DNA of 64,000 nucleotides from an uncultured Gammaproteobacteria bacterium (GTDB taxonomy: Bacteria; Patescibacteriota; Microgenomatia; UBA8517), in NCBI GenBank assembly GCA_964431555.1, contig CAYSJW010000023.1, positions 33,368-97,367 on the forward strand, read 5' to 3'. Shown here piece by piece: positions 1-64,000 of the stretch (within the stretch, counting starts at the first letter, position 1; each line of letters starts with the position of its first letter). A program made the translations under genes and the position numbers. The notes beneath the pieces are model-generated. The model made no database searches, was not told the origin of the DNA, and saw only the letters and a list, made by a program, of their open reading frames with translations.

Positions 1-993
1 CACCATTTTAGCCGCCTCTCTACCTTGAGCCAACGGCTTTCCTTCATAAGTGAAAAAAGATCCCTTTTTTTCAATCAAAGCCAAATCAACCGCAACGTCA
101 AGCAGTCCACCGGCTTTGCTTATTCCCTCATCATTCATAATGTCAAACTCGGCAACTCTTAATGGGGGAGCAACTTTATTTTTAACAACTCTTACTCTAT
201 GACGAGAACCGACCACAGTTTCCCCATCTTTCAGAACCTCAATTTTTCTAATATCAAGTCTTACTGATGAATAAAATTTTAAAGCTAATCCCCCCGGAGT
301 TGTTTCGGGATTACCAAACATTACTCCTATTTTCTGTCGAATCTGATTAGTAAAAATAAGAATTGTTTTACTCTTGGAAATAGCTCCGGTTAATTTTCTT
401 AATGCTTGACTCATAAGCCTAGCCTGCATGCCAACAACTGCATCACCCATTTCACCCTCCAATTCAGCTCGGGGGACAAGAGCTGCCACGGAATCAACAA
501 CTATAACATCCAAAGCCCCTGATCTTATTAAGGTCTCCGTTATTTCCAAAGCCTGCTCCCCCGTATCTGGTTGAGACAAAAGCAAATCATCTAAATTAAC
601 ACCAATAGTCTCGGCCCGTTCCGGATCCAGCGCATGTTCAGCATCCACAAAAGCACACTGACCTCCTTTTTTTTGTGCCTCGGCAATAACATGCAAAGCA
701 AGAGTAGTTTTTCCCGAAGCTTCAGGCCCATAAATTTCGACAATCCTTCCCCTTGGCAGTCCTCCCACCCCCAAAGCTAAGTCAAGCGCGATCGAGCCGG
801 TTGGAATTACCTCAACCTTAAACCTGTCTCCCACTCCTTCTCCCAGTCTCATAATTGAACCCCTTCCGTATTGTTTCTCAATTTGTTCCATGGCCATTCT
901 TATAGCCTGAAGTTTTTGCGAAGACATACCCTCAGAAGGTACTTCTCCCTCATTTGTTTCAATTTCCTTAAGTTTGCCTTTCCTTCGTACCAT
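1..993 (-). CDS. recA: Recombinase RecA. The 5' end (ATG at 993-991) is present and the 3' end runs off the window edge. It is absent from the ORF track because it is truncated.
   Basis: Minus-strand translation gives [13 protein letters not shown]...[27 protein letters not shown]...[40 protein letters not shown]...[20 protein letters not shown]. Walker A and RecA signature blocks were read directly. Confidence 0.9.
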
Positions 994-1051
994 AATAAAC
1001 ACTTGATATCATAATATCTGCTAAAATACAAGATATAATTTAGCTAATTTT

Positions 1052-1498
1052 ATGGAAATTTGGCAGAAAATATTAATCTTAACATGGGGAATTCTATCAC
1101 TATTATTTTTCATTAAAGGATTTATTGAATCTAAAGAAAAGAAAAACTCTTTTAGCAAAACACCACTGCTTTCAGTTTTCGGAATCTTTGTTTGGGGTGA
1201 TGCGGTTATTTTCGGACTTTTTTGGATTTTTTCATCAATAACAATAATCTTATTAAATGACTGGCTTTTATTTCCTTTAATACTCTCTGTCTTTTGGTTT
1301 GTGCGAAGTTTAGGTGAAACAATTTATTGGTTAAATCAGCAATTTTCTCCAATTAAAAGAAACCCTCCTGAAAATTTACTTGGATATAGATACTTTAAAA
1401 ATGATTCTATTTGGTTTATCTACCAAACTATCTGGCAATGCATAACCATAATTTCAATCATTTCTACCATCTACTTTGTCAAAATCTGGCTAAAGTGA
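1052..1498 (+). CDS. Hypothetical small integral membrane protein (about 4 predicted TM helices).
   Basis: Complete 148-aa ORF that is highly hydrophobic. No recognisable motif. Confidence 0.5.
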   Translation: MEIWQKILILTWGILSLLFFIKGFIESKEKKNSFSKTPLLSVFGIFVWGDAVIFGLFWIFSSITIILLNDWLLFPLILSVFWFVRSLGETIYWLNQQFSPIKRNPPENLLGYRYFKNDSIWFIYQTIWQCITIISIISTIYFVKIWLK

Positions 1499-1800
1499 AA
1501 AAGATAATTATCACTTAAAACCAACGATACACAGACATTTATTTTTAGCTTGCACAATCATTTATGCATAACTTCTGAGATAAAAAGGCAAGGATGAGGA
1601 AGAGATTTTGTTCTGACATTTGAATAAAACCTCTTTTGATAAAATTAAAAGATGGAAATTAAAAGTTAAAACCAAACCAGATGTTAAAAGCGCTACCTTC
1701 ATTTTGCTTAACATCTCCGAATCTGAATATTTTGCAAAATTTGTTAATCTATTCAATAACCGCTATTGCTACATTCAATTTACATCAACCAAATACCTAA

Positions 1801-1946
1801 CTCCTATATCTTATTCCTATTTCCTATTTCCTATTTCCTATTTCATACTTCCTATTTCTCATTTCTCACAACTCACCACCCACTACTCACAACCCGCAAC
1901 CCACTACCCACCACTCACTTCTCACAACTCATAACTCACTCTTTCT
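1801..1946. repeat. G-free pyrimidine/CA-rich tandem tract: about 5 copies of TCCTATTT followed by degenerate CACAAC/CCACTAC units. It contains one G in 146 nt. It is module S of the composite intergenic repeat family.
   Basis: Direct reading. Related tracts occur at 9723-9775 and 11328-11390. Confidence 0.8.
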
Positions 1947-1955
1947 GAAAAAACC

Positions 1956-1993
1956 CATTGTTGGAGACTACTCAACACCCAGTGTTGAGAATT
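1956..1993. repeat. Module P of the repeat family: cccattgttgga...ctcaacac-cca-gtgttgag-aatt (8-bp stems, 3-nt loop).
   Basis: The same hairpin occurs at 3338-3356, 5472-5490, 9791-9809, 11190-11208 and 11404-11422. Stems are conserved and the loop varies (cca/ctg/atg/ccg). Confidence 0.8.
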
Positions 1994-2018
1994 GTTGAAA
2001 ATTTTATTTAATTACCAT

Positions 2019-2714
2019 CTAAAAAATTTTACTAATTACAAGAGTATTTTTTTCTGCTGAAAATGAAGGCATAACCATAAAACCCGTAAGCATTTGTTCA
2101 GGAATTCCCATATTTAATAAATCCGCTTTGTATTTTTCAATCTGTGACTCTTTTCTACCTTTTCCTATCTCTAGTATCAAATACCTCCCATCCGGCCCAA
2201 TTCCGACAACATCTAATATGTCATTATTTGATAAACTTACTTCAAAAAATACTGCTGGTTTTGGTTGTGTATTTTCAACTTCAAGAGGATAAAATATCCC
2301 CCTCAACACTTCCCAATTAGCCACTAAAAACTTTATAACCTTCTGGTAGGGTTTTTCCTGTTGTGAATGAGCTTGTTCTTTCAATCTTTGATTAACAGTC
2401 AAGTTTTTTTCAATTCTCACTCTTTGCCAATCTTCTAAATCTGACGGGGGAGAATAATTCAAATTTTTCTCAATAAGAATCCGCCATTCTCCTTCTGCAG
2501 CTGTACCAAATTGATAGTCTATTCCAATTCTTTCATCTCTTCCTTTTGGCCTTCCATTTTCATCAAGACCACTTGTTATTTTATAACCTCGCAATTTTTC
2601 CACTATCTCCTTAATTTCGCGTTCATGCTGAACTTTCCATTCTTCAACTTCACTAGAAGCTTTTCCTATCATCCACAACTTTAAAAACTTTGGTACCTCG
2701 TTTGTTTCATCCAT
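2019..2714 (-). CDS. Hypothetical protein. The C-terminus has a weak PD-(D/E)xK-like D...ExxK arrangement (ILDVVGIGPDGRYLILEIGKG).
   Basis: Complete 231-aa ORF flanked by repeat copies. No firm family assignment. Confidence 0.45.
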   Translation of the reverse strand: MDETNEVPKFLKLWMIGKASSEVEEWKVQHEREIKEIVEKLRGYKITSGLDENGRPKGRDERIGIDYQFGTAAEGEWRILIEKNLNYSPPSDLEDWQRVRIEKNLTVNQRLKEQAHSQQEKPYQKVIKFLVANWEVLRGIFYPLEVENTQPKPAVFFEVSLSNNDILDVVGIGPDGRYLILEIGKGRKESQIEKYKADLLNMGIPEQMLTGFMVMPSFSAEKNTLVISKIF

Positions 2715-2859
2715 AACTGTTTAGAAAATCAACTATGGTTAATTTTCCAAAACCCTACTATAATTTGCTCTCATTTAAATATCAAATCGTTCCTTAATTT
2801 TTTAGATATCTTAGTATAAAATTAAAAAACCTAATATTGTAAGAAGATGCGCCATTATC

Positions 2860-3192
2860 ATGCCAACTTTAAAAGAAGGATTTTCAAATTCAATAGAATT
2901 TTTTAGAACTGTATCAAGTCTCAGCACTCACCTTCCTCTTCCTTTCGGAGGAGAAAGTCTCGCCGAAACAGACAAAAGTGGAAAACCTATTCCGCCTGAA
3001 AATAGAAAATATATGACCATCGTAGAAGAGACCCTTTTTTACCTTATTTCCATCGGAGTCTCCCCAGCTCTTTTTCCCATAATTTTCAATAACCCGGAAA
3101 AAGCTTCAGGCTTTGTTAGGCAATTTACAGGAATTGACGGGGAAAAAGTTTATTTTGAAAAATTAAGGTCCAGAATTAAAAAATCTAAGTAA
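2860..3192 (+). CDS. Hypothetical protein.
   Basis: 110-aa ORF with no recognisable motif. Confidence 0.35.
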   Translation: MPTLKEGFSNSIEFFRTVSSLSTHLPLPFGGESLAETDKSGKPIPPENRKYMTIVEETLFYLISIGVSPALFPIIFNNPEKASGFVRQFTGIDGEKVYFEKLRSRIKKSK

Positions 3193-3330
3193 TCTTATTT
3201 TAGCCCATTAAAATTCTGAAAGTTTAAGCAAGGCCTTTTTCACCAGTTAAAAAGAAGAATTCATAGGGGGTGAAAATCACCCCCCTTATTGGTTAAATAA
3301 TTTTAAAATTTGAAAAATATCCCAATGTTT

Positions 3331-3477
3331 GAACCTACTCAACACCTGGTGTTGAGAATTCACTAAATTTAATTCTTAATTCTCAAATAAACAAACCAGT
3401 AGCGAAACAACTTTGCAACAATAATTTACGAAAAAAAAGGGAGGGGTGTAATATCAGTTCACCCGACAGGTGTGATA
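3331..3477. repeat. Composite intergenic repeat copy. It comprises hairpin module P, the 78-bp AT-rich core module Q (cactaaatttaattcttaattctcaaataaacaaaccagtagcgaaacaactttgcaacaataatttacgaaaaaa) and module R (gaggggtgtaatatcagttcacccgacaggtgtgata).
   Basis: About 97% identical to 11186-11327 over about 145 bp. Confidence 0.85.
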
Positions 3478-3601
3478 GTGTGATATTAGATATTATTAAA
3501 TGTTTTGTAATCTTTTGGTTAGCTTATACATTTGGAGTGTTAATAAAAACTCAAGAAAAACTCAAGATATTTCGATATTTTTATTTTAAAATTGAAGTTA
3601 C

Positions 3602-3811
3602 ATGAGATCCAAAAAATTTAAAATTAAAATTTTAGATATACCAGAGGTTTATACTTTAAATGATAAAGTTAGTAAACTTTCAAGTGTTTCCATATTTGAG
3701 GGGTATAACCATGAATGTGACTGTGCTTGTCCGAATGAACATAGTGGAAATATTATAACTGAACCTTATACTAAAATAAAAATATCAACAGTAAATCTTC
3801 ATAAAAAATAA
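3602..3811 (+). CDS. Candidate RiPP precursor peptide (69 aa). It has a K-rich leader and a core carrying HECDCACPNEH followed by a Cys-free Thr/Ile/Lys-rich tail.
   Basis: Small ORF 72 nt upstream of, and co-directional with, a radical-SAM enzyme. Three Cys within 5 residues. Confidence 0.5.
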   Translation: MRSKKFKIKILDIPEVYTLNDKVSKLSSVSIFEGYNHECDCACPNEHSGNIITEPYTKIKISTVNLHKK

Positions 3812-3883
3812 ATTTAAATAATTCAAGTGAAAAAAATAGTCCTAACCGAAATCTACGATTACTATTTTGGATTTTTCTAAAAC

Positions 3884-5449
3884 ATGATTAAGAAAAAAGG
3901 GTTTAATAAAAAAAATCATAATAAATCCTCACAATATTTTTTGTATCCTAATATTTTTACTATCAGACAACTAGATGGTTATTCAAATATAAATGGGGAT
4001 CTACATCCCATTTGGGGAAAACGTTTTGCAATTTATCACCCAATAAAATCCAACATCACATGTTTAAAAAATTCAGCCTGGGAAGTTTTTGATCTACTTA
4101 AAAAAAATTATCATAAAATTCAAGACATGCTGAACGCTAATAATGAACTGACTACCCATAAAATTAAAGAAATTATAAATAATTTTAAATCCAGAATGAT
4201 TGTTTTAGAAAATCAAAAAGGATTAAAAGTAAAAATTATACCCGATTTTAGTACCAATGCCGGGGTTTATTTACAAATTACAGAATATTGTAATTTTCAT
4301 TGTCCAGGTTGTTCTGCAGGATTGGATAGATATCAACCTGATAGATTACCGGAAACCATGAATGAAAATAACCTAGAAGAGCTTTTTCAAAATATTATAG
4401 AATCTGCATCAAATTTAGGATTTAAAAAACTCATTATAAAATGGGCTGGTGGCGAGCCGTTACTACCAACTCCATTTAAGTTAATTCGAAAAGGTCAGCC
4501 AATAATTAAAAGGTTACAAAAGCAATACTCTAAAATTAAAATCTACCAATCAATTTTGACAAATGGATCATTCCTGAAACCCGAATTAATTTCTGAGATA
4601 AAAAACTGGAATGTTCATCTTGCAGTAAGCTTATGGGGGATAGGAGAAGATAATTATAAAGCTAGAGGAGTTAAAAAGGTAAGTGGGTATGACATAATTG
4701 AGGGTATAAGATTACTACACAACGCTGGAATAAAATATAACATTAATCACGTAGTTACTCCAGTAAATTCTGAAAAATTTGGTAATTTTATTCGTGCTAT
4801 TTGGGATATACAAAGCAATGATTTTATAGGAAAAGACTGGATTTGGAAAAATGGAAAAAAACCTATTCCTCTAAATTTAACTTTTTTCAGACCACAAACT
4901 GAAAGTCAAATAAAAAGTCTTAGAAACAATGGTTATCAAAAAATGTTAAACGGTATAAGGAAAGGGTTTGAAGTAATACTAGAACTTATTAAAAAAGGGG
5001 TTCAAATACCTTCTTTAAGAAGAATAGATTACTTACAACTCTTCTCAGTTATTCCTGCGCCATGCGGAAGCGGTTTTAATTATTTGGTTGTAGGACCAAA
5101 AGGAATAACCTCTTGCATCCAAGGTCTTTTAAACACAAATAATTTTGACAGTATTAAAGCAAAAAAAGTAAATTTATTTAAAACTGTCAATAAAGAATAT
5201 AAAAAAACTAGTAAATTATTTGGACCCAATATCTCTTACTTAAGTAAAAACGACACAATCAATCAAATCTTGATGTTACACGGAGGATCCGGTTGTCCTC
5301 GAGTAGCAAGTTTAGAAAATAATGGTAATTTTGGATACGCGGCTGAAATATCAAAAATTTACGAAAAAATCATTGAAGAAATACTATCACTGGAAACAAT
5401 GAGACTTTTACATCTGAAAAAACATCATCCTTCTCACCTAAAGATGTAG
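3884..5449 (+). CDS. Radical SAM enzyme with a C-terminal auxiliary Cys cluster (SPASM/twitch-like). Probable peptide-modifying maturase. The about 130-aa N-terminal extension is a possible precursor-recognition domain.
   Basis: CNFHCPGC (CxxxCxxC) follows ...LQITEY. GGEP motif (WAGGEPLL). C-terminal Cys residues lie in PAPCGSG...ITSC...GGSGCP. Confidence 0.75.
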   Translation: MIKKKGFNKKNHNKSSQYFLYPNIFTIRQLDGYSNINGDLHPIWGKRFAIYHPIKSNITCLKNSAWEVFDLLKKNYHKIQDMLNANNELTTHKIKEIINNFKSRMIVLENQKGLKVKIIPDFSTNAGVYLQITEYCNFHCPGCSAGLDRYQPDRLPETMNENNLEELFQNIIESASNLGFKKLIIKWAGGEPLLPTPFKLIRKGQPIIKRLQKQYSKIKIYQSILTNGSFLKPELISEIKNWNVHLAVSLWGIGEDNYKARGVKKVSGYDIIEGIRLLHNAGIKYNINHVVTPVNSEKFGNFIRAIWDIQSNDFIGKDWIWKNGKKPIPLNLTFFRPQTESQIKSLRNNGYQKMLNGIRKGFEVILELIKKGVQIPSLRRIDYLQLFSVIPAPCGSGFNYLVVGPKGITSCIQGLLNTNNFDSIKAKKVNLFKTVNKEYKKTSKLFGPNISYLSKNDTINQILMLHGGSGCPRVASLENNGNFGYAAEISKIYEKIIEEILSLETMRLLHLKKHHPSHLKM

Positions 5450-5462
5450 TCACACAGAAAAA

Positions 5463-5500
5463 TCAAACCTACTCAACACATGGTGTTGAAATTTTTGAGA
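5463..5500. repeat. Solo module P hairpin (ctcaacac-atg-gtgttgaa) followed by a T-rich run. It sits between the convergent rSAM gene and the 5517-6146 gene and could act as a bidirectional terminator.
   Basis: Hairpin plus atttttgagaattttttg directly after the rSAM stop codon. Confidence 0.55.
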
Positions 5501-5516
5501 ATTTTTTGAGAGGAAA

Positions 5517-6146
5517 TTAGTATTTAAATTTAAAACTTCTCGCAACATTTTCAAAAATTTCTTTATTCTCCTCCCATTTACTAGTTGGCGTATTCCCGGA
5601 AATAACGAAGTATTTATCTGCCTTAGCAACAACAACTATAAAAATAGTGAAATTAACTTCTTGCTGAGTCAAAGTTAACTCAACAATCTTTGCTTTTTGA
5701 TCATCAATTACATCGTCTTGGCTGTTAATAACCTTGGTGCTTGCAATAGTTTGTTTTAACTGCAGATTTAAATCATCAACAATTTTGTCTAAGCTTTTCC
5801 CTTGAGTTTTATCAAATGAAACCGAAATATAACTTTTAAAGTTTATTTTCTGAGCAGCAGGATCATTAGCATGAGTCTCACCAACGTTTGTTATTGTTAA
5901 AAGGCTTCCAGGAAGTTGATTAGCTGTTGACCAACCTTCAGGCACCATTATCGAAAAATCTTCTGATTCGTGAATTTGCTCAGGTAATTTTTGAACTCTC
6001 TGCTGCTCTGGAGTTGGTAAAGTATTTAAGCTTTGAACACTCCTTTTAGTCAAAGAAAAATAGCCAAGAACTAAAACCCCAATCACTATTACAACGCCAA
6101 GAAGTATAAAAGAAAGTGCAAAACCTGAATTATTTTTTCGTATCAT
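5517..6146 (-). CDS. Hypothetical N-terminally membrane-anchored protein.
   Basis: 209 aa. N-terminal TM (GFALSFILLGVVIVIGVLVLGYF), remainder hydrophilic. Confidence 0.5.
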   Translation of the reverse strand: MIRKNNSGFALSFILLGVVIVIGVLVLGYFSLTKRSVQSLNTLPTPEQQRVQKLPEQIHESEDFSIMVPEGWSTANQLPGSLLTITNVGETHANDPAAQKINFKSYISVSFDKTQGKSLDKIVDDLNLQLKQTIASTKVINSQDDVIDDQKAKIVELTLTQQEVNFTIFIVVVAKADKYFVISGNTPTSKWEENKEIFENVARSFKFKY

Positions 6147-6151
6147 AATTT

Positions 6152-7816
6152 TCAGGGATATATTATTTCACCTTTTAGACAATTCGGTTTGAACGCACAA
6201 ATTTCATAAGTTGCCACATAATTGGAAAGAGATTGGGGGAGATCCCACTGAAAACCCCTATCTTGATCAACGAAATGCAAACTTTTCTCTGTCAGCTCAA
6301 CCTCTGAACCATTGCTCACAACCTTCATTTCAGCCGGTAAAGAAAGCTTTCTATTTGTATTGATCGTTATTTTGGAAGAAGTCGCTGATATTTTCAAAAT
6401 TTTAAAATCGGGTAATTTTGATTCATGGCCTGTCACAAATTCTGTCTTGGTTTGAACAGGAAGAGATGATTTTCCGCCATCCAAGACTTTCCCCGTATAA
6501 GTCCAAATTTGACATTCCATATCCTTCTCTTCTGCTGGGTGGCAAACCTGCTGAGCCCCGAATAATCTCCTTGTCTTATTGTCAAAACGCAAGTTTATGG
6601 CATCGAAATCTGTTAATTTATCCGGGCTGGGAATTAGCTGTTTCTTAAGTTTAGCCTTCACAGGATCATAAATTACAAAAAACCTATCTCTTTCCTCTCC
6701 CTGAGCAAATTCTTTATAAGGCTCTGTATAAATTCCATAAATATACCCATTTCGTGAATCAACGCCAAAAATGGACATGCCATCCCTATCTTGTAAAATT
6801 TTCCAACTCCCTCCATCAAGATCAGCCATCCCTAGCGTTTTTCTCTCTCTGATATTAGCAACTCCACCTCTATAAATAGGTGGCTCTCTAAAAGTTGAAT
6901 AGCGCACATAGAGCCTGTTCCTCGGAATATCCAAGGTTATGAAAGGCCAAGTATTTTCATAGTCAGTTAAAGTAAGTCTAACCTCTTTGTAATCACTACC
7001 GTCTCCTTTGACTTTAGCCAACCATATATCTTTATCATTATTAAATCCCGGAGTTCTTGCTCTTGGAAAAACAATATAGACTGTATCATTCTGGGAATCA
7101 TATTCCATATGTGGTATATAACTATTTACTTTTTCCCTTGTGTGAACAGTTTCTTTAATATTTCCACTTGCTAAATCAAGAAAGGCTGTGGCAATTTGAA
7201 AATCTTTGGTATAAGCAAAGATTAATTTTTGTCTTTGGATATCCAAAGCAACCGGCATAGTATCATCCACCGTCTCACTAGCAAAAATCTGTTTGTGAGT
7301 ACTCCAGTACTTCTCATCAGGTTCTTTACTTGCCATCATAACCCCGGAGATCACCTTGGTAGAGGCGTTAATGTCACTACCAATCCTATAAAAGTAATAG
7401 ATTGTGTCGTTTTCAGGATTGTATAAGATTCCGGGCCTTTGTTTATCTTCAGAAGAGGTGGTTTGTTTAACTTCTTCCCAACCATCGCCGTTAAAATCTG
7501 TCGTGGCTGTCCAAATTTGCCAGACGCCATTTTCGTCCATCTCTTTGTAAATGTAATAAATTTTCTCTCTAACTGTATCTAAAGCTATAGCAGGCTCATA
7601 CTTGGTATAAGGAGACGTTGTTTGTTGTTTCTGCAAAAACTCAGCCAAAGTATATTTGTAAGATTTGTCCGAAGAAGAAAGCTTTGTGATAAAAAGGTAA
7701 ACAATAAACCCAACTACTATAAATGAAGTAATCAAACTCAAAATGATTATCCGATTAAACCCACTCCCTGCAAATCTCCTGGGAAATTTCATAATCATTT
7801 TTATGATAACATCCAA
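6152..7816 (-). CDS. Hypothetical membrane-anchored or secreted protein with repetitive Y/W/G-rich beta-propeller-like segments.
   Basis: 554 aa. N-terminal TM, recurring DG(W/R)...YY(F/I)Y-type blocks. No catalytic motif. Confidence 0.5.
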   Translation of the reverse strand: MDVIIKMIMKFPRRFAGSGFNRIIILSLITSFIVVGFIVYLFITKLSSSDKSYKYTLAEFLQKQQTTSPYTKYEPAIALDTVREKIYYIYKEMDENGVWQIWTATTDFNGDGWEEVKQTTSSEDKQRPGILYNPENDTIYYFYRIGSDINASTKVISGVMMASKEPDEKYWSTHKQIFASETVDDTMPVALDIQRQKLIFAYTKDFQIATAFLDLASGNIKETVHTREKVNSYIPHMEYDSQNDTVYIVFPRARTPGFNNDKDIWLAKVKGDGSDYKEVRLTLTDYENTWPFITLDIPRNRLYVRYSTFREPPIYRGGVANIRERKTLGMADLDGGSWKILQDRDGMSIFGVDSRNGYIYGIYTEPYKEFAQGEERDRFFVIYDPVKAKLKKQLIPSPDKLTDFDAINLRFDNKTRRLFGAQQVCHPAEEKDMECQIWTYTGKVLDGGKSSLPVQTKTEFVTGHESKLPDFKILKISATSSKITINTNRKLSLPAEMKVVSNGSEVELTEKSLHFVDQDRGFQWDLPQSLSNYVATYEICAFKPNCLKGEIIYP

Positions 7817-7834
7817 AAAGAAAAATGGCTCAAG

Positions 7835-9025
7835 TTATTTTGGATAAATTCTATAAACCCAAAATGAACCCAGTAATCCCATCAAAGCCCACAGCGCAAT
7901 TGGAATCTGAACAAGATAGGAAAAAGCTAAAAGATTGGTATAGTGAATTTGATTAAAGAGAGAAGCTGCACCGTCAATAATTGATTTATAAACCAAGGCA
8001 ATTAAAAAATATTTAAAACTACCAGTTCTCACACTCATGAAGACCAAAAGTCCTGTAAACACTCCAATCAATAGGGCAGATATTCTTTCGATGATCGGCG
8101 GAAAAATTAATAATGATGATCCGCCAAAACCTTGTATAAAATCTGTCTGAAGATCTAACGGAAGGGCAGAAATTAAGTCCGGTTTTAAGGTTAAAGCTAA
8201 GGCAATCACAAATATCCAAAGACCAATAACTAAAGCTTCAACACCATTAAAGGTAATTGCGAAAGCGACGGCATTCTTTAGACTTGCATCTTTAAATTTT
8301 TCTCTAATATAAAGCCAAGAAAGACCGTTTTCCAAAATGCCCGTCCTTAAGCCAAAATATAAAAATGAAACAACTACTCCATAGGGGAGAACCATCTGGG
8401 TTACTCTAAGATCCATCACAAACTTAACGGTAAACATAAGAATCCAAACCAATATTGCAGCCCAAACATATTTCATTTCAAAACCAGCCTTTTTCCTCCA
8501 ATAAAAAAGGGCTATAAAAAAGACAGAAACTGTTAAAATCCCTCCAATAATCATAGCCGGGTTTGGTTTGAAATCTTCTAAATCCTCAAATTCCGGGTTT
8601 TTCTCACTTTGATATATTCCCAAAACCTCATCCGCTTTTAAGTTTAATGTCTCGCTTTTTCTTTGCTCTGGAGAAACTTTGTAATGAACCCCCTCGGGAG
8701 TTTCCAATTTCTCACGAATAACCGCCATCCTTCTTGCTCCCTGACTTTGGAAAAGAACAATTGTTCCTTCGCTTAGGTTATTTCTATCTTTGTCTATACA
8801 CTGATTAAAAAGTGCTCTTTCCCCATCTTCAATAAGCGGCTCCATTGATTTTCCTTTCACTGCAACTGGAACTATACACCTTAATTCTTTAAAAGCTGAA
8901 AAATCGGCACTTGCTTGTATAAAGGAAGAATGAGGTAAACTTACTAAAAATAAAAAAATTGAAAGGAAAATGGAATAAAAAAAGCCTCTCATTAATCTTA
9001 TAATAAGTCTGTATAATCTTATCAT
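7835..9025 (-). CDS. Signal peptidase I (S26/S24 fold)-like domain fused to a C-terminal about 8-TM membrane domain.
   Basis: N-terminal TM, then VKGKSMEPLIEDGE (box B, Ser nucleophile), EGTIVLF (box C-like) and RRMAVIREK. The C-terminal about 230 aa are polytopic. Confidence 0.55.
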   Translation of the reverse strand: MIRLYRLIIRLMRGFFYSIFLSIFLFLVSLPHSSFIQASADFSAFKELRCIVPVAVKGKSMEPLIEDGERALFNQCIDKDRNNLSEGTIVLFQSQGARRMAVIREKLETPEGVHYKVSPEQRKSETLNLKADEVLGIYQSEKNPEFEDLEDFKPNPAMIIGGILTVSVFFIALFYWRKKAGFEMKYVWAAILVWILMFTVKFVMDLRVTQMVLPYGVVVSFLYFGLRTGILENGLSWLYIREKFKDASLKNAVAFAITFNGVEALVIGLWIFVIALALTLKPDLISALPLDLQTDFIQGFGGSSLLIFPPIIERISALLIGVFTGLLVFMSVRTGSFKYFLIALVYKSIIDGAASLFNQIHYTNLLAFSYLVQIPIALWALMGLLGSFWVYRIYPK

Positions 9026-9096
9026 TCAATACCCTCACGTTTAAGAGAAGCAAGTAAATCAATATTTTTTACCAGACTAGAGTTTAAAATCAAAAG

Positions 9097-9312
9097 TTAT
9101 TTTAGAAGATGGTATTGATCAAGAATTTTTTCTGCCCAGAATAAACAATCTTTTTTAGTTTTTATCTTGGGGTACATTTTTTTAGATAAGTACTTATTAG
9201 CTTTTTCCAAAAATTTCAAACCAGTCTCTTTTGATCCACGGGCTAAATAGAAAGCCGCTCGATAAAGATTAGCTATAGTATCTGATCGGTAACTTTTTTT
9301 ATCTAATGCCAT
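9097..9312 (-). CDS. Hypothetical small protein (71 aa).
   Basis: Overlaps the upstream ORF by 10 nt, suggesting an operon. Basic and helical. Confidence 0.4.
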   Translation of the reverse strand: MALDKKSYRSDTIANLYRAAFYLARGSKETGLKFLEKANKYLSKKMYPKIKTKKDCLFWAEKILDQYHLLK

Positions 9313-9641
9313 AACTTTCGAAAATAATTTTTAACAATTTCTATGAACTTTTCTCTTCTTTTTTGATCCAAGATTTCTAAACTATCGTTTCCTAATCTTG
9401 GTCTAAGATTTAAAACAGCAGTAGTATCAATAAGTTTCTTCTTTAAATCAATTCCACCACCCCAAATATCGTCTTGCCTACTTCCTTTTTTCAAAAGCAG
9501 TTTTTCTGCATCGGCATGAAGACCGCTTCCAACAAATATCCACTTATTTTCCAAATCAATTGTTAATTTAAAATAATTTCCAAATTGTTTTCGCAACCTT
9601 TCTATTTCCTGCGGCGTTAAAACCTTATCAATAAACTCCAT
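9303..9641 (-). CDS. Hypothetical protein (112 aa).
   Basis: Complete ORF with no recognised motif. Confidence 0.45.
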   Translation of the reverse strand: MEFIDKVLTPQEIERLRKQFGNYFKLTIDLENKWIFVGSGLHADAEKLLLKKGSRQDDIWGGGIDLKKKLIDTTAVLNLRPRLGNDSLEILDQKRREKFIEIVKNYFRKLWH

Positions 9642-9676
9642 CCCTTATATTTTATCATCAAGTTGTAAAAAATAGG

Positions 9677-9809
9677 TGGGAGGTGTTATAACAGTTCACC
9701 CGACGCGTGTGATATGACACTTACTTCTCACAAATCACAACTTATTACTAACCACCAATTCTTAACAAGATAACCCATTGTTGGAATTTACTCAAAACCC
9801 GGTGTTGGG
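9677..9809. repeat. Diverged composite repeat copy. Order is R-like module (gggaggtgttataacagttcacccgacgcgtgtgata), then a G-poor CA tract, then a P hairpin (ctcaaaac-ccg-gtgttggg).
   Basis: Direct comparison with the other copies. Confidence 0.75.
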
Positions 9810-9889
9810 AATTATATTGGGGTATATAACATAAACTTATTTTACTCTCATTCCTAAATTTAATATCCTCTTACCTAAATATAGCAGAA

Positions 9890-10954
9890 TTGATAAGATA
9901 TAACCTAATGAGTACGGGGGGAGAACCAATAGTTGAACAACCTCCACCTTCAACTCCAGAAAGAAATACTCAAGAAGTTTTCGACCCTGTAAATGAGTGG
10001 AAAAGAATAGAAGATACTGTCGCACTTGAGATAACCGAAGGGAGAACGAGTGGCAACTTTGATGATAAGATTAAACTCCGAAATAGACTGATAAGTGAAT
10101 TGGCCAAAAAATTTGTACCTACAGTGGTAGAAAATGAAAGGGAATTGTTCGAAAGGCTAAGTGCGGTTGATAGAGCTAATTGGGGTCTTGAGGAAATCCA
10201 ACGGTTAAATAGCCAATTGCATCCAGAGTTTTATATTCATGAACTAATTGACTTGAGGACGCTAGCGGAACTTATTGGCGTAGGAAATTACTATCACTCT
10301 AAAATGTCCTATTGGAAAAAAGAGGGTCTAATCAACAAGACATGGGTAGCAATAGATACGGTAGATGCAGTGTGCGTAACTTCCGGTCTGCTGGCACTTG
10401 CAAAGAAAGAGGGAATTCAGCTTGGTAAAAAAGTGGTAGATTTGGGCGGTGGAGATGGTACTTGGGGCTTTGTATTGTGGAAACTAGGTTTCAATGTAAC
10501 CTTAATAGAACGAGACCCAACTCTTATTCAACAACTCCAGTTTGAAAAAGGGAAATTGGAGAAGATACTTGAAGTAAAAATATGGCCCTTACAAACTATA
10601 AATGGCGAGTTTTCCACCGACGATGCTAAAAATACTCCTCAAATACGAATGGCTTTGCGTAAAGCGGATGTAATGGTAAGTTATCCCTGGCCTAATGAAG
10701 TGCTAGACAGAATGAAATTGTTTAGTCAGTATGGGAAAAACAACGCGCTTCTCGTAATGTATGGGGGCAGTCCGAATGGATTTTCAACCAATACTGGGGA
10801 CATAACCAACTGTGGATTGGAAGTTGTCGGAAGTGAAATAAATGAAAAATTAAAAAGCAGTGGTGGTGAGCTACAATGGGTACGTGGCTACCCAGCCCCA
10901 CAGTCTGGAGTAAGTTGGGTTGTGTTGAGAAAAGCCACTACTAGTGATAGATAA
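9890..10954 (+). CDS. Class I SAM-dependent methyltransferase-like protein with an N-terminal extra domain.
   Basis: Motif I VVDLGGGDGTWGFVL, then an acidic residue at the end of the beta2-equivalent (LIERD). No DPPY/NPPY DNA-MTase motif. Confidence 0.55.
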   Translation: MIRYNLMSTGGEPIVEQPPPSTPERNTQEVFDPVNEWKRIEDTVALEITEGRTSGNFDDKIKLRNRLISELAKKFVPTVVENERELFERLSAVDRANWGLEEIQRLNSQLHPEFYIHELIDLRTLAELIGVGNYYHSKMSYWKKEGLINKTWVAIDTVDAVCVTSGLLALAKKEGIQLGKKVVDLGGGDGTWGFVLWKLGFNVTLIERDPTLIQQLQFEKGKLEKILEVKIWPLQTINGEFSTDDAKNTPQIRMALRKADVMVSYPWPNEVLDRMKLFSQYGKNNALLVMYGGSPNGFSTNTGDITNCGLEVVGSEINEKLKSSGGELQWVRGYPAPQSGVSWVVLRKATTSDR

Positions 10955-11185
10955 TCACCCACACCCTACCCGGATTTTCTACCCCCAATCTACATAGAAA
11001 CAAAAAAATCCACGGGATAAATTTATTAATTCCTACTCAATGATTTGAACTAGTATACCTTAAAATTACATTTGTCTTTACCAAAACCAAAACTCTATAT
11101 GTTTATAAAAGGAGACACTCAAGTTTGAATTATTTTAATATTTTTTCTATAAAGAAAGGTTATCTAGATAATATAATAAATATAA

Positions 11186-11428
11186 CCTACTCAACACCTG
11201 GTGTTGAGAATTCACTAAATTTAATTCTTAATTCTCAAATAAACAAACCAGTAGCGAAACAACTTTGCAACAATAATTTACGAAAAAAGTGAGGGGTGTC
11301 ATATCAGTTCACCCGACGGGTGTGATATTTCTCTCACAACCCACTACCCAACACTCACTTCCCACAACTCACTCTTTCTGAAAAAACCTATTGTTCAAAC
11401 CTACTCAACACCCGGTGTTGAGAATTGT
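11186..11428. repeat. Longest composite repeat copy, in the order P hairpin, Q core, R hairpin, S G-free CA tract, second P hairpin.
   Basis: Q+R are near-identical to 3361-3477. S+P match 1921-1993. Confidence 0.85.
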
Positions 11429-11594
11429 TTCCATATTCTCAAACCGCAATTTACCATTAAACATAAAGATAATAACAAGAATAGAAAAAATTAAAAATAA
11501 TTAACAATTTAATCCACATCTTCGGTGGTGTCGTCCAAATTCTAACTTTCGCACACTAACTTTTTTACATCTAATCTAAAAAGAAAATTTACTA

Positions 11595-11644
11595 TTGACA
11601 TTGATTGTTGGTTTGATAATATAGACCTATACCTAGGGTATAGG
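11595..11644 (+). promoter_or_regulatory. Sigma-70-type promoter (TTGACA 11595-11600, 16-nt spacer, TAATAT 11617-11622) overlapped at its downstream end by an 8-3-8 inverted repeat (cctatacc-tag-ggtatagg, 11626-11644). The inverted repeat is a candidate CsoR operator.
   Basis: Hexamers and palindrome read directly. The palindrome has the ATACC...GGTAT character of known CsoR boxes and lies 34 nt upstream of csoR. Confidence 0.55.
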
Positions 11645-11677
11645 TATCAAAAAATAAAATTTCTGATTTTTAAAATC

Positions 11678-11950
11678 ATGACAACTCAAAAAGAAAAAAC
11701 TCTCATTAATTTCAAAAAAGCCCAAAGCCTATTGTCCAAAATTATTAAAATGCTGGAAGCCGATGAATATTGCATTGATATTATGCAGCAAAATTTGGCA
11801 GTGATAGGACTCTTAAAATCTGCCCACCAGATGCTCATGGAAAATCACCTCAATACCTGCTTTAAAACGGCAATGGCAACAAAAAAAGAAAAGAAGAAAC
11901 AAGAGATGGTTCAAGAAATATTAAAAGTTACAAAACTATTTAATAAATAA
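11678..11950 (+). CDS. csoR: CsoR/RcnR-family metal-sensing transcriptional repressor.
   Basis: 90 aa. Cys in ADEYCID, His in SAHQML, Cys in LNTCF, matching the x-Cys...His...Cys metal-ligand spacing of the CsoR family. Confidence 0.75.
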   Translation: MTTQKEKTLINFKKAQSLLSKIIKMLEADEYCIDIMQQNLAVIGLLKSAHQMLMENHLNTCFKTAMATKKEKKKQEMVQEILKVTKLFNK

Positions 11951-11959
11951 CCAAATTAC

Positions 11960-13486
11960 ATGTCTAAAAAAACTAAAGAATATACCCTTTACGTCAAAGG
12001 AATGCATTGTGCATCCTGTGAGATCTTGATTGAGAAAAGGTTACTAGAACTAAAAAACATAAAATTCGTCAAACCTTCAACAGCTAAAGGTGAAGTATTG
12101 ATTAAATACAACAACAAAAAACCTAGTCTTCACAAACTAAATGAAATTTTTAAAAAAGAAGGATATATCTTTTCCGAAGATCAAAAAGATGCAATAAGCA
12201 GCTTTAAGCCGAAAGAATTTTTTACTAATCTTGGCATAGGATTATTAATTATTATCGGTTTCATCGGATTAAATAGCTTAGGATTATCAGGATTGATAAA
12301 TGTGGGTTCAAAATCGTCTTTGCCAATGTTTTTTTTGTTCGGACTTCTTGCTGGGATTTCTAGCTGCGCAGCTTTAGTCGGCGGATTAATCCTTTCAATG
12401 TCAAAACATTGGAGTGAACTATATTCAGATTCCGAACCCCTATGGAAAAAAATTCAGCCTAATTTAATTTTTAACACAGGTAGATTTATTTCCTATGGAG
12501 TTTTTGGTGCAATATTAGGAGCAATAGGTAGCAAAATAAACTTTTCACTTAAATTTGGACCAATCTTGGTTGTTGTCATTTCTGTAATAATGATCTTTCT
12601 AGCTTTTCAAATGTTTGGACTTAAGATATTTAGAAAATTTCAATTTACAATGCCAAAATTTATAACAAAATTTATTACCAATGAGTCCAATTTCAAGGGC
12701 CGCTATATGCCATTTTTTATGGGTGCATTTACCTTCTTTTTGCCTTGCGGCTTTACGATAACCACTCAAAGTTTAGCCTTAATTTCCGGAAGTGCAATTC
12801 AGGGAGGACTAATTATGTTTTCATTCGCTTTGGGAACTTTACCAATGCTTTTACTTATAGGATTATCTAGCACCAATTTCCTACAAAAGCCGCATTTATC
12901 TGAAAGATTTTTTAAAATAGCCGGTATTTTGGTTCTATTTTTCGCTCTCTACAATATTAATTCTCAATTAAATGTCTTGGGGATCTCAAGCCTTAGCGAC
13001 TTAAGTTTCAATTCAACTAAATTTTACGATATTAATAAAAATGTTTCATCTAAAAACGAATACGGGCTGGCTCCAATTGTTAATGGCAAACAAATCCTGA
13101 AAATGAACGCTTTCTCTTATGGTTATTCGCCGGATTATTTTAAAGTAAGAACCGGAGTACCAGTAAGATGGGAAATTACAGATAAAGGAACCAGCGGTTG
13201 TACTAATGCTGTCATTTCAAAAAGTTTATTTGAAGGTGAAATTCCCTTGACCCCAGGTCAAACTAGTATAAAAGAATTTACTCCCGAAAAACCAGGTAAA
13301 TACAAATTTAGTTGTTGGATGGGAATGATTTCCGGGATTATAGAAGTTGTGGATAAGGATAATCTAACATCTCAAAGTAACATTTCAAATGATAACGGTG
13401 ATCTATTTGTCCCATCAAAGGTGGAGAATTCAAACGGAAGTTGTAGTTGTGGTACAAATGTGAAGTGCGGTTGTGGCGGAAGATAA
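11960..13486 (+). CDS. Copper-handling fusion protein: an N-terminal HMA domain, a polytopic DsbD/CcdA-like membrane core with two intramembrane Cys, and a C-terminal cupredoxin-like domain with a Cys-rich tail.
   Basis: GMHCASCE (MxCxxC). TM Cys in GISSCAAL and FLPCGFT. C-terminal ...GKYKFSCWMGMISGIIEV and ...SNGSCSCGTNVKCGCGGR. Confidence 0.6.
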   Translation: MSKKTKEYTLYVKGMHCASCEILIEKRLLELKNIKFVKPSTAKGEVLIKYNNKKPSLHKLNEIFKKEGYIFSEDQKDAISSFKPKEFFTNLGIGLLIIIGFIGLNSLGLSGLINVGSKSSLPMFFLFGLLAGISSCAALVGGLILSMSKHWSELYSDSEPLWKKIQPNLIFNTGRFISYGVFGAILGAIGSKINFSLKFGPILVVVISVIMIFLAFQMFGLKIFRKFQFTMPKFITKFITNESNFKGRYMPFFMGAFTFFLPCGFTITTQSLALISGSAIQGGLIMFSFALGTLPMLLLIGLSSTNFLQKPHLSERFFKIAGILVLFFALYNINSQLNVLGISSLSDLSFNSTKFYDINKNVSSKNEYGLAPIVNGKQILKMNAFSYGYSPDYFKVRTGVPVRWEITDKGTSGCTNAVISKSLFEGEIPLTPGQTSIKEFTPEKPGKYKFSCWMGMISGIIEVVDKDNLTSQSNISNDNGDLFVPSKVENSNGSCSCGTNVKCGCGGR

Positions 13487-13515
13487 AATTTTTCATTTAT
13501 ATAAACCGCAAAACA

Positions 13516-13659
13516 ATGAAAGAATTATACCAATGTTCAATTTGTAAGCTATGGTATAAAGAAAAAAAGTGGGCTAAAAAATGTAAAGCATGGTGCAAAA
13601 AGCATAAAAGTTGTAATTTGGAAATAACAAGACATGCAAAATCTAATAAAAACCCATGA
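13516..13659 (+). CDS. Small Cys-rich, Lys/Trp-rich protein (47 aa) with a CxxC-x12-CxxxC-x5-C pattern. Putative metal-binding (TRASH/zinc-ribbon-like).
   Basis: [34 protein letters not shown]... Its stop overlaps the copA start (ATGA). Confidence 0.45.
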
Positions 13660-15962
13660 GGAAAACAATCTTAAAAATCTCGGGTATGCACTGCGCCTCG
13701 TGCGTCACAAATATTGAAAATACCCTTAAAAAAGAAGTCGGGATTAAATCCGCTAATATAAATTTCGTTTCAGAGAAACTTTATTTGGAATTTGACCCCA
13801 CTGAAATAAGTATTACCAAAATTCAAAAAATTATAGAAAACTTGGGATACAGGGCAACAGAAGAAAATATTGAGGAAGAAGTGCACGATCATCGTAAGGA
13901 AGTAAAGAGCCGAGAAATCCAAAAGTTGAAAAAACGTTTTATTCTCGCTTTGATTTTCAGTCTGCCCATTATGTATATGGCAATGGGAGAAATGGTTGGA
14001 CTGCCGATGCCAATAATTTTTGAAAATTATGCCACTATTATTCAGTTTGTTTTGGCAACGGCTATTATCGTTTCTTGTTTTAATATTTGGACTTCTGGTT
14101 TCAAAAATTTACTACGGCTTTCCCCTAATATGGATTCTCTTATCTTCATTGGCACAGCTACGGCTTATTTTTATAGTTTAATTATTTCTGTTTTGATGTT
14201 TTTAGGTAAAGAAGTTGATATTCATCTTTACTATGAAAGCGCCGCTCTTATTTTAGCTTTTATTTCTTTGGGGAAATATCTTGAAGCCATTACTAAAGGA
14301 AAAACCAGTGAAGCAATTAAAAAACTAATCGGTCTTCAGCCAAAGGAAGCAACAATATTAATCGAAAATCCAAAATTCAAAAATCAAAATGACAATTCAA
14401 AATCCAAAATTGATGAATATGAAGAAAGGAAAATTCCAATATCAGAAGTTAAGGTTGGAGATATTATTCTGGTAAAGCCCGGCGAAAAAATTCCCGTTGA
14501 CGGAATTGTTATTGATGGTTACTCCGGTGTCGATGAAAAAGCAATTACGGGAGAAAGTATTCCGGTTGAAAAGAAGAAAGGCGATAAGGTAATCGGCGCA
14601 ACCATCAATAAAACAGGTATTTTGAGATTTAAAGCCACCCGAGTTGGCAGAGACACAATGCTAGCCCAAATAATAAAAATAGTCGAGGAAGCAATGGGCT
14701 CCAAAGCACCAATCCAACTTTTAGCAGACAAGGTCTCTTTTTATTTTGTTCCAACCGTAATTGTTATTGCTATTTTATCTTTTGCTGTCTGGTTTTCGTT
14801 AGGTCAACCTCTTGCTTTTGCTTTAACAGTTTTTGTTGCTATCTTAATTATTGCCTGCCCCTGCGCTTTGGGATTAGCAACTCCAACCGCTGTAATGATG
14901 GGCACAGGTTTAGCAGCAAAATACGGTATCTTAATTAAAAGTAGTAAAGCCTTGGAAATTGCTAGAAACATAGACATCGTCATTTTTGATAAAACGGGAA
15001 CGCTAACCAAAGGAGAACCAACTGTAACCGACATTATAGAAATTCAAAATTCAAAACCCAAAATTCAAAATGACAGTGGAAAATTAAAAATTTTACAGAT
15101 TGCGGCATCGGTTGAGAAAAATTCCGAACATCCTTTGGCTCAAGCAATCGTTAATAAAGCGAAAGAAGAAAAGATTAATTTCTCAAAAGTAAAAAATTTT
15201 CAAGCCATACCCGGTCAAGGGGTTTCGGCAGTGGTAGATGGCAAAAAAATACTTTTGGGAACAAGAAAGTTAATGGCTGATAATCAAATCAATCCAAGTC
15301 AAATTGAAGAAAAACTAACAGTCTTAGAAGATCAAGGAAAAACAGTAATGATTTTAGCCAAAGACAAAGAGATTATTGGAATTATTGCGGTGGCTGACAC
15401 TCTTAAGGAATACACAAAAGAAGCAGTTAAGATGCTTCATAAAATGAGAAAGAAAGTAGCAATAATTACCGGAGATAATAAAAGGGTTGGACAAGCGATT
15501 GCCAAGCAAATTGGTATAGATAGAGTTTTAGCTGAAGTTTTACCCCAAGAAAAAGCAACTGAAATTAAAAAATTACAAGAAGAGGGAAATATTGTAGCGA
15601 TGGTTGGTGATGGTATAAACGATGCGCCGGCTTTGGCTCAAGCTGATTTAGGGATAGCTTTAGGTTCTGGTACTGATGTGGCAATGGAAACGGGAGAAAT
15701 AGTTTTAATTAAAGATGATTTGAGAGATGTAATAACCACCATTGAGTTGAGCAAATATATTTTAAACAAAATTAAGCAAAATCTTTTCTGGGCTTTTTTC
15801 TACAATGTTATCGGTATACCAATCGCAGCAGGTGTCTTATATCCAGTTACCGGTTGGCTCTTAAATCCAGTAATCGCTTCCGCCTCAATGGCATTCTCCT
15901 CGATTAGTGTCGTTTCCAATACTCTCTTAATGAAAAGGTACAAATTACCAATAGCTGAATAA
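13656..15962 (+). CDS. copA: Copper-translocating P1B-type ATPase.
   Basis: N-terminal HMA GMHCASC, TM CPC motif ([12 protein letters not shown]), [17 protein letters not shown]. Confidence 0.92.
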
Positions 15963-16081
15963 TCATAAAAAAATTATTCCAATCATTCGGAACATCTGAA
16001 ATAACAAAAAATTTTTTTATTTGATTCTACAATTCATTTTCTAAAAGAATTACGAAGCCAATGTTTATATAACTTTCAAAG

Positions 16082-16152
16082 TCGGGGTGGGCAGAGTCGA
16101 ACTGCCGCCGGACGCACCCCATGCGCCCATTCTACCGTTAAACTACACCCCG
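16082..16152 (-). tRNA. tRNA-Pro (anticodon GGG).
   Basis: Hand-folded. Acceptor CGGGGTG/CACCCCG (7 bp). Anticodon stem GGCGC/GCGTC with loop AUGGGGU, giving anticodon GGG with G37. T arm GGCAG-UUCGACU-CUGCC. Discriminator A. CCA not encoded. Confidence 0.75.
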
Positions 16153-16179
16153 TCCTAGAAACAAACTTTGCTTTTCGCA

Positions 16180-16207
16180 ATTTATTGGCACCGATTGTAT
16201 TTTACAA
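16180..16207 (-). promoter_or_regulatory. Possible promoter for the tRNA-Pro gene (minus strand TTGTAA, 16 nt spacer, TAAATT), about 20 nt upstream of the mature 5' end.
   Basis: Hexamer match only. Confidence 0.3.
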
Positions 16208-16307
16208 CCAAATGCCTTATTCTGCATATATAAATAATCTCTGGGTGCCAAGATCACCAATCACCGGTGGTGCTTATTACCCGAAATTATTAAATTGATA
16301 CCGAAAT

Positions 16308-16970
16308 ATGATCGATACCATCCTAAACAGGCGAACAAGATATCTTCAGATTGCTTTAAACAGCACTCTTTCTGAAGCAACACAAATAATCCGCACACTT
16401 CCTAAAAGTGAGAGAATTCTTTTGGAAGCGGGTACTCCATTAATCAAACATTACGGGATTGAAGCAATAAAGTTCATAAAAAGTCTAAGACCTCAAAGTT
16501 ATATTGTTGCCGATCTAAAGACTATGGACAGAGGGGAGACGGAAGTAATTTTGGCAAAACAAGGAGGGGCTTCAGGTGTAGTTGCCCTTGGACAAGCGCC
16601 CATTGAAACCTTAGATAGCTTCACCCAATCTTGCGATAAATATGGTTTAGACAGCATGGTTGATATGATGAATATAGACTCTCCAATCAAGGTCTTAAGA
16701 AAACTCAAAAAATTACCCAAAGTTGTCATACTTCACCGCGGAGTTGATGAGGAAAAATTCAACCCTGACAAACCCATCCCCTATATTCAAATAAACAAAG
16801 TGCGTTCAAGTTATGATGTTTTAATTGCAATCGCCGGTGGAGATACAATAAGAGAAGTCCAAAGGGCAATTTTCAACGATGCAAACATTGTAGTTGTCTG
16901 GAAAGAATTTTATCAGGCAACCTCTCAAACAGCGAAAATTGCAGAGGAATTTTTGAGAGTTATAAAATAA
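16308..16970 (+). CDS. 3-hexulose-6-phosphate synthase-like enzyme (OMP-decarboxylase/KGPDC superfamily).
   Basis: LQIALN...LEAGTPLIK...IVADLKTMDRGE...IAGG pattern typical of HPS/KGPDC. Confidence 0.6.
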   Translation: MIDTILNRRTRYLQIALNSTLSEATQIIRTLPKSERILLEAGTPLIKHYGIEAIKFIKSLRPQSYIVADLKTMDRGETEVILAKQGGASGVVALGQAPIETLDSFTQSCDKYGLDSMVDMMNIDSPIKVLRKLKKLPKVVILHRGVDEEKFNPDKPIPYIQINKVRSSYDVLIAIAGGDTIREVQRAIFNDANIVVVWKEFYQATSQTAKIAEEFLRVIK

Positions 16971-17106
16971 ATTTATCTACAACCTTTCTAAAAACCTACT
17001 TTTTCCAAACCAAATCGTCACTAGGTATTATCCCGCCGTGTATATTTTATAAATTCACAAAAAAGTTTTCCTAACCTAAGAAGTTAAAAACTTCAATATC
17101 TTCAAA

Positions 17107-17856
17107 CTAGCTTTTAGAACCAAGTTTTTTAATTCCCTCGATAACCTCAATAGGAAGGGCAAAAACAACAGTATTTGAAGGATTGGCGGTTGTTGCCTCA
17201 ATGGTTTGAAGAGTGCGAAGAGATATTGCACCCGATGCCGCCATCTGCTCCATAGCTTTTTTGAGATTTTCCGATGCTGCCAATTCTCCCTGCGCCCGAA
17301 TGATCGTTGCCCTTCTTTCCCTTTCTGCCTCGGCTTGCTTTGCCATAGCTCTTTTCATATCGGCAGGCAACTCAATGTCCTGAATCTTGATTGCCGTAAC
17401 ATCAACACCCCAATCGACCGTTTCTTTATCAACAATCCCTTTAATTTCCTCGGCTATTTTTATCCTTTCAGTCAAAAGAGTATCCAGCTCAACCCCACCT
17501 ATAACATCGCGAAGTGCCGTTTGAGCGTATTGAGTTACTGCATAGGAGTAGTCTTGAATTTTTAGTACAGCATCTTCCGGCTTTGTTACCTGGAAATAAA
17601 CAACAGCGTTAATCCCAACCGGAACGTTATCCTTTGTTATAACCTCCTGCTGGGGAATATCAGAGGTGGTAATTCTGATATCTACTCTAATTAATCGCTG
17701 AATAATAGGTATAACGATTCTCAATCCAGGCTGAAGAGTGTAAGAATAAGACCCTAGAGTCAGTACAATTCCCCTCTCATATTGATCAATGACCTTCAAA
17801 CTTGATAAAACGAGCAAGACAACAAAAAACAGCAAAAACAAAGATAATCCACCCAT
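17107..17856 (-). CDS. SPFH/band-7 (stomatin/prohibitin-like) membrane protein.
   Basis: N-terminal TM. SPFH core ...DYSYAVTQYAQTALRDVIG...IQDIELP...AEAERER... coiled-coil tail. Confidence 0.8.
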   Translation of the reverse strand: MGGLSLFLLFFVVLLVLSSLKVIDQYERGIVLTLGSYSYTLQPGLRIVIPIIQRLIRVDIRITTSDIPQQEVITKDNVPVGINAVVYFQVTKPEDAVLKIQDYSYAVTQYAQTALRDVIGGVELDTLLTERIKIAEEIKGIVDKETVDWGVDVTAIKIQDIELPADMKRAMAKQAEAERERRATIIRAQGELAASENLKKAMEQMAASGAISLRTLQTIEATTANPSNTVVFALPIEVIEGIKKLGSKS

Positions 17857-17915
17857 ATATTAAAAATATTACCACTAAACACTTCAGTCAACAACAATTG
17901 CAGTTTGTGAGTTAT

Positions 17916-18581
17916 TTAAATTTCAAGTATTCTTCTTTCCTTAATTAATGAAGATATTCTCTCGTACTCTTCGGGAGACAGGGTCAAATTTAGCTTCTTC
18001 TCCTTACGCGAACTTTCAATAATCTTTTTTATATAATCGCTGCTTAATAAAAAATCCCCATTCGGCATTAGAGATAACAGTTTTTCGGTTCCCTTCAAGA
18101 ATTTCGCGAAATCTCCCTTATTTAGATTGTATCCGGCTTTATAAACTATAAGAGAATGAAGGTTTTTCTTTTCAGTTAGAAGGTAATTCTCGTAAACATA
18201 CAATAGATTTTCTAATAACTGTTCTTGAGAAAACAAATTTTTTGTAATCAAAAGATACCTATCAATTATACCCAACATTATTAACTGTTTAGTCACAAAA
18301 GATTCTCTAGACTTCTTAATACCATTGATAATATCCACAAGTACCATTATTAAAACTTCCCTAATGATGAAACTTTCCAAACGGCACTTTTTAAAAAAAA
18401 TCCTTCTTACAATTCCATGGGACAAAGGTTTTTTTCCAAAACCATAGAAAGACCATATTTTATCCTCCAGCAAAGGTCTAAAACTTTCCTCGACAAGATG
18501 AAGAACTAACTTGTTAATATCCTTGATTCCATAATTTATATTCACTCTTCTGTTTGATTTCATATAATAACCAAAAATCAA
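17916..18581 (-). CDS. Hypothetical protein.
   Basis: 221-aa ORF with no motif recognised. Confidence 0.4.
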   Translation of the reverse strand: MIFGYYMKSNRRVNINYGIKDINKLVLHLVEESFRPLLEDKIWSFYGFGKKPLSHGIVRRIFFKKCRLESFIIREVLIMVLVDIINGIKKSRESFVTKQLIMLGIIDRYLLITKNLFSQEQLLENLLYVYENYLLTEKKNLHSLIVYKAGYNLNKGDFAKFLKGTEKLLSLMPNGDFLLSSDYIKKIIESSRKEKKLNLTLSPEEYERISSLIKERRILEI

Positions 18582-18709
18582 TTCACAAGAACCGGGCAGG
18601 GGAAATAAATCATACCTAGTATATAAAAAATCTATATATATATCAATTCTTCCGCTTTATTCCGATAAATTACTTATAGAAAAGGTTTTCCACTTATGAA
18701 TATGGCAAA

Positions 18710-19423
18710 ATGCTTAACTTTCAACTAAAATTAACCCGTATGAAAATATGCAAAATTTATAAAAAATACAAAACGATGCCGAAACTACAGCTTCACATGT
18801 TTAAAGTTGCTGGTGTTGCTTTGATGATCTGCGAGAATATCAAAAAACCAATTAACAAAGACTTGGTTGTTTCTACTTGTTTAATCCACGATATTGGCAA
18901 CGTTGTTAAATTTGACTTCCAATCCAAATATTTTCCGGACTCCTGGTTTGCTCCACAAGGCAGAGGTTATTGGAAAAAAATTAAGAGGGAATTTATAAAA
19001 AAATACGGTAGCAAGGATTATCTCGCAAACTACCTGATCGCAAAAGAACTAAAAATACCCCAAGATGGACTAAAAATTATTAAATCAATGAAGCTTCGAA
19101 ATATGATCAAGATATACAAATCAAACAATTTTAATCTAAAAATCTGCGAATATTCAGACTTAAGGGTTAAACCGAATGGAGTTTGCTCACTAAAGGAAAG
19201 GTTGGATGAGGGTTTCAGCCGATATAATTTAAATCATAAATTAAAAAGTGAAAAGATGAAAACTCTCGTCAGATATATTTATAAACTTGAGAAACAGATT
19301 TTCAAATACTGCAAAATAAAACCTGAGGATATCACTGAAAATAAAATCAAAAGTTATCTTAATCAACTAAAAAACTTCGAAGTAAAAACTCAAGCCACTA
19401 ATGGCCAAGCTCAGGAAAAATAA
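18710..19423 (+). CDS. HD-domain phosphohydrolase-like protein. The start codon is uncertain; alternative ATGs lie at 18740 and 18776.
   Basis: H...HD motif (HMFKVAG...CLIHDIGN). Confidence 0.55.
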   Translation: MLNFQLKLTRMKICKIYKKYKTMPKLQLHMFKVAGVALMICENIKKPINKDLVVSTCLIHDIGNVVKFDFQSKYFPDSWFAPQGRGYWKKIKREFIKKYGSKDYLANYLIAKELKIPQDGLKIIKSMKLRNMIKIYKSNNFNLKICEYSDLRVKPNGVCSLKERLDEGFSRYNLNHKLKSEKMKTLVRYIYKLEKQIFKYCKIKPEDITENKIKSYLNQLKNFEVKTQATNGQAQEK

Positions 19424-20174
19424 TCCTAACAACCACAATAATTAAAATGCCTATCAATAAAAAGGCCGCCTGCTTGACGATTGACTTTCTTGATGTATGC
19501 ACCGCCTCGGGCAAAAAATCAGTTGTTGCTACATAAAGAAAAAATCCCGCCGCCAACGCCAAAAGAATTCCAACTCCTTCTTCAATTTTTTCAGCGTAAA
19601 AGTAGGTCAAAAAAGCTCCCGGAAATGTTGCCAGGGATGAGAGAAAATTAGCAATGAAAACCTTCCTTCTATTCCATCCTTTGGCCAGAAGTATGCCGAA
19701 ATCGGCTATCTCATGAGGAGTTTCATGCATAAAAGTTGATAAAGAAACCAAAAACGACAAAGGTGGATTCACCAAAAAAGAAGCTCCGATTACAACGCCG
19801 TCCAAAAAATTATGTATCGTATCCCCAAATATTACCAAAGGAACTACAGTTTCTCCTTTTGCATGAGAATGGCCTTTATGAGTTTCATTTTCTTCCAAAT
19901 GATGGTGCATGTAAAATAAAAACCTTTCAATCAAAAACAAAACCACAAAAACAGCCAAAATTACGGAAAAAGAACCTTTGCCAAATTCTTCAACCGCCTC
20001 GGGCAAAAGATCCAAAAAAGAAAGCGACAATAAAACACCAGCGGCTAAAGGAACAGATATTGAAGCCAGTTTTTTTGCCCACTCTTCCCTAAAAAGCAAA
20101 ATAACTCCACCAATTAACCCTGCAACACTGCCTACAAAAGAAAATAATAAAAGCAAAGTTATATCAAATTTCAT
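19398..20174 (-). CDS. zupT: ZIP-family divalent metal (zinc) transporter.
   Basis: HNFLDGVVIGASF and HETPHEIADFGIL signature blocks. 8 TM. Confidence 0.8.
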   Translation of the reverse strand: MKFDITLLLLFSFVGSVAGLIGGVILLFREEWAKKLASISVPLAAGVLLSLSFLDLLPEAVEEFGKGSFSVILAVFVVLFLIERFLFYMHHHLEENETHKGHSHAKGETVVPLVIFGDTIHNFLDGVVIGASFLVNPPLSFLVSLSTFMHETPHEIADFGILLAKGWNRRKVFIANFLSSLATFPGAFLTYFYAEKIEEGVGILLALAAGFFLYVATTDFLPEAVHTSRKSIVKQAAFLLIGILIIVVVRIIFPELGH

Positions 20175-20213
20175 CTTCTAATATGATACAATCTCGGAAG
20201 TAACATAAACAAT

Positions 20214-22016
20214 ATGAAAAAAAACTGGGATCTATCACCACTTTTCAAATCGGAAAATGACCCACAGATTGAAATCACCAAAGCAAAGGCTGAAGAAGAA
20301 ACAGAAAAGTTTGTAAAAAAATGGAAAAAAAATAATCAGTATTTAAATGATCCAGATACACTCAAAAAGGCACTAGATGAATATGAAAAATACCTAAGAT
20401 TCTTCGGAGCGGCTTATAATGTCAGATACTTTTTCCATTTATTAACCTCACTTGATCAGAACAATACCAGTCTAAAAGCCAAGGAAAATAAAATTATTGA
20501 ATTTTCCAAAAATTTGGAAAATAAAATACAGTTTTTTGAAATAAATCTTTCAAAAATTGACACTAAAAAACAAAAAATATTTCTCAATAACAAAAGTCTA
20601 AAACCATATAAGCACTTTTTAGAAAAACTTTTCATACGGGGAAAACATACACTTTCTGAGGCGGAAGAAAAAATAATTAACTTAAAATCAATCCCAGCTC
20701 ACAACAATTGGGTACGAATGGTCAGTGGGTTTTTAGCAAAAGAGGAAGCAAAAGTGAAAGACGAAGATAAAAAGATAAAAACAAAAACTCTCCCAGATCT
20801 TTTGGGTTTAATGAACAGCAAAGACAAAAAGGTTCGTGATATTGCTGCAAAAGCTTTCAACTTCATTCAAAAAAAGTATGCGGATATTGCCGAACATGAA
20901 ATAAATTCAATAGTTTTAGATAAAAAAATCGACGACGATTTAAGAGGGTTTAATCGACCGGATAAATCAAGACATATAAATGACGATATTGAAACCGAAA
21001 TTGTTGATGTTTTAATTAAAACAGTAAGTTCGCATTTTGAAATAGCAAAAAAATACTACAAGCTTAAAGCAAAAATTTTGGGAGTCAAAAAACTCAAATA
21101 CCACGAAAGAAATGTTGAAATCGGAAACATCAATAAAAAAATAGACTACGAAAAAGCCGTTTTTATTCTTGAAAAAGCCTTCCAAAAGTTAGATCCCGAA
21201 TTTTTACAAATATTTAAAGATTTTATTCTAAAGGGAAGAGTTGATGTTTATCCCAAAAAAGGAAAGTATAGCGGCGCATTTTGCGATTACGGTCTCATTT
21301 CCCAACCTTCCTATTCTCTTCTTAACTGGACAAATAAGCTCAACGATGTTCTAACTTTCGCTCACGAGATAGGGCACGGAATAAATTTTGAATTGGTAAG
21401 AAAGGCACAAAATGCACTAAATTTTGGAGTAACGGTGACAACCGCAGAAGTAGCTAGCACATTCATGGAAGATTTTGTTTTAGAAGAACTCAAAAAAAAC
21501 ACTGATGATAAAACAAAACTTGCACTTTCTATGATGAAACTAAATGAAGATATTTCCACAATTTTCCGGCAAACAGCTCTATATAACTTCGAATTAGAAC
21601 TACACGACCTAGTCCGAAAAAAAGGATACTTAGATAAATCTGAGATAGGAGAACTGTTTCAAAAACATATGAAATCCTATATGGGACCTTGTGTCGAACA
21701 AAGTGAAGGATCTGAAAATTGGTGGGTTTATTGGTCCCATATAAGGTATTTTTTCTACACCTACTCCTACGCGATGGGGCTTTTAATTTCCAAATATTTG
21801 CAAGCCAAGGTCAAGGAAAATCCTAAATTCATTCTAAAAGTCAAGCAATTTTTATCTGTTGGCCTTTCCGAATCTCCTAAAGAAACTTTCCTAAAACTGG
21901 GAATAGATATCAGAAAAAAAGACTTTTGGCAAAAGGGTATTTCTGAAGTAGAAAATCTTCTTTCTGAAACCGAAAAATTGACTGATAAATTAAAAAATAG
22001 ACTATTCGCTCTTTAG
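20214..22016 (+). CDS. pepF: Oligoendopeptidase F (M3B family).
   Basis: HEIGHG zinc-binding motif (FAHEIGHGINFEL). Length 600 aa. Confidence 0.8.
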   Translation: MKKNWDLSPLFKSENDPQIEITKAKAEEETEKFVKKWKKNNQYLNDPDTLKKALDEYEKYLRFFGAAYNVRYFFHLLTSLDQNNTSLKAKENKIIEFSKNLENKIQFFEINLSKIDTKKQKIFLNNKSLKPYKHFLEKLFIRGKHTLSEAEEKIINLKSIPAHNNWVRMVSGFLAKEEAKVKDEDKKIKTKTLPDLLGLMNSKDKKVRDIAAKAFNFIQKKYADIAEHEINSIVLDKKIDDDLRGFNRPDKSRHINDDIETEIVDVLIKTVSSHFEIAKKYYKLKAKILGVKKLKYHERNVEIGNINKKIDYEKAVFILEKAFQKLDPEFLQIFKDFILKGRVDVYPKKGKYSGAFCDYGLISQPSYSLLNWTNKLNDVLTFAHEIGHGINFELVRKAQNALNFGVTVTTAEVASTFMEDFVLEELKKNTDDKTKLALSMMKLNEDISTIFRQTALYNFELELHDLVRKKGYLDKSEIGELFQKHMKSYMGPCVEQSEGSENWWVYWSHIRYFFYTYSYAMGLLISKYLQAKVKENPKFILKVKQFLSVGLSESPKETFLKLGIDIRKKDFWQKGISEVENLLSETEKLTDKLKNRLFAL

Positions 22017-22045
22017 GGAAAAAGTAAGCGAAAGTCTAGCAATCC

Positions 22046-23323
22046 TCAAGCAACGCGTTCTTTGAGAGCACTGTAAAATTTCTGAAGATAATCTTCCGCA
22101 CGTTCCCAGTGGTCATTACCAAATCCACGCTCGGCTAGATTTCTCTCGAGATTTGCCAAAACTCTCAAGTGGGCTATTTTTGAGGCTTGTAAAAGAGAAA
22201 TTCTGTAAACCTCCGCATAATATTTTCGCGCCGTTTCTTCGGCAGAAAAAGACTCTTCAATACTTTTCTTTTCGCTTAAATCCTGAAGAAATTTAACCTC
22301 CAATGATGCGACAATCGACGGTTCAAAGGCAAGTTTTAATTCATCCTTTATAAGTTTATAAAATTTCTTCAAAGAGGCTTTAGCTTTTTCCCATTTTTTC
22401 TCCTCGCCTGATAAAACCGCTTGTGTCATATATTTTGCGGCTTCAAAAGATAAGTCCCTAGAAAGTCCAAATTGTTCCTTAATATGCTGAATTGCATAAT
22501 CTCTAAATCTCGTACCTTCGGGGATTTTTCTCAACCTCCACCAGTTAAGCTCAAATTTCGCCAAAACTTCAGGTTTAAACCTAAAATGAAGAATTTTATC
22601 CTTTGCACCAAACCTTCTCCTTCTTCTTGAATAATCTAAAATGGCATCCCTTAATTTCTCGGGTGTAAAATCAGGAAGGTGAGATTCTTCAAAGTAAAAC
22701 TCTGTATAAACCATTTGCCAAGGAAGATAACCACTTGTCCTTTGCTCACCTGATGTTCTTATAAAAAGATCAGGATTGGGATAGGGTTGATTGGCTGTAT
22801 CCAAGTATGACTCAAAAAGCTTTTCATCTATCTTAGAAGAGGGGATTTTGTCATCTACTATTTTCCTAACTGCTCTTAGTATTTCGTCTCTACCTCCATA
22901 ATCCAAGGCTAAATTTAAAATATGCTTAGTATTCCTCTTTGTTTCCTCTTCGGCTCTAGCCAATATTCTCAACAAATCACAAGGCAACCTATCCTTCCTA
23001 CCTATATGGTGGAGTTTTACTCCCTCCCTTTTCGCCTCTTCTAAAGTTTCCCGAGTGGTTCTGACAATCAAATCAAAAATCTTTTTTCTCTCGGTATAAG
23101 GCCTTTTCCAATTTTCCGTTGAAAAACCCCAAATAGTTAGTGTGTGGATACCCCAATCTCTGGTTGCACGTATTAAACTCTTTAATGCCTCTGCCCCTTT
23201 TTCGTGTCCTTTGGTTACAGGCAGACCCCTTGATCTCGCCCAGCGACCGTTACCATCTAAAATTATAGCCACATGGTTAGGTATAATCGTCCCTTTAGGC
23301 AGAGGTAATTTATCTGAACTCAT
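22046..23323 (-). CDS. uppS: Undecaprenyl-diphosphate synthase (cis-prenyltransferase) carrying an about 175-aa C-terminal helical extension.
   Basis: NHVAIILDGNGRWA and ...ENWKRP... UppS blocks in the first about 250 aa. The remainder is uncharacterised. Confidence 0.8.
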   Translation of the reverse strand: MSSDKLPLPKGTIIPNHVAIILDGNGRWARSRGLPVTKGHEKGAEALKSLIRATRDWGIHTLTIWGFSTENWKRPYTERKKIFDLIVRTTRETLEEAKREGVKLHHIGRKDRLPCDLLRILARAEEETKRNTKHILNLALDYGGRDEILRAVRKIVDDKIPSSKIDEKLFESYLDTANQPYPNPDLFIRTSGEQRTSGYLPWQMVYTEFYFEESHLPDFTPEKLRDAILDYSRRRRRFGAKDKILHFRFKPEVLAKFELNWWRLRKIPEGTRFRDYAIQHIKEQFGLSRDLSFEAAKYMTQAVLSGEEKKWEKAKASLKKFYKLIKDELKLAFEPSIVASLEVKFLQDLSEKKSIEESFSAEETARKYYAEVYRISLLQASKIAHLRVLANLERNLAERGFGNDHWERAEDYLQKFYSALKERVA

Positions 23324-23378
23324 AAGGGGATTATAACAACTTTTGAAATAAATTTGTATCGGAAGTATAATCTGATAA

Positions 23379-24455
23379 ATGAAAAAGGATAATCCAACTC
23401 ATCCTGCACTGGAAACTTTAACGAAATACAAAAATATTCTTTGGCCGGAAATTCAAAAATATTTAAAAGATCCCGCTTATCCAGAAGTATTTAAAATTCC
23501 ATTTAAATATAAAAAAGAAATTAATCACCAATGGGAAATAATCAAAGATTACCCCGAAAGGAAAGGAAAATATATAAGACCGACTCTTGTTTTTTTGAGC
23601 GCTTTATCACTGGGCGTTCCCTTGAAAAAGATTATCAAAACTGCTTCGGCAATGCAGTTGTCTGAAGATTGGCTTTTGATTCACGATGATTTTGAAGATA
23701 ATTCCTTAAAAAGGAGGGGTAAACCTACCCTTCATAGAATTCACGGGCCGGAAATGGCAATAAACGCCGGAGATGGCTTGCACGCAATTATGTGGAAAAT
23801 CCTAGCTGATAATGACACTTTACTTAATAAAAAGCTGTGCAAGAAAATTCTTGATGAATTCTATACGATGATGATTAGAACCGTTTTGGGACAAGGTGTA
23901 GAAATCTACTGGAGTCAAAAAAATTTTCCAAAATTTAGCGATGAGGATTGGTATTTTATTGCCGATGGAAAGACTTCTTACTACACCATTGCTCTTCCTC
24001 TTCGTCTTGGTGCTATTTTAGGGGGTGCAAATTCACCTCAATTGGAAAAATTATCATTTTTTGGATTGAAATTAGGAAGAGGGTTTCAACTGGTTGACGA
24101 CCTACTAGACATTACATCCGATTTTTCAAGGCTTAAAGTACAGGGAAATGATATTTATGAAGGTAAAAAAACTGTTCTTTTGGGACATTTACTTACCCAT
24201 TCAACCAAAAAAGACAAAGAGAAACTTTTAAAAATCCTAAAGAAAAAAACTGACGAGAAAACAAAAGCTGAAGTTGATTGGGTTATCGAAAAAATGCACT
24301 TTTATAAAAGTGTTGATTATGCAAAAAACTTAGCCCAAAAATACAAAAGGGAAGCTCTTTTCATATTTGAAAAGGACCTAAAATTTCTATCTAGAGAGCC
24401 CTTCCGAGAACAACTAAAACAACTTATAGATTTTATTATCGAGAGAAAGTATTAA
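23379..24455 (+). CDS. trans-Polyprenyl diphosphate synthase (FPP/GGPP synthase family).
   Basis: First Asp-rich motif LIHDDFED and second DDLLD. Confidence 0.8.
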   Translation: MKKDNPTHPALETLTKYKNILWPEIQKYLKDPAYPEVFKIPFKYKKEINHQWEIIKDYPERKGKYIRPTLVFLSALSLGVPLKKIIKTASAMQLSEDWLLIHDDFEDNSLKRRGKPTLHRIHGPEMAINAGDGLHAIMWKILADNDTLLNKKLCKKILDEFYTMMIRTVLGQGVEIYWSQKNFPKFSDEDWYFIADGKTSYYTIALPLRLGAILGGANSPQLEKLSFFGLKLGRGFQLVDDLLDITSDFSRLKVQGNDIYEGKKTVLLGHLLTHSTKKDKEKLLKILKKKTDEKTKAEVDWVIEKMHFYKSVDYAKNLAQKYKREALFIFEKDLKFLSREPFREQLKQLIDFIIERKY

Positions 24456-24484
24456 TATCTTACGCAACTTTATAAAATCAGAAG

Positions 24485-25099
24485 TTATCCTCTCTCCAAC
24501 CCTTTTCCTTGAGAGAAAGTTTCTGGTTGGTTAGCCCATGGTCTTTTCTCACCATCCGGTAATTCTAGGAGTCTTTGTCGAAACTGCAATAGATATTCAT
24601 GAGCACTAGGAGCAACCATTATTCTCCATAAACCCGTTTCCCTTATCAAGGACTCTCTTACTTGAGTCGCTCTTGGTGAACCTCCCATTTCTTGATCATG
24701 AAGATCACAAATATCAAAAAGTAAGCCTGACTCTTTCAAACACCTTAAAGCTGATAGTGTTTTTTCCGAACCAGAAAAAAAAACTACAGGTGGTCCTTTT
24801 AATAAATTCGGATTAAGAAAATCTTTTAGAGTTTCCTCTATAGTTCGTCCGGGAAATAAATCAATTACCACTACACCCACTTTTCCTTCCAATAAATATT
24901 CTTTTAGAGTAAGTTTCACAATCTCAGCTGCCTCATTACCTTCCAAAAAGTTTTGTCTACTCCTTTCCCCATTCCATCCTGCAACTCCTATCGTTAAATC
25001 GATGTCGGGATATGAATTTAATATCTCCCTAACTTTATCTAAATGATGAAGGCAAAAAGGTTGAAACCTTCCCAAATAGTAGCCTTTTTTCTTATTCAT
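24485..25099 (-). CDS. Nucleotidyltransferase of the cytidylyltransferase superfamily, most similar to archaeal-type NMN adenylyltransferase (NadM).
   Basis: GRFQPFCLHH (H/TxGH-type motif) near the N-terminus. Size about 200 aa. Confidence 0.5.
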   Translation of the reverse strand: MNKKKGYYLGRFQPFCLHHLDKVREILNSYPDIDLTIGVAGWNGERSRQNFLEGNEAAEIVKLTLKEYLLEGKVGVVVIDLFPGRTIEETLKDFLNPNLLKGPPVVFFSGSEKTLSALRCLKESGLLFDICDLHDQEMGGSPRATQVRESLIRETGLWRIMVAPSAHEYLLQFRQRLLELPDGEKRPWANQPETFSQGKGLERG

Positions 25100-25150
25100 A
25101 AATCTAGAAATGATAATAATACTTTGAGATTAAGCAAAAATCAAACTATA

Positions 25151-25786
25151 ATGTTAGTCACCGATATGAAAAAAACTCCATGTTCAAAACCAAATGAACT
25201 TTCCTCTAAAAACAGTCAAAAGTTTCCGCTCACTGCAAACACATTTACAGTTGTTTACAAACAGTATGCACTTCCACTAATGAAGTTTATAGTTAAAAGA
25301 TTGGGAGGAAATCATGAAGTGGCAGAAGAGGTATTTGCTAAAACTGTAAGTGCAGCCTGGGAAGGCTGGAATAAATTTGAAAATAAATCTAAATTCTTCA
25401 CCTGGCTATGTAAAATTGCCCTAAACAAAATTGCCGACTACTATCGCCAGGAAGTTCACGAAAATTCTACTTTTGTAGCTCCTTTGCTTGAAGAGTTAGC
25501 CAACCGAAACAACGATGAATTAACCGCAGAAGAAAAGTTAATTTTGGATGAGTTAAGAATTTCAGTAAGATCTTGTATTAGTCTTCTTCCTCAAGAAAAG
25601 CGAAATCTTTTGTACTTAAGATATTGGAAAGGTATGACAATCTCCCAAATAGCCGAAATTTTCAAGGTCAGTGAAAGATCAATTGAAGGAAAAATTTATA
25701 GAACAAAGATTACTCTCAAACGAATTTTCAATTCAAAATACCCCGAAATTGCCAAAGCCTACGAAATCAAAAAGAAAAGGTTCTAA
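25151..25786 (+). CDS. RNA polymerase sigma-70 family (ECF-like) sigma factor. The start was moved from the ORF-track position to the internal ATG at 25151 to avoid overlapping the divergent gene.
   Basis: Region 2 (...FAKTVSAAWEGWNKFENKSKFFTWLCKIALNKIADYYRQ) and region 4 HTH (MTISQIAEIFKVSERSIEGKIYR). Confidence 0.75.
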   Translation: MLVTDMKKTPCSKPNELSSKNSQKFPLTANTFTVVYKQYALPLMKFIVKRLGGNHEVAEEVFAKTVSAAWEGWNKFENKSKFFTWLCKIALNKIADYYRQEVHENSTFVAPLLEELANRNNDELTAEEKLILDELRISVRSCISLLPQEKRNLLYLRYWKGMTISQIAEIFKVSERSIEGKIYRTKITLKRIFNSKYPEIAKAYEIKKKRF

Positions 25787-26822
25787 AAAGTTTAGCTTTC
25801 CTAAGATGAGAAATTTTTGAAGCTCCTACCCCAAACATGGCAGTTTTTAACTCCCTTATATATTTTTCTATTAAATTCCCAACGGCATAAGATGATAAAA
25901 GCGCAGCCTTAGCAAAGGGGGCTGCAATTCCTGCCAAATCTGCACCCAAAGACAAAGCCTTTGCAATGTCAACCCCACTTCTTATCCCTCCACTGCCTAA
26001 AATAATCATTTCTTTCTTTAATCTTTTGTTTTTAATTTTTGACTTAAATTGTTTACACATCCTTATTGAATCCACCGTAGGAATTCCCCAATTTGAAAAA
26101 AGCCTTGCAAGATCCAAATTCGCCCTTCCTCTTAAACCTTCTACCATTGCCCAATTTGTTCCACCCCAACCTGCGGTGTCAAAAATTCTTATCCCAATTG
26201 AGTAAAGCCTTTCCACTACATCATAGGAAAGACCAAACCCAACCTCTTTCGCTATAACGGGAACTGATAACTTTTTAACAATCTTTTCCAATTTCAAAAG
26301 TAATCCTTCCCAATTTTTGTTACCCTCTGGTTGTAAAATTTCCTGAATAGGATTTAAGTGTATTACCAAAGCATCCGCTTCGATCATATCTACACATCTT
26401 TGAAATTCGCTTAAAGTAAAGCCATAATTTAATTGGATCAAACCGACATTGGCTAAAAGTAAAATATCAGGAGCAAATTTTCTAATCTTAAAAAGACTCT
26501 CTAAACTTCTATTTTCAATAGCTATTCTCTGACTTCCAACACCAAAAGGAATTTTGTATTTTTGGGCAGCTTTAGCCAGGTTTGTATTTATAATTCCAGC
26601 TTTTTCAACCCCTCCAGTCATACAAGAAATAAAAAAAGGGTAATTAATTTTTTTACCAAGAAATTGTGTGGAAGTATCTATCTTATCAAAGTCAACCTCG
26701 GGAAGAGCATTGTGTATGAACCTATAGGATGAAAATCCGGGATCTCCAACTTGAGAGGATGGCAACAACGAAAACTTTAAATGATCCTTTTTTCTTTTAA
26801 TTATTTTATTGCTATTTTCCAC
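25767..26822 (-). CDS. fni: Type 2 isopentenyl-diphosphate delta-isomerase (FMN-dependent).
   Basis: TIM-barrel FMN blocks ...GSGGIRSGVDIAKALSLGADLAGIA... Confidence 0.85.
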   Translation of the reverse strand: MENSNKIIKRKKDHLKFSLLPSSQVGDPGFSSYRFIHNALPEVDFDKIDTSTQFLGKKINYPFFISCMTGGVEKAGIINTNLAKAAQKYKIPFGVGSQRIAIENRSLESLFKIRKFAPDILLLANVGLIQLNYGFTLSEFQRCVDMIEADALVIHLNPIQEILQPEGNKNWEGLLLKLEKIVKKLSVPVIAKEVGFGLSYDVVERLYSIGIRIFDTAGWGGTNWAMVEGLRGRANLDLARLFSNWGIPTVDSIRMCKQFKSKIKNKRLKKEMIILGSGGIRSGVDIAKALSLGADLAGIAAPFAKAALLSSYAVGNLIEKYIRELKTAMFGVGASKISHLRKAKLFRTFSF

Positions 26823-26827
26823 TAAAA

Positions 26828-27235
26828 TTAACGCTTAGGACTTTGCTTTTTCCTTCTTGCCTTTCCACCAGTATCTGCCTTTCTCCTTTCCCTTTCCCGC
26901 GGATCACGCTTTAATAAACCAGATTTTTTAAGGGGATCACGAAAATTTTTATCAATCTTTGCCAAAGCCCTAGATATGCCAAGTAAAGTGGCTTCCAATT
27001 GACCATTTTTACCTCCCCCCTTGACTTTAACGGTAACATAATACTTATCCAAACCATCCACTACCCTAAACGGCTTCTTCCAAACCTCCTCATCGTTAAC
27101 TCCGACAAAATACTTTTCAAACGCCATACCATTAACCAGATTTTCTCCCTTTCCACGAAACAACCTCACTCTTGCTGAAGCTTCCTTTCTCCTGCCTAAA
27201 GCGTAAATATAATCTTTCTTAGTAACTTTTACCAT
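26828..27235 (-). CDS. rpsI: 30S ribosomal protein S9.
   Basis: GGGKNGQ...RDPRERERRKADTGGKARRKKQSPKR C-terminus. Confidence 0.92.
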   Translation of the reverse strand: MVKVTKKDYIYALGRRKEASARVRLFRGKGENLVNGMAFEKYFVGVNDEEVWKKPFRVVDGLDKYYVTVKVKGGGKNGQLEATLLGISRALAKIDKNFRDPLKKSGLLKRDPRERERRKADTGGKARRKKQSPKR

Positions 27236-27263
27236 GGATTTCTTTAAGGCCTACTCAATTATC

Positions 27264-27698
27264 CTAGCTAGTAAGACCAGTTTTAAACCTCCCTTCGTAT
27301 GGATGCTCTTCTTTTGCAAAAACTTTCAATCGAGCCAATCTTTTCTTTTTTAGCTTATTATCAGGCAACATACCAGCTACTGCGTGCATTAAAACTTTTT
27401 CTGGAGCTTCTTTAATCATTTTTTCAAATGCAAACTCCTTAAAACCACCGGGGTACCCAGAGTGGCTTTTATAAGTTTTCTGTTTCATCTTTCTCCCCGA
27501 CAACTTCAACTCTGAAGCATTTATAACAACAACGAAATCACCAACATCAAGATGATTGGCAAAATAAACTTTGTGCTTACCAATAAGAAGAGATGCAATT
27601 TTACTTGCAATTCTTCCCAAAATTTTTCCCTTAGCATCAATGAGATGCCAATTTCTTTTTATATCACCTTCACCTGGTTGATAAGTTTTTTTGTTCAT
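27264..27698 (-). CDS. rplM: 50S ribosomal protein L13.
   Basis: WHLIDAKGKILGRIAS... Confidence 0.92.
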   Translation of the reverse strand: MNKKTYQPGEGDIKRNWHLIDAKGKILGRIASKIASLLIGKHKVYFANHLDVGDFVVVINASELKLSGRKMKQKTYKSHSGYPGGFKEFAFEKMIKEAPEKVLMHAVAGMLPDNKLKKKRLARLKVFAKEEHPYEGRFKTGLTS

Positions 27699-27714
27699 GA
27701 ATTTAAGCTATTTT

Positions 27715-28218
27715 TTAGGTTTTCTCTTTTCCCTTTAGAATATCTTTTATTGTTCTTTTTTGTTGTTTTTCAACTGATTTAACCTTTTTTTCATTACCTT
27801 TTTTACTATCTTTAGATCTCGACTTTTTGGCTTTTTCGATAGATTCGTCTTTCTTCTTTATCTCTTCACTCCACTCCAACCTAACCATCTTTGCCAAATC
27901 ACCCCGTCTTTCTGGTAAATTAATAATCCTTGTAAACCCACTTTTCTTGGCTGAAAAAGCTGGCAAAATCGTTCCAAAAATTAGGTCGGCAGTTTTCCTA
28001 TCGTTTCCCAACCTCGAATATACCCTTCTTCTTGCCGCAAGCGTTCCCTTTTTGGCTAGATTAATCAATTTTTCAAGGCTTTTTTGAATTGCTTTCGCCT
28101 TAGCCTTAGTTGTCTTTATTTTTCCATTAAGAACCAAAGCTCTCATTAGTGATCTAAAAAGAGCCAGTCTAGTATCTTTTTCCCTGGATAGCTTCCTTCC
28201 AAATACCTTCTTTTTCAT
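27715..28218 (-). CDS. rplQ: 50S ribosomal protein L17 with a Lys-rich C-terminal extension. The start is placed at the internal ATG 28216-28218.
   Basis: ...LFRSLMRALVLNGKIKTTKAKAKA... Confidence 0.88.
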   Translation of the reverse strand: MKKKVFGRKLSREKDTRLALFRSLMRALVLNGKIKTTKAKAKAIQKSLEKLINLAKKGTLAARRRVYSRLGNDRKTADLIFGTILPAFSAKKSGFTRIINLPERRGDLAKMVRLEWSEEIKKKDESIEKAKKSRSKDSKKGNEKKVKSVEKQQKRTIKDILKGKEKT

Positions 28219-28222
28219 ATCT

Positions 28223-29206
28223 TTATTCAGAAAAAGGTTGTAATCCTTTCTCACCCAAAGCGGCCTCAATGACCTTAACAGACTTTTCTCCCAAATTTCT
28301 AACCTTAACCAAATCCTGTCTTTTTGCAGTCATTAAATCTTCAACCGTCTCATAACCAGCCTTAAGGAGAGCATTAGCCACCCTGGTAGGCAAACCGATT
28401 TCCTCAACCGAAAGTTTCCCAACCGGTCCAATTAAATCCACCTTTTCCTCTTTTACCTCAACTTTCTTTTTGGGCTCAATTATCTGTTTATAATAAGAAA
28501 TTAAAATTTTAGCTGCCTGAAGCAGAGCATCTTTAGCCTCTATAGTTCCATCAGTCCAAATTTCCAGGGTCAATTTATCATAATTTGTAAGTCTTCCGAC
28601 ACGTGTTTCCTCAACTTTATAATTAACCCTAGTTATTGGCGAAAAAGACGCATCCACAGGAATCACTCCGACTTCTGAAGTTTTCCTTTCTTCTGCAGGA
28701 GAATAACCAGTTCCTCTGGAAATTTCCAGCTTCGCTTCCAGCTTGGCACCTTCAGCTAAATTTGCCAAAACCAAATCAGGATTAACAACCTTAACACTGC
28801 CGTCTATCTTAATATCTCCAGCTTTTACAACTCCACCCAGAGCCGAGATGCTTCCCTTAACTACTTTATCAGAATCAAAAGAAAATCTCACTTTCTTAAG
28901 ATTAAGAATAAATTCAATTATATCCTCCTTCATTCCCTTGAGGGTGGAAAATTGATGTCTAACTCCGGATATTCTTACCTGAGTCACAGCAGCTCCCGGT
29001 AAGCTCGTCAAAAGAACTCGCCTTAAAGAATTTCCCAAAGTATTACCATATCCCTGCTCTAGGGGAGTTATAACAAACTTAGAATAATTTTCCTTTTTTT
29101 CTTCCTCTTTTATTTCAAAAATAGGTTCAAAATCCAAAATAATCACCTCCTTCTTATTTTTATCGTGAATAAAACTCAACAATATCTTGCTCCGAAATAG
29201 GTTCAA
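28223..29206 (-). CDS. rpoA: DNA-directed RNA polymerase alpha subunit. The ORF-track start overlaps rpsD by 47 nt, so the true start may be a downstream non-ATG codon.
   Basis: ITPLEQGYGNTLGNSLRRVLL... Confidence 0.9.
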   Translation of the reverse strand: MNLFRSKILLSFIHDKNKKEVIILDFEPIFEIKEEEKKENYSKFVITPLEQGYGNTLGNSLRRVLLTSLPGAAVTQVRISGVRHQFSTLKGMKEDIIEFILNLKKVRFSFDSDKVVKGSISALGGVVKAGDIKIDGSVKVVNPDLVLANLAEGAKLEAKLEISRGTGYSPAEERKTSEVGVIPVDASFSPITRVNYKVEETRVGRLTNYDKLTLEIWTDGTIEAKDALLQAAKILISYYKQIIEPKKKVEVKEEKVDLIGPVGKLSVEEIGLPTRVANALLKAGYETVEDLMTAKRQDLVKVRNLGEKSVKVIEAALGEKGLQPFSE

Positions 29207-29759
29207 TTATATCATCCCTTTTAGGCAAAGATACAATCTGACCTGCAGCTCCCTTCCTCTTCAGCCAAGAAGGAATTTGTTTATTTTCATCCTCCAATAC
29301 TCTTTTAATATAGGGAATATTGTGAGCCTTGGTCGAAACTACAACTGCATCACCAACCTTAACCTGAAAAGATGGAATATTTACTATTTTTCCATTTACC
29401 AAAACCTTTTTATGAGAAACCAATTGCCTTGCCGACGCTCTGGTAGGAGCAAAACCCAACCTATAAACAACATTATCCAATCTTCTTTCTAAAAAGGACA
29501 AAAACTCCTCACCTGTATTACCTTTGGATTTAAGAGCTTTCTTCATATAATTTTTGAATTGTTTTTCCAGTAATCCATACATCCTTTTTACTTTCTGTTT
29601 TTCTCTTAGTTGCCTTCCATATTCAGACTTACTATGAAAACCCCTCGGTCCATGTATACCCGGAGGAACATTTAAACGTGTAAGTTTCGCCCCTTTTCCA
29701 AAAAGGTCAAAACCTTCACGTCTTGATAATTTATCTTTCGGACCCTTGTATCTTGCCAT
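29160..29759 (-). CDS. rpsD: 30S ribosomal protein S4.
   Basis: MARYKGPKDKLSRREG... Confidence 0.92.
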   Translation of the reverse strand: MARYKGPKDKLSRREGFDLFGKGAKLTRLNVPPGIHGPRGFHSKSEYGRQLREKQKVKRMYGLLEKQFKNYMKKALKSKGNTGEEFLSFLERRLDNVVYRLGFAPTRASARQLVSHKKVLVNGKIVNIPSFQVKVGDAVVVSTKAHNIPYIKRVLEDENKQIPSWLKRKGAAGQIVSLPKRDDIIEPISEQDIVEFYSR

Positions 29760-29856
29760 TTTTAAACTCCTTTCAATTTATTCACCAGGTATTTATTTAA
29801 AATAATTTTTGCATCTTTTTTAATTTCGGAAATCATATTTTCATCTTTCAATAGAA

Positions 29857-30264
29857 TTAGGCTCTTCTTTTCTTTTTAGGACGCGGCCCGTTATGGGGAA
29901 TTGGCGTAATATCGGCTATAAGAGCTATCTTTACCCCTTCTCCCCTTATAGCCCGCAAAGCCGCATCCCTTCCCGGACCCGGACCTTTTATATAAACCTC
30001 AACTTCTGAAATTTTGCTTACCTCTCTAAGTTTATTAAAAACCTTCTCAACCGCCGTCTGAGCCGCAAAAGGAGTTGACTTTCTCGTCCCCTTAAAACCA
30101 GCGTTTCCCGAAGATCCCCAAGCCAAAGTATTTCCCTGATCATCGGTTACTGTAACTATTGTATTATTAAAAGATGCGGATACATAAACCTTCCCACGCA
30201 TCTGGTTTTTAACAGGAATCTTTTTATTACTTTTATTACTTTCCTTTTTTTGCTTTTTCGGCAT
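29857..30264 (-). CDS. rpsK: 30S ribosomal protein S11.
   Basis: ...[20 protein letters not shown]... Confidence 0.92.
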
Positions 30265-30268
30265 AAAT

Positions 30269-30673
30269 TTATCCCTTCTTTTCTTGTGATTGCATCTTTG
30301 CCAACATTTCCTTCTTGAAAGCTCCTACAGTCTTTCTCTTACCTCTTTTAGTTCGAGCATTTCTTCTCGTTCTTTGTCCTCTAACCGGCAAATTCCTGGA
30401 ATGTCTCATACCCCTGTAAGATCCGATTGTTTTTAACCTTTGTACGTTTGACTTGACTTGTCTTATCAATTCCCCTTCAACAGGATATTCCTCAATCTTG
30501 GTTGCCAACCTTGCCAAATCTTCAGGATTAATTTGAGATAATCTTTTGCTTGGATCAAGAGACAAAGAACTTATTATCTTTTTAGACAATGCCCAACCTA
30601 TCCCTTTGATACGGGTAAGGGCGTAATCTAATCTCCAATTATCCTGTAGTTCTACCCCCGATATTCTAGCCAT
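30269..30673 (-). CDS. rpsM: 30S ribosomal protein S13.
   Basis: MARISGVEL...IKGIG... Confidence 0.92.
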
Positions 30674-30684
30674 TTTACAAATAC

Positions 30685-30798
30685 CTATCCTTGACGTTGC
30701 TTATGCCTTGGGTTTTTACAAATGACATAAACAACCCTGTCTCTTCTCACAATTTTACAATCTTTACATCTTTTTTTTACCGATGATGAAACTTTCAT
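30685..30798 (-). CDS. rpmJ: 50S ribosomal protein L36 (37 aa). Not in the ORF track.
   Basis: Hand translation gives [37 protein letters not shown]. Confidence 0.9.
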
Positions 30799-30801
30799 AA
30801 T

Positions 30802-31020
30802 TTATCTTATTTTTTGAACAATTCTTCCTCTTTCTTTATCATACTTGGTCATTTCAACAACAACCTTATCTCCGGGAAATATTCTAACATATCCCCTCCT
30901 AAAACTACCCTTTAGGCTTGCCAAAATCTTACGGCCATCCTCCAAATCAACCCTAAACATAGTATTGGGCAAACTTTCGCTTACGATTCCTGAAATTTTA
31001 ATAAAATCTTTTTCACTCAT
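30802..31020 (-). CDS. infA: Translation initiation factor IF-1.
   Basis: ...ISGIVSESLPNTMFRVDLEDGRKILA... Confidence 0.9.
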   Translation of the reverse strand: MSEKDFIKISGIVSESLPNTMFRVDLEDGRKILASLKGSFRRGYVRIFPGDKVVVEMTKYDKERGRIVQKIR

Positions 31021-31070
31021 ATAAACCAAAAAAACAAAAAAAACAAGCTAACCTCTTAATGATATTAGCT

Positions 31071-31829
31071 TTAAGTTAAAATTAAAGGACCTTTTTTTGT
31101 TATTGCTATCGTTTCCTCAAAAAGTGCTGTAATTTTACCATCTGAGCTTGAAATTGTCCACCCGTCTTTTTCAATAAATATATTCCCGGAACCTTGCGAG
31201 TACATAACTTCTATTGCCAGTGTCATTCCTTCCAAAATTTTTGGGGAATATTCAGCCTGGGTTGGATCAGCAAAACAGGGAATCTGAGGTTCTTCATGCA
31301 AATCTCTTCCCACTCCGTGACCCACCAAAGCCCTTACTGGATTAAATCCCCCCCTTCTAACCACCGATTCAATTGCAAAGGACAAGTCATAAATCCTATT
31401 ACCTATAAAAGCCTTCCCAATCGCCTCTCTCAAAGCCATCTCACCCACCTTAAGAAAATCCCTTTTCTCCTTGTTTAAATTTATTCCCAAAGTGAACGAA
31501 CTATCTGTATGAAAACCTTTATAAAAAACTCCAATATCTACACTAACTATATCCCCCTTTTTAAAAACTACATCTTTTCTAGGTATACCGTGAACGATTC
31601 CCTGATTGACATTAATGCAAGTCGACCAGTGATAATTGGGTACCATTTTAAAAGAAGGTTTGCAACCCTCCTTTTCAATAAGTTTTGTGGCAATCTTCTC
31701 TATCTCATCAGCACTGACTCCTTCTTTGATTTCTTTAGCTAAGATCTTTTTTATCCTGGCTAGTTTTTCTCCCCCCTCTTGCATTAACTTTATCTCGCTG
31801 GGAGTTTTAATTATTATCTTATTACTCAT
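31071..31829 (-). CDS. map: Methionine aminopeptidase, type I.
   Basis: 252 aa. Pita-bread fold metal ligands (D...D...H...E...E) blocks. Confidence 0.88.
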   Translation of the reverse strand: MSNKIIIKTPSEIKLMQEGGEKLARIKKILAKEIKEGVSADEIEKIATKLIEKEGCKPSFKMVPNYHWSTCINVNQGIVHGIPRKDVVFKKGDIVSVDIGVFYKGFHTDSSFTLGINLNKEKRDFLKVGEMALREAIGKAFIGNRIYDLSFAIESVVRRGGFNPVRALVGHGVGRDLHEEPQIPCFADPTQAEYSPKILEGMTLAIEVMYSQGSGNIFIEKDGWTISSSDGKITALFEETIAITKKGPLILT

Positions 31830-32467
31830 TAGTGTTCAATTTTTAACTTATTCAGAATATCCTCAAAAATAATTTCTATTGGCCTAGCCGCATCTATACG
31901 AAGCAAAATCCCTTTCTTTTCCAAATAATCTACTAATTTTTTGGTTGTCTTTTTATAAAACCTAAATCGAACTCTTAACAGTTCCGGTTTATCGTCTTCT
32001 CGTTGAATCAATTTTCCCCCGCAAACACAAACATTTTCTCTTTCAGGAGGATTTGTCAAGAGATTATAGACTTTACCACACTTTTCACATAATCTTCTAG
32101 CAGATAATCTTTCTATTGCCCTCTCCTCACTTATTTCCAAAACAATCACATGGTCGATTCTGCAATTTTTAACTTTTAAAAAATTATCAAGTGCCTCATA
32201 CTGAGAAATAAACCTCGGAAAACCTTCAAAAATAATGTTTTTAAAATCGGGCTTTAACTTTTCCAGATAATCAAGAACATACATGGTCATCTCTTCTTCC
32301 GGAATAAGACCCCCCGAATTAACAATCTCTCTAATTCTCTCATCCCTTTTGGCTAAACTTCGCGATAACTCACCCGCCTGAAAATGGAAAAGGTTCAACT
32401 TTTCCGATAACAACTGGGCTTGTGTACCTTTTCCAGAAGCTGGGGCTCCCAAAATTACAATATTCAT
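31829..32467 (-). CDS. adk: Adenylate kinase with a zinc-lid (CxxC...CxxG).
   Basis: ILGAPASGKGTQAQ P-loop. CEKCG...CVCGG. Confidence 0.9.
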   Translation of the reverse strand: MNIVILGAPASGKGTQAQLLSEKLNLFHFQAGELSRSLAKRDERIREIVNSGGLIPEEEMTMYVLDYLEKLKPDFKNIIFEGFPRFISQYEALDNFLKVKNCRIDHVIVLEISEERAIERLSARRLCEKCGKVYNLLTNPPERENVCVCGGKLIQREDDKPELLRVRFRFYKKTTKKLVDYLEKKGILLRIDAARPIEIIFEDILNKLKIEH

Positions 32468-32471
32468 AAAA

Positions 32472-33752
32472 TCAACTGAGAAAAGTTTCGTATCTTTTCA
32501 TAACCAATTGAGCTTCAACCTCCCTAGTCATTTCCAGAACTACAGAAACGACAATCAATATTCCTGTTCCTCCAATTGCCAAATTGGCAACACCAATAAT
32601 ATTTTGAAAAAATGATGGTAGGATGGCAATAAAACCCAGAAAAACGGCTCCCACCAGTGTGATTCTATTTAAAACATCATTTAGATATTTGGTAGTTTGC
32701 AAACCCGGTCTAATACCAGGTATAAATCCACCGGATTTTTGCAAGTTTTCGGAGATCCTCTCAGGATTAAAGACCACCGAAGTGTAAAAATAAGTAAAAC
32801 CCACTACCAAAAGAAAATAAGCAATATTATAAACCAAGGAAGCTGGATTAAAAATCCTGGCAATACTTTCCGCAAACTTACTTAAATTTGCATTAGGAAC
32901 TGCACTTAAAAATTGACCCAGAAGTGAAGGTAACATTACCAAAGATACGGCAAAAATAATCGGAATAACCCCTGCCTGATTTAAACGTAGCGGTATATAA
33001 GATGAAGAAAGTCCCATCCTACCTACACGTCTTGCGTAAGAAACGGGTATTTGACGAGTTGCTTCGTTCATAAATACAATAACTCCCACAATAAAAACTG
33101 AAATTATGACAAAAACTAACACCTTCAAAATATCTTCACTACCTATAACAGTTACAGACTGACCTAAAACAACAGGTAATCTTGCCACGATTCCAGCGAA
33201 AATAAGGAAAGAAACACCATTGGAAATACCATATTGCGTGATAAGTTCACCTAGCCATACGGAAAACATAGTTCCCGCTGTCATGGTAGTGACCAAAGCG
33301 ACAAGAGACAGCGCATTTAATGGCGGGATAATGTTTTGATTTTTAAGAAGAATATACATCCCAAACGCCTGCATGGTAGCCAAAGGAACTGTTAACATTC
33401 TGGTATACTGATTTATCTTCTCCTGTCCAAATTCACCTTCCTTTGAAAGCTCTTCCAAAGAAGGAATCACATAAGACAAAAGCTGCATTATAATTGAAGC
33501 ATTTATATAAGGAGTCAAACCCAAAGCCATTATAGAAAAATTTACCAAAGTTCCACCGGAAAAAACATCCAGCAAGGAAAGAAGGGGACTGCCCAAAAAC
33601 AAAGCTTGTAAAGACCCTCTATCAATCCCTGCCGCAGGAATATGAGCTGTAAGCCGAAAAATCGTTAAAATGATTGCTGTTATCAATAATTTTTTACGTA
33701 TATCGGCAGATTTCACTGCCTTGGAAAAAAATTCAAATACTTGGGAAAACAT
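32472..33752 (-). CDS. secY: Preprotein translocase subunit SecY.
   Basis: 426 aa, 10 TM. Position between rplO and adk. Confidence 0.92.
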
Positions 33753-33779
33753 AAGACAAAAAAACGAAATGTACTAAAA

Positions 33780-34247
33780 TCACCTAATTTTAGCTTCCGA
33801 CAAAATCTTTCCTTTTGCTTTTTCTATGATTTTCATAGCAGATTTTGAAATGGGTAAAGCTATTGTAAATTTCTTATCTACCTTACCGCCACCCAGAATT
33901 TTAACTCCCAATTCTTCTGCTTGCTTTTTATCAACTATTCCGTATTTAACAAGTAATTCCTTATCAACAACAGAACCTGAAGGTAAAATATTTAAATAAC
34001 CTGTTTTCACAATAAGGGGTTTTCTCTTCGAATGAAACTTTCCCTTACCACGCCTTAATGGAAGTCTCTTTATTAAAGATTTTTTTACCTTTACACCTTC
34101 AAAAAGAATGCCTAAATTCTTCCTGGACTTTTGCCCCTTTTGGCCACGGCCTGAAGTGTGGCCTCCCTTGCCACTTCCATAACCCCTTCCAACTCTTTTT
34201 TTTCTTTTACTAACAATTTTCGGTAAATTTATCATCTTTTTATTCAA
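33780..34247 (-). CDS. rplO: 50S ribosomal protein L15.
   Basis: ...KRVGRGYGSGKGGHTSGRGQKGQ... Confidence 0.92.
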   Translation of the reverse strand: MNKKMINLPKIVSKRKKRVGRGYGSGKGGHTSGRGQKGQKSRKNLGILFEGVKVKKSLIKRLPLRRGKGKFHSKRKPLIVKTGYLNILPSGSVVDKELLVKYGIVDKKQAEELGVKILGGGKVDKKFTIALPISKSAMKIIEKAKGKILSEAKIR

Positions 34248-34716
34248 CCAATTCTTTCTTCTTACTAATTCTCGCTATAGCTTTCAAAGCCTCCAAACAG
34301 GCATAAACATTGGATATTTTATTATTCGTACCCAAAATTTTACCAACAGCATCCCTTATCCCTGCTGATTCCAAAACTACTCTCATTGGCCCGCCTGCAA
34401 TTATACCCGAACCGGGGGGAGCAGGCTTCAAAATAACCTTAGCTGCAGAAAATTTCCTCTCAATCGAATAGGGAATAGTCCTACCCTTTAATGGCACACT
34501 AATCATCTTCCTCTTGGCAGCCTCCACCGATTTTCTGATTGCCGTGGAAACATCTAAAGCTTTAGACAATCCCACCCCAACCTTTCCTTTTTTATCTCCA
34601 ACAACAACCAATGCTGAAAACCTGATGGTATTACCACCCTTAGTTTTCTTGGAAATTCTTCTTACTTCAACCACTGTTTCTTCAAATTCTTTCAATTCAA
34701 AATCTGTACCCTCCAT
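34240..34716 (-). CDS. rpsE: 30S ribosomal protein S5. It directly abuts rplO with no L30 gene between.
   Basis: ...GRTIPYSIERKFSAAKVILKPAPPGSGIIAGGPMR... Confidence 0.92.
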   Translation of the reverse strand: MEGTDFELKEFEETVVEVRRISKKTKGGNTIRFSALVVVGDKKGKVGVGLSKALDVSTAIRKSVEAAKRKMISVPLKGRTIPYSIERKFSAAKVILKPAPPGSGIIAGGPMRVVLESAGIRDAVGKILGTNNKISNVYACLEALKAIARISKKKELVE

Positions 34717-35105
34717 TAAAAATCTAAACCTCCTTTCCTGGCTCCATCAGCCAAAGCGGCGACTCTTCCATGAAACTTATAACAACCTTTATCAAAAACG
34801 ACCCGCCTGATTTTCTTCTTCTTGGCTCTGTTTGCCAATAAACTTCCAACTTCAAAAGCTATTTCCATCCTTGAAAGCTTTCCTTTCCTTGGAGAAGAAT
34901 CTTTTCGTATTAAAGAATTTTTTATCTCCACATCCGACGCCGAAACCAAGGTAACTCCTTTTTCATCATCGATTAACTGTCCATAGATATGCTTATTTGA
35001 TCTAAAAACAGAAAGTCTTGGGCGAAAGATATTACCAGAAATTTTCGCCCTAGTTCTCTTTTTTCTCTTCTCTTTTCTTTGAATAATCTTTTTTAATAAT
35101 TTCAT
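34716..35105 (-). CDS. rplR: 50S ribosomal protein L18.
   Basis: ...[18 protein letters not shown]... Confidence 0.92.
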
Positions 35106-35111
35106 ATCTTT

Positions 35112-35660
35112 TTAAGCGGCTCCCTGAGCTTTGGCAGCTTTACCGGCCTTTCTCCTTATTATCTCATCCTTATATTTAATACCCTTTCCCTTATAGGGTT
35201 CGGGTGGTCGCACACTTCTTATCCTACTTGCAATAAGTCCTACCAGCTCCTTATCGCAGCCTTCTACTGTTATTTCCGATTTTTCAACTCGAAAACTTAT
35301 GCCCTCAGGAGCTTCAATTTCCACCGGATGAGAATAACCAACATTTAAAACTAATTTTTTCCCCGACGTTTCCGCTCTAAAACCAGTTCCCACAAGTTCC
35401 AACTTTTTACTCCAACCCTCACTTACGCCTTTCACCATATTTGCTATCAAGGCCCTCACGGTACCGTGCAAAGCCTTCGTTTTTAAATTATTGTTATCAG
35501 CCCTCACTTTCAAATTCTTTTCATCCATTTCCAAAGATATATTTGGTGGAAGTTTTAAAAACAACTCACCCCTCGGGCCATTAACTTTAATCTGACCGTT
35601 TTTATTTTCAACCTTAACCCCTTCTGGAATTAAAATAATTTTCTTTCCAAGTCTGCTCAT
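35112..35660 (-). CDS. rplF: 50S ribosomal protein L6.
   Basis: MSRLGKKIILIPEGVKV... start at internal ATG. Confidence 0.9.
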   Translation of the reverse strand: MSRLGKKIILIPEGVKVENKNGQIKVNGPRGELFLKLPPNISLEMDEKNLKVRADNNNLKTKALHGTVRALIANMVKGVSEGWSKKLELVGTGFRAETSGKKLVLNVGYSHPVEIEAPEGISFRVEKSEITVEGCDKELVGLIASRIRSVRPPEPYKGKGIKYKDEIIRRKAGKAAKAQGAA

Positions 35661-35664
35661 ATTT

Positions 35665-36075
35665 CTACAAAACTTCTGCAATCACCTCTCCACCAAGATT
35701 ATCTTTCAAGGCTTTTCTTGACGAAATGATTCCCTTTGGCGTGGATAGAATAAAAATTGATGCTCTCTTTACTTTTTTAATCATATCTACTCCCCAATAC
35801 ACCCTTAATCCCGGTTTTGAAATCAGCTTAAGATCAGATAAAACAGGTTCTTTGTTCTTATAGCTTAATTGCACTTTCAAAAAGCCGTTCTCTACAAAAA
35901 CTCTCTCCAAATATTTTTCCTCAACTAACGTCTTAGCTACAGATTCAACAAGTTTGTTTAAAGGACAAGCCACATATTTTTGATTTGCCAAAGCCGCATT
36001 CTTGATTCTTATTAAAAAATCTCCGACTGGGTAGTTTACATTACCTTTTTTAATTTTGTTATTCTTCTTTTCCAT
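35665..36075 (-). CDS. rpsH: 30S ribosomal protein S8.
   Basis: ...VGDFLIRIKNA...SKPGLRVY...LGGEVIAEVL. Confidence 0.9.
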   Translation of the reverse strand: MEKKNNKIKKGNVNYPVGDFLIRIKNAALANQKYVACPLNKLVESVAKTLVEEKYLERVFVENGFLKVQLSYKNKEPVLSDLKLISKPGLRVYWGVDMIKKVKRASIFILSTPKGIISSRKALKDNLGGEVIAEVL

Positions 36076-36088
36076 ACTTTTACAAAAT

Positions 36089-36274
36089 TTACCAGCTAGC
36101 CTTTTTAACTCCGGGCAACTCCCCTTTATGCGCATATTCCCTAAAACAAAGCCTACATATTCCAAATTTTCTCAAAAAACCTCTTGGCCTTCCACAAAGG
36201 TAACATCTGTTCCTATATCTAATCTTGTACTTTAATTTTTTGCTTTCTCTTACAATTTTTGATTTTTTAGCCAT
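36089..36274 (-). CDS. rpsZ: 30S ribosomal protein S14 type Z (zinc-binding).
   Basis: ...[10 protein letters not shown]...CRLCFRE... Confidence 0.92.
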
Positions 36275-36317
36275 AATTTTATTTAAAACTTATTACACCA
36301 AACTAAAAAACAAATAA

Positions 36318-36863
36318 TCATTTTCCTTTCTTCTCAAAAGGCATACCTAAAAGCTCTAACATTCTCCTGCTAAGATCTTTATTTTTAGAATTTACTGTTA
36401 TTGTTACCCCCAAACCGTGAGGCTGGCTTTTAGCAAAATCAATTTCCGGAAAAACAGTATGTTCCGCTATTCCCAAAGTATAATTACCAAAATTATCAAA
36501 ACTATCCAATGAAACTCCTCTGAAATCTCTAAAACGGGGAAGAACTATTGAAAAAAGCCTATCCAAAAATGCCCACATTCTTTCTCCCCTCAAGGTAACT
36601 TTCAATCCAACCGGCACACCCTTCCTTATTCCAAAACTAGCCACAGAGATTTTAGCCGGCCTGACGCTAGGATACTGTCCTGAAATTAAAGATAAATCTT
36701 TCTTTGCTGCTTCCAATAGATCCTTATTTTTTACCAAATCTCCAATTCCCATATTCAGCGTAACTTTCTCAATTCTGGGAACAGCCATCTTATTCCCAAT
36801 AGCAAACTCCTCCATCAACTTTGGAGTAACCTCTTTTAAGTATTTTTCTTTCAGTTTTTGCAT
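36318..36863 (-). CDS. rplE: 50S ribosomal protein L5.
   Basis: Typical L5 N-terminus MQKLKEKYLKEV... and length. Confidence 0.92.
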   Translation of the reverse strand: MQKLKEKYLKEVTPKLMEEFAIGNKMAVPRIEKVTLNMGIGDLVKNKDLLEAAKKDLSLISGQYPSVRPAKISVASFGIRKGVPVGLKVTLRGERMWAFLDRLFSIVLPRFRDFRGVSLDSFDNFGNYTLGIAEHTVFPEIDFAKSQPHGLGVTITVNSKNKDLSRRMLELLGMPFEKKGK

Positions 36864-36869
36864 AAAAAA

Positions 36870-37208
36870 TTACTTTTTAACTTTATCAACTGGCGAGTCA
36901 ATCTCTCTTTTACACTTTGCACAAATTCTCCTCTTTTCCTTGCCAATAAATTTAAAACTGACACGGGTCACTTTTTTACACTTCGGGCAGATCAAGGCTA
37001 TTTTAGCGAAATCTAAAGGTCTGGGAACCTCATAAATTCCCCCTTTTCTCCCAGGAGACCCTTTTACATGCCTTTTGTAAACATTTATACCCGGTATCAG
37101 GGCAGATTTTTTACTTTTGTAAATTCTCTCAATTTCCCCTTCTCTCCCTTTGTCTTTTCCCGACATCACCTTTACTTTGTCACCAACTTTAAATTTCAAC
37201 ATATTCAA
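36870..37208 (-). CDS. rplX: 50S ribosomal protein L24 with a C-terminal CxxC...CxxC zinc-ribbon extension.
   Basis: [18 protein letters not shown]. Tail CPKCKK...CAKCKRE. Confidence 0.9.
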
Positions 37209-37570
37209 ACTACCTCCCTAGCTAAAGACGCTATCTTTGTATAACCTTTCTCCTTAATTTCTCTGGCTATCGGACCTAGAATTCTGGTTCCCACCGGCAT
37301 ACCCTGTTTGTCAATAATAACCCCCGCATTGTCATCAAAACGAATATAACTCCCATCCTTCCTTCTTACTTCTTTTTTAGTCCTAACAATCAAAACTCTA
37401 ACCTTCTCGCTATCACTAACCATACCATTTGGATCAGCCCCATCCACCACTCCTCTGACAACATCACCTAAACTGGCAACCTTCCCAATTTTCTGGGGTA
37501 CACCTATAACTCTGATGCTTTTCGCCCCTGAATTATCTGCCGGTTTTAGTACAGTTCTTAACTGTATCAT
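37205..37570 (-). CDS. rplN: 50S ribosomal protein L14.
   Basis: [17 protein letters not shown]... Confidence 0.92.
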
Positions 37571-37863
37571 TATTTTTTCCTCCTTTTTGAAACTTTCTCT
37601 TCAGTTTTATCCGATTTTAAAGCCTTTTTTACTTTGTCGTCCAAAACTTCTACTATTTTCCACTTTTTTGTCTTGCTATAAGGCCTACTGGCAACAAACT
37701 TAACAACCTGACCAACTTCCACACTCTTCTCATCATGCACTTGATATTTCTTTGTTTTTCTTACCCTTTTGCCGTAAACAGGATGCTTAAATACCCGATC
37801 AACTGCAACTGTGGCAGTTTTTAACATCTTCTTAGAAATGACCTTTCCTGTAAAAATTTTCAT
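37570..37863 (-). CDS. rpsQ: 30S ribosomal protein S17.
   Basis: ...[18 protein letters not shown]... Confidence 0.92.
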
Positions 37864-37872
37864 AAGATTAGT

Positions 37873-38109
37873 TTATTCTTTTGACTTTTCTAAACTCTTA
37901 TTCATCTTCTCAATTAATCTCTTTTCCTTTAAAACAGTGTTGATCTGCGCAAATTCCCGCCTTAGCATTTTAACACGCTTTAAATTTTTTTCTTTTGATA
38001 TCCTAAGGTTGGTCTTGGTACGAATCACTTCCAACATCTTCTCTTTAAGAATTTTCTCTAAATCCTTTAAACTTTTTCCTCTTAAATCATTTAAATCCTT
38101 TTTCTTCAT
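37873..38109 (-). CDS. rpmC: 50S ribosomal protein L29.
   Basis: 78 aa, helical. Position between rpsQ and rplP. Confidence 0.88.
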   Translation of the reverse strand: MKKKDLNDLRGKSLKDLEKILKEKMLEVIRTKTNLRISKEKNLKRVKMLRREFAQINTVLKEKRLIEKMNKSLEKSKE

Positions 38110-38112
38110 CTT

Positions 38113-38523
38113 TTAACCCTCCTTACTAACTATTTTTACATCGAATGGTAACTTAGCTGACGCTAATTCTAATGCCCTTCTCGCCATACCGGCATCTACT
38201 CCCGCTACTTCATAAATAATTTTACCTGGAACAATCACAGCCACATATCTATCAATATCTCCCTTTCCTCCACCCATTCTTTGACCCGCGGCTCTTCCTG
38301 TTACCGGCTTATCCGGAAAAACACGAAGCCAGACTCTTCCTCCTCTTTTCAAACTATGAGTTATCGCTCTTCTACCGGCTTCAAGTTGAGCCGCCGAAAG
38401 CCAACCTCTACCCAATGACTTCAAACCATATTCGCCAAAGGCAAGACTGGATCCACGAATTGCTATTCCCTTTCGCCTTCCTCTAAATTCTTTTCTGTAT
38501 TTTCTCCTTTTTGGTTCCAACAT
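38113..38523 (-). CDS. rplP: 50S ribosomal protein L16.
   Basis: MLEPKRRKYRKEFRGR... Confidence 0.92.
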   Translation of the reverse strand: MLEPKRRKYRKEFRGRRKGIAIRGSSLAFGEYGLKSLGRGWLSAAQLEAGRRAITHSLKRGGRVWLRVFPDKPVTGRAAGQRMGGGKGDIDRYVAVIVPGKIIYEVAGVDAGMARRALELASAKLPFDVKIVSKEG

Positions 38524-38539
38524 AATATATTTTTATCTT

Positions 38540-39196
38540 TTATTCCTCCCCCTCTTTCTTGTGGATATAAACCTTTACCCCTACATAACCTCTCTTTAAA
38601 AGAGCTGGAACTTGGGCATAATCAACATTTTCTCTTAATGTCTGTGTTGAAACTGAACCCATATGATACTTCTCAACTCGGGCGATCTCTGCACCAGCTA
38701 TCCTTCCCGAGAGAACCACTTTTATTCCCAAAGCACCGGCAGACATCACTCTTTCCATAGCTTTGGTCACAACTCTTCTTTGAGGCAGTCTTCTCTCCAA
38801 TTCAGATGCAATTCTACCTGCAACCAGATAGGCCGAAAGCTCCGGATTTTTAACTTCATTAACTCTTAAGTCAATTTTCAAATCTCTTATTTTCCTTCCC
38901 CTAATTTTACTTATCAAATCCAATATAAATTTTTTCAAGTCTTCAAGTCCCGTTCCTCCTCTTCCGATTACAACCCCTGGCCTAGAAACAACCAAAATAA
39001 CCACCATACTTTTGGGAAGCCTTTCTATTTCTACACTGGTTATACCAGCGACTTTTAGGCGGTTCATCAAAGCCTTCCTGATCTCAATATCCTCAAGTAG
39101 GTACTCTTTGTAATTTCTGTTTTCAGCAAACCAACGAGACTTCCAAGACAAAAAGTTACCAATTCTAAAACCGATAGGATTAATTTTTTGTCCCAT
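38540..39196 (-). CDS. rpsC: 30S ribosomal protein S3.
   Basis: MGQKINPIGFRIG... KH domain. Confidence 0.92.
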   Translation of the reverse strand: MGQKINPIGFRIGNFLSWKSRWFAENRNYKEYLLEDIEIRKALMNRLKVAGITSVEIERLPKSMVVILVVSRPGVVIGRGGTGLEDLKKFILDLISKIRGRKIRDLKIDLRVNEVKNPELSAYLVAGRIASELERRLPQRRVVTKAMERVMSAGALGIKVVLSGRIAGAEIARVEKYHMGSVSTQTLRENVDYAQVPALLKRGYVGVKVYIHKKEGEE

Positions 39197-39246
39197 AATA
39201 TTAGCGATAATAAAAAAATTTAAAAATTAATGCAAAAGTCAAAAAA

Positions 39247-39729
39247 TCATTTCTTTCCATCTTTTTTCAATTCTGATCTCAACTGATTTATAACTTTTGG
39301 TTTTTTACTAACATTTTTTATTATTTTGCTATCTTTGTTACTTGTTTTTTTCTCATTCAAATCAATTCCAGTTTCACTATCTTTGCTAACATCCGGACTT
39401 TCCTTTACTCCCAAAACAATCCTAATATGACTCATTCTTCTTTTATATGGTTTTGCCATACCTCTGGCACCAGCCCGCCATCTTTTTAATCTCGGGCCTT
39501 CATTTACTTGAATCTCCTTAAAATACAAATCATTTTCGTTCATATTCTTTAGTCTAGCCTGCGCCAACGCCGAACCTATAACTTTCCTTAACCTCATCCC
39601 TGCCCTTTTACCTACAAATGGAAGCAATTGATAAGCCTTAAGAGGAGAAAGACTTCTTATTCTTGCAACGACCTCCCTAAATTTCTTAGGAGAGGTTATT
39701 AGATATTTTTGTGTCGCTTTTACATCCAT
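39247..39729 (-). CDS. rplV: 50S ribosomal protein L22 with a C-terminal extension. The start is placed at the internal ATG to remove an overlap with rpsS.
   Basis: ...KATQKYLITSPKKFREV... Confidence 0.88.
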   Translation of the reverse strand: MDVKATQKYLITSPKKFREVVARIRSLSPLKAYQLLPFVGKRAGMRLRKVIGSALAQARLKNMNENDLYFKEIQVNEGPRLKRWRAGARGMAKPYKRRMSHIRIVLGVKESPDVSKDSETGIDLNEKKTSNKDSKIIKNVSKKPKVINQLRSELKKDGKK

Positions 39730-39730
39730 A

Positions 39731-40012
39731 TTATGTCTTTTCAAGAATCCTTTTAACCACTTGACCGTGTCCTCTAAAAGTTCGGGTTGGGGCAAATTCA
39801 CCAAGCCTGTGTCCTACCATATCTTCGGTCACAAAAACGTCAATAAAAACCCTGCCATTGTGAACTTTAAAATATCTTCCCACGAATTCCGGGGAGATTT
39901 GAGAATTTCTCAACCAAGTCTTGATAGGGCTCTCCTTCATACCCATACCAGCTTTCACCTTTTTCAAAAGGCGGTTATCAACAAACGGTCCCTTTTTAGT
40001 ACTTCTTGCCAT
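39731..40012 (-). CDS. rpsS: 30S ribosomal protein S19.
   Basis: [19 protein letters not shown]... Confidence 0.92.
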
Positions 40013-40030
40013 AATTACTATATTTTAAAA

Positions 40031-40783
40031 CTAATTGTGCTTACCCCTTTTTCTTGGTTGAATAATCAATTTATCTGAATATTTTCTTTTCTTTCTTGTC
40101 TTCCCAACAGCTGGTTTACCACTAGGTCTTTTTTGATATTTCATACCAATATGACTTCTACCTTCTCCTCCACCGTGAGGGTGAGCAGCTGGATGCATAG
40201 CTACACCCCTAACCGTTGGCCTTATCCCCATCTTTCTCTTCCTACCTGCCTTTCCAAGCCTTTTCGTTCTCGCATCTAAATTACCAACCTGTCCGATGGT
40301 TGCATAGGAGGAAGGCTTAAATCTTCTAACTTCACCCGAGGGAAGTTTAATTACCACCCATTCCTCCTCCTTGGCCTGAATAATTGCGGCAGAACCCGCA
40401 GATTTTACCATTTGCCCACCCTTTTTTGGCATTATTTCAATATTATGAACTTGAGTTCCAACCGGAATTTTAGCTAAGGGCAAAGCACTTCCCACCTCAA
40501 TTGGTGCATTTTCCGAAGAAATCACCTTATCTCCCTCTTTCAACCCCAAAGGGGCTAAAATATACCTTTTTTCACCATCTTCATAGGCTATTAGTGCAAT
40601 CTTTGCATTCCTATTAGGATCATACTCAAGAGATTCGACTTTACCCCACACATCCTTTTTATCTCTTTTGAAATCAATCTCCCTAAGAAATCTTTTCCTT
40701 CTTCCACCTTGATGTCTTACGGAAACATGTCCGTATGCATCTCTTCCAGACTTCTTTGGTAATATTTTCTTTAAATTTTTCAT
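40031..40783 (-). CDS. rplB: 50S ribosomal protein L2.
   Basis: ...GHVSVRHQGGRRKR...HPHGGGEGR... Confidence 0.92.
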   Translation of the reverse strand: MKNLKKILPKKSGRDAYGHVSVRHQGGRRKRFLREIDFKRDKKDVWGKVESLEYDPNRNAKIALIAYEDGEKRYILAPLGLKEGDKVISSENAPIEVGSALPLAKIPVGTQVHNIEIMPKKGGQMVKSAGSAAIIQAKEEEWVVIKLPSGEVRRFKPSSYATIGQVGNLDARTKRLGKAGRKRKMGIRPTVRGVAMHPAAHPHGGGEGRSHIGMKYQKRPSGKPAVGKTRKKRKYSDKLIIQPRKRGKHN

Positions 40784-41055
40784 TTTTTGTTTTCAAAAAT
40801 ATCTATCTTCTCCTTTTCAGCCAAAGTCACTATTGTCTTTTTCACAGGCATAATTCTCCTCTTCCTACCCGTTAGGGTTCTTTTTTCCTCTCCTTTAAAA
40901 TTCATCGTTCTTACAGTTTTTACATGAACATTGAATACCTCACTGATTAACTGCCTTATCTGACCTTTTCTCATACCAATCCCAACTTTAAAAGTGTACT
41001 TTCCCTTTTTAGCTAACTCTAAACTTTTTTCTGTTATTACCGGTTCTAACTTCAT
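40780..41055 (-). CDS. rplW: 50S ribosomal protein L23.
   Basis: 91 aa. Position and ...ITEKS... block. Confidence 0.88.
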
Positions 41056-41837
41056 TTTGAACTCCTTTTTCTCGATACCCTTTTTAAAGCACTCTTATTC
41101 TTCAACTTTGAAGACTTGATTACTTTCTTTTTTCCTATTTTGTACAAATTCTTCTTTTTATCTTCAATTTCAACTTTCTCTTTTTCCTTCTCCTTTTTGT
41201 CTAAACTTTTTTCTTTCCCAGATAAAACCGCAAAAGCCCCTTTCTCAAAAATTAGGTAATCGCTACTCAAAACATCCATAGCATTTAAATTTTCTAAAAA
41301 TAGAACTTTAAAATTTTCTAAATTTCTAAAGGCTCTCTCCAATCCACTATTCTCTCTTTTGATAACCAAGCAAAAAGAACTTCTATTTTTTATATTCTCT
41401 TTACTTTTTATTATCTCAACCAATCTTTCAGCATCTTTAGTCTTAAATATTTTTGATAAACCGCTGACTACAAAAATCTGATTCTTATCGGCTTTATAAG
41501 ATAAAGAATGTAAAAGTGCCTTTTTGGCCATTTTTTTTGAAACACTTAAAATTCTTCTTACTCCCTTAGGTCCGTGTGCTACCCCTCCACCAACAAAAAT
41601 CGGGGCTGAACGTGATCCATGTCTGGCTCTTCCGGTTCCTTTCTGTCTCCAGATTTTTGCAGTAGATAAACTCACTTCCCCTCTTGTCTTCACTTTAGAC
41701 AGTTCTTTGTGCCTTTTCCACTCATAAACACGCCAAGCCTGAGCTAACAAACCAAAATTTACCTTCTCCTTCAATAAATTGGGCAATTCTAGACTACTCT
41801 TACTTCCCGATACTGTATAGCAATTAATAGTTTTCAT
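41052..41837 (-). CDS. rplD: 50S ribosomal protein L4 with a Lys-rich C-terminal extension.
   Basis: ...[24 protein letters not shown]... Confidence 0.9.
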
Positions 41838-41867
41838 AATAATTTTGTGCTATCTGGATTTTTCAAT

Positions 41868-42629
41868 CTAAACTTCAGGTTTTACATTTTTATTTTCAAC
41901 GCTACCTTCTGTTTCTTTTGTCTCATCAAATTCCTGAGCTACAACAATGGGTGTTTCCTCAACTAAATCAGAAAGCTTACCTTTACCAATTCTTTTAATT
42001 ATTAAAACATCTCTTGGTGTTCCAGGAACAGGCCCAGAAAGAGCTATAACTCCTTCATTTTCCTTTGTCTCAATCACCATCAGATTTTTCACCGTCACCC
42101 TAGATCTTCCCATTCTTCCAGCCATTCTTTTACCTTTATAAACTCTACCCGGAGTAGTTCCCTGACCTATAGAACCAGGTGCTCTTTCTCTATCCGATTG
42201 TCCGTGTGTTCTCGGGCCACCTGCAAATCCCCATCTTTTCACAACACCTGCAAAACCCTTACCCTTTGAAATACCCGTAACTGTAACAATATCTCCCTTA
42301 GAGAAAATATCAGAAACCTTTATTACATCTCCAACCTTTACATCGGGCTCTTCACTTAGACGAACTTCGCGCAAGAACTTTGGATATTTTTGATCTTTTT
42401 CACTGAAGTTTGGACTTACTTTATCGAAGTGACCTCTAAGAGGTTTTGAAGTGTTTTTTGATTTTCTTTCACCGAATCCTAACTGAACCGCCCAATAACC
42501 ATCCTTTTCAGGGCTTTTAATCTGGGTTACAATACAAGGCCCTGCCTTTATCCATGTTACAGATACTCTTGTCCCTTCGACAAAAGTCTGATCCATAAAT
42601 CTTTTTGATCCTAAAATTGTATCAATCAT
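41868..42629 (-). CDS. rplC: 50S ribosomal protein L3. The start is at the internal ATG 42627-42629.
   Basis: ...FVEGTRVSVTWIKAGPC... no rpsJ immediately upstream. Confidence 0.9.
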   Translation of the reverse strand: MIDTILGSKRFMDQTFVEGTRVSVTWIKAGPCIVTQIKSPEKDGYWAVQLGFGERKSKNTSKPLRGHFDKVSPNFSEKDQKYPKFLREVRLSEEPDVKVGDVIKVSDIFSKGDIVTVTGISKGKGFAGVVKRWGFAGGPRTHGQSDRERAPGSIGQGTTPGRVYKGKRMAGRMGRSRVTVKNLMVIETKENEGVIALSGPVPGTPRDVLIIKRIGKGKLSDLVEETPIVVAQEFDETKETEGSVENKNVKPEV

Positions 42630-42660
42630 AAAATTTCTATAAAGTTTGATATAAATAACC

Positions 42661-42683
42661 AAAAAAAAGGTGCCAGAGGCACC
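42661..42683 (-). terminator. Minus-strand hairpin GGTGCC-UCU-GGCACC followed by U8, about 30 nt upstream of the rplC start codon. Terminator or leader attenuator.
   Basis: Perfect 6-bp GC-rich stem plus T8 on the minus strand, read directly. Confidence 0.6.
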
Positions 42684-42974
42684 TAGTTTGGTACTTCAGG
42701 CAAAACCTAAAGAGGCTATATCCGACGAACCACCTCCATGTAAGTGGGAATTATATCAAAATAAACTTCCGATATGCAATAGGCTGGAAAATATAATTAA
42801 AAAATTCGAATAACCACTGTTTTTCTCAAATCTTTAATAATTATACTTTTATTTAAATCTTCTATCAGTAAACTATAATCTCCATTATTGACTTTTATTT
42901 TTTTTACAATTATTGACAAAGTTTGATAATTGGTATACAAGATTGGAAGAGAGTAAATTTAAATTTTTTCATCA

Positions 42975-43913
42975 ATGGCTAAAAACAAAATAAAAAGGGT
43001 TAAACATTTGGTATTTGGCTTCGGCCAGATAGCTAGTTTTATTGAAAAATATTTTAAAGAAGCTTTTGTTTCCCATGCAGATATAACAAAAGACAAAGAG
43101 ATTGAGGATGAAATCCAAAAGTACGAACCAGAGGCAGTAATAAACACAGCAGCCATAACTTCTCTGGAGGAATGCGAACAAAACAAAATTAAGGCCTTTG
43201 AAGTTAATACCCTTGGAGCTTATAAAATATGGAATATATGCCGAAAAAACGACATATTTTATTGCCATTTCTCTAGTGGTTGTATTTTTAGTAGTAAAAC
43301 CGCAGATGAAATATACCATGAATCCGATACTCCAAACCCTCAAAGTTATTACAGTTGGACAAAAGTTTGGGCAGAAAATTTGCTGGGAAAACCCCCTAAT
43401 CTGTTGATAGTTCGACCAAGACAAGTTATCTCATCAAGTGTTGATAAAAGAAATACACTAGCCAAATGGGTAGTCTATTCCCACTTTATCCCTGACCAAA
43501 ACACAACATCAGTAGTTGAAGACTTCATGCCAGTCTTGGAAGACATGATTAGAAGAAAAATATCCGGCACTTTTCATCTTGCCAATCCGGGAACAATCTC
43601 CCCATTAGAAGTCGCATATTTACTAAAAAAGAAGATTAATCCGAAAATGAAAATACACAAAACTACACTAGAGGAGATAAATAAAAGCTTGATAGCCAAA
43701 AGAGTTTCTACAATCCTATCCACCAAAGCTTTGGAATCTTTGGGGTATGTTTTGCCTCCAATTCGCGAGTCTATCGAAAAAACTATCGAAATTTTTGGCA
43801 AAAATCTTAAAAAGCTCGGTGGATTGAAAGCCTTGGATCCTTTGAGAAATGAAACTAAAAGCAAATTCTCCTTAGCTTCAAAAGTAAAGAATTCTTTCCT
43901 AGAAATTAATTGA
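42975..43913 (+). CDS. NAD(P)-dependent sugar-nucleotide reductase/epimerase of the extended SDR family, RmlD (dTDP-4-dehydrorhamnose reductase)-like.
   Basis: N-terminal LVFGFGQIAS Rossmann turn. PNPQSYYSWTK (YxxxK catalytic pair). Confidence 0.55.
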   Translation: MAKNKIKRVKHLVFGFGQIASFIEKYFKEAFVSHADITKDKEIEDEIQKYEPEAVINTAAITSLEECEQNKIKAFEVNTLGAYKIWNICRKNDIFYCHFSSGCIFSSKTADEIYHESDTPNPQSYYSWTKVWAENLLGKPPNLLIVRPRQVISSSVDKRNTLAKWVVYSHFIPDQNTTSVVEDFMPVLEDMIRRKISGTFHLANPGTISPLEVAYLLKKKINPKMKIHKTTLEEINKSLIAKRVSTILSTKALESLGYVLPPIRESIEKTIEIFGKNLKKLGGLKALDPLRNETKSKFSLASKVKNSFLEIN

Positions 43914-44174
43914 TCATCTCACCTTCTGCTAACCACAAAAAGCTTCCCAACTCAAAATTAAAAGAGGTAAATTTTGAACTTTCTTTCCAATAAATACTTC
44001 CTTTTTTTTAAACCCACTCCAAAAATATTTTCATAATAATAATTTATTTTCTAATTTTAACTTTTGAAGACAACTTAAATAAAAATCAGAAAACAATTGA
44101 AAATATTACCAAATTAAAATCTTATTAATTGAATTGACACTTTTTCAAATTCTACTTTTTATTAATCTTGAGTT

Positions 44175-44681
44175 TTATTGTACGATCTTAAATGTCTTGA
44201 TTATCTCCTCAACTTCAGGTTCAAAATTTACATTCACTAACGTCAAATACTTATTTCTAACCTCCATAACATAAAGGTTTTTAGCATTTGAGTATTTGCT
44301 TTTATATTCGGCTTCAGTATTCCAAACTTCAATCGGTAAATCGTAAGATTGTCCTCCGCCATAAATTAAAACAATAGCATTAGGCCAGCCATAAAGGTTT
44401 TCTTTATCAGTTAAAGCCTTGTAATTTGAAGGATATGAAATCTCAAATCCATACTCCTCATTTCTATAGGTTAACCACCCTTCAGGTATTTTTGATTCCT
44501 CGTTTTTAATTGTTGGCATAGGAGTTTCAGGTTTTTCTACATTGGCAATTGTGGGCTGTTGTAAAGAATTGTTAACTTTTTCCTTAGCATTTTTGCTTTG
44601 CATACCAAGATAGTATGCTCCAAGCAAAGAAGATACAACAATCAAGGTGATAAAAACTCCTAGGAAAAACCCCTTTTTCAT
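44175..44681 (-). CDS. Hypothetical N-terminally anchored or secreted protein.
   Basis: 168 aa. N-terminal TM MKKGFFLGVFITLIVVSSLLGAYYLG. Confidence 0.5.
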   Translation of the reverse strand: MKKGFFLGVFITLIVVSSLLGAYYLGMQSKNAKEKVNNSLQQPTIANVEKPETPMPTIKNEESKIPEGWLTYRNEEYGFEISYPSNYKALTDKENLYGWPNAIVLIYGGGQSYDLPIEVWNTEAEYKSKYSNAKNLYVMEVRNKYLTLVNVNFEPEVEEIIKTFKIVQ

Positions 44682-44736
44682 AAAACGATGATATATAAAA
44701 AAATCATATTATTCAACTGTAAAATGCAGGAAAAGG

Positions 44737-45288
44737 TTATCTGAAAATATTAAGTGTAAATTCCTTGTAAGTTTTGTTGCCATTATTATCGCTTAGGTTA
44801 ACAACAAGAGAGAATTGTCCCTGAATTGACGGTTTTCCCGATAATTCGCACTTTATAGCATTTATAGGTTTCAAAGTATTTTTACATCTAATAAGACTTA
44901 AACCTAAAGGAAGGTTTTCAGCGGACATAGATAAAGTATCATTCTTATCTGGATCATATCCCTCGATTCTAAAATTGTACATTTTATTAACATACCCATC
45001 TGGTAGTAAATTTGTTGTTATTACCGGCAAACTACCAACAATAGTCGGCGTTGGGGAAGTGGGAGAAGTTATCGGCGGAGTCGTTGGAACTTGAGCTCGC
45101 GGCTTAAAATAGGTTTGTCTATTAGCAAGCATAACCGTCAAAGGAAGTGAAAGTAAAATAAACAAAAGTACAGCCAACGAGGCACTTTGTGTTCTATCGA
45201 GCCTTTTAAGGTTTACAATATACTTCTTTATTTTTTCTCTAAATTTCAGATCTCCCTGAAAAAAGCTTTTTTCAGATAATAAATCCAT
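44737..45288 (-). CDS. Membrane-anchored surface protein with a Pro/Thr-rich linker and a putative Ig-like (He_PIG-type) domain.
   Basis: TM, then TTPPITSPTSPTPT, then LLPDGYVNKMYNFRIEGYDPD...LPLGLSL, which matches the putative-Ig-domain pattern LP.G..G..Y....LP.GLSL. Confidence 0.55.
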   Translation of the reverse strand: MDLLSEKSFFQGDLKFREKIKKYIVNLKRLDRTQSASLAVLLFILLSLPLTVMLANRQTYFKPRAQVPTTPPITSPTSPTPTIVGSLPVITTNLLPDGYVNKMYNFRIEGYDPDKNDTLSMSAENLPLGLSLIRCKNTLKPINAIKCELSGKPSIQGQFSLVVNLSDNNGNKTYKEFTLNIFR

Positions 45289-45368
45289 TACTTAAATTTA
45301 ATAGTATTAATTTGTCTTGTCAATAAAAGTAGTTGATTACAAAATTAGTACTTCTTTATATGAGATAA

Positions 45369-45605
45369 TCAATTACTGCGACCTGGCGGGGTCACCGGTT
45401 TATTATTTCCCCTTTGAACTGGAGTTGCAGGTTTTTTAAATTGCCCAGGTGGTGTAACAATACTACTTTGATTATTTTGATCTATATCTTTTGCAGCCAA
45501 AGTTACAACCGGTAATAATATTAAAAGTAAGAAAAGAAAAAAAAGGAAAAAAGCATTTTGCCTTAATACCCTTTTATATTTCTTTAACGAAAATTTTCTA
45601 TCCAT
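45369..45605 (-). CDS. Small membrane-anchored Pro-rich protein (78 aa).
   Basis: TM (FFLFFLFLLLILLPVVTLAA) and repeated PATP/PVTPPG. Confidence 0.4.
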   Translation of the reverse strand: MDRKFSLKKYKRVLRQNAFFLFFLFLLLILLPVVTLAAKDIDQNNQSSIVTPPGQFKKPATPVQRGNNKPVTPPGRSN

Positions 45606-45659
45606 ATTATCTGGCTAATAGTTAATAACTATAAGTTAAGGTATTATAATATATCAATT

Positions 45660-46838
45660 ATGATTGTCAAGTGTTATAAAAATTTACCACTTTATCTTTT
45701 TATCATTTTGCTAAGCACAAACATCTTCATATTTTGGCCATTTTCTCAAATAGTGTACGAGGTTCCTAAAGTATGGTTTGTCAATCGTATTATTGAAATT
45801 CTTGGAATTGCCGGACTACTACTTTCACCTCGATTAAAAAAGAAAAAATATGATAAGAATTTATTTATACTAGTTATTGGTTTTCTTTCTCTTGCAATCA
45901 TAAGTAGTTTAGTCGGAGTAGATTTACAAAAAAGTTTTCTGGGTAATTATTACAGAGCTGACGGACTGTTCACAACGATACATTTTCTAATTCTTTTTCT
46001 GTTTTTGCATTTGTACTTTCAAAAAACATGGTTGGAAAGTATATTTAAAGCAGTAGCATATTCAAATTTCATCCTCAACCTACTGGTTATTTTATGTTTT
46101 TTCTTAGCCTTGTCGGGAAAGTACATTTTTGAGAATTGGGATGGTAGTTTCGGCGCTAACTTTGGCAACCCAAACTTTTTGGCAGGCTATTTGTTGGTTA
46201 CATTACCTTTCACCTATTATTTCTTTGAGAAAAAGAAAAAAGCAATCGCTAAACTACCATTCACCCTTCAGTTGGTAGGGATAATACTAACCGGATCATT
46301 GGCAGGAATAATCGGCGCGATATTATATGTTGCCTACCTCACATATATAAATTTAATAAATAACAAATTTATCATGGTAATATTGATATTGATTGCAATT
46401 ACTGGGCTTAGTTTTGTACTTAGCAATCAAAGGACTTATAGAAATGGATTTTTAGTAGCAGAAAGCAGAGAAAGGATTATAATGAAAGGATTAATAGCAT
46501 TTAAGCAAAGGCCATTTTTTGGTTGGGGATGGGCTAATTTTGATTACGCTTTTGATTCTGTTGATTGGCCGATAAAAATTAACGATGATATTTACGTTGA
46601 CAAAGCACACTCAAGTCTTTTGGAAATTCTGGTAACTACAGGAGTCTTCGGATTTACAATTTACTTTTTTCTCCTTTCAAGAATTGGAAGAAATATCTAT
46701 TTTTCAACGAACAAGTATAAGAAATATTTATTTTCTGCTTTTGTAATTTTAATACTACATATGCAGACAAATATTATATCCGTATCTGAAGAACTATTTT
46801 TTTGGATTCTTGCTGGATTCTCAGTTAAAAATTATTAA
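45660..46838 (+). CDS. O-antigen ligase/polymerase (Wzy_C)-family polytopic membrane protein.
   Basis: About 10 TM. Periplasmic-loop motif ...DKAHSSLLEILVTTGVFG..., resembling the conserved AHN.YLq.l.E.G block of WaaL/Wzy_C. Confidence 0.55.
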   Translation: MIVKCYKNLPLYLFIILLSTNIFIFWPFSQIVYEVPKVWFVNRIIEILGIAGLLLSPRLKKKKYDKNLFILVIGFLSLAIISSLVGVDLQKSFLGNYYRADGLFTTIHFLILFLFLHLYFQKTWLESIFKAVAYSNFILNLLVILCFFLALSGKYIFENWDGSFGANFGNPNFLAGYLLVTLPFTYYFFEKKKKAIAKLPFTLQLVGIILTGSLAGIIGAILYVAYLTYINLINNKFIMVILILIAITGLSFVLSNQRTYRNGFLVAESRERIIMKGLIAFKQRPFFGWGWANFDYAFDSVDWPIKINDDIYVDKAHSSLLEILVTTGVFGFTIYFFLLSRIGRNIYFSTNKYKKYLFSAFVILILHMQTNIISVSEELFFWILAGFSVKNY

Positions 46839-47026
46839 TATTTTTAAAAAATACTATATCTTATAATATTAACAAGTTGATATCTATAATTAAACTATTA
46901 AATTAACTTTGACTTCTCTCTCTAACCTAAACTTTCTTTGTAAACAAACCAAAATAACTGAAACACAAAATTAACAAATCTTTCATTTAAAACTTATCGG
47001 GGAGAAAAGTTACTAGAATGTTCCAA

Positions 47027-47341
47027 CTACATCTTAATTTCTATACTTACCCCAGCGGGTAAATCTAGATTTGATAAAGAATCTATAGTGCGAGGAGTAG
47101 GATCAAGAATATCTATTAAACGTTTGTGGATCAAAACTTCAAAATGTTCCTGAACTCTTTTAGCTCCGCGGGAAGTAGAAGGAACAACTGGAATCAAAGT
47201 TCTTTTAGTGGGTAAGGGGATTGGTCCTTTTATTCTTGCTCCAGTTGCCATAGCAGTATCAATTATCTTAAGCACAGCTTCATCCATCACTCTGTGATCG
47301 TAGCTTTTTAACTTGACTCTGAGCCGTGAGTTTCCTGCCAT
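47027..47341 (-). CDS. rpsJ: 30S ribosomal protein S10. It sits next to tuf and is detached from rplC.
   Basis: [22 protein letters not shown]... start at ATG 47339-47341. Confidence 0.92.
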
Positions 47342-47352
47342 AGTCTTAAAGA

Positions 47353-47378
47353 GCAAAAAAAATCCCCTTATTCAGGGG
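47353..47378 (-). terminator. Short hairpin (CCCCU-GAAUA-AGGGG on the minus strand) followed by a U-run, between tuf and rpsJ. Likely a partial terminator or attenuator.
   Basis: Read directly. 5-bp GC stem plus T8. Confidence 0.45.
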
Positions 47379-47393
47379 AAATACATAATTTGA

Positions 47394-48593
47394 TTAAGCA
47401 ATAATTTTGGTAATAACACCAGCACCAACTGTCTGACCACCTTCACGAATAGCGAATCTCCAACCCTCTTCCATTGCTACAGATTGTATAAGTTTCACCT
47501 TCATCTTGGCATTATCACCCGGCATAACCATTTCAATACCCTCAGGAAGAATAACCTCGCCTGTCACATCGGCAGTCCTGATAAAAAACTGAGGCTTATA
47601 ACCTGAAAAGAAAGGTGTGTGACGTCCTCCCTCTTCCTTACTTAAAATGTAAACCTCAGCTTCAAACTCTGTGTGAGGAGTCACCGTTCCAGGCTTTGCC
47701 AAAACTTGACCTCGCTCAACTTCATCTTTTTCAATACCCCTTAAAAGAACTCCAACATTATCACCTGCAATAGTCTCTTCGAGAGTTTTTCTAAACATTT
47801 CAAGACCTGTAGCAACTGTTTTCCTTGTTTCTCTTAACCCCACTATTTCAACTTCTTCATTTATCTTTAGTCTACCTCTCTCTACCCTTCCGGTTGCTAC
47901 TGTTCCTCTACCCTTTATGGAGAAAACATCTTCAACCGGCATAACAAACGGCTTATCTACATCTCTTACAGGTTCAGGAATATATTCATCAACAGCTTTC
48001 ATAAGTTCTAAAACCTGCTTTTCGGCTTCGGGATCACCTTCAAGAGCTTTCAAAGCTGAAACCTTAATAATAGGAACTTCATCACCCGGATATTCATATT
48101 TCTTAAGAAGATCCCTTACATCCGCCTCAACCAAATCTATAATTTCTGGATCATCAACAGCATCAACTTTATTCAATGCAACTACAATTGCTGGAACATT
48201 AACCTGACGAGCTAAAATAACATGTTCTCGAGTTTGGGGCATCGGACCATCAGGAGCAGAAATTACCAAAATTGCGCCATCCATTTGCGCAGCTCCTGTT
48301 ATCATATTCTTGATATAATCTGCATGACCAGGAGCATCTATGTGGGCATAATGCCTTTTATCTGTTTCGTACTCAATATGGGAGATATTTATGGTAACTC
48401 CTCTTTCTTTCTCCTCCGGCGCATTATCGATATCATCAAACTTGTAAGCTTTAGTTTTATTACCAGGTTGTTTCGACAAAACATTAGTAATTGCAGCTGT
48501 TAATGTCGTCTTGCCATGATCAACATGGCCAATAGTACCAATATTCACATGAGGTTTCGTTCTTTCAAACTTCTGTTTTGCATCTGCTGCCAT
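47394..48593 (-). CDS. tuf: Elongation factor Tu.
   Basis: [25 protein letters not shown] blocks. Confidence 0.95.
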
Positions 48594-48704
48594 ATTTTTA
48601 GTATACCAAAGTGTTGTTCAATAAAACAAGGGCATATTGCCCTTACTTGCGAGTAATTATATTAAACCCAAATTTAATCTGTCAATACCTAAACTCTCAA
48701 CTTT

Positions 48705-50879
48705 TTACGAATTAAATCTTCTTTCACTCGCATCCCTTTTAGCAATCAAATTACTGGTAATATTGGCAGGAACTTCTTCATAATGACTAGGTTCCATATA
48801 AAAACTAGCTCTGCCTTGAGAAAGAGAGCGAAGTTTTGTCGCGTAACCAGAAAGTTCAGCCAAGGGGGCTAGAGCATAGATTACAGTCATCATTCCTCTT
48901 TTTTCAGTCCCCTGTATTTGTGCTCTTTTGCTTGATAAATCTCCTATTACATCCCCCATAAACTCCTCAGGTGTTGTTACTTCAACTTTCATAATTGGCT
49001 CCAAAAGAACCATGTCGGCTTTTTTGGCCGCTTCTTCAACTGCCAATGATCCAGCGATCTTAAAAGCTATTTCACTTGAATCAACTTCGTGGTAACTCCC
49101 ATCATAAACTGTAACCTTCACATCAGTCATAGGAAAACCAGCCAGAATACCATGATCGAGCTTCTCTTTAACTCCTTTTTCTATTGCGGGGATAAATTCA
49201 GAGGGAATAGCACCCCCTTTTATTGCTGATTCCCAGACAAAACCTTCCCCTCTTCCTATAGGCTCAATTCTAAGCAAACAATGACCATACTGCCCTCGTC
49301 CGCCGGTTTGTCTTATATATTTTCCTTCCCCTTCGGCTTTCTTTTTAATCGTCTCTTTATAAGCTACCTGAGGAGCACCGGTTCTCGCATCCACATTAAA
49401 TTCCCTTTTCATTCTGTCAACCAAAATCTCAAGCTGTAATTCACCCATCCCCGAGATAATTGTCTGACCTGTTTCATAATCGGACTTTATCTTAAATGTC
49501 GGGTCTTCATCCGATAATTTTTGCAGCGCCAATCCCATCTTTTCCTGATCTGATTTCGTTGCAGGTTCAATAGCTAATGAGATAACCGGTTCGGGGAATG
49601 AAATCGATTCCAAAATCAAGGGTCTAGACATGTCGCTCACAGAATCCCCTGTGGTCGTTTCCTTTATACCAACGGCAGCGACTATCTCTCCGGCAAAAGC
49701 TTCTTCTATAAGTTCTCTCTGATCCGCATGAAGAAGAACGAGTTTTCCGATTCTTTCTTGTTTTTGCTTGTTAACATTAAGGATAACTTGGCCAGCTTTT
49801 AAAGTCCCAGAATAAATTCTCAAATAAACCAATCTCCCAACATGAGGGTCTGTAACTACCTTGAAAGCTAAGGCAGAAAAGGGATCTTCATTTTTGGGAT
49901 ACCTTTTTTCCTTTTCTCCCGTTCTAGGATTAATACCCTCAATCGGAGGAACATCCAAAGGCGAGGGTAGATATTCAACTATCGCATTTAAGAGAAGTTG
50001 AACAGTAGCCGTCCTATTATCTCCTCCAAGAATAGGAAAAAACTTAACCTTAGTGACACCTGCCCTTATCGCTCTTATAATATCCGCCTCATCAAGTTCT
50101 TTCCCGTCTAAAAACTTACCCAAAGTTTCATCATCAAATTCTGAAACTGATTCAATCAATTCTTTTCTATATCTCTTGGCTTTTTCCAACAAATCTTGGG
50201 GAACTTCCTCCTCAATCAACTTATTATCCTCCAAGGATTTATAGGTGTAAGCTTTCATTTTTATAAGATCTATAACTCCCCTCAAGTCATGTTCTATCCC
50301 CAAGGGAATTTGAACAGGTGCGGCGTTAGCCCCCAAACGCTCCTTTATTGACTTAATACTTCCCTCAAAATCGGCACCAATTAAATTTAATTTATTCAAA
50401 ATACAGATTCGGGGAACATGATATCTATCTGCCTGTCTCCATACTGTTTCAGATTGAGATTCAACTCCAGTTCTTCCATCAAAAACCATAACAGCTCCAT
50501 CCAGAACCCTAAGCGACCTTTCAACCTCAGCGGTAAAATCAATATGTCCTGGTGTGTCAATAATATTTATTCTGTAATGACCATTTGGTATAGCAGAACC
50601 AGTTTGAAGATCCCAAAAGGTGGTTATAGCTGCAGAAACAATCGTAATACCTCGCTCCCTTTCCTGTGCCATCCAGTCAGTAACAGTGGTTCCTTCATCA
50701 ACCGATCCCAGTTTATATGTCTTTCCTGTCTCGAAAAGAATTCTCTCTGTTGTTGTTGTCTTACCAGCATCAATATGAGCAATAATTCCGATATTTCTAA
50801 TCTTTTCCATAGGAACAACACGGTCTTTTGTAACCGTCATCACCATAGCTGATTTTTTCTTTATCTGTTGAACTGCCAT
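48705..50879 (-). CDS. fusA: Elongation factor G. The start may be one of the internal Met codons just upstream of ...[18 protein letters not shown].
   Basis: G-domain motifs and full five-domain length. Confidence 0.93.
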
Positions 50880-50952
50880 TTTTATTCCTTTTTTTCCAAA
50901 CTAATAACTCAACAAATCCAATAAAAAAATAAAAAAAGGATCTTTAAATTCT

Positions 50953-51429
50953 TTACCATCTGAAATGACTGAAGGCTTTATTTGCTTCAGCTATTCTTTC
51001 CACTTCCATTCTTTTCTTCACCGCCCCACCCTCTCCCTTAGCTGCATCTTCTAACTCCGCCGCTAACTTCTCAGCAAAAGTATGATATTCGGAATTTGAG
51101 CGGCTTCTCGCAAAATTAACCAACCATCGAATAGCCAAAGAGTCCTTTCTGGGTCCTCTAACTGGTATTGGAACCTGATAAGCCGCCCCCCCCACTCTCC
51201 TGGCGCGAACCTCCATAGAAGGTCTAGTATTATCAAGAGCTTGACTAAATGTTTTTATCGGATCATCACCTTTTTCCTTGATAATCCCAAAAGCCCGATA
51301 AACTTGCTTTTGAGCGATAGACTTTTTCCCATCAACGATACATCTATTAATAAGTTTTGCTACAAACTTATTCTTATATATAAGGTCGGGCTTTATTTCT
51401 CTCAGTTTTGCTTGTCCTCTTCTTGCCAT
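50953..51429 (-). CDS. rpsG: 30S ribosomal protein S7.
   Basis: ...LINRCIVDGKKS...SFSEAW-type C-terminus. Confidence 0.92.
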   Translation of the reverse strand: MARRGQAKLREIKPDLIYKNKFVAKLINRCIVDGKKSIAQKQVYRAFGIIKEKGDDPIKTFSQALDNTRPSMEVRARRVGGAAYQVPIPVRGPRKDSLAIRWLVNFARSRSNSEYHTFAEKLAAELEDAAKGEGGAVKKRMEVERIAEANKAFSHFRW

Positions 51430-51467
51430 TTCGATAAATATAATTTTTTCTTAACAACCTCCTTTAT

Positions 51468-51938
51468 TTATAAAGACGAAGCTGTCGTAGATGAAACGTC
51501 CGCTTTAGATTCAGATGTAAAAGTGACATTGGCTTGCCTTTTCGTTCCGTATCTACTCCTGGAAGTTTTTCTACCAACAACGCCTGTTGTATCAAACTTT
51601 CCCCTGACGATAGTATATTTAACCCCCGGCAAATCCTTGACCCTTCCTCCACGAACCAAGACAATTGAATGCTCCGCGAGTTCATGTCCTTCCCCCGGTA
51701 TATAGGCAGTTATTTCCTGTTTATTGGACAATCTAACCCTTGCAACCTTCCTCAAAGCGGAATTTGGTTTTTTGGGTGTCATCGTTCTCACCTGTAAAAC
51801 AACCCCTCTTTTAAAGGGGGAGTTTTCCTCTTTATACTTTCTATCTTTAGCGTTAAACCAACGTCTCAAAGCTGCCTTTTTTGTCTTTTTGGCAATCTTT
51901 TTTCTTCCTTTTCTTACAAGTTGTGATACAGTTGGCAT
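51468..51938 (-). CDS. rpsL: 30S ribosomal protein S12.
   Basis: [14 protein letters not shown]...[11 protein letters not shown]... Confidence 0.93.
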
Positions 51939-52016
51939 AAATTTAATATCCTTTCTACTCAGGCTGATATTTTAACACGAAAGACGCTCCCCTAACAACC
52001 GCTTTATTAAACTCCA

Positions 52017-55000
52017 TTAGCTTTCAGAAAGCACTGCTCTTTCGGGAGAAACTGGAATCAAACGACCTATAATTACATTTTCTTTTAATCCGACTAGTTT
52101 ATCTTCCTTCCTCATCAAAGATGCATTTGTGAGAACATCGGTTGTCTGTTGAAATGAAGCGGCAGAAAGCCAACTTTCGGTAAAAAGCGCTCTTCTGGTT
52201 ATACCCAAAATTACCTGTTGTGCAGTTGCGGGTTCCCCACCTGCAGCTAAAACCTTTTCATTTTCTTCTTCAAAAGTAGCCTTTTCGACTAATTCTCCCG
52301 GTAATAAAGGCGTATCACCTGATGTTACAATCCTCACTTCATCGCTCATTTTCCTAACAATAACTTCAAAATGCTTATCGTGTATGGGAATCCCTTGACT
52401 CTCATAAACCTTTTGCACCTCATTTACCAAATACTCTTGTGCTGCCCTTAGACCCTTAATCGAGAGAACCTCTCTAATATCCAGTGAGCCTTTTGCCAAA
52501 GGCACCCCCGCCTCAACAATCTGTTTATCTTCAACGGCTAATTGAATAGCCTTTGGTATTAAATATTCCCTTTCCTCTTTCGGTTGAGTATGGATAGACG
52601 TTATCTTAATCCTCCAACCCTCTTCACTCTCCCCAATAGTTACCTTACCTGGTATTTCTGAAAGAGGAGCCATTACCTTTGGCGTTCTAGCCTCGATCAA
52701 TTCTTCAACTCTCGGAAGACCTTGAGTAATATCCGTAGTTATTACACCAGCCGCATGCTTCGTTTTGAGAGTAAGCTGTGTTCCAGGTTCACCAATTGAC
52801 TGGGCTGCGATTATTCCTACTGGAACACCAATACTAACAATCTCCTTGTTGGATAAATCTGTTCCATAACACTTAGTGCACACTCCATAACGTAAAGCAC
52901 AGGTTAAGGGCGAATAAACTAAAACCTCAGAAACGCCAGCCGCATCTATTTCCTGCGCTTTTAGATCATTAATCAAATCTCCCTTGGATATCAAAACAAT
53001 CTCCCTACCATCCTTTTTAATTTTGACATCTTGAGCAACAAATCTTCCAACTATTCTCTTAGCAAACGAGGACGATCGGGGATCCCTCTTAATTAGAAAG
53101 CCTTCTTCAGTTTTACAATCATCACTCCTTATTATTACATCATGTGCAACATCAACTAACCTTCTTGTCAAGTATCCTGCATCCGCGGTCTTTAGAGCGG
53201 TATCTGTTAATCCCTTTCTTGAACCCCTCGATGAGGTTACATACTCAAAAACAGAAAGACCTTCCCTAAAATTACTCTTTATCGGAAGTTCGACAATCTT
53301 ACCCAAAGGATCAACTACCAATCCTCTGATTGCCGCTAACTGTTTTACTTGATCTCTTGACGCACGACCGACCTTAGCATCTATAACCACTCTTATCGGA
53401 CTTGTTTCATCTAAAAGATTCCAAGTTTTATCCGCCAGCTCTTCGGTTACCTGAATCCAAACTTCTTGAGATAGTCTCTTTTTCTCTTCAGCAGTTATCA
53501 ATCCCTGAGCATAATTAGATTCAATTTCAGCAATTTTTCTTTCCGCCTCTTTGAGTAGTTTTTGTTTTTCCGGTAAAAGCTTGGAATCAAATATTCCAAA
53601 AGAGAGTCCAGAAATTGTCCCACCCATAAAACCTAACTCCTTAATAGAATCAATCATTGAAGTTACATTTTCCCTATCCGTCATCATAAATGCTTTAGTA
53701 AAAAGTTCTTTTATCTTAGATGATGTAACCGCTTCATTAACAAAATCAAAACCGCTAGGTAATACTTCATTAAAAAGAATTCTACCGGGCGTTGTTTCAA
53801 TTAGAGAGCCGTTTTCTCTAAGGGTAATCTTTTGCCTTAATTCTATCTTACCTGTCTGATAAGCCAATAAAGCTTCTTGTCTATCAGCAAACACAGTTTC
53901 ACAAGGTTTTATCCTTATATCTTCACTTGTCAAATAATAAACTCCCAATGCCATCTCTTTGCTCGCCGGAGTTGTTATTGGACTGCCATCTGCTGGACGA
54001 AGCAAATTGTTTGAGGGTAACATTAAATTCTTAGCCTCATCAATCGCCTTCTTAGATAGAGGAACATGGACGGCCATTTGATCTCCATCAAAATCCGCGT
54101 TAAATCCAGAACAAATAGCTGGATGAATCCTTATTGCGCTACCCTCTATCAAAACCGGATAAAAAGCTTGTATTGAGAGTTTATGTAAAGTAGGAGCTCT
54201 ATTTAAGATAACCGGGTGATCTTTGGTAATTTCATCCAAAATATCAAAAACCTCAGGAGGACGTCTCTCAAGCAGATTTTTTGCACTCTTAACATTCGGG
54301 GCTACACCTCTTAAAATCATCTCCCTTAAAACAAAGGGCTTAAACATCTCTAAAGCCATATCTTTGGGTATTCCACACTGAGTAAGTTTTAATTCAGGAC
54401 CCACAATAATTACAGATCTACCGGAATAATCCACCCTCTTTCCCAAAAGATTCTGTCTAAATCTACCCTGTTTGCCACGCAGAAGGTCGGAAATTGACCT
54501 TAAAGGTTGTCTTCCCCGACTCTTTCTAGTCGTCTTTCTTTGTGACGCATCTATCAGTGAATCAACCGATTCTTGGAGCATTCTTTTTTCGTTTCTAAGA
54601 ATAATTTCCGGTGCTCCCAGTTCAATTAAATGTTTTAATCTATTATTTCTATTTATAACCCTGCGATATAAATCATTTAGGTCACTGGTTGCAAATCTAC
54701 CTCCCGAAAGCTGAACCATCGGCCTCAGGTCGGGCGGAAGAACTGGTAAAACTTTAATAACCATCGCAGAAGGACTGGTCTTGGAACGCCTCATTCCATC
54801 AACTAACTTCAGTCTTTTGGTTAATTTCACATATTTTGCAGAAATACCCTTACTTTCTTCTAGCTCTTTACGAAGGCTAACAGCCAATTCTTCAATATTT
54901 ATCTTGGAAAGTGCGCTAGCTACCGCCTCAGCTCCCATCTTAGCCTTGAAAAAGTCAGAAGCTCCATAACTTTCCAGTTCATCGTACTCCTCCTCAGAGA

Positions 55001-55745
55001 GAATCGTAAATAACTTCAAACCTTTAACCAATGAGGTTAAATTAATAAATAATTCCCTTGTTCTTCCCAAAGTTGATTTTTCTTCTTCAGCCAAAGCCGT
55101 CTCTTTTTTTCTAGTCTCAAGGTCTATTTCGGAAATAGCCAAAGCCAATTGTTCTTTATCTTTAATCCTACTTTCAACCTTGTTTCTTTCCTCAATCGAT
55201 TTCTCCATCAAAACTTTTCTTTTCTCCTCAAAAGTCTTAACTATCTCTTTCTCTCTTTCCAAAGACACCTTTTCCAGTCTCAAAACAGCATTTTTCCTAG
55301 CTTTTTCATCTACCTCCAAAACCAAATATCTCGCGAAATAAATAACCTGCTCGATAGCCTTGGGAGGTACATCCAGTAAAAGAGAAACTTTTGATGGCGC
55401 TCCTTTAAAAAACCAAACATGAATAACGGGAGTCGCCAAATTTATATGACCCATCCTTTCCCTTCGAACACGACTTTGGGTTACTTCAACACCACACTTA
55501 TCGCAAACAACTCCCTTATACCTTATTCTTTTATACTTTCCACAATAACATTCCCAGTCTTTTGTGGGACCGAAAATTCTTTCATCAAAAAGGCCGTCTT
55601 TTTCGGGTTTTAAAGTCCTATAATTTATAGTTTCTGGTTTGGTTACTTCACCCCTAGACCAACTTTTAATTTCATCAGAAGAGGCCAAACCTATTATTAG
55701 GCTCTTAAAATCAGTTAGATTATTTAAACCTGATAGTGGTTCCAT
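52017..55745 (-). CDS. rpoC: DNA-directed RNA polymerase beta' subunit.
   Basis: Zn-finger CYCGKYKRIRYKGVVCDKCGV. NADFDGD catalytic motif. 1242 aa. Confidence 0.95.
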   Translation of the reverse strand: MEPLSGLNNLTDFKSLIIGLASSDEIKSWSRGEVTKPETINYRTLKPEKDGLFDERIFGPTKDWECYCGKYKRIRYKGVVCDKCGVEVTQSRVRRERMGHINLATPVIHVWFFKGAPSKVSLLLDVPPKAIEQVIYFARYLVLEVDEKARKNAVLRLEKVSLEREKEIVKTFEEKRKVLMEKSIEERNKVESRIKDKEQLALAISEIDLETRKKETALAEEEKSTLGRTRELFINLTSLVKGLKLFTILSEEEYDELESYGASDFFKAKMGAEAVASALSKINIEELAVSLRKELEESKGISAKYVKLTKRLKLVDGMRRSKTSPSAMVIKVLPVLPPDLRPMVQLSGGRFATSDLNDLYRRVINRNNRLKHLIELGAPEIILRNEKRMLQESVDSLIDASQRKTTRKSRGRQPLRSISDLLRGKQGRFRQNLLGKRVDYSGRSVIIVGPELKLTQCGIPKDMALEMFKPFVLREMILRGVAPNVKSAKNLLERRPPEVFDILDEITKDHPVILNRAPTLHKLSIQAFYPVLIEGSAIRIHPAICSGFNADFDGDQMAVHVPLSKKAIDEAKNLMLPSNNLLRPADGSPITTPASKEMALGVYYLTSEDIRIKPCETVFADRQEALLAYQTGKIELRQKITLRENGSLIETTPGRILFNEVLPSGFDFVNEAVTSSKIKELFTKAFMMTDRENVTSMIDSIKELGFMGGTISGLSFGIFDSKLLPEKQKLLKEAERKIAEIESNYAQGLITAEEKKRLSQEVWIQVTEELADKTWNLLDETSPIRVVIDAKVGRASRDQVKQLAAIRGLVVDPLGKIVELPIKSNFREGLSVFEYVTSSRGSRKGLTDTALKTADAGYLTRRLVDVAHDVIIRSDDCKTEEGFLIKRDPRSSSFAKRIVGRFVAQDVKIKKDGREIVLISKGDLINDLKAQEIDAAGVSEVLVYSPLTCALRYGVCTKCYGTDLSNKEIVSIGVPVGIIAAQSIGEPGTQLTLKTKHAAGVITTDITQGLPRVEELIEARTPKVMAPLSEIPGKVTIGESEEGWRIKITSIHTQPKEEREYLIPKAIQLAVEDKQIVEAGVPLAKGSLDIREVLSIKGLRAAQEYLVNEVQKVYESQGIPIHDKHFEVIVRKMSDEVRIVTSGDTPLLPGELVEKATFEEENEKVLAAGGEPATAQQVILGITRRALFTESWLSAASFQQTTDVLTNASLMRKEDKLVGLKENVIIGRLIPVSPERAVLSES

Positions 55746-55751
55746 ATTTTT

Positions 55752-58700
55752 TTATTCAGACACCTCCTCTATTTCCATTGGACTTTTTGCATTAACCAAT
55801 TCATCCGTAGCTACAACTTCTGCCCCAGAAAGTTTTGCAAGTTCCACACCCTCATTTAAACTAGAATCCTCCTCCTTTTTGTATATCCCTCCGACCGCAT
55901 CTATTGATAGACAGAGTGAATTCAACTCACGAACCAAAACCTTAAAACTTTCCGGCACAGTTGCTTCAGGTATATCAATTCCCTTAACTATTGCCTCAAA
56001 AGCTCTGGCCCTACCAACTACATCATCAGATTTAATAGTTAACATTTCCTGTAAAGTATAAGCAGCTCTGTGAGCTTCCAAACCCCAAACCTCCATTTCT
56101 CCAAGACGCTGCCCTCCCATCTGAGCTTTTCCTCCCAATGGTTGTTGCGTCACCAAAGAGTAAGGACCTGTTGATCTGGCATGAGTTTTATCCTCAACCA
56201 TATGCTTAAGTTTGAGAATATAACCTACTCCTACAACAGTGTCCTCTTTAAATGGTTCACCCGTCTTTCCATTGATCAATCTTGCTTTACCGTTAACCGG
56301 TAAGTTGGACTTCCTGAGCTCTTCCACAATTGTTTCTTCATCAATCTTTTCAAAAACGGGAATAGAAGCTTTCAAACCCCTTTTTTGAAGAGCCCATCCC
56401 AAATGAGCCTCGAGAAGCTGGCCCAAATTCATACGAGCCAAAACCGAAAGAGGGGAGATAATTATATCAACCAAAGTCCCATCAGGAAGATAAGGCATAT
56501 CTGCGGCAGGAAGAATTTTGGATATAACTCCTTTATTTCCGTGTCTTCCTGCCACCTTATCACCAACGGTAATTTTTCTGATTTGAGCTACTTTTACAAT
56601 CACTCTCTTAAGAACACCCGGACCCAATTCATCACCTTTTTCTCTATCTAAAATCGATACATCAATAACTATCCCCCTTTCACCGTGAGGCACTCTTAAG
56701 GAGGTATCACGAACTTCCCTAGCTTTTTCACCAAAAATTGCCCTCAACAATCTTTCCTCTGCAGTCAGCTCAGTCTCACCTTTAGGAGCTATTTTTCCAA
56801 CCAAAATATCATTTGGACCTACCTCTGCTCCTATCACCACTATCCCATCTTCGGCAAGATTAGCCAAATCCGATTCAGCAACATTAGGTATGTCACGAGT
56901 TAACTCCTCCGGTCCAAGTTTTGTATCAACAACATCAGCTTCATACTCCTCAATATGAATAGAGGTCAAAAGATCCTCTTTGACCAATCTATCAGATATC
57001 AAAACAGCATCCTCAAATCCATAACCCTCATACGAGGTATAAGCAATTATTAAATTTCTTCCCAAAGCAAGTTCCCCATTATCAACAGAGGGTCCGTCAG
57101 CCAAAAGGTCTCCTTTCCTTACCTTCTGACCAACATTTACCAAAACTCTTTGGTTATAACAGGTCGAATTTGCTGTTCTTTTAAATTTCGTCAAATAATA
57201 AATCTCCTTGGTACCAGATTCGGTAATTTCAACGTCCTCAAGATTTCCAAGATCATTATCCACCTTCCTATTAAGACTAACCTCAATTCTATTAGCATCA
57301 ACATAAGTAACAATCCCATCGTGAAGGGCTTTAGTAAACCTCATCATCCCTTCGGCTATCGCTTCCTCCATACCTGTACCAACTATTGGAGCCTCAGGCT
57401 TTATTAATGGCACAGCCTGGCATTGCATATTAGCTCCCATCAAAGCCCGATTCCCCTCATCATGAGAAAGAAAAGGAATTATCGAGGAAGAAGCTCCTAC
57501 AACCTGTCTTGGTGTCACGTCTATAAAATCAACAAGTTCAGAAGATCCTTCTGTAACAGTCCCTTTATACCTAAAAGGAACACGTGAGTCGATAATAAAA
57601 CCATCTTTATCAATATTAACACCCGAGTGAGTAATATGAAATTCTTCCTCATCATCCGCAGTAAGATAGATTATCTCCTTTGTAACCTTAGATCTAACTT
57701 TATGTCCTACCTTTACCTTCTCTACCTTCCTATAAGGAGTTTCTATAAAACCATATTCATTAACCCTAGCATAAAGAGAAAGATAGGTAACCAAACCAAT
57801 ATTTGGTCCTTCAGGAGTTCTAACAGGATCAATCCTTCCATATTGGGAGGAGTTTACATCTCTTATAGAGAAAGATGCCCTTTCTCTGTTTATACCCCCT
57901 GGCCCAAGTACAGAAATTCTTCTTAGATTATCTATTTCACTTAAAGGATTCGTGTCATCAAGAATTGTTGAAAGCTGGTTCAATCTAAAGAATTCATTTA
58001 ACGCAGCTATTAAAGGCCTGGCATTTATCAAAGCAGCAGGAAGGGGTTCATCTTCAGGAGAGATCAAGCTCATCTTCTCTTTTATAGAACGTTCTAATCT
58101 CAAAAGTCCTATTCTTAAGGCATTTGTGGCTACCAACTCACCCACTCTTCTTAATCGCCTGTTGGAAAGATGATCAATATCATCAACTCTACCTTCTCCA
58201 TTTTGCAAACCAATAAGATAAGAAAGGGTTGTTATAATATCCTTCTGAGTTAAAACCCAATTGGGTTTATCATTAGGGATATTCAGATTGAGCCTTTTGT
58301 TTATCTTATATCTGCCTACTTTGCCAAGATCATACCTTTTGGGATCTAAAAACATACTCTTAAATAATCCTTCAGCATTTTCAAGCAAAGCCGGTTCACC
58401 TGGCCTCATCTTCCTATATATTTCTATAAGTGCTTCATTCCTATCGGTTGTAGAATCTTTCGATAAAGTTGAGGTTATATACTTATGTTGTTCATTCACA
58501 TCTACTTTCTCATAGATCCTTTTAATCTCATCAGTACTTTCAACCCCCATCGCCCTCAATATAGTGGTCGCAATAACTTTTCTTCTTCTATCAATTCTTG
58601 CAAAAATCACATCATTCCTATCTACCTCAAATTCCAACCAAGACCCTCTTAATGGTCTCATTTCTGCTTTGTAAAGTATTCTGCCTGAAGATGGATCTAA

Positions 58701-59129
58701 TTCTCCCGAAAAATAAACACCAGGACTTCTAACTATTTGATTTATTACCACTCTTTCAACCCCATTAATAATGAATGTTCCTCGAGAGGTCATTTGTGGA
58801 AGATCCCCTAGGAAAACCTCCTGTGTTTTCTTTTCACCTGATCTTTTATTGACTAATGTCGCCGTTATTTTCAAAGGAACTGAGTAGGTAAGACCCTTAG
58901 CTGAAGCTTCTCTGGGAGTTAATTTAGGTTTGCCAAGTTCTGGATTCTCAAGTATTATCTGCCAGTTTTTACCTGTAAAGTCATCTATTGGATTAATTTC
59001 CGAAAGTTCATTGGCAATACCAACATTCAAAAACCACTCCCAAGATTCTTTTTGGACTCGAGATAAATCTAATTGGGGAAGATTTTTCTCTTCTTTTCCA
59101 AAATTGATGCGTTTATTAGATTTCGTCAT
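55752..59129 (-). CDS. rpoB: DNA-directed RNA polymerase beta subunit. The start is placed at ATG 59127-59129 (MTKSNKRINFG...).
   Basis: Conserved beta blocks throughout. Overlaps the rpoC start by a few nt. Confidence 0.95.
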   Translation of the reverse strand: MTKSNKRINFGKEEKNLPQLDLSRVQKESWEWFLNVGIANELSEINPIDDFTGKNWQIILENPELGKPKLTPREASAKGLTYSVPLKITATLVNKRSGEKKTQEVFLGDLPQMTSRGTFIINGVERVVINQIVRSPGVYFSGELDPSSGRILYKAEMRPLRGSWLEFEVDRNDVIFARIDRRRKVIATTILRAMGVESTDEIKRIYEKVDVNEQHKYITSTLSKDSTTDRNEALIEIYRKMRPGEPALLENAEGLFKSMFLDPKRYDLGKVGRYKINKRLNLNIPNDKPNWVLTQKDIITTLSYLIGLQNGEGRVDDIDHLSNRRLRRVGELVATNALRIGLLRLERSIKEKMSLISPEDEPLPAALINARPLIAALNEFFRLNQLSTILDDTNPLSEIDNLRRISVLGPGGINRERASFSIRDVNSSQYGRIDPVRTPEGPNIGLVTYLSLYARVNEYGFIETPYRKVEKVKVGHKVRSKVTKEIIYLTADDEEEFHITHSGVNIDKDGFIIDSRVPFRYKGTVTEGSSELVDFIDVTPRQVVGASSSIIPFLSHDEGNRALMGANMQCQAVPLIKPEAPIVGTGMEEAIAEGMMRFTKALHDGIVTYVDANRIEVSLNRKVDNDLGNLEDVEITESGTKEIYYLTKFKRTANSTCYNQRVLVNVGQKVRKGDLLADGPSVDNGELALGRNLIIAYTSYEGYGFEDAVLISDRLVKEDLLTSIHIEEYEADVVDTKLGPEELTRDIPNVAESDLANLAEDGIVVIGAEVGPNDILVGKIAPKGETELTAEERLLRAIFGEKAREVRDTSLRVPHGERGIVIDVSILDREKGDELGPGVLKRVIVKVAQIRKITVGDKVAGRHGNKGVISKILPAADMPYLPDGTLVDIIISPLSVLARMNLGQLLEAHLGWALQKRGLKASIPVFEKIDEETIVEELRKSNLPVNGKARLINGKTGEPFKEDTVVGVGYILKLKHMVEDKTHARSTGPYSLVTQQPLGGKAQMGGQRLGEMEVWGLEAHRAAYTLQEMLTIKSDDVVGRARAFEAIVKGIDIPEATVPESFKVLVRELNSLCLSIDAVGGIYKKEEDSSLNEGVELAKLSGAEVVATDELVNAKSPMEIEEVSE

Positions 59130-59382
59130 TTGAGGTATATTAAGTTCACTTAATTTTTGACTGAAAAAACCCAAGTATTGCTTGGGACACAAAAATTTAC
59201 CAAGTTTAACTTGGTATATTTAAACGCTTTTCAGTCTTAGCGTCAGAACAACTAGAGAGGATTATATTATAAATTTTGTTTATGTCAATAGCCTGTTGTC
59301 TGTGTTATATTTATATAAAAGGACATCGAAGAAGAAGCCTAAATAACGTATCTTGGACTTATTCACTGTTTAAGACACATCA

Positions 59383-60420
59383 CTATTTCCTTAAATATTT
59401 TCTGATATTACTATTATGTTCTTCAAAAGTCCTCGCATAATAAACTTTTCCATCAGCGTGAATGTAAAAAAAATAGTCACTCATAAGAGGATTAGCTGCC
59501 GCTTTCAATGACTTTAACCCAGGATTAGAGATTGGCCCAGGTGGTAATCCTTGATATTTATAGGTATTGTAGGGGGAATCTATATCCAAATCACCTTCTC
59601 TTAGAGTTTCCCAGTATTTATCCACCTGATTTCCCTGATTCTTCATTTTTAAACTAGCGACAGCGTATTGAACCGCTGCATCAACTTGCAAAGGCCATTT
59701 TTTTTCTAACCGATTATATAAAATACCAGCAATTACAGGCCGTTCTTCATCAGTTTTTGCCTCTCTCTCAATTAAAGAAGCTAAAATTACAACCTCTTTC
59801 AAACTATACCCAAAAGGATAATTACTCTTAATTTCACTAATTTTTTTATCGAAATTATTTTTCATCATTAAAACAACCTTTGAAGCCTGAATATCTTTGG
59901 GAATAAGGTAGGTATCAGGAAATAAATAACCTTCCAAACCTTCAGACTCTTTTAAAAAGTTCTCACGAAATAGAGTTGCTTCTTTACCCCCTTTATCAAG
60001 ACCTTTGATATACCTATCCACTACCTCTTCGCGTCTTAGACCTTCAGGAATAGTAACCCAAACTTCCTGAGGTGCACTACTAATCACTTCGACTATCTTT
60101 ACCAAAGAATAAGATGGTGAAAGCTCAAATTTACCAGTTTGAATACCTTTTGATTTATTAAAAAACTGGACATAGAGTTTAAAAACCAAAGGACTCTTAA
60201 TCAAACCCTTTTTGTAAAGAGATTCACCAATCTGTGAAGCGGACTTACCTTTTTCAATAACAAAACTTATACTATCCCCACTATTTTTGGAAACCGGTTG
60301 AATACCTAAACAAAACCAGTACAAAAAAATCCCCAAGGTTAAAATCAAGAAAGCAACCAAAGTTGCCAAAGTCAAATTATTTCTCTTTATCTTAGAAAAT
60401 ATATTTACCACTCCTTTCAA
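59383..60420 (-). CDS. mltG: Endolytic murein transglycosylase MltG (YceG-like).
   Basis: N-terminal TM. YceG blocks, including ...YQGLPPGPISNPG... Confidence 0.85.
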   Translation of the reverse strand: MKGVVNIFSKIKRNNLTLATLVAFLILTLGIFLYWFCLGIQPVSKNSGDSISFVIEKGKSASQIGESLYKKGLIKSPLVFKLYVQFFNKSKGIQTGKFELSPSYSLVKIVEVISSAPQEVWVTIPEGLRREEVVDRYIKGLDKGGKEATLFRENFLKESEGLEGYLFPDTYLIPKDIQASKVVLMMKNNFDKKISEIKSNYPFGYSLKEVVILASLIEREAKTDEERPVIAGILYNRLEKKWPLQVDAAVQYAVASLKMKNQGNQVDKYWETLREGDLDIDSPYNTYKYQGLPPGPISNPGLKSLKAAANPLMSDYFFYIHADGKVYYARTFEEHNSNIRKYLRK

Positions 60421-60486
60421 TAAATAAAAATCAAATCAAGCAAATTAGAGAAAAATGAACCAAAAAGGAGAAAAAAATACCCCTTC

Positions 60487-60693
60487 CTAGACTTCTTCCA
60501 ACAAGGCCCTCCTATATTTTTTAGTCTTTGGGTCATAAATAAAAATTCTCCCGCAGGAATGGGTAACTTTGATCGTTCCGTCTTTTCTCTTTTCACCACC
60601 AGAAACATCCAGCGGCTGTCCATCAGCAACACATCTTCCCTGCGAAAGCAACCAGGCCTGAATGGGTGCTATAACATTCTTTAACATGACCAT
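60487..60693 (-). CDS. Small basic hypothetical protein (68 aa) between ruvX and mltG. This is the position occupied by a small DUF protein in many bacteria.
   Basis: More protein-like than the overlapping alternative-frame ORF 60417-60632. Confidence 0.4.
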   Translation of the reverse strand: MVMLKNVIAPIQAWLLSQGRCVADGQPLDVSGGEKRKDGTIKVTHSCGRIFIYDPKTKKYRRALLEEV

Positions 60694-60742
60694 TTTAGTA
60701 TAGCATAAATGGTAACATTTTTTCCTAAATTTTTAAAATTGT

Positions 60743-61135
60743 TTATCGTCTAGGATTTTTTTCAAGATAAGACTCAAGAATCAAAGCGGCAGAATAAGAA
60801 TCCTCCATAAATCTCCTTTTTTTTCTCTTTATTCCTGCCCCGAAGGACAAATTTTTAGCATCATAGGTAGATAACGTTTCATCTTGGTAATCAACTGGAA
60901 CTTCAACAACCTTAGCCAACTCTTCAGCAAAGTCTTTAGTTTCCAAAAGCATTTCCCCTTCGGATATACCTATAACTATTTTTTCTACTTTCTCTCTTAA
61001 AACAATTGATTTAATTTCTTTAAAAGCTTCCTCCCTTTTTTTATATCTTATAACCTTTAAAGGTTCCGACAAAAAACCTTCAGATATGGCTAAACCAATC
61101 TTTCTCCTTCCATAATCTATTCCTAAGATGCTCAT
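60743..61135 (-). CDS. ruvX: Putative pre-16S rRNA nuclease / Holliday-junction resolvase-like YqgF (RuvX).
   Basis: MSILGIDYGRRKIGLAIS... RNase-H-fold start. Confidence 0.85.
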   Translation of the reverse strand: MSILGIDYGRRKIGLAISEGFLSEPLKVIRYKKREEAFKEIKSIVLREKVEKIVIGISEGEMLLETKDFAEELAKVVEVPVDYQDETLSTYDAKNLSFGAGIKRKKRRFMEDSYSAALILESYLEKNPRR

Positions 61136-61139
61136 ATAC

Positions 61140-61802
61140 CTAACTTTCAATCAATTCCGCCCTAACGATTAATCTTTTTGGCTTCAGAGGATGTCCTGGC
61201 GGAGTACAGGTAACCAATGTGAGAAATGACTTACTTTTACTTTGCTCCAAAATCTGTATATCCGAAGGCCTTACTTCAAATATATCCCTTACTATATATT
61301 TATATATTACTCCGTCAAAATTAACTATTATCTCGTCATCTTTCTTCAAAGAGGGTAACGTGGAAAAAATAGACAAATAATTTTCAGGGTTGAAATATTG
61401 AGGCAGTACCGAGTGTCCAAAAATTACAGAATTTCCTATTTCTCCTGGAAGTGCTGTTCCCGGAAACTGAATAAGATGATCTGATAAATCATTACCTCCT
61501 ACAACTACTATCGCAGCCTGAATTTTAAGCTTGGGTATTGAAAGAGTAAAATATTTAAATTCTCCCTCATTAAAATCTGAATTCTGCATCCCCTCGAACC
61601 AATTTTGCGCTTTAGTGTAATCCTTCTCTAAAAACTTAAAACTTGCAGTATCACTATCTACTAAGGGACTAATAAGGATTGGGTATTTCTGTGAAGCTTC
61701 CCATTCATAGGAAAAAATTGGATAAAGACTAGTAAAAATAATTACCAATCCTGATAATCCCATAATTACAGAGCAAATTCTTATAATGGTTTTTTGAGTC
61801 AT
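61140..61802 (-). CDS. Sortase-family transpeptidase.
   Basis: N-terminal TM. Catalytic His (VIFGHS), TLVTCTPPG Cys motif, Arg in RLIVRAEL. Confidence 0.8.
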   Translation of the reverse strand: MTQKTIIRICSVIMGLSGLVIIFTSLYPIFSYEWEASQKYPILISPLVDSDTASFKFLEKDYTKAQNWFEGMQNSDFNEGEFKYFTLSIPKLKIQAAIVVVGGNDLSDHLIQFPGTALPGEIGNSVIFGHSVLPQYFNPENYLSIFSTLPSLKKDDEIIVNFDGVIYKYIVRDIFEVRPSDIQILEQSKSKSFLTLVTCTPPGHPLKPKRLIVRAELIES

Positions 61803-61921
61803 AGTTTAAATAATTACAAGACTAAGTCTTAATTTAAGATAATATAAATAAAAGTTTTTCAAAAAAATCAAATTCATTATTCATCCTTTTAAACTCAAAA
61901 TATGCCCCAAAAAAACCATAA

Positions 61922-64000
61922 TTATTTCTCTGCGGCAAACTCAACTTCTATATTCTTAACCAGATGAGGTAAGGTTTCAATTTTATCTGGAAAATTGGGA
62001 ATTATTCTTATATCTGCCTTCACAAAACCGGCAACGTCCTTAGACAAATAATCCTCTGCCACAGATCTATACTTACCCCTAAGTTTTTCGGCAATAATTC
62101 TGCCATCCAGCTGAGGAAGAAGATTAGCCAAAATTCCCAATTTAAACATATAAATTCCTTTTTCTTCCTTATCAAAATCAAAATCATAACTTATCTGTTC
62201 TTTTCTTAAAACATAACCCTGGGGTACTTTTTCTCTCAAAAAACTCAGCGCGTAATCATCTAAAACTTCCTTTTTTATAACTAAAGCTTTTGCTTCTACC
62301 TCCATTGAAAGTTTAAGAGTTTCAGCTTCATCCCCCTCTTTTGCACTAAAATTTTTTTCCTTGATCCCAATCTTTGACGAGCTTTCAATAAAATATTTAT
62401 CATCAGGTACATCACCTAAAATTTTCTTTTTCACTCCCTCTGACAACTCCTCCAAAAGTTCTTCTTCTAAATTCTTAATATCTTCTTGCGAAACAGCACT
62501 TACTTCATAACTTGTTCCTCCGGAAAAAGATGCTTCATTCTTAGCTTCAATCTCACTAATTAAATAATCTCCAACTGTAAAAGAAGTACCCCCGGCTAAG
62601 TTATATTGAGCTCCAATGTCCTTCGCTGTTACCTTGGCCCTAGCAGTACTAGGGGAACTTGCACTGCCGCTTGCGATAGCTACATTCGTATCCAAGGTAA
62701 ATTTAAGATTATCAGGTCCTTCAATTTGCGTACCAGATTTAAGTTCAACCTCCGAACCTACCCTATACAAGACTATTTCCCCTTTTGCTTTTTCTCCAAC
62801 AAGTTTTACTCCCGTAGTATCCTTTGTCTTTTCCCCTGCAATTGAAACTCTAAGAATCTCGCCAGGTAATTTATCCTCCAAATTTTCCAAAATTCGACCT
62901 GAAGAATCTATCGAAACCTGAGTCGTTTCACTTAACTTCATTGGCGAAAGATAAATTGTAACCTTTGCCTTTGGCAAAAACCACCAAACAGAAAATAAAA
63001 GTGCAAAAAGCAAAAACATAAACAAAATACCAAAAGTAAAAACCTTTCTTCCAAGAGTAAATGGCAGTCTTCTGAAAAAATTTATCTGAAACTTCTTGAA
63101 ACCTAATTTATCTTTCAGTTGACTCAGCATTTTTCCAATTTTCCTATCAGGTAAAGTCTTATCAACCAACCCTTCCCCAACAGGAAGTACATTGTTATAA
63201 TTCTCATCTAAAACCTCCTCACCCTCAATTTCGTCTTCTGTTGGAATATTCTTAGATGTCTGTTCTTGATCATCATTCCGATCAACAACAAATCCCAAAT
63301 CTTCAGGCGAGCTATCATCTACTTCCTCCTGACCTTTTTCCTGACTAACCTTCCTTTTAGCTTCACTGAAAGTAGTCTCATCTATCTTTCCAAATTCATC
63401 AACTTCTTCTTTTTCAGAATCAACTTGGCTGGTATCCAGCTTATTTATAAAAGACGCTACCCCTACCTTCCCTTCTACTTTGTCTTCCCAAAATGATTCC
63501 TCTATTTTCAAAGTTGTTGCTCCAGCCATCTCTGATGCACCAGCCAAACAAACAGCATATATTTTAGACTTCACACTAACAACCTCTATCTTGGGAGTAT
63601 GGAGTATTTTTATTTTATCAAAATCTTCCCAATTGACCTTAAGAAGCGATTGACTTGCATCTTCCAGTTCTTTTTCTTTCCCGTTATAAATCAAAAACAG
63701 AGAAGGAATATTCTGCAACGATGAAAACCTAGAAAGCCCTTCAAAAACATCATCTTCCAAAGAAACAGATCGAGCAACCTGACTTACTCCCAGTAATTTC
63801 CCATTCTGGAAAATACTAACTTCCAGTTCATCTTTATAAATACCCAAAGTTACCGCACTCAAGGGAACGGAGTCAATAGATTTTCTGTAATGAGCTATAG
63901 CTTCAGGTAGTACAACAAAACCTATAGGACTTAAGGACAATTCACTGCATAGTGTTTTTATTTTCTCCAAATAATCACTTTTTATCTGACCATCTTCCAC
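61922..64000 (-). CDS. Large hypothetical membrane protein, 5'-truncated at the window edge. It has a cytoplasmic N-terminal domain, an acidic linker, one TM and a large extracytoplasmic domain.
   Basis: More than 692 aa. TM FTFGILFMFLLFALLFSVWWFL. No sortase sorting signal at the C-terminus. Confidence 0.55.
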   Translation of the reverse strand: MEDGQIKSDYLEKIKTLCSELSLSPIGFVVLPEAIAHYRKSIDSVPLSAVTLGIYKDELEVSIFQNGKLLGVSQVARSVSLEDDVFEGLSRFSSLQNIPSLFLIYNGKEKELEDASQSLLKVNWEDFDKIKILHTPKIEVVSVKSKIYAVCLAGASEMAGATTLKIEESFWEDKVEGKVGVASFINKLDTSQVDSEKEEVDEFGKIDETTFSEAKRKVSQEKGQEEVDDSSPEDLGFVVDRNDDQEQTSKNIPTEDEIEGEEVLDENYNNVLPVGEGLVDKTLPDRKIGKMLSQLKDKLGFKKFQINFFRRLPFTLGRKVFTFGILFMFLLFALLFSVWWFLPKAKVTIYLSPMKLSETTQVSIDSSGRILENLEDKLPGEILRVSIAGEKTKDTTGVKLVGEKAKGEIVLYRVGSEVELKSGTQIEGPDNLKFTLDTNVAIASGSASSPSTARAKVTAKDIGAQYNLAGGTSFTVGDYLISEIEAKNEASFSGGTSYEVSAVSQEDIKNLEEELLEELSEGVKKKILGDVPDDKYFIESSSKIGIKEKNFSAKEGDEAETLKLSMEVEAKALVIKKEVLDDYALSFLREKVPQGYVLRKEQISYDFDFDKEEKGIYMFKLGILANLLPQLDGRIIAEKLRGKYRSVAEDYLSKDVAGFVKADIRIIPNFPDKIETLPHLVKNIEVEFAAEK

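What the first reader, a model, noticed from the sequence alone, without database searches (positions are those of the whole stretch)
1801..11428. Dense family of composite intergenic repeats (hairpin P, 78-bp core Q, hairpin R, G-free tract S) confined to the first 12 kb
Six copies or fragments of one repeat family occupy nearly every intergenic gap between 1.8 and 11.4 kb, at 1801-1993, 3331-3477, 5463-5500, 9677-9809 and 11186-11428. None occur in the remaining 52 kb.

- Module P is a hairpin with perfectly conserved 8-bp stems (ctcaacac/gtgttgag) and a variable 3-nt loop (cca, ctg, atg, ccg). Conserved stems with a free loop argue for selection on structure.
- Module Q is 78 bp and identical at 3361-3438 and 11213-11290.
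- Module R carries a second GC hairpin (cacccgac.ggtg).
- Module S is an almost G-free CA/pyrimidine tract.

The longest copy reads P-Q-R-S-P, that is, a unit flanked by direct P repeats. Candidate identities are:
- a REP/MITE-like mobile element;
- a small structured ncRNA gene family;
- recombination or terminator cassettes marking a mosaic accessory region.
Basis: seen in the sequence. Interest (0 to 1): 0.65.

Follow-up and report, generated by a model that had tools for sequence, protein, structure and literature searches.

The report
Mosaic palindrome repeats in CPR island
A 10-kb strain-variable gene island in an uncultured ultra-small (Patescibacteria) bacterium is stitched together with pieces of one ~250-bp non-coding unit, whose 19-bp palindrome core also caps unrelated repeats in related bacteria; this looks like a new but fairly ordinary kind of selfish or recombination-prone intergenic repeat.

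Summary
The repeat family is real and local. Palindrome P (CTCAACAC-NNN-GTGTTGAG) occurs 6 times between 1971 and 11422, against 0.12 expected by chance, and nowhere else in 90 kb of the source contig.

- **Unit structure.** One complete unit, P-Q-R-S-P, lies at 11178-11429. The other loci are partial copies: P-Q-R, P alone, R-S-P and S-P.
- **Genomic setting.** The repeats sit in a lineage-specific segment. A relative that keeps the flanking anchors (membrane protein 71% identical, pyrF 86%) has 1.9 kb of other genes there and no P.
- **Strain differences.** A ~90%-identical strain carries an extra IS plus an NYN gene beside P5a, and different heptamer counts in S.
- **P outside this genome.** Only P is found beyond this lineage. 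In other low-GC, Microgenomates-like contigs the same 9-1-9 palindrome ends unrelated dispersed non-coding repeats, and homology between contexts breaks at its edge.
- **No structural selection.** Fourteen distinct P copies show no compensatory change, so sequence is conserved, not structure.
- **Negative results.** No Rfam family matches. No transposase or recombinase lies nearby. The features of attC, dif, classic REP, MITE and TIGR arrays are not met.

Best reading (about 0.45): a BIME/BOX-like mosaic repeat built on a REP-like, sequence-recognised palindrome that marks junctions in an accessory island and may act as a weak terminator. Function is not shown.

The parts
1801..1996 (+). Copy 1: S-P. 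Heptamer arrays (TCCTATT)n at 1802-1865 and (CTCACAA)n at 1865-1939, the conserved S tail CTCTTTCTGAAAAAACCCATTGTT, then P1 at 1971-1989 (loop CCA) followed by AATTGTT.
   Evidence: (family D1, 83% identical to copy 5). Other strains have one heptamer fewer here. P1 lies 30 nt past the stop of the minus-strand 231-aa gene.
3326..3485 (+). Copy 2: P-Q-R. P2 at 3338-3356 (loop CTG), Q at 3357-3438, R at 3439-3477. It ends in an 8-bp tandem duplication, GTGTGATA GTGTGATA (3470-3485), at the junction with the cargo genes.
   Evidence: families D3, D5; 105 nt identical to copy 5.
3602..5449 (+). Cargo between copy 2 (P-Q-R) and copy 3 (S tail plus P): a 69-aa Cys-rich peptide gene and a 521-aa radical SAM/SPASM-like maturase.
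   Evidence: The arrangement P-Q-R | genes | S-tail-P is read directly from the sequence.
5460..5494 (+). Copy 3: a short S tail (AGAAAAATCAAACCTA) plus P3 at 5472-5490 (loop ATG, last stem base G>A). It is the only hairpin in the 67-nt gap between two convergent genes.
   Evidence: (family D4).
9667..9813 (+). Copy 4: (Q tail)-R-S-P, the most diverged copy (about 72% identical to copy 5). R at 9670-9714, S at 9715-9790, P4 at 9791-9809 with a decayed stem. It lies in a divergent promoter region.
   Evidence: (families D2, D5).
11178..11442 (+). Copy 5: the complete unit P-Q-R-S-P. P5a at 11190-11208, Q at 11209-11288, R at 11289-11327, S at 11328-11403, P5b at 11404-11422. An extra left-arm-like half-site, ATTCTCAA, lies at 11435-11442.
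   Evidence: The orthologous unit in strain L011 has the same order.
2302..2309 (+). Solo exact half-site CTCAACAC inside the 231-aa gene.
   Evidence: Both solo exact half-sites in the window fall inside the island. This is weak evidence: half-site density is only about 2-fold above the rest of the window.
10922..10929 (+). Solo exact half-site GTGTTGAG near the 3' end of the 354-aa methyltransferase-like gene. It is conserved in L011.
1499..16080 (.). Lineage-specific variable segment between the conserved anchors: the 148-aa membrane-protein gene next to recA on the left, tRNA-Pro/pyrF on the right. The repeats occupy its first 10 kb; a copper-resistance operon fills the rest.
   Evidence: Relative L121 has only a methyltransferase and a PEP-utilizer gene (1.9 kb) between the same anchors, and no P.

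Best explanation
The feature is a BIME/BOX-like mosaic of non-coding modules inside a lineage-specific accessory island of a Microgenomates (Patescibacteria/CPR) chromosome.

**The basic unit.** It is about 250 bp and reads P-Q-R-S-P. The other four loci are pieces of this unit, left where gene blocks lie between or within units. The clearest case is P-Q-R | peptide + radical-SAM genes | S-tail-P.

**The functionally constrained core is P**, a 19-bp 9-1-9 palindrome (CTCAACACC-N-GGTGTTGAG).

**Shown:**
- P is conserved as sequence, without covariation.
- In other related genomes P forms one end of unrelated dispersed non-coding repeats.
- Homology between different genomic contexts starts or stops at its edge.
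- P sits mostly at gene 3' ends.
- Q, R and S are private to this locus.
- S is a slippage-prone heptamer minisatellite.

**Inferred:**
- P is a REP-like element recognised sequence-specifically by an enzyme encoded elsewhere. Candidates are a Y1/HUH REP-associated transposase acting on the hairpin, or another recombinase acting on the duplex palindrome. P therefore gets copied and joined to neighbouring DNA.
- The Q-R-S pieces then spread within the island by local duplication and recombination between units as gene blocks were gained.
- As a by-product, the modest hairpins (-8 to -10 kcal/mol) between convergent genes probably act as weak bidirectional terminators or insulators.
For: - **P is far above chance and strictly local.** 6 copies against 0.12 expected. 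None in the other roughly 80 kb of the 90 kb of contig surveyed.
- **Modular partial copies in constant order and orientation**.
- **The island is lineage-specific.** L121 keeps the 148-aa membrane-protein gene (71% identical), pyrF (86%) and Band_7 (93%) but has 1.9 kb of other genes between the anchors and no P. RecA-anchored loci of 10 further relatives have neither P nor the island genes.
- **Strain-level change at P.** L011 has an rve-type IS plus an NYN gene inserted up to 4 nt from P5a, one extra heptamer in S and a 12-nt deletion in Q, while both P copies are unchanged.
- **Cross-lineage P.**
  - L020a, L020b and L135 share P plus 100-228 nt in three different gene contexts: M48 peptidase, tRNA-Glu and higBA.
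  - L007/L133 and L008 share P plus at least 95 nt, with different genes on the left.
  - The sequences attached to P in the different families show no similarity.
  - These low-GC hits nearly all have the extended C-N-G centre; the chance-like high-GC hits do not.
- **No covariation.** Zero compensatory changes in 14 distinct copies, and all variants break or wobble the stem.
- **Public contigs break at these repeats**.
- **IS fragments accumulate next to P**.
- **Position at gene ends.** P1 and P3 lie 23-30 nt from the stops of convergent genes.
Against: - No transposase, Y1/HUH protein or recombinase lies in the island or anywhere in 90 kb of contig.
- In this genome P is clustered, not dispersed as REPs are.
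- No empty-site/filled-site pair, target-site duplication or circular junction was seen, so mobility of any module is not shown.
- The metagenome scan required GAGAA on one side and covers only part of the public data. It missed a JGI contig known to carry P. The distribution of P is therefore poorly sampled.
- The taxonomy of the other P-bearing contigs is inferred from GC content and gene content only (one search gave no names).
- The terminator role rests on position and a weak hairpin. Only 2 of 6 P copies pass a simple terminator scan, and the region has no excess of terminator-like sites.
Confidence: 0.45

Rival explanations
1. **Non-mobile expression cassette duplicated locally.** Q-R carries a promoter and 5' leader. 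S is a G-poor 3' UTR or Rho-loading tract. P is a bidirectional terminator. The unit was copied inside the island together with genes by ordinary segmental duplication or homologous recombination. P resembles sequences in other genomes only because short terminator modules travel with horizontally transferred genes.
For: - Every P lies downstream of a plus-strand coding or non-coding unit. P1 and P3 also end minus-strand genes, at 23-30 nt from the stops.
- The cargo between P-Q-R and S-tail-P is on the plus strand, as a promoter in Q-R would require.
- Sigma-70-like hexamers can be read in Q/R: TTACGA-N17-TAATAT in copy 2 and TTGTAA-N18-TATAAC in copy 4 (read).
- C-rich, G-poor tracts also precede P in L133 and L008.
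- P3 and P5b pass the terminator scan.
- Q, R and S occur only locally.
Against: - Promoter-like sites are no more frequent than in shuffled sequence, and the scan did not call the Q/R plus-strand sites.
- The putative -10 and the spacer length differ between copies 2 and 5.
- The hairpin is weak and mostly lacks a U tract.
- A terminator should tolerate compensatory change, yet P keeps its exact sequence across at least four unrelated repeat families.
- P4 sits in a divergent promoter region where no terminator is needed.
Confidence: 0.25
2. **P-delimited gene-cassette array.** P is the core site of a site-specific recombinase encoded elsewhere, in the manner of integrons or Xer-exploiting modules. 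Each P-to-P segment (1.4, 2.1, 4.3, 1.4 and 0.2 kb) is a cassette that can be excised and inserted at P.
For: - Segments bounded by P carry typical accessory cargo. In other lineages the genes beside P are a toxin-antitoxin pair, an NYN nuclease, an MerR/excisionase-type HTH protein, an M48 peptidase and a YkuD transpeptidase.
- In three independent comparisons the gene content differs on one side of P while the other side is conserved.
- P contains attC-like R-box heptamers, ACTCAAC and GTTGAGA (read).
- An odd 7-bp centre flanked by 7-bp arms is compatible with a tyrosine-recombinase core site. This rests on established knowledge of the lambda att core and is an inference.
Against: - No recombinase lies in 90 kb.
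- Cassettes are multi-gene and in both orientations.
- In L007 against L008 the variable gene has P on one side only.
- Homologues of the single-gene 'cassette' (the 354-aa protein) in another genome have no P nearby.
- P lacks L boxes, extrahelical bases and attC length, and does not resemble dif.
- The central base differs between sites, which would hinder tyrosine-recombinase strand exchange.
Confidence: 0.12
3. **Structured small RNA gene family.** P-Q-R or R-S-P is transcribed as a functional ncRNA, with P as its terminator.
For: - The 253-nt unit folds better than shuffles (z = -5.4 on the plus strand, -4.2 on the minus strand).
- The R core is the best-conserved part between diverged copies, at 80-93% identity.
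- Small hairpins are predicted in R.
Against: - The low folding energy comes mainly from the two palindromes pairing with each other.
- No Rfam family matches even at E <= 5.
- Only one pair per strand shows a double change among three sequences, and several pairs break.
- Copies are truncated at different module borders, which a functional RNA would not tolerate.
- S varies by whole heptamers between strains.
- No copies occur outside the island.
Confidence: 0.08
4. **Assembly artefact** (collapsed or chimeric repeat).
For: Short-read contigs from three other samples end inside the repeats, at window positions 1837, 3361 and 11344.
Against: - Copies 1-4 and their flanks are 99.9% identical in an independent JGI contig.
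- The full P-Q-R-S-P order is reproduced in a different strain and assembly, L011.
- Copies differ from one another (72-96% identity), as real paralogous repeats do.
Confidence: 0.02

Closest known systems
BIMEs (bacterial interspersed mosaic elements) built from REP palindromic units, Enterobacteria
   Same: Short extragenic palindromes are combined with other conserved non-palindromic motifs into mosaic units. Partial and composite forms exist. They lie at gene 3' ends and between convergent genes. They encode no protein.
   Different: - P has no GT[AG]G head.
- Successive P units are direct, not alternating.
- Copies are confined to one 10-kb island instead of being spread over the chromosome.
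- No RAYT gene was seen.
- There is no sequence similarity.
BOX elements of Streptococcus pneumoniae (boxA-boxB(n)-boxC)
   Same: A modular non-coding repeat with a variable number of an internal module. Here that module is the heptamers of S. The end modules can pair with each other, and no transposase is encoded within the element.
   Different: BOX elements are dispersed (over 100 copies) and their modules are 45-59 nt. Here the ends are identical palindromes, the variable part is a 7-nt minisatellite and the copies are local.
IS200/IS605-derived palindrome-associated transposable elements and REP/RAYT systems (Y1 HUH transposases)
   Same: Similar hairpins lie at both ends in direct orientation. 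There are no terminal inverted repeats and no target duplication. All copies are on one strand. A conserved hairpin is attached to a lineage-specific body.
   Different: No Y1 transposase was found. Element ends and a target tetranucleotide could not be defined. Only one complete unit exists.
Integron attC sites and CALIN cassette arrays
   Same: A repeated recombination-site-like palindrome separates blocks of accessory genes of unknown function. AAC/GTT-containing heptamers are present. IS elements sit nearby.
   Different: - P is 19 bp, not 57-141 bp.
- It has no L boxes or extrahelical bases.
- Cassettes are multi-gene and in both orientations.
- There is no IntI gene.
Intrinsic (bidirectional) terminators
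   Same: A hairpin lies 23-30 nt after convergent stop codons, with A-rich sequence on one side and T-rich on the other in some copies.
   Different: The stem is only 8-9 bp with 4-5 G-C pairs (-8 to -10 kcal/mol). The U tract is mostly absent or displaced. The sequence is conserved across lineages, which terminators normally are not.

Membership tests
REP / RAYT system | Short (20-40 nt) extragenic imperfect palindrome | tested here: met
   P is a 19-bp palindrome (26 nt with its conserved flanks). All 6 window copies are intergenic.
REP / RAYT system | Tens to hundreds of copies dispersed over the chromosome | tested here: not met
   There are 6 copies in 9.6 kb and none in the other roughly 80 kb of the same contig. 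The whole genome was not available.
REP / RAYT system | Conserved GT[AG]G tetranucleotide at the 5' foot of the palindrome | tested here: not met
   The flanks are CCTA...AATT in the window and differ in the other lineages: AAAT, CTCT, ACCC, ATTA. GTAG appears only on the opposite strand, at the 3' foot.
REP / RAYT system | A RAYT (Y1 HUH transposase) gene, usually flanked by REPs | not testable with these tools
   None appears among the genes called in 90 kb. The rest of the genome could not be retrieved.
MITE | Terminal inverted repeats plus a target-site duplication | tested here: not met
   The two ends of the complete unit are direct copies of the same palindrome. Beyond the 9-bp arms the flanks are not inverted repeats, and no duplication flanks any copy.
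MITE | Copies inserted at many unrelated sites | tested here: inconclusive
   This is not seen for Q-R-S. P-capped repeats of another lineage do occur in three unrelated contexts.
IS200/IS605-type palindrome-associated element | Similar subterminal hairpins at both ends in direct orientation, one strand only, no TIR or TSD | tested here: met
   Copy 5, and copy 2 plus copy 3, have P at both ends. All copies have the same flank orientation.
IS200/IS605-type palindrome-associated element | Insertion 3' of a fixed tetra- or pentanucleotide, and a cognate TnpA in the genome | not testable with these tools
   No empty site and no TnpA are available.
Integron attC / cassette array | A 57-141-bp site with R''-L''...L'-R' boxes and extrahelical bases | tested here: not met
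   Only R-box-like heptamers are present (ACTCAAC, GTTGAGA), and they are 7 nt apart. No conserved extended imperfect palindrome surrounds P.
Integron attC / cassette array | intI integrase and attI nearby; cassettes mostly single ORFs in one orientation | tested here: not met
   No integrase lies in 90 kb. Segments hold 1-5 genes on both strands.
Xer dif / pdif modules | A 28-bp site of two 11-bp arms and a 6-bp spacer, with a conserved XerD arm | tested here: not met
   P has 9-bp arms around a single central base and no resemblance to the XerD arm. Gene orientation does not flip here as it would at a terminus.
Known structured RNA family (Rfam) | Match to a covariance model, or covariation supporting a fold | tested here: not met
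   There is no Rfam hit at gathering thresholds or at E <= 5. There is no covariation in P and essentially none in R-S.
Intrinsic terminator | Stable G+C-rich hairpin immediately followed by a U tract, at a gene 3' end | tested here: inconclusive
   The position fits for P1, P3 and P5a. Folding energy is only -8 to -10 kcal/mol. Two of the 6 P copies pass the scan, and the region shows no enrichment over shuffles.
TIGR array (Tas-associated tandem guide RNA array) | Tandem units of about 36 nt next to a Nop-domain Tas gene | tested here: not met
   Repeat periods are 7, 14 and 21 nt. Units are kilobases apart. No Nop domain occurs in the island proteins. Family features were taken from PMC12045711.

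The most novel reading that the evidence does not exclude
P is the core site of an undescribed cassette-capture system of CPR bacteria. A trans-encoded recombinase would use a minimal 19-bp palindrome, conserved across several Microgenomates lineages, to insert and shuffle small accessory gene blocks (RiPP genes, toxin-antitoxin pairs, nucleases) at chromosomal hot spots. That would make it a functional analogue of integrons or Xer-dependent modules in a phylum thought to be poor in mobile-DNA machinery.
Probability: 0.12. Interest if true: 0.8.

Novelty: new member of a known kind. Interest (0 to 1): 0.4.

Why it matters
Patescibacteria have very small, streamlined genomes, and how they gain and reshuffle accessory genes is poorly understood. 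Genomic islands are reported to be common in them (PMC12455944), but no repeat or site has been tied to those islands.

A short palindrome shared between lineages sits at the borders of variable gene blocks and of dispersed non-coding repeats. This gives a concrete, searchable marker for such hot spots and a handle for finding the enzyme that acts on it.

If P is only a decaying selfish repeat or a terminator module, the finding is a useful annotation but biologically ordinary.

Tried and rejected
- **Rfam.** Searches of the window, of the region at E <= 5, and of nine related loci gave nothing for the repeats. Three apparent 'P' hits in the metagenome scan are SAM-riboswitch aptamers, which is a coincidence.
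- **Public sequence scans.**
  - P with its flanks against one genome per GTDB species: 0 hits.
  - P and R against viral contigs: 0 hits.
  - The full unit against phage genomes: no match.
- **RecA-anchored synteny** in 80 genomes. The nearest relatives (65-80% RecA identity) have neither P nor the island genes.
- **Homologues of the 354-aa single-gene 'cassette'** (47-55% identical). The two homologues whose contigs were fetched (53% and 47% identical) have no P in their neighbourhoods.
- **P as an IS end.** The transposase fragment right of P in L010/L133 belongs to an IS630-like family. Its conserved left end starts about 215 nt from P, and relatives of that IS have no P. The IS in L011 has its own unrelated inverted repeats.
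- **Similarity between the sequences attached to P in different lineages.** None exceeds what shuffled sequence gives.
- **tRNA-linked island with partial-tRNA att repeats.** No partial copy of tRNA-Pro occurs in the island.
- **An apparent strain-level 'cassette swap'** after the membrane-protein gene in L119 against L121. This turned out to be a frameshift in one gene, with 99.5% DNA identity.
- **Extended hairpin around P, alternative pairing with an upstream GTTG-like segment, and a flanking ATTGTT direct repeat read as a target duplication.** None of these is conserved among copies.
- **TIGR array, CRISPR-like solo repeat, parS/matS-like site, DGR.** All were rejected on spacing, length, missing partner genes or an odd-length centre.
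- **Phage or defence origin of the island proteins.** There are no PHROG hits, and the PADLOC hits are weak and generic.
- **G-free composition as a special signal.** Such runs are common in this window.

Full report
**1. What is there**

The palindrome P (CTCAACAC-N3-GTGTTGAG, up to 3 mismatches) occurs six times in the 64-kb window: at 1971, 3338, 5472, 9791, 11190 and 11404. Shuffled sequence gives 0.12 on average. The R core (CAGTTCACCCGAC-NN-GTGTGATA) occurs three times against 0 expected.

The copies are:
- 11178-11429: the complete unit P-Q-R-S-P.
- 3326-3477: P-Q-R.
- 9667-9813: (Q tail)-R-S-P.
- 1801-1996: S-P.
- 5460-5494: a short S tail plus P.

All copies have the same flank orientation.

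- Four of the six stems are perfect. P3 and P4 carry mismatches, and P4 no longer folds as the hairpin.
- The 'identical 78-bp Q' matches at 76 of 78 positions. It is embedded in a 105-nt block of exact identity that includes P.
- The 'loop' is C-N-G in 4 of the 6 window copies and in most copies from other lineages, so P is a 9-1-9 palindrome.
- S is a degenerate tandem heptamer array. G-free stretches as such are common in this window.

**2. Where it is**

The window is part of a 116-kb ENA metagenome contig. The same locus was assembled independently in JGI and Logan contigs at 99.8-100% identity, and those contigs tend to end inside the repeats.

RecA is 77-80% identical to that of Patescibacteria MAGs and 67-68% to Levyibacteria and Daviesbacteria. 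The 148-aa membrane protein beside recA has relatives in Woesebacteria and Shapirobacteria. The organism is therefore a Microgenomates-group CPR bacterium.

I retrieved 90.3 kb of the contig (positions 14,836-105,169). It contains type IV pilus genes, miaA, an ABC transporter, HU, rny, recX and recA on one side. On the other side lie a copper operon, pyrF, the ribosomal protein operons, tuf/fus, rpoBC and ftsK. P, Q, R and S occur only between 1.8 and 11.4 kb of the window.

The genes between the repeats are:
- a 231-aa protein and a 110-aa protein without family assignment;
- a 69-aa Cys-rich peptide with a radical SAM/SPASM-like maturase;
- a five-gene minus-strand block: PsbP-like, a 554-aa unknown, a signal-peptidase-like/YhfC fusion, a 71-aa protein and DUF5674;
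- a 354-aa methyltransferase-like protein.

None is a transposase or recombinase. None has phage hits, and defence-family hits are weak and generic.

**3. The segment is lineage-specific and varies between strains**

A relative, L121, shares the left synteny (HU-rny-recX-recA-membrane protein, the last 71% identical). It also shares the right anchors: tRNA-Pro, pyrF at 86% and Band_7 at 93%. Between those anchors it has only a methyltransferase and a PEP-utilizer gene (1.9 kb) and no P. The window has 14.6 kb there. The tRNA-Pro gene is inverted between the two genomes.

A second relative (64% identical membrane protein) has yet other genes after the membrane-protein gene and no P. Ten RecA-anchored loci of more distant relatives have neither P nor any island gene.

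The one metagenome hit that is a true orthologue, L011 (about 90% identical), reproduces P-Q-R-S-P. Compared with the window it differs as follows:
- An rve-type IS and an NYN-domain gene lie between the methyltransferase-like gene and P5a, with the breakpoint 4 nt from P.
- The left flank of its P5a matches the left flank of window copy 2.
- S has one more heptamer.
- Q has a 12-nt deletion.
- Both P copies are unchanged.

Strains L002 and L003 have one TCCTATT unit fewer in S of copy 1.

**4. P outside this lineage**

A scan of JGI metagenome contigs for CTCAACAC-N3-GTGTTGAGAA gave 19 loci:
- Three are SAM riboswitches.
- About eight are high-GC contigs with arbitrary loops and look like chance.
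- The low-GC ones form a distinct class, nearly all with the extended C-N-G centre.

In that low-GC class P is the end module of other repeats:
- L020a, L020b and L014/L135 share P plus 100-228 nt. They lie next to an M48 peptidase gene, a tRNA-Glu gene with an MerR/excisionase-type HTH gene, and a higBA-type toxin-antitoxin pair, respectively.
- L007/L133 and L008 share P plus at least 95 nt. The gene on the left differs: a 174-aa unknown protein against a YkuD transpeptidase.
- L019 has P followed by a second strong hairpin between two genes.
- In L006, P overlaps the 3' end of argF and may be a chance hit.

The sequences attached to P in the different families are unrelated. In L133 a truncated IS630-like transposase gene lies 215 nt right of P and about 4 kb from dnaA. 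The conserved end of that IS family does not include P.

P is therefore a short module shared between lineages, and homology between contexts begins or ends at its edge.

**5. Structure or sequence?**

An alignment of 15 P copies (14 distinct) shows 96% of cells paired but no pair with a change on both sides. The five departures break the pair or give G.U, and the shuffle control equals the observed value. The hairpin is modest, at -8 to -10 kcal/mol.

Alignment folds of R-S-P on either strand (three sequences) give one double change each and several broken pairs. The good z-scores of the whole unit come from the two palindromes pairing with each other.

There is thus no evidence for selection on RNA structure. 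What is conserved is the sequence of the palindrome. That fits a protein-recognised DNA site or hairpin, or recent copying.

In a census of perfect hairpins with stems of at least 8 bp in the window, the only ones with four or more G-C pairs are the four intact P copies, one canonical terminator at 3266-3284, and the palindrome upstream of the csoR-like gene.

**6. Position relative to genes**

- P1 lies 30 nt beyond the stop of the minus-strand 231-aa gene and downstream of the plus-strand membrane-protein gene.
- P3 is the only hairpin in the 67-nt gap between two convergent genes.
- P2 and P5a follow plus-strand genes.
- P5b follows the non-coding R-S stretch.
- P4, the decayed copy, lies in a divergent promoter region.

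In L020 and L135, P is likewise at gene or tRNA 3' ends. There it is followed on one strand by ATTTGATTTTTTC.

A simple scan calls P3 and P5b terminator-like. Neither terminator-like nor promoter-like sites are enriched in the region. A weak bidirectional terminator or insulator role is plausible but not shown.

**7. Explanation**

I favour, at about 0.45, a BIME/BOX-like mosaic repeat built around a REP-like palindrome. Under this reading:
- P is recognised sequence-specifically by an enzyme encoded elsewhere, and so becomes joined to different neighbouring DNA.
- Q, R and S are private to this locus. They spread within the island by local duplication and recombination between units as gene blocks were gained. 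The clearest trace is P-Q-R | peptide + radical SAM genes | S-tail-P, with an 8-bp tandem duplication at the R/cargo junction.
- S evolves by slippage.

What is shown is the anatomy, the locality, the lineage specificity, the strain variation, the cross-lineage conservation of P at homology borders, and the lack of covariation. The existence and kind of the enzyme, any mobility, and the terminator role are all inferred.

The rivals are:
- a non-mobile promoter/3' UTR/terminator cassette duplicated locally (0.25);
- a P-delimited cassette array served by a site-specific recombinase (0.12);
- an ncRNA family (0.08);
- an assembly artefact (0.02, contradicted).

**8. Comparison with known kinds**

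The family works most like BIMEs and pneumococcal BOX elements: mosaic, modular and non-coding, found at gene ends, with a variable internal module.

It is not a member of any family tested:
- **REP:** no GTAG head and no dispersal, so membership fails.
- **MITE:** no terminal inverted repeats or target duplication, so membership fails.
- **attC:** length, L boxes and integrase are missing.
- **dif:** the architecture does not fit.
- **TIGR arrays:** period and Tas protein are missing (PMC12045711).
- **IS200/IS605-type elements:** the layout (hairpins at both ends, one strand, no TIR or TSD) is met, but the transposase and target rule could not be tested.

Literature searches found reports that genomic islands are frequent in Patescibacteria (PMC12455944). 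They found no description of such a repeat.

**9. Verdict**

This is a real and well-delimited repeat family, a new example of mosaic intergenic repeats in a phylum where none is described. The shared palindrome is an interesting lead, but there is no evidence yet for a new mechanism. Interest is 0.4. The most novel reading, a CPR cassette-capture site, has a probability of about 0.12.

**Limits**

- The public scans are capped and partial. The metagenome collection missed a JGI contig known to carry P.
- The search pattern fixed one flank.
- The genomes are incomplete.
- No expression data were available.

Noticed in passing
window 3602-5449: A 69-aa Cys-rich peptide gene (motif CDCACPNEH) is followed by a 521-aa radical SAM protein. 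Its best NCBIfam matches, all far below the curated cut-offs, include SPASM-type peptide maturases. Together they look like a RiPP precursor and its maturase. The pair sits exactly between P-Q-R and the next P.
   Followed up: partly
window 11595-11645: A good sigma-70-like promoter (TTGACA-N16-TAATAT, with TG) is followed at once by a perfect palindrome, ACCTATACC-CTAGG-GTATAGGT. Both lie upstream of a CsoR-family repressor gene, an HMA-DsbD-cupredoxin fusion and a copA-type ATPase. The palindrome is probably the CsoR operator.
   Followed up: no
window 3470-3485: There is an exact 8-bp tandem duplication, GTGTGATA GTGTGATA, at the point where copy 2 stops matching copy 5. It could be a slippage event or an excision footprint at the R/cargo junction.
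   Followed up: no
window 16081-16152 and L121 6050-6123: tRNA-Pro(GGG) next to pyrF is on the opposite strand in the window compared with the closest syntenic relative. The variable segment has therefore also undergone an inversion. No partial tRNA copies were found in the island.
   Followed up: partly
L011 275-1226 and 1273-1950: A related strain carries an rve-type (IS481/IS3-like) insertion sequence with about 28-bp imperfect terminal inverted repeats, plus an NYN-domain gene. Both lie between the methyltransferase-like gene and P5a and are absent from the window.
   Followed up: partly
L131 1-65: The public ENA contig ERZ27245789 k141_210136 begins with Nextera/Illumina adapter sequence (…GTCTCGTGGGCTCGGAGATGTGTATAAGAGACAG). 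This is untrimmed adapter in a deposited assembly.
   Followed up: no
L005 8793-8881, L018 1834-1949, L023: The exact P sequence also occurs inside SAM-I riboswitch aptamers of unrelated organisms. This is a coincidental match and would contaminate any motif-only survey of P.
   Followed up: yes
window 7835-9025: A 396-aa membrane protein combines an S24/S26 signal-peptidase-like N-terminal part with a YhfC-type intramembrane metalloprotease domain, an unusual fusion.
   Followed up: no
window 2019-2714: The 231-aa protein has no Pfam, NCBIfam, PHROG, PADLOC or PDB match. By eye, its C-terminal part (DILDVVGIGPDGRYLILEIGKGRK) resembles the PD-(D/E)xK nuclease motif of NucS/DUF91-type proteins.
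   Followed up: partly
L133 5340-5730 and L008 960-1001: In other lineages P is also preceded by a C-rich, G-poor tract, as with S in the window. This hints that a pyrimidine-rich tract followed by P is a recurrent arrangement rather than a local accident.
   Followed up: no

What the first reader, a model, noticed from the sequence alone, without database searches (positions are those of the whole stretch)
3602..5449. Compact RiPP-like pair: a Cys-cluster precursor peptide plus a radical-SAM/auxiliary-cluster maturase in a CPR-type genome
- Radical-SAM enzyme: the 521-aa protein carries the canonical CxxxCxxC (CNFHCPGC) and GGEP motifs. It has a C-terminal Cys cluster (PAPCGSG...ITSC...GGSGCP) typical of SPASM/twitch peptide maturases. 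An about 130-aa N-terminal extension could be a precursor-recognition element.
- Precursor candidate: 72 nt upstream and co-directional is a 69-aa ORF. It has a Lys-rich leader, and its core contains HECDCACPNEH followed by a Cys-free, Thr/Ile/Lys-rich tail.
- Topology: donor Cys residues followed by acceptor residues is what sactipeptide and ranthipeptide precursors look like.
- Context: the pair is bracketed by repeat copies, and a hairpin plus T-run follows the enzyme's stop codon. It therefore looks like a self-contained, possibly horizontally acquired two-gene module.

RiPP clusters are rarely described in genome-reduced Patescibacteria.
Basis: partly seen in the sequence, partly recalled or inferred. 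Interest (0 to 1): 0.75.

Follow-up and report, generated by a model that had tools for sequence, protein, structure and literature searches.

The report
Cys-motif peptide plus radical-SAM maturase
A small gene for a peptide carrying a D-C-A-C-P motif sits next to a radical-SAM enzyme with a peptide-binding domain, and because this pairing recurs in about twenty other ultra-small (CPR) bacteria it is very likely an undescribed family of enzyme-modified peptides whose chemistry is still unknown.

Summary
Window 3602-3811 encodes a 69-aa peptide and 3884-5449 a 521-aa radical-SAM enzyme.

- **Enzyme family:** it is small, about 45-60 clusters at 50% identity among 1.84 billion representatives. 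Named members are almost all Patescibacteria.
- **Partner peptide:** in 22 of 22 loci with enough flanking DNA, a small same-strand ORF lies next to the enzyme gene. It carries 1-4 copies of [D/N/H]-C-A-C-[P].
- **Whole enzyme:** the closest solved structure is the thioether synthase CteB.
- **C-terminal region:** only three Cys are invariant, and only the first half of a SPASM motif is present. This points to a Twitch-like domain with a single auxiliary cluster, not a SPASM domain.
- **Known families:** no curated family (NCBIfam, Pfam) claims the enzyme above its cut-off or the peptide at all. I found no paper describing it.

Most likely this is a new radical-SAM RiPP family that makes a local Cys thioether within the motif. 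That chemistry is inferred, not shown.

The flanking repeats are real, but they also flank neighbouring genes. The module lies in a variable stretch of a Woesebacteria-like chromosome.

The parts
3332..3477 (+). Upstream intergenic repeat block. It holds the hairpin module CTACTCAACACCTGGTGTTGAGAATT, a linker, and the module GGGAGGGGTGT..CACCCGACAGGTGTGATA. It is not part of the coding module and is recorded as the left 'bracket'.
   Evidence: Positions 3332-3447 are 96% identical to 11184-11299 (family D3). Positions 3433-3477 match 11283-11327 (93%) and 9670-9714 (80%) (family D5).
3602..3811 (+). Precursor peptide gene (69 aa). It has a Lys/Ile-rich N-terminal strand-like leader (KFKIKILDI), a spacer, one core motif, and a Cys-free basic tail (TKIKISTVNLHKK).
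   Evidence: The ORF is listed. It was called as a gene in two independent assemblies. Homologous-position peptides with the same motif occur in 22 of 22 related loci. No Pfam or NCBIfam family matches it.
3716..3733 (+). Core motif C39-D40-C41-A42-C43-P44. This is the three-Cys form of the family motif [D/N/H]-C-A-C-[P].
   Evidence: Across 33 motif instances in 25 peptides: position -1 is D 28, N 3, H 2; C 33/33; A 31/33; C 33/33; P 25/33. An extra Cys sits at -2 in 10 instances.
3884..5449 (+). Radical-SAM peptide maturase, 521 aa, with three domains: RRE, radical-SAM core, and a Twitch-like C-terminal domain.
   Evidence: Pfam PF04055. 26 homologues at 33-50% identity. AF2 model with pLDDT 90 and pTM 0.90. 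Best PDB matches are CteB and TigE.
3884..4249 (+). RiPP recognition element (residues ~1-122): beta-strands 18-60 followed by three helices 63-103.
4289..4312 (+). CxxxCxxC motif (C136, C140, C143) that binds the SAM-cleaving [4Fe-4S] cluster.
   Evidence: Read directly from the sequence. Nearly invariant across the 27-member alignment.
4997..5446 (+). Twitch-like C-terminal domain (residues ~372-521). It carries the only three invariant C-terminal Cys: C394 (nt 5063-5065), C411 (nt 5114-5116) and C471 (nt 5294-5296). A beta-hairpin lies between C394 and C411.
   Evidence: Invariant columns. Hairpin strands E400-404 and E407-409. The stretch 'CGSGxxYLxxGPxGxxSC(H)' aligns to CteB 344-391, the first half of its SPASM motif (E 6e-4 to 6e-3). 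No CX2CX5CX3C block is present. No Pfam SPASM hit.
5460..5494 (+). Hairpin repeat copy that doubles as a terminator-like site after the enzyme's stop codon.
   Evidence: Stem-loop 5473-5489 followed by AATTTTTGAG. It belongs to a 5-copy repeat family.

Best explanation
This is a minimal two-gene RiPP cassette of an undescribed, essentially CPR-restricted family.

Proposed mechanism, step by step:
1. The 69-aa product is the precursor peptide.
2. The N-terminal RRE of the 521-aa enzyme captures the peptide. The likely handle is the Lys/Ile-rich N-terminal strand, and possibly the strand-like C-terminal tail.
3. The radical-SAM cluster (C136/C140/C143) cleaves SAM to give a 5'-deoxyadenosyl radical.
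4. That radical abstracts a hydrogen from a carbon inside or right next to the [D/N/H]-C-A-C-P motif.
5. A motif Cys thiolate closes a small intramolecular thioether ring. The thiolate is probably held on the free iron of a single auxiliary cluster ligated by only three protein Cys (C394, C411, C471).
6. One ring forms per motif copy. The most economical geometry is Asp(-1) C-beta to Cys(+2) S, i.e. a D-x-x-C ring analogous to the N-x-x-C beta-thioether made by NxxcB.

What is shown: the gene pair, its conservation, the motif, the RRE fold, the radical-SAM core, and the 3-Cys C-terminal signature.

What is inferred: that the peptide is the substrate, that an auxiliary cluster is bound, the thioether chemistry, the acceptor atom, and the fate and function of the product.
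For: **Pairing**
- A same-strand small ORF with the Cys motif lies next to the enzyme gene in 22 of 22 loci with enough flank.
- These loci come from Woesebacteria (the window), Gottesman-, Chisholm- and Shapirobacteria, Saccharibacteria and unnamed metagenomes.
- The background rate of the relaxed motif is about 2e-5 per residue.

**Motif behaviour**
- The motif occurs in 1-4 copies per peptide, and some loci carry 2-3 peptide paralogues (L014, L018, L027).
- Nearly all peptide Cys lie inside motifs. Nothing at a fixed distance outside the motif is conserved. Both points argue for a local, iterated reaction.
- Motif variants track enzyme divergence. HCACN goes with the 33%-identity enzyme P0027, and DCMKP with P0025.

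**Enzyme**
- RRE fold.
- The best solved relative by both fold and sequence is the thioether synthase CteB: Foldseek E 2e-15 and TM 0.71, HMM E 1e-18.
- The next tier of sequence relatives scores best against the PapB ranthipeptide, QhpD and SCIFF maturase models.
- Only three invariant C-terminal Cys are present. [quoted passage not shown]

**Precedent**
- NxxcB makes a beta-thioether to Asn in N-x-x-C and tolerates Asp as acceptor (PMC9389541).

**Accessory genes**
- GNAT acetyltransferases of the RimJ/L type are fused or adjacent in 4 of 19 loci. Such enzymes are a common RiPP tailoring step; that generalisation is my own knowledge.
Against: - No chemistry is observed; everything past 'enzyme plus conserved peptide' is inference.
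- Close structural neighbours also include a cyclopropyl synthase (TigE), a Cys-to-formylglycine dehydrogenase (anSME) and a cyclophane-type enzyme (ChlB). Fold alone therefore does not fix the reaction.
- The D(-1)-to-C(+2) model does not fit several variants. L013 (NDCMKP) and the first motifs of L005 and L024 (DDCAP) have a single Cys. L018 has His at -1.
- The C-terminal domain gets no Pfam SPASM hit, so binding of an auxiliary cluster is presumed from 3 Cys plus a hairpin.
- The window's enzyme has Ile where 90% or more of the family, and CteB, have His412.
- No protease or exporter is conserved beside the pair, so leader removal and export are unexplained.
Confidence: 0.55

Rival explanations
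1. It is a genuine RiPP precursor-maturase pair, but the reaction is not a thioether. Candidates are oxidation of a motif Cys (anSME-like formylglycine or thioaldehyde chemistry), epimerisation, a C-C crosslink, or another Cys-centred transformation that creates a redox-active or metal-binding D/H-C-x-C site.
For: - anSME is the second structural group (E 4e-11). Its substrate motif, C-x-P/A-x-R (my own knowledge), loosely resembles C-A-P-A-K in the L005 and L024 variants.
- TigE and ChlB, close in fold, perform non-thioether chemistry.
- The conserved D/N/H plus two Cys look like a metal- or redox-site signature.
- Single-Cys variants exist.
Against: - anSME has no RRE and has two fully ligated auxiliary clusters (PMC6231123). 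This family has an RRE and only three C-terminal Cys.
- The anSME NCBIfam models score 42-47 bits against cut-offs of 349-484.
- The best sequence and fold match is a thioether synthase.
Confidence: 0.3
2. The modified peptide is not an exported natural product. Instead it is an intracellular small protein or cofactor, for example a redox or metal-handling CxC peptide, or a peptide-derived cofactor in the manner of mycofactocin, PQQ or QhpC. The radical-SAM enzyme is its dedicated maturase.
For: - No leader peptidase or transporter is conserved next to the pair in 19 loci.
- Long-form peptides (84-107 aa, acidic, up to 3-4 motifs) look more like small proteins than bacteriocin precursors.
- The QhpD model, which makes Cys-Asp/Glu thioethers in a protein subunit, is among the hits for second-tier relatives.
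Against: - Short forms (28-45 aa) are strongly cationic, with Lys-rich ends typical of secreted peptides.
- GNAT genes and wHTH regulator genes lie next to the pair in many loci, which fits a regulated secondary-metabolite or signal cassette.
- No partner dehydrogenase or redox enzyme is conserved nearby.
Confidence: 0.1
3. The small ORF is not the substrate. It would be a chance or regulatory ORF, and the enzyme acts on something else; or the window's copy is an inactive relic.
For: - The window's enzyme deviates at the near-invariant His412.
- No Shine-Dalgarno-like sequence is obvious upstream of either gene.
- The pair sits in a poorly conserved, repeat-rich stretch.
Against: - Co-occurrence in 22 of 22 loci, with a motif whose background rate is about 2e-5 per residue.
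- The enzyme has an RRE, a domain whose known role is to bind precursor peptides.
- All catalytic motifs are intact and both ORFs are uninterrupted.
Confidence: 0.05

Closest known systems
CteB / SCIFF maturases and PapB-type ranthipeptide synthases (radical-SAM/SPASM thioether synthases with an N-terminal RRE)
   Same: - RRE, then radical-SAM core, then a C-terminal Fe-S domain.
- Best PDB match by fold (E 2e-15, TM 0.71) and by sequence (E 1e-18), including the 'CGSGxxYLAVxPxGxxxxCH' hairpin segment.
- Cys-containing precursor encoded immediately upstream.
- A short repeated motif in the precursor, as with PapB's CX3D repeats (my own knowledge).
- Fewer Cys than needed for full ligation of Aux I.
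   Different: - 16-17% identity only.
- The NCBIfam PapB, SCIFF and CcpM models score 30-45 bits against cut-offs of 340-500.
- There is no second half of the SPASM motif, so no Aux II.
- The precursor motif D-C-A-C-P matches no known precursor family.
- Distribution is restricted to CPR bacteria.
SkfB (Twitch-domain sactisynthase with an RRE)
   Same: The same three-part architecture, with a truncated single-cluster C-terminal domain and an apparently open coordination site (PMC6231123). It is a Foldseek hit at E 9.5e-9.
   Different: - A weaker match than CteB (TM 0.34-0.45).
- SkfB ligates its cluster through CX33CXC, whereas this family has C-x16-C-x59-C.
- The precursor is unrelated.
NxxcB / NxxC streptococcal RaS-RiPP
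   Same: - A short local motif with a polar beta-methylene residue three positions before a Cys: N-x-x-C there, [D/N]-C-A-C here.
- NxxcB makes a beta-thioether and tolerates Asp as acceptor (PMC9389541).
   Different: - No detectable specific sequence relationship was found or tested here.
- The middle Cys is invariant in this family and has no counterpart in NxxC.
- The phylum is different.
- The resemblance is a lead, not a test.
Anaerobic sulfatase-maturating enzyme (anSME)
   Same: A radical-SAM enzyme acting on a peptidyl Cys in a short C-x-P/A motif. It forms the second-best structural group.
   Different: - anSME has no RRE and has two fully ligated auxiliary clusters.
- Its NCBIfam models score far below cut-off here.
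- No sulfatase is encoded nearby, and a dedicated small peptide is present instead.

Membership tests
Radical SAM superfamily (PF04055) | A CxxxCxxC cluster motif, a GGE SAM-binding motif, and a Pfam score above the gathering threshold. | tested here: met
   C136-x3-C140-x2-C143 and GGEP at 189-192 are read from the sequence. PF04055 scores 56.9 bits against 29.5. All 27 family members hit the model.
SPASM-domain radical SAM (PF13186 / TIGR04085) | The seven-Cys motif CX9-15GX4C - gap - CX2CX5CX3C - gap - C, which binds two auxiliary clusters. | tested here: not met
   Only C394, C411 and C471 are invariant, and there is no CX2CX5CX3C block. No Pfam SPASM hit appears in 27 full-length members at E<=1, or in 20 C-terminal domains at E<=10. 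Only the first half aligns to CteB.
Twitch-domain radical SAM | A truncated SPASM-like domain with a beta-hairpin flanked by Cys ligands, binding one auxiliary cluster (definition from PMC6231123). | tested here: inconclusive
   The sequence and model fit: C394, hairpin E400-409, C411, then C471 after helices. Cluster binding cannot be tested in silico. The NCBIfam N_Twi_rSAM model was not among the 25 families shown for the window's protein.
RiPP recognition element (PqqD-like RRE) | A winged helix-turn-helix: three beta-strands followed by three helices, used to bind leader peptides. | tested here: met
Sactipeptide / ranthipeptide class | A Cys S to acceptor C-alpha (sacti) or C-beta/C-gamma (ranthi) thioether in the mature peptide. 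| not testable with these tools
   This needs MS/MS and NMR of the modified peptide.
Sactipeptide / ranthipeptide class | The maturase scores as a member of a curated thioether-synthase family (PapB, SCIFF/CteB, StsB, CcpM, QhpD). | tested here: not met
   Scores against cut-offs: PapB 40/340, StsB 44.5/625, CcpM 45.2/500, QhpD 30.3/453. The SCIFF model is not among the 25 families shown.
Sactipeptide / ranthipeptide class | A Cys-bearing precursor peptide encoded next to the maturase. | tested here: met
   Found in 22 of 22 loci.
Anaerobic sulfatase maturase | Membership of TIGR03942 / PRK13745, and a sulfatase substrate. | tested here: not met
   42.4 bits against 349 and 47.1 against 484. 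An RRE is present. No sulfatase lies in the surrounding 21 kb.
Known precursor-peptide families (SCIFF and the other curated NCBIfam/Pfam families) | The precursor matches a curated NCBIfam or Pfam precursor model. | tested here: not met
   No significant family was found for the window's peptide or for 10 homologous peptides at E<=1. The only hits were chance-level, at E 0.04-0.5.

The most novel reading that the evidence does not exclude
This would be the founding example of a CPR-restricted RiPP class in which a single-auxiliary-cluster (Twitch-type) radical-SAM enzyme installs a crosslink type not yet described on a D-C-A-C motif. One possibility is a four-residue Asp-Cys beta-thioether ring with a second, free or metal-binding Cys. 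The product would act as a signal or host-interaction factor, read out by the C-terminal winged-helix regulators that sit beside the cassette in about half of the loci.
Probability: 0.2. Interest if true: 0.75.

Novelty: new variant of a known kind. Interest (0 to 1): 0.55.

Why it matters
- **Little-known producers.** Patescibacteria/CPR have tiny genomes and are rarely credited with specialised peptide chemistry. Here a compact cassette recurs across several CPR lineages: Woese-, Gottesman-, Chisholm- and Shapirobacteria and Saccharibacteria.
- **Likely missed by standard mining.** The enzyme fails SPASM and PqqD sequence models, so rule-based genome mining that depends on them may overlook it.
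- **Easy to test.** The pair is only 1.85 kb and has a very short, sharply defined motif. That makes it a convenient system for asking two things: what a three-Cys, single-auxiliary-cluster RRE-radical-SAM enzyme does to a C-x-C site, and what modified peptides do for episymbiotic bacteria.
- **Limits.** It remains one more uncharacterised radical-SAM RiPP family among many, and its chemistry is unknown.

Tried and rejected
- **SPASM and PqqD sequence detection.** Pfam found neither in any member. An N-terminal profile against PDB sequences gave only E 0.056. Fold comparison was needed to settle the RRE question.
- **Phage origin.** No relative was found in the viral contig collection.
- **Empty-site comparison, to test for insertion.** The adjacent PsbP-like gene has only 3 homologues, at 35-53% identity. 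No syntenic relative could be found, so the horizontal-transfer question stays open.
- **Base composition.** The module is 29.0% GC against 35.7% for the window. This is suggestive but weak in an AT-rich genome.
- **RNA features.** Rfam at gathering threshold finds only one tRNA, at 16082-16152. The repeats match no known RNA family.
- **Literature.** Searches for CPR or Patescibacteria radical-SAM RiPPs and for the string DCACP returned nothing relevant.
- **TusA/YedF link.** The CPxP resemblance in some motifs gave only a chance-level hit (E 0.29) and was rejected as evidence.
- **Accessory genes in the window.** I looked for a GNAT gene or a Trans_reg_C regulator like those in other loci. 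tblastn found none.
- **Two apparent exceptions.** L013 and L026 at first seemed to lack a peptide. Both have variant peptides: ENDCMKPSD immediately upstream in L013, and PDCDCMKPSD just downstream in L026.
- **Not attempted.** A peptide-family database search was skipped because a 6-residue motif cannot reach significance in 5.8 billion sequences.
Full report
**Observation**

The two ORFs are exactly as described. A 69-aa ORF lies at 3602-3811 and a 521-aa ORF at 3884-5449, on the same strand and 72 nt apart.

The enzyme carries these motifs:
- CNFHCPGC (C136/C140/C143).
- KWAGGEP.
- Three C-terminal Cys, in PAPC394GSG, ITSC411 and GGSGC471P.

Pfam Radical_SAM scores 56.9 bits against a threshold of 29.5. 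The peptide has a Lys-rich start (MRSKKFKIKILD), a core HE-CDCACP-NEH at nt 3716-3733, and a Cys-free tail.

A 7-bp hairpin followed by AATTTTT comes after the enzyme's stop codon, at 5473-5489. Hairpin-repeat copies do flank the pair, at 3335 and 5469. The same 26-nt element also occurs at 1968, 11187 and 11401, with a degenerate copy near 9790. That makes five clear copies where none is expected by chance, all on the + strand and all within the first 12 kb. The bracket is therefore real but not specific to this pair.

**Is the peptide real? Evidence from relatives**

A word-indexed search of 5.8 billion proteins found only 26 homologues, at 33-50% identity, almost all about 460-560 aa long. 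An exhaustive profile search of 1.84 billion cluster representatives gave 97 hits at E<=1e-30. Scores drop from above 200 bits (about 45-60 representatives, the family proper) to about 150 bits, where generic radical-SAM peptide maturases begin.

Every one of the 22 distinct loci with enough flanking sequence has a small ORF on the same strand next to the enzyme gene. It is nearly always immediately upstream; in L026 it is downstream. Each carries a shared Cys motif.

Examples of the motif:

| Locus | Motif copies |
|---|---|
| Window | HECDCACPNE |
| L001 | QDCACPNP, DECDCACPAA, NDCACPPA |
| L004 | TDCACPQP, SDCACPDP, NNCACPEV |
| L010 | four tandem copies of a 24-aa unit containing YNDCACSQAD (one copy degenerate) |
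| L012 | NECDCACPDP |
| L014 | two peptides |
| L018 | three 28-30-aa peptides with [D/H]CACN |

Position counts over 33 motif instances in 25 peptides:

| Position | Residues |
|---|---|
| -1 | D 28, N 3, H 2 |
| 0 | C 33 |
| +1 | A 31 |
| +2 | C 33 |
| +3 | P 25 |

Almost all Cys in these peptides lie within motifs. The relaxed pattern occurs only 3 times in 127,996 six-frame residues of the window, this peptide included, so the association cannot be chance.

Variants exist. L013 has ENDCMKPSD (a single Cys), L026 has PDCDCMKPSD, and the first repeat in L005 and L024 is DDCAP. The most divergent motifs go with the most divergent enzymes, which is what co-evolving substrate and enzyme would look like.

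Two further features recur:
- An N-terminal strand-like segment: K-x-K-[IL] in the short forms and MSA[VI]ETL in the long forms.
- A strand-like C-terminal tail: IKISTVNL, IRISVVVPQA or TIEVTVTVPAV.

None of the peptides matches any Pfam or NCBIfam family.

**What the enzyme is**

An AlphaFold2 model built on the 27-sequence alignment is confident (pLDDT 90, pTM 0.90). It shows three parts:
1. An N-terminal module of beta-strands plus three helices (residues 18-109).
2. A partial TIM barrel (residues 125-335).
3. A C-terminal region in which a beta-hairpin (400-409) lies between C394 and C411.

For the whole protein, the closest solved structure is CteB, the SCIFF thioether synthase.
- By Foldseek: E 2e-15, TM 0.71 on the target.
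- By profile: E 1e-18, covering the end of the RRE, the core, and separately the segment 'CGSGxxYLAVxPxGxxxxCH'.

Next come TigE (a cyclopropyl synthase), anSME, ChlB and SkfB. Every NCBIfam model scores far below its cut-off. The best is 54.8 bits against 180, and the peptide-maturase models reach 30-51 bits against cut-offs of 300-650. The enzyme therefore belongs to no curated family. Its second-tier relatives score best on the PapB ranthipeptide, QhpD, DynA and SCIFF models.

**The C-terminal domain**

Across the family only C394, C411 and C471 are invariant after the core. H466 is nearly invariant, and so is H412, although the window's protein has Ile at 412. The CX2CX5CX3C block that builds the second auxiliary cluster of SPASM domains is absent. 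Pfam SPASM hits no member. A profile of the C-terminal domain finds only the first half of CteB's SPASM motif (E 6e-4).

By the published definition, a Twitch domain is a truncated SPASM that binds one cluster (PMC6231123). This region is therefore Twitch-like with three protein ligands. [quoted passage not shown] A three-Cys site here fits that picture. Cluster binding itself is inferred.

**Most likely mechanism**

I commit to the following at about 0.55 confidence for the full chain.
1. The RRE docks the precursor.
2. The radical-SAM cluster generates a 5'-deoxyadenosyl radical.
3. The radical abstracts a hydrogen within or beside the motif.
4. A motif Cys, held on the free iron of the single auxiliary cluster, closes a small thioether ring. 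One ring forms per motif copy.

The reaction is probably local, for three reasons. The motif is the only conserved element at fixed spacing. It is reiterated 1-4 times. And the spacers between copies vary freely.

The simplest geometry joins Asp(-1) C-beta to Cys(+2) S, a [D/N]-x-x-C ring. NxxcB makes exactly such a beta-thioether on N-x-x-C and tolerates Asp as acceptor (PMC9389541). The weaknesses are the single-Cys variants, the His at -1 in L018, and the unexplained invariance of the first Cys.

Rival readings:
- Other Cys-centred chemistry, such as oxidation, or creation of a redox or metal site (0.3).
- An intracellular cofactor-like role rather than an exported product (0.1). This is prompted by the absence of any conserved protease or exporter.
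- No functional link between peptide and enzyme, or a dead copy (0.05).

**Context**

SecY in the window is 79-81% identical to named Candidatus Woesebacteria proteins and 83-86% identical to many unnamed relatives. The radical-SAM enzyme has no homologue above 50% identity. The pair is therefore an accessory trait, not shared with close relatives.

It lies in a stretch of about 10 kb made of poorly conserved ORFs and modular intergenic repeats. On one side are recA, recX, RNase Y, HU and an ABC transporter. On the other are csoR, a DsbD/HMA/cupredoxin protein and copA. The ribosomal-protein, EF-Tu/EF-G and rpoBC region begins about 20 kb further on (read by gene sizes, plus SecY).

GC content is 29.0% in the module against 35.7% for the window.

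Named genomes with family members are Gottesman-, Chisholm- and Shapirobacteria and Saccharibacteria, plus two MAGs labelled Proteobacteria. One of those is named '...PATE-15'; the other is a 2.7-kb contig. None was found in viral contigs.

Other loci add accessory genes that the window lacks (tblastn):
- A RimJ/L-type GNAT, fused in P0005 and adjacent in L017, L018 and L027.
- Proteins of about 350-414 aa with a C-terminal OmpR-type winged helix, in 9 of 19 loci.

L019 sits among resolvase, TrwB/DUF87 and Replic_Relax genes, and L003 sits next to an integrase. Some copies are therefore on mobile DNA.

**Comparison with what is known, and verdict**

It works like an RRE-dependent radical-SAM thioether synthase (CteB, PapB, SkfB, NxxcB). 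It is not a member of any of their curated families, and it fails the SPASM definition. I found no description of the motif or of a CPR radical-SAM RiPP in the searchable literature.

I rate it a new variant of a known kind and give it an interest of 0.55. It is a clean, compact, testable and apparently undescribed family in an under-explored phylum. It is also one of many uncharacterised radical-SAM peptide systems, and its chemistry and function are still inferred.

Noticed in passing
window 1847-1996, 3326-3477, 5460-5494, 9670-9816, 11178-11429: A modular family of intergenic repeats, confined to the first 12 kb and all on the + strand. Module A is GGGAGGGGTGT..CACCCGACAGGTGTGATA. Module B is a C/A-rich CACTCAC-type tract. 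Module C is the hairpin CTACTCAACACCNGGTGTTGAGAATT. Module D is a linker. The order is C-D-A-B-C at 11184-11426 and A-B-C at 9670-9816. At 3332-3477 it is C-D-A, followed by the peptide and enzyme genes, then C at 5460. The two-gene module thus sits where module B lies in the paralogous array. No Rfam match. Function unknown: terminator, promoter or MITE-like.
   Followed up: partly
window ~1000-11650: About 10 kb of poorly conserved ORFs lies between housekeeping genes (recA and others) and a copper-homeostasis set (csoR at 11678, HMA-DsbD-cupredoxin at 11960, P-type ATPase at 13656). The PsbP-like neighbour at 5517-6146 has only 3 homologues in 5.8 billion proteins. This looks like a variable island.
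   Followed up: partly
window 7835-9025 (-): A 396-aa protein fuses an S24 (LexA/signal-peptidase-like) peptidase domain to a YhfC-type intramembrane metalloprotease domain, 2.4 kb from the cassette. It could in principle process peptides. No equivalent is conserved in the other loci.
   Followed up: no
L012, L014, L018, L023, L026, L029, L001, L005 (flanking the cassette): Proteins of about 350-414 aa, of at least two types, have an uncharacterised N-terminal domain and a C-terminal OmpR/PhoB-type winged helix (Trans_reg_C). They sit beside the peptide-enzyme pair in 9 of 19 loci, often divergently transcribed and sometimes two per locus. They are candidate dedicated regulators or sensors. 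The window has none.
   Followed up: partly
L019 (P0005), L017, L018, L027: A RimJ/L-type GNAT acetyltransferase is fused to the C-terminus of the radical-SAM enzyme in P0005 (719 aa). It is encoded next to the pair in three other loci, which suggests an optional N-acetylation tailoring step.
   Followed up: partly
L003 2209-2451 versus L004 832-1152: The same enzyme (P0006) occurs in two assemblies whose DNA is identical except for an 88-nt deletion in the NCBI MAG. The deletion removes the peptide's C-terminal tail (...VVVPQA) and shifts the frame. This is either a population variant or an assembly artefact.
   Followed up: partly
L010 3671-3982: This precursor has four near-perfect tandem copies of a 24-aa unit (YNDCACSQADAKVISAQSNDQNQ). 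One copy has the second Cys replaced by Tyr. It is an extreme case of core-motif reiteration.
   Followed up: no
L019 786-5243; L003 213-1154: Some family members lie on mobile-looking DNA. In L019 a resolvase, a DUF87/TrwB-type ATPase and a Replic_Relax protein lie directly upstream. In L003 a tyrosine integrase lies upstream.
   Followed up: no
window 3884-5449, residue 412: The window's enzyme has Ile at a position where at least 90% of the family, and CteB, have His directly after the second auxiliary-cluster Cys (C-H). The consequence is unknown.
   Followed up: no

Follow-up and report, generated by a model that had tools for sequence, protein, structure and literature searches.

The region from 11595 to 15962 of the window (the whole stretch of DNA analysed, 64,000 nucleotides) is predicted to be a CsoR-controlled copper operon, in a genome read here as patescibacterial (CPR). 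Four co-directional genes, all on the plus strand and located where the sequence-only reading had placed them, encode a 90-aa repressor of the CsoR/RcnR family (csoR, 11678-11950), a 508-aa fusion protein (11960-13486), a lysine-rich 47-aa protein with five Cys (13516-13659), and a 768-aa P1B-1 Cu(I)-exporting ATPase (copA, 13656-15962). The operon assignment made in that reading holds up: it is backed by the ligand fingerprint of CsoR, the conservation of the putative operator, and the linkage to a P1B-1 copA.

The csoR product matches PF02583 over residues 5-84 (57.6 bits, cut-off 22.8; E=1.7e-15 in the profile search), and its best NCBIfam match is the copper sensor RicR. Residues Y31-C32, H57 and C61 make up the x-C-H-C fingerprint of Cu(I) ligands, with spacings of 25 and 4; the reference for the Cys...His-x3-Cys spacing is given by C36, H61 and C65 of M. 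tuberculosis CsoR. The RcnR-type N-terminal His is absent from the sequence. CopA scores 599 bits with TIGR01511 (cut-off 397), and contains all the P1B-1 signatures tested, namely a single N-terminal HMA (GMHCASC, 10-16), CPC (401-403), DKTGT (445-449), YNx4P (716-722) and MxxSS (MAFSS, 745-749).

Promoter and putative operator

A sigma-70-type promoter is found at 11595-11622 (plus strand), and features a -35 box TTGACA (11595-11600), a 16-nt spacer, and a -10 box TAATAT (11617-11622) which is preceded by TGa, as in extended -10 elements. Its score (10/12) is the best within 11000-16400, but promoter-like sites are as common in shuffled sequences (25 vs 20.3±5.8, no excess), so that the match alone proves little. 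The predicted CsoR operator (11625-11645) is a perfect 9-3-9 palindrome, ACCTATACC-TAG-GGTATAGGT, which starts 2 nt past the -10 box and thus covers the likely transcription start. Both elements had been reported at these positions, the palindrome with arms one base shorter each (cctatacc-tag-ggtatagg). It is the sole perfect copy within the 64 kb; the chance expectation for one such 9-3-9 palindrome is about 0.2 (rough estimate), and it could be accidental.

Of 57 related loci, 48 carry the operator motif upstream of csoR, with at most 5 mismatches in 18 positions and within about 200 nt, mostly 15-40 nt from the gene. When the search is limited to 150 nt, the motif is found in 47 loci, vs about 1% of random 150-nt segments. 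The consensus of the family is ACCyATACC-N3-GGTmkrGGT, and 42 of 49 aligned sites are directly preceded by a TTGACA/-10 pair. L034 and L080 have a second operator before a copA that is set apart, and L064 has one upstream of its copZ-copA unit; a site with 3 mismatches is located just beyond copA in L017. The proposed likeness to CsoR operators stands in part. Known sites are pseudopalindromes in which a TAC-N9-GTA dyad flanks C/G tracts (PMC3902906). The putative operator has the TAC/GTA dyad and the C/G runs, and overlaps the promoter, but the dyad is spaced by N5 rather than by the canonical N9.

Apo-CsoR would occupy the palindrome abutting the -10 box, and Cu(I) bound to C32, H57 and C61 would free it from DNA. 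The csoR, fusion, small and copA genes would then be co-transcribed as a Cu(I)-derepressed detoxification operon, and CopA would pump cytoplasmic Cu(I) out. The csoR-copZ-copA operons of B. subtilis, L. monocytogenes and Streptomyces feature a like repressor fingerprint, a promoter-overlapping operator, a CopZ-type HMA module, and a P1B-1 ATPase; here CopZ is replaced by the 508-aa membrane fusion.

The small cysteine-rich protein

The 47-aa protein carries the Cys pattern C7-x2-C10-x12-C23-x3-C27-x5-C33, and the TGA of its gene overlaps the copA start codon (ATGA, 13656-13659); both traits, described earlier, are confirmed in the sequence. Across seven loci pN (0.03-0.2) is far below pS (0.5-1.0), and the ORF is therefore a real gene under purifying selection. 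DUF7128 (PF23447) is matched by 12 of 14 close homologues (best E=5.6e-6), and not by the window's protein at E≤1; a profile made from the 14 homologues retrieves 815 cluster representatives. Relatives recur next to, or fused with, heavy-metal modules. The gene is present in 3 of 80 genome loci, and hence is an occasional accessory, not part of the core of the module. Its product would bind metal in the cytoplasm, as an optional partner of the ATPase.

Like PacL and the TRASH-type CopM, the protein is small, encoded right upstream of a P1B-ATPase gene and translationally coupled to it; unlike PacL, it has no TM helix. TRASH domains are marked by the Cys pattern Cx2C...Cx3C, which is similar in the 47-aa protein, with a shorter spacer. 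The search against Pfam YHS/TRASH gave no match, and the predicted fold is a ββα finger.

Domains and topology of the fusion protein

The N-terminal CopZ-like HMA (11984-12166, plus strand as the domains below; residues 9-69), predicted to be cytoplasmic, matches PF00403 (40.4 bits, cut-off 24.8; E=3.9e-10), and includes the MxCxxC motif noticed at first sight as GMHCASC (14-20), identical to that of the CopA HMA. C17 and C20 are invariant in 24 homologues. The domain has the ferredoxin-like fold (βαββαβ) in the AF2 model, has PDB matches to metal-binding domains of CopA and ATP7B, and gives a weak NCBIfam match to MerTP.

Residues 84-340 (12209-12979) form a helix (TM0) and a six-helix core, matched by DsbD_2 (PF13386; 117.7 bits, cut-off 24.9, E=8.4e-34), DsbD_TM (PF02683; 46 bits, cut-off 27.1, E=5e-12), and the NCBIfam DsbD profile (E=1.9e-8). 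The middle segment is thus no unrelated transporter, and its description as a DsbD/CcdA-like polytopic core with two intramembrane Cys was correct. Helices are arranged 3+3, with one conserved Cys each in TM1 and TM4. These residues, C136 (SSCAAL, 134-139) and C263 (LPCGFT, 261-266), are invariant in the 24 homologues, and reside at kinks in the AF2 model (helix breaks at 132/135 and 260/264). About 60 other positions of the core are invariant, as are, in the same 24 proteins, the TM methionines M211, M218 and M254. A profile of the core detected no sequence match among solved structures, CcdA included. In DsbD and CcdA, Pro residues flank both active Cys (PCxxP-type motifs); here Pro is found beside the Cys in TM4 alone (P262-C263), and SSCAAL in TM1 has none. 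NCBI and JGI label homologues as "sulfite exporter TauE/SafE family protein", a label already contradicted by the lack of a PF01925 match at E≤0.1. An exporter of sulfite or other anions, unrelated to metals, is extremely improbable also because both flanking domains are of copper-binding type, and csoR and copA are neighbours in most loci.

The domain at 13061-13357 (residues 368-466) matches Cupredoxin_1 (E=7e-8). As anticipated, it lacks classical His ligands: no His is invariant among the homologues, and FSCWMGM is found at 450-456. The fold is closest to that of CupA, whose binuclear-site ligands Cys74, Cys111, Met113 and Met115 align to C414, C452, M454 and M456, all invariant across the 24 homologues. 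To judge from these alignments, the domain is specifically a CupA-type cupredoxin, with a full Cys2/Met2 set of putative Cu(I) ligands. The Cys-rich tail noted earlier corresponds to CSCGTNVKCGC (13442-13474; residues 495-505; C495, C497, C503 and C505). It is disordered in the AF2 model, and present in most homologues (missing from P0114 and P0117).

The AF2 model, of moderate quality only (pLDDT 65), features seven TM helices, and the N-terminus is predicted to be inside, the C-terminus outside. Predicted cytoplasmic loops contain 16.5 K/R on average, external loops 3.0 (24 homologues). The seven helices and the strong positive-inside bias place the HMA inside and the CupA-like domain outside. 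This predicted outward orientation changes the likely mechanism of the protein. The closest known relatives of the domain are S. pneumoniae CupA (PDB 4F2E/2MRY) and the cupredoxin domain of its CopA (4F2F). CupA is cytoplasmic and has one N-terminal helix, whereas the domain of the fusion comes after seven TM helices, on the predicted outer side. The partner of CupA is a cupredoxin-type CopA domain, its regulator CopY; here CopA has an HMA, and the regulator is CsoR. CupA is confined to a few streptococci according to a 2020 review (PMC7558416), whereas hosts of the fusion are mostly Patescibacteria. Because of the predicted external position, and of the HMA replacing a cupredoxin in CopA, the fusion is predicted to include a CupA-type domain, but not to be a CupA orthologue in role.

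Homologues and gene neighbourhoods

Relatives of the fusion protein are found in at least 552 species genomes, mostly Patescibacteria, and database homologues exceed 3,756. The architecture, called unusual in the sequence-only reading, is unstudied, as also stated there, but not rare. In the literature searched no experimental study of the family was found, only a 2016 computational prediction that assigns the related COG2836 (HMA + DsbD_2 + DUF2318) of gut Firmicutes to the CsoR regulon (PMC4938975). COG2836, an assignment itself computational only, shares the HMA-DsbD_2 chassis and the predicted regulator, but ends in DUF2318 rather than in a CupA-type cupredoxin. Linkage to csoR and copA is nearly universal among homologues: of 80 loci, 57 have csoR upstream of the fusion gene and 69 have copA downstream. 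The copper association supposed earlier is not confined to the window.

Some loci deviate. In the close homologue P0045 a DUF2318/FtrD-like domain is added after the cupredoxin; in L085 the gene is split, and the HMA gene is still adjacent. Related loci insert HMA-TM-Thioredoxin_4/DSBA proteins, in which the single TM helix cannot pass metal, and the HMA must sense or dock. Related loci also contain CxWC...GVPTF domains with a membrane anchor, joined to FtrD-like/DUF2318 domains, and in L025 (8135-9007) the partner fused directly to CxWC...GVPTF is a CupA-like domain keeping GCTNA and FSCWMGM. CuA-motif cupredoxins occur in several loci, as in L020 (9787-10155; Cupredoxin_1 and COX2 matches). 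They would fit a role in copper supply, either delivery to or insertion into external cuproproteins such as CuA-like cupredoxins, or copper import. This is very unlikely: the repressor is predicted to be released by excess Cu(I) and the gene to be co-transcribed with an exporting P1B-1 ATPase, and the operon in the window has no such cuproprotein.

Possible roles of the fusion protein

The identity of GMHCASC in the fusion and in CopA also suits a scaffold or escort, in which the HMA docks CopA, and the external CupA-like domain simply accepts the Cu(I) that the pump exports, as CusF or an effluxosome would. A precedent is given by the PacL proteins, which are small, reside in the membrane and are encoded upstream of P1B-ATPases; they bind the metal-binding domains of the ATPase and organise efflux platforms (PMC13460109). 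Such an escort is improbable, and so, to the same degree, is its corollary that the membrane Cys are structural and the core relays nothing: a six-helix core with invariant, pseudo-symmetric Cys in TM1 and TM4 and ~60 other invariant positions is conserved far beyond the needs of an anchor.

The cargo of the cysteines, and every transfer step, are what we infer. Rather than a conduit for the metal itself, we prefer, tentatively, a DsbD/ScsB-like thiol relay, by which a CupA-type trap for Cu(I) on the outside would be maintained in the reduced state. C136 and C263 would form a thiol-disulfide relay in the DsbD/CcdA-like core and, like DsbD and ScsB, pass reducing equivalents to the outside. A flexible linker of ~35 residues would tether the Cys tail and the CupA-type domain, with its bis-thiolate C414/C452 and with M454/M456, on the outer face; the external Cys, kept reduced, could capture, and possibly reduce, copper at the surface of the cell, next to where CopA releases it. 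The relay's clients in related loci would be the external proteins encoded alongside, both those with a thioredoxin fold and those rich in Cys. The HMA would report cytoplasmic Cu(I), or dock the fusion to the identical motif of CopA.

The relay is favoured by the DsbD-family profile matches with invariant Cys at the TM1/TM4 kinks, by the DsbD-like layout of a TM core followed by a predicted external Cys-bearing domain, and by the thioredoxin-fold and CxWC...GVPTF domains of related loci, the L025 fusion included. DsbD, CcdA and ScsB likewise have essential-looking Cys in the TM1 and TM4 kinks and an external C-terminal Cys-bearing acceptor; that acceptor, however, is a thioredoxin fold with CxxC, not a cupredoxin with widely spaced Cys, and the fusion adds an N-terminal helix and a cytoplasmic HMA, and has one PC motif only. 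ScsB-ScsC already ties the DsbD family to copper tolerance. Roles of the family in copper and mercury resistance have been reported (PMC4608589), and the cysteines of CupA site S1 reduce Cu(II) in vitro (PMC7558416). Against the relay, no thioredoxin-like partner for the outside is encoded in the window, and the core has Pro-Cys in TM4 alone. Protection of external thiols also matters less in anoxic water, the habitat of many CPR organisms.

Other observations count against the relay and for the conduit. A fused CopZ-like domain, on the cytoplasmic side and adjacent even when split, is most simply a Cu(I) donor; a Cu(I) path could make use of the invariant TM methionines; and the core has diverged so far that it gives no sequence match to solved CcdA. 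The conduit would pass Cu(I) on directly through exchange of thiolate ligands, and would serve beside CopA as an export or hand-off route that needs no ATP; it is possible, if doubtful. Copper would move from the HMA CxxC to C136/C263, then to C414/C452, and on to M454/M456 and the Cys tail, as a mirror of MerP-MerT-NmerA. The Mer relay also passes a thiophilic metal by ligand exchange between HMA and membrane Cys, but it imports the metal, its HMA (MerP) is outside, and the MerT fold is not DsbD_2, which makes this an analogy only. The conduit gains from Cu(I)-type ligands that are invariant in all three modules, and from the location of the fusion within the CsoR regulon. PF13386 is classed in InterPro as a UreH-like TM domain. 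Some UreH members transport Ni (PMC2667541), and the LysE superfamily, DsbD included, is mostly made of metal and amino-acid exporters (PMC4608589). Energy coupling, in contrast, is not evident, and under external copper stress the net flow through a passive carrier would tend to be inward; the conduit would be redundant with CopA of the same operon; the HMA-single-TM-thioredoxin proteins of sister loci use an HMA where no conduit is possible; and thioredoxin-like domains replace the DsbD_2 core before CupA-like and DUF2318 domains.

That the DsbD/CcdA fold has been repurposed as a self-contained, ATP-independent conduit, with Cu(I) rather than electrons on its two intramembrane Cys, is on balance unlikely. 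If true, the DsbD fold would gain its first metal-carrying member and CupA its first extracytoplasmic form, and hundreds of CPR species would possess such a conduit, in minimal genomes that are otherwise poor in copper defences.

The cop operon and surrounding DNA

Four co-directional ORFs, as claimed in the sequence-only reading, make up the cop operon on the forward strand: csoR (90 aa; 11678–11950), the gene of a 508-aa fusion protein (11960–13486), a small gene (47 aa; 13516–13659) and copA (768 aa; 13656–15962). Gaps of 9 nt and 29 nt precede the fusion and the small gene, respectively, and the copA ATG overlaps the TGA of the small gene (ATGA). The best promoter-like site of the region, on the same strand, features a −35 TTGACA (11595–11600) separated by 16 nt from a TG-extended −10 TAATAT (11617–11622). 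Two bases past the −10 lies the palindrome ACCTATACC-TAG-GGTATAGGT (11625–11645), earlier described as 8-3-8; it is perfect, and each arm is one base longer (9-3-9). A tRNA-Pro (16081–16152), on the strand opposite to the operon, closes the unit. The GC content of the operon (0.30–0.38) is not distinct from that of the surrounding sequence.

The remainder of the window hosts densely packed short ORFs on the minus strand and two very large ORFs (1,242 and 1,146 aa). From position and size alone, these are read as a ribosomal-protein cluster and rpoB/rpoC. Since the neighbours are so read, and relatives of the fusion protein are named Patescibacteria (CPR), the operon would, if that reading holds, lie in the core of a CPR chromosome.

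The non-coding gap of 723 nt (10955–11677) found 5' of csoR, around the cop promoter, is unusually long. It includes a G-poor stretch (11340–11400) and two copies, 214 nt apart, of a palindromic intergenic repeat; an Rfam scan of the gap upstream of the promoter gave no match. The repeat measures ~45 nt, and its core is a perfect 8-3-8 palindrome (CTCAACAC-CNG-GTGTTGAG). Allowing ≤2 mismatches, six copies were found where shuffled sequence predicts 0 (1971–1989, 3338–3356, 5472–5490, 9791–9809, 11190–11208, 11404–11422). All are intergenic and lie within the first 12 kb of the window, and their flanks share orientation (consensus AAACCCATTGTTnGAACCTACTCAACACCnGGTGTTGAGAATT). Candidate identities for the repeat are a REP/MITE-like element, a hairpin terminator and a regulator site.

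The CsoR regulator and its predicted operator

The 90-aa protein scores 57.6 bits against the CsoR/RcnR family profile (cut-off 22.8), and among named relatives the copper sensor RicR is the closest. Residues Y31-C32, H57 and C61 provide the x-C-H-C fingerprint, spaced as the ligands C36/H61/C65 of M. tuberculosis CsoR. The N-terminal His typical of RcnR is absent, and RcnR, FrmR or CstR identity is rejected on the fingerprint.

The promoter matches in 10/12 positions, and promoter-like sites are no commoner in the region than in shuffles. A lone palindrome next to such a promoter is little proof by itself; the comparative evidence is decisive. Among 80 loci encoding a relative of the fusion protein, 57 carry a csoR homologue upstream of it, and a palindrome-like site (≤5 of 18 mismatches) lies ≤150 nt upstream of csoR in 47 of these 57. 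By the same measure, ~1% of 150-nt windows drawn at random from these loci contain a site. The window site was aligned with 48 sites recovered from the 200 nt upstream of csoR. The consensus of the 49 sites is ACCyATACC-N3-GGTmkrGGT, in which ACC..TACC...GGT...GGT is almost invariant, and a TTGACA/−10 pair ends directly before the operator in 42 of them. Extra copies are located just before copA in two loci in which this gene is separated from the fusion gene (L034, 10449; L080, 8262), and upstream of a copZ-copA unit in a third (L064, 3474), which fits a two-promoter regulon. An operator-like copy with 3 mismatches is also found just beyond the end of copA in locus L017 (9786).

Known CsoR operators are pseudopalindromes in which a TAC/GTA dyad, typically TAC-N9-GTA, bridges G-tracts (PMC3902906). 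The dyad and the C/G runs are common to the window site, in which, by contrast, the spacing is N5. The resemblance to known operators noted earlier extends to dyad and runs, not to spacing, and the palindrome is predicted to be a CsoR-type operator of variant geometry. A repressor bound there would be placed to block initiation.

Domains and predicted topology of the fusion protein

The architecture proposed earlier, HMA, DsbD-like membrane core and cupredoxin-like domain, is exactly the one assigned by Pfam: HMA at residues 9–69, DsbD_2 at 124–331 (E=8.4e-34; DsbD_TM, E=5e-12) and Cupredoxin_1 at 377–459 (E=7e-8). Invariant among 24 aligned homologues (50–80% identity) are C17 and C20 in the HMA domain, C136 (SSCAAL) and C263 (LPCGFT) in the core, and C414 (GCTNA) and C452-W-M454-G-M456 in the cupredoxin-like domain. 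The latter has no invariant His in the same alignment, in keeping with the earlier remark that classical His ligands are missing; it is better described as a CupA-type domain with a complete Cu(I) ligand set. Its top match among solved structures is S. pneumoniae CupA, both by sequence (E=4.7e-7) and in a Foldseek search, which gave E=1.4e-6 and a target-normalised TM-score of 0.87; pneumococcal CopA, through its cupredoxin metal-binding domain, is the runner-up in both searches (E=5.7e-6 by sequence). When the sequences are aligned, C414 falls on the cysteine of CupA SPCLDQ, and FSCWMGM on CupA FACGMNM. CupA's binuclear S1/S2 Cu(I) site thus has all four of its ligands retained, and FSCWMGM is the CupA CxMxM motif, not a degenerate blue-copper site.

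AlphaFold gave a model of moderate quality (pLDDT 65) in which secondary structure is clear. A βαββαβ HMA domain is followed by a helix (84–109), six further helices, a disordered linker of ~35 residues, a β-sandwich and a disordered Cys-rich tail. The first and fourth of the six helices (118–132/135–154 and 250–260/264–276) are broken exactly at C136 and C263. Seven helices put the termini on opposite membrane sides. Loops predicted to be cytoplasmic hold 16.5 K/R against 3.0 in the others (mean of the 24 homologues), and the first 90 residues include 19 K/R and no signal peptide. On these grounds the HMA domain is predicted to be cytoplasmic, and the CupA-like domain and tail external. On the same charge figures and the missing signal peptide, the reverse topology, that of a MerP/MerT-like importer with HMA outside and the CupA-like domain inside, is rejected.

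Homologues are labelled 'sulfite exporter TauE/SafE family protein' at NCBI. The fusion has no TauE profile match, so the name is misleading, and a role in sulfite export is most improbable. UreH Ni permeases may be members of PF13386, the DsbD_2 family.

Distribution and neighbours

Far from being rare, the fusion family is widespread. Its three-domain architecture is common, with more than 3,756 matching proteins, nearly all with the same Pfam set and mostly from Patescibacteria; relatives are encoded by at least 552 species-level genomes, including some Actinomycetota, Thermodesulfovibrionales and Atribacteria. Queried on its own, the cupredoxin domain brought up mostly short or partial Cupredoxin_1 proteins and contributed little. 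One close homologue (P0045) has an added DUF2318/FtrD-like domain. Actinomycetota homologues P0079, P0082, P0091, P0092 and P0106 feature two tandem CupA-like domains that both contain GCTNA/GCTSA and FSCWMGM; their tail also differs, with CPCCG at its end. Seven loci titled uncultured Gammaproteobacteria/Pseudomonadales (L001, L015, L034, L054, L061, L071, L076) are 53–79% identical to the CPR operon and share its low-GC promoter and operator; these contigs are probably mis-binned or mislabelled.

A copA gene lies downstream on the same strand in 69/80 loci, frequently <100 nt away. Its 768-aa product in the window is a P1B-1 ATPase (TIGR01511, 599 bits; cut-off 397) with one N-terminal HMA (GMHCASC), CPC (401–403), DKTGT (445–449), YNx4P (716–722) and MAFSS (745–749).

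Genes inserted between fusion and copA encode mostly membrane-anchored Cys-rich or thiol-redox proteins. Proteins of ~325 aa in which a single TM helix links a cytoplasmic HMA to an external Thioredoxin_4/DSBA domain recur in CPR cop loci (L009, 7579–8550; L020, L023, L029, L032, L038, L044; L081, 1892–2905); we know of no characterised protein of this kind. Other inserts are anchored CxWC...GVPTF domains, for which Pfam makes no call and the motif suggests a thioredoxin fold, fused to FtrD-like/DUF2318 domains (L007, 2300–3085). In L025 (8135–9007) such an anchored domain is fused directly to a CupA-like domain with GCTNA and FSCWMGM, a predicted Rosetta-stone link between the CupA-type domain and external thiol-redox chemistry. 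PCYCGC-like Cys-rich proteins, CuA-motif cupredoxins, DsrE, DUF1858 and CopZ were also found.

Small anchored Cys-dense proteins (YkCCINPPCTMCYmEANQWNNFTAGTCACDDLIAQGKePCPQCK) recur at the same place (L007, 1922–2269; L020, 8540–8968; L026, 2743–3102; others), with no Pfam match at E≤0.01. Anchored CuA-like cupredoxins (CxxxCxxxHxxM) of the copper loci (L020, 9787–10155; L009, 9406–10311; L026, 4091–4975; L032, 9396–9824) match Cupredoxin_1 and, weakly, COX2, and are sometimes fused to DUF2318/FtrD-like domains. To our knowledge, their hosts are not known for respiratory oxidases.

The 47-aa small protein

That the 47-aa Cys-rich ORF is a real gene is borne out by low non-synonymous change (0.03–0.2 per site) across seven loci in which synonymous sites are near saturation. 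C7, C10, C23, C27 and C33 are invariant in 14 close homologues, 12 of which match DUF7128, and a profile search retrieved 815 cluster representatives. The protein is lysine-rich (13/47 residues) and has no TM segment. Present in only 3/80 fusion loci, the gene is an optional accessory. Its genomic settings agree with one another. The gene occurs in the same order as in the window in L086, and elsewhere in these arrangements: csoR-like, small gene, overlapping P1B-ATPase and CDF transporter (L081); ArsR ... small gene, HMA and ATPase (L083); DsbD_2 + Cupredoxin_1, HMA, DUF2933, Cupredoxin_1, ATPase and overlapping small gene (L085); a MerC, thioredoxin and glutaredoxin cluster (L088).

Pfam was mostly uninformative on long DUF7128-containing proteins. 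Only two bear on metals: P0137, a fusion to DUF2933, and P0139, in which an HMBD-like YTCPMHP...CPDCGM segment was recognised by eye. The partners in other fusions (P0227, P0190/P0192/P0224) include a polytopic CPVC-containing domain; another is an unassigned ~115-aa domain with a conserved Y-x-C-x-L-C motif. A TruB fusion (P0216) looks like gene-call read-through and was rejected. The 47-aa protein is read as a putative cytoplasmic thiophilic-metal-binding partner of P1B-ATPases. In position it may be compared to TRASH-type CopM. PacL is comparable in the same, purely positional sense (PMC13460109).

Proposed role of the fusion protein

The regulatory logic and the part played by CopA rest on what is well established for their families. 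Two readings suit the anatomy of the fusion, and of these a DsbD/ScsB-like thiol relay is tentatively favoured: C136/C263 would carry reducing equivalents outward and keep the external CupA-type cysteines and tail reduced, and these could then bind, or reduce, surface copper next to the CopA exit. This reading is preferred because the core belongs to the DsbD family, has cysteines at the canonical TM1/TM4 kinks and is followed by an external Cys-bearing domain, as in DsbD; because sister loci are rich in external thioredoxin-fold proteins needing a supply of reductant; and because thioredoxin-like domains replace the DsbD_2 core before CupA-like and DUF2318 domains. Moreover, the HMA-single-helix-thioredoxin proteins use a cytoplasmic HMA as a sensor or docking handle, a conduit being impossible there.

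Against the relay stand the fused CopZ-like domain, most simply read as a donor, the invariant TM methionines, a core with no sequence match to solved CcdA and just one PC motif, and the lack of a thioredoxin-like partner in the window. Cu(I) itself may instead pass from the HMA CxxC to C136/C263, C414/C452 and the Met site; such a conduit is rated only a little less likely than the relay. Nothing evident would drive a passive carrier to export copper, which again favours the relay. That the fusion is a scaffold only is unlikely, and copper supply to cuproproteins even less probable.

In line with the earlier view of the combination as uncharacterised, no functional study of the fusion was found in the literature on DsbD_2, COG2836, Cupredoxin_1 and CcdA + HMA + cupredoxin. 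The sole relevant work found on a fusion-like chassis is a 2016 computational study of gut Firmicutes that assigned COG2836 (HMA + DsbD_2 + DUF2318) to the CsoR meta-regulon (PMC4938975).

Conclusions

The original observation is confirmed and its interpretation supported, with four refinements: a CupA-type domain, its predicted outward facing, a widespread family and an operator of variant geometry. Each part belongs to a known kind; together they form a variant that is uncharacterised and at present mis-annotated. The conserved promoter-operator pair can serve directly as a CsoR motif when regulons of CPR bacteria are predicted, and the 47-aa DUF7128 finger is a candidate new small partner of P1B-ATPases. 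Labelled as sulfite exporters, members of the fusion family would be missed in copper-resistance inventories of CPR genomes. CupA has been regarded as a streptococcal, cytoplasm-acting peculiarity. In the fusion family, conserved across hundreds of Patescibacteria genomes and in some of Actinomycetota, a domain of CupA fold and ligands is joined to a DsbD-like core and predicted to face outward, which widens the range of this copper solution. The fusion is a compact single-polypeptide system in which to ask whether a two-cysteine CcdA-type core can transport, besides electrons, a thiophilic metal, and its interest would be higher if the DsbD-fold core proved to carry Cu(I).
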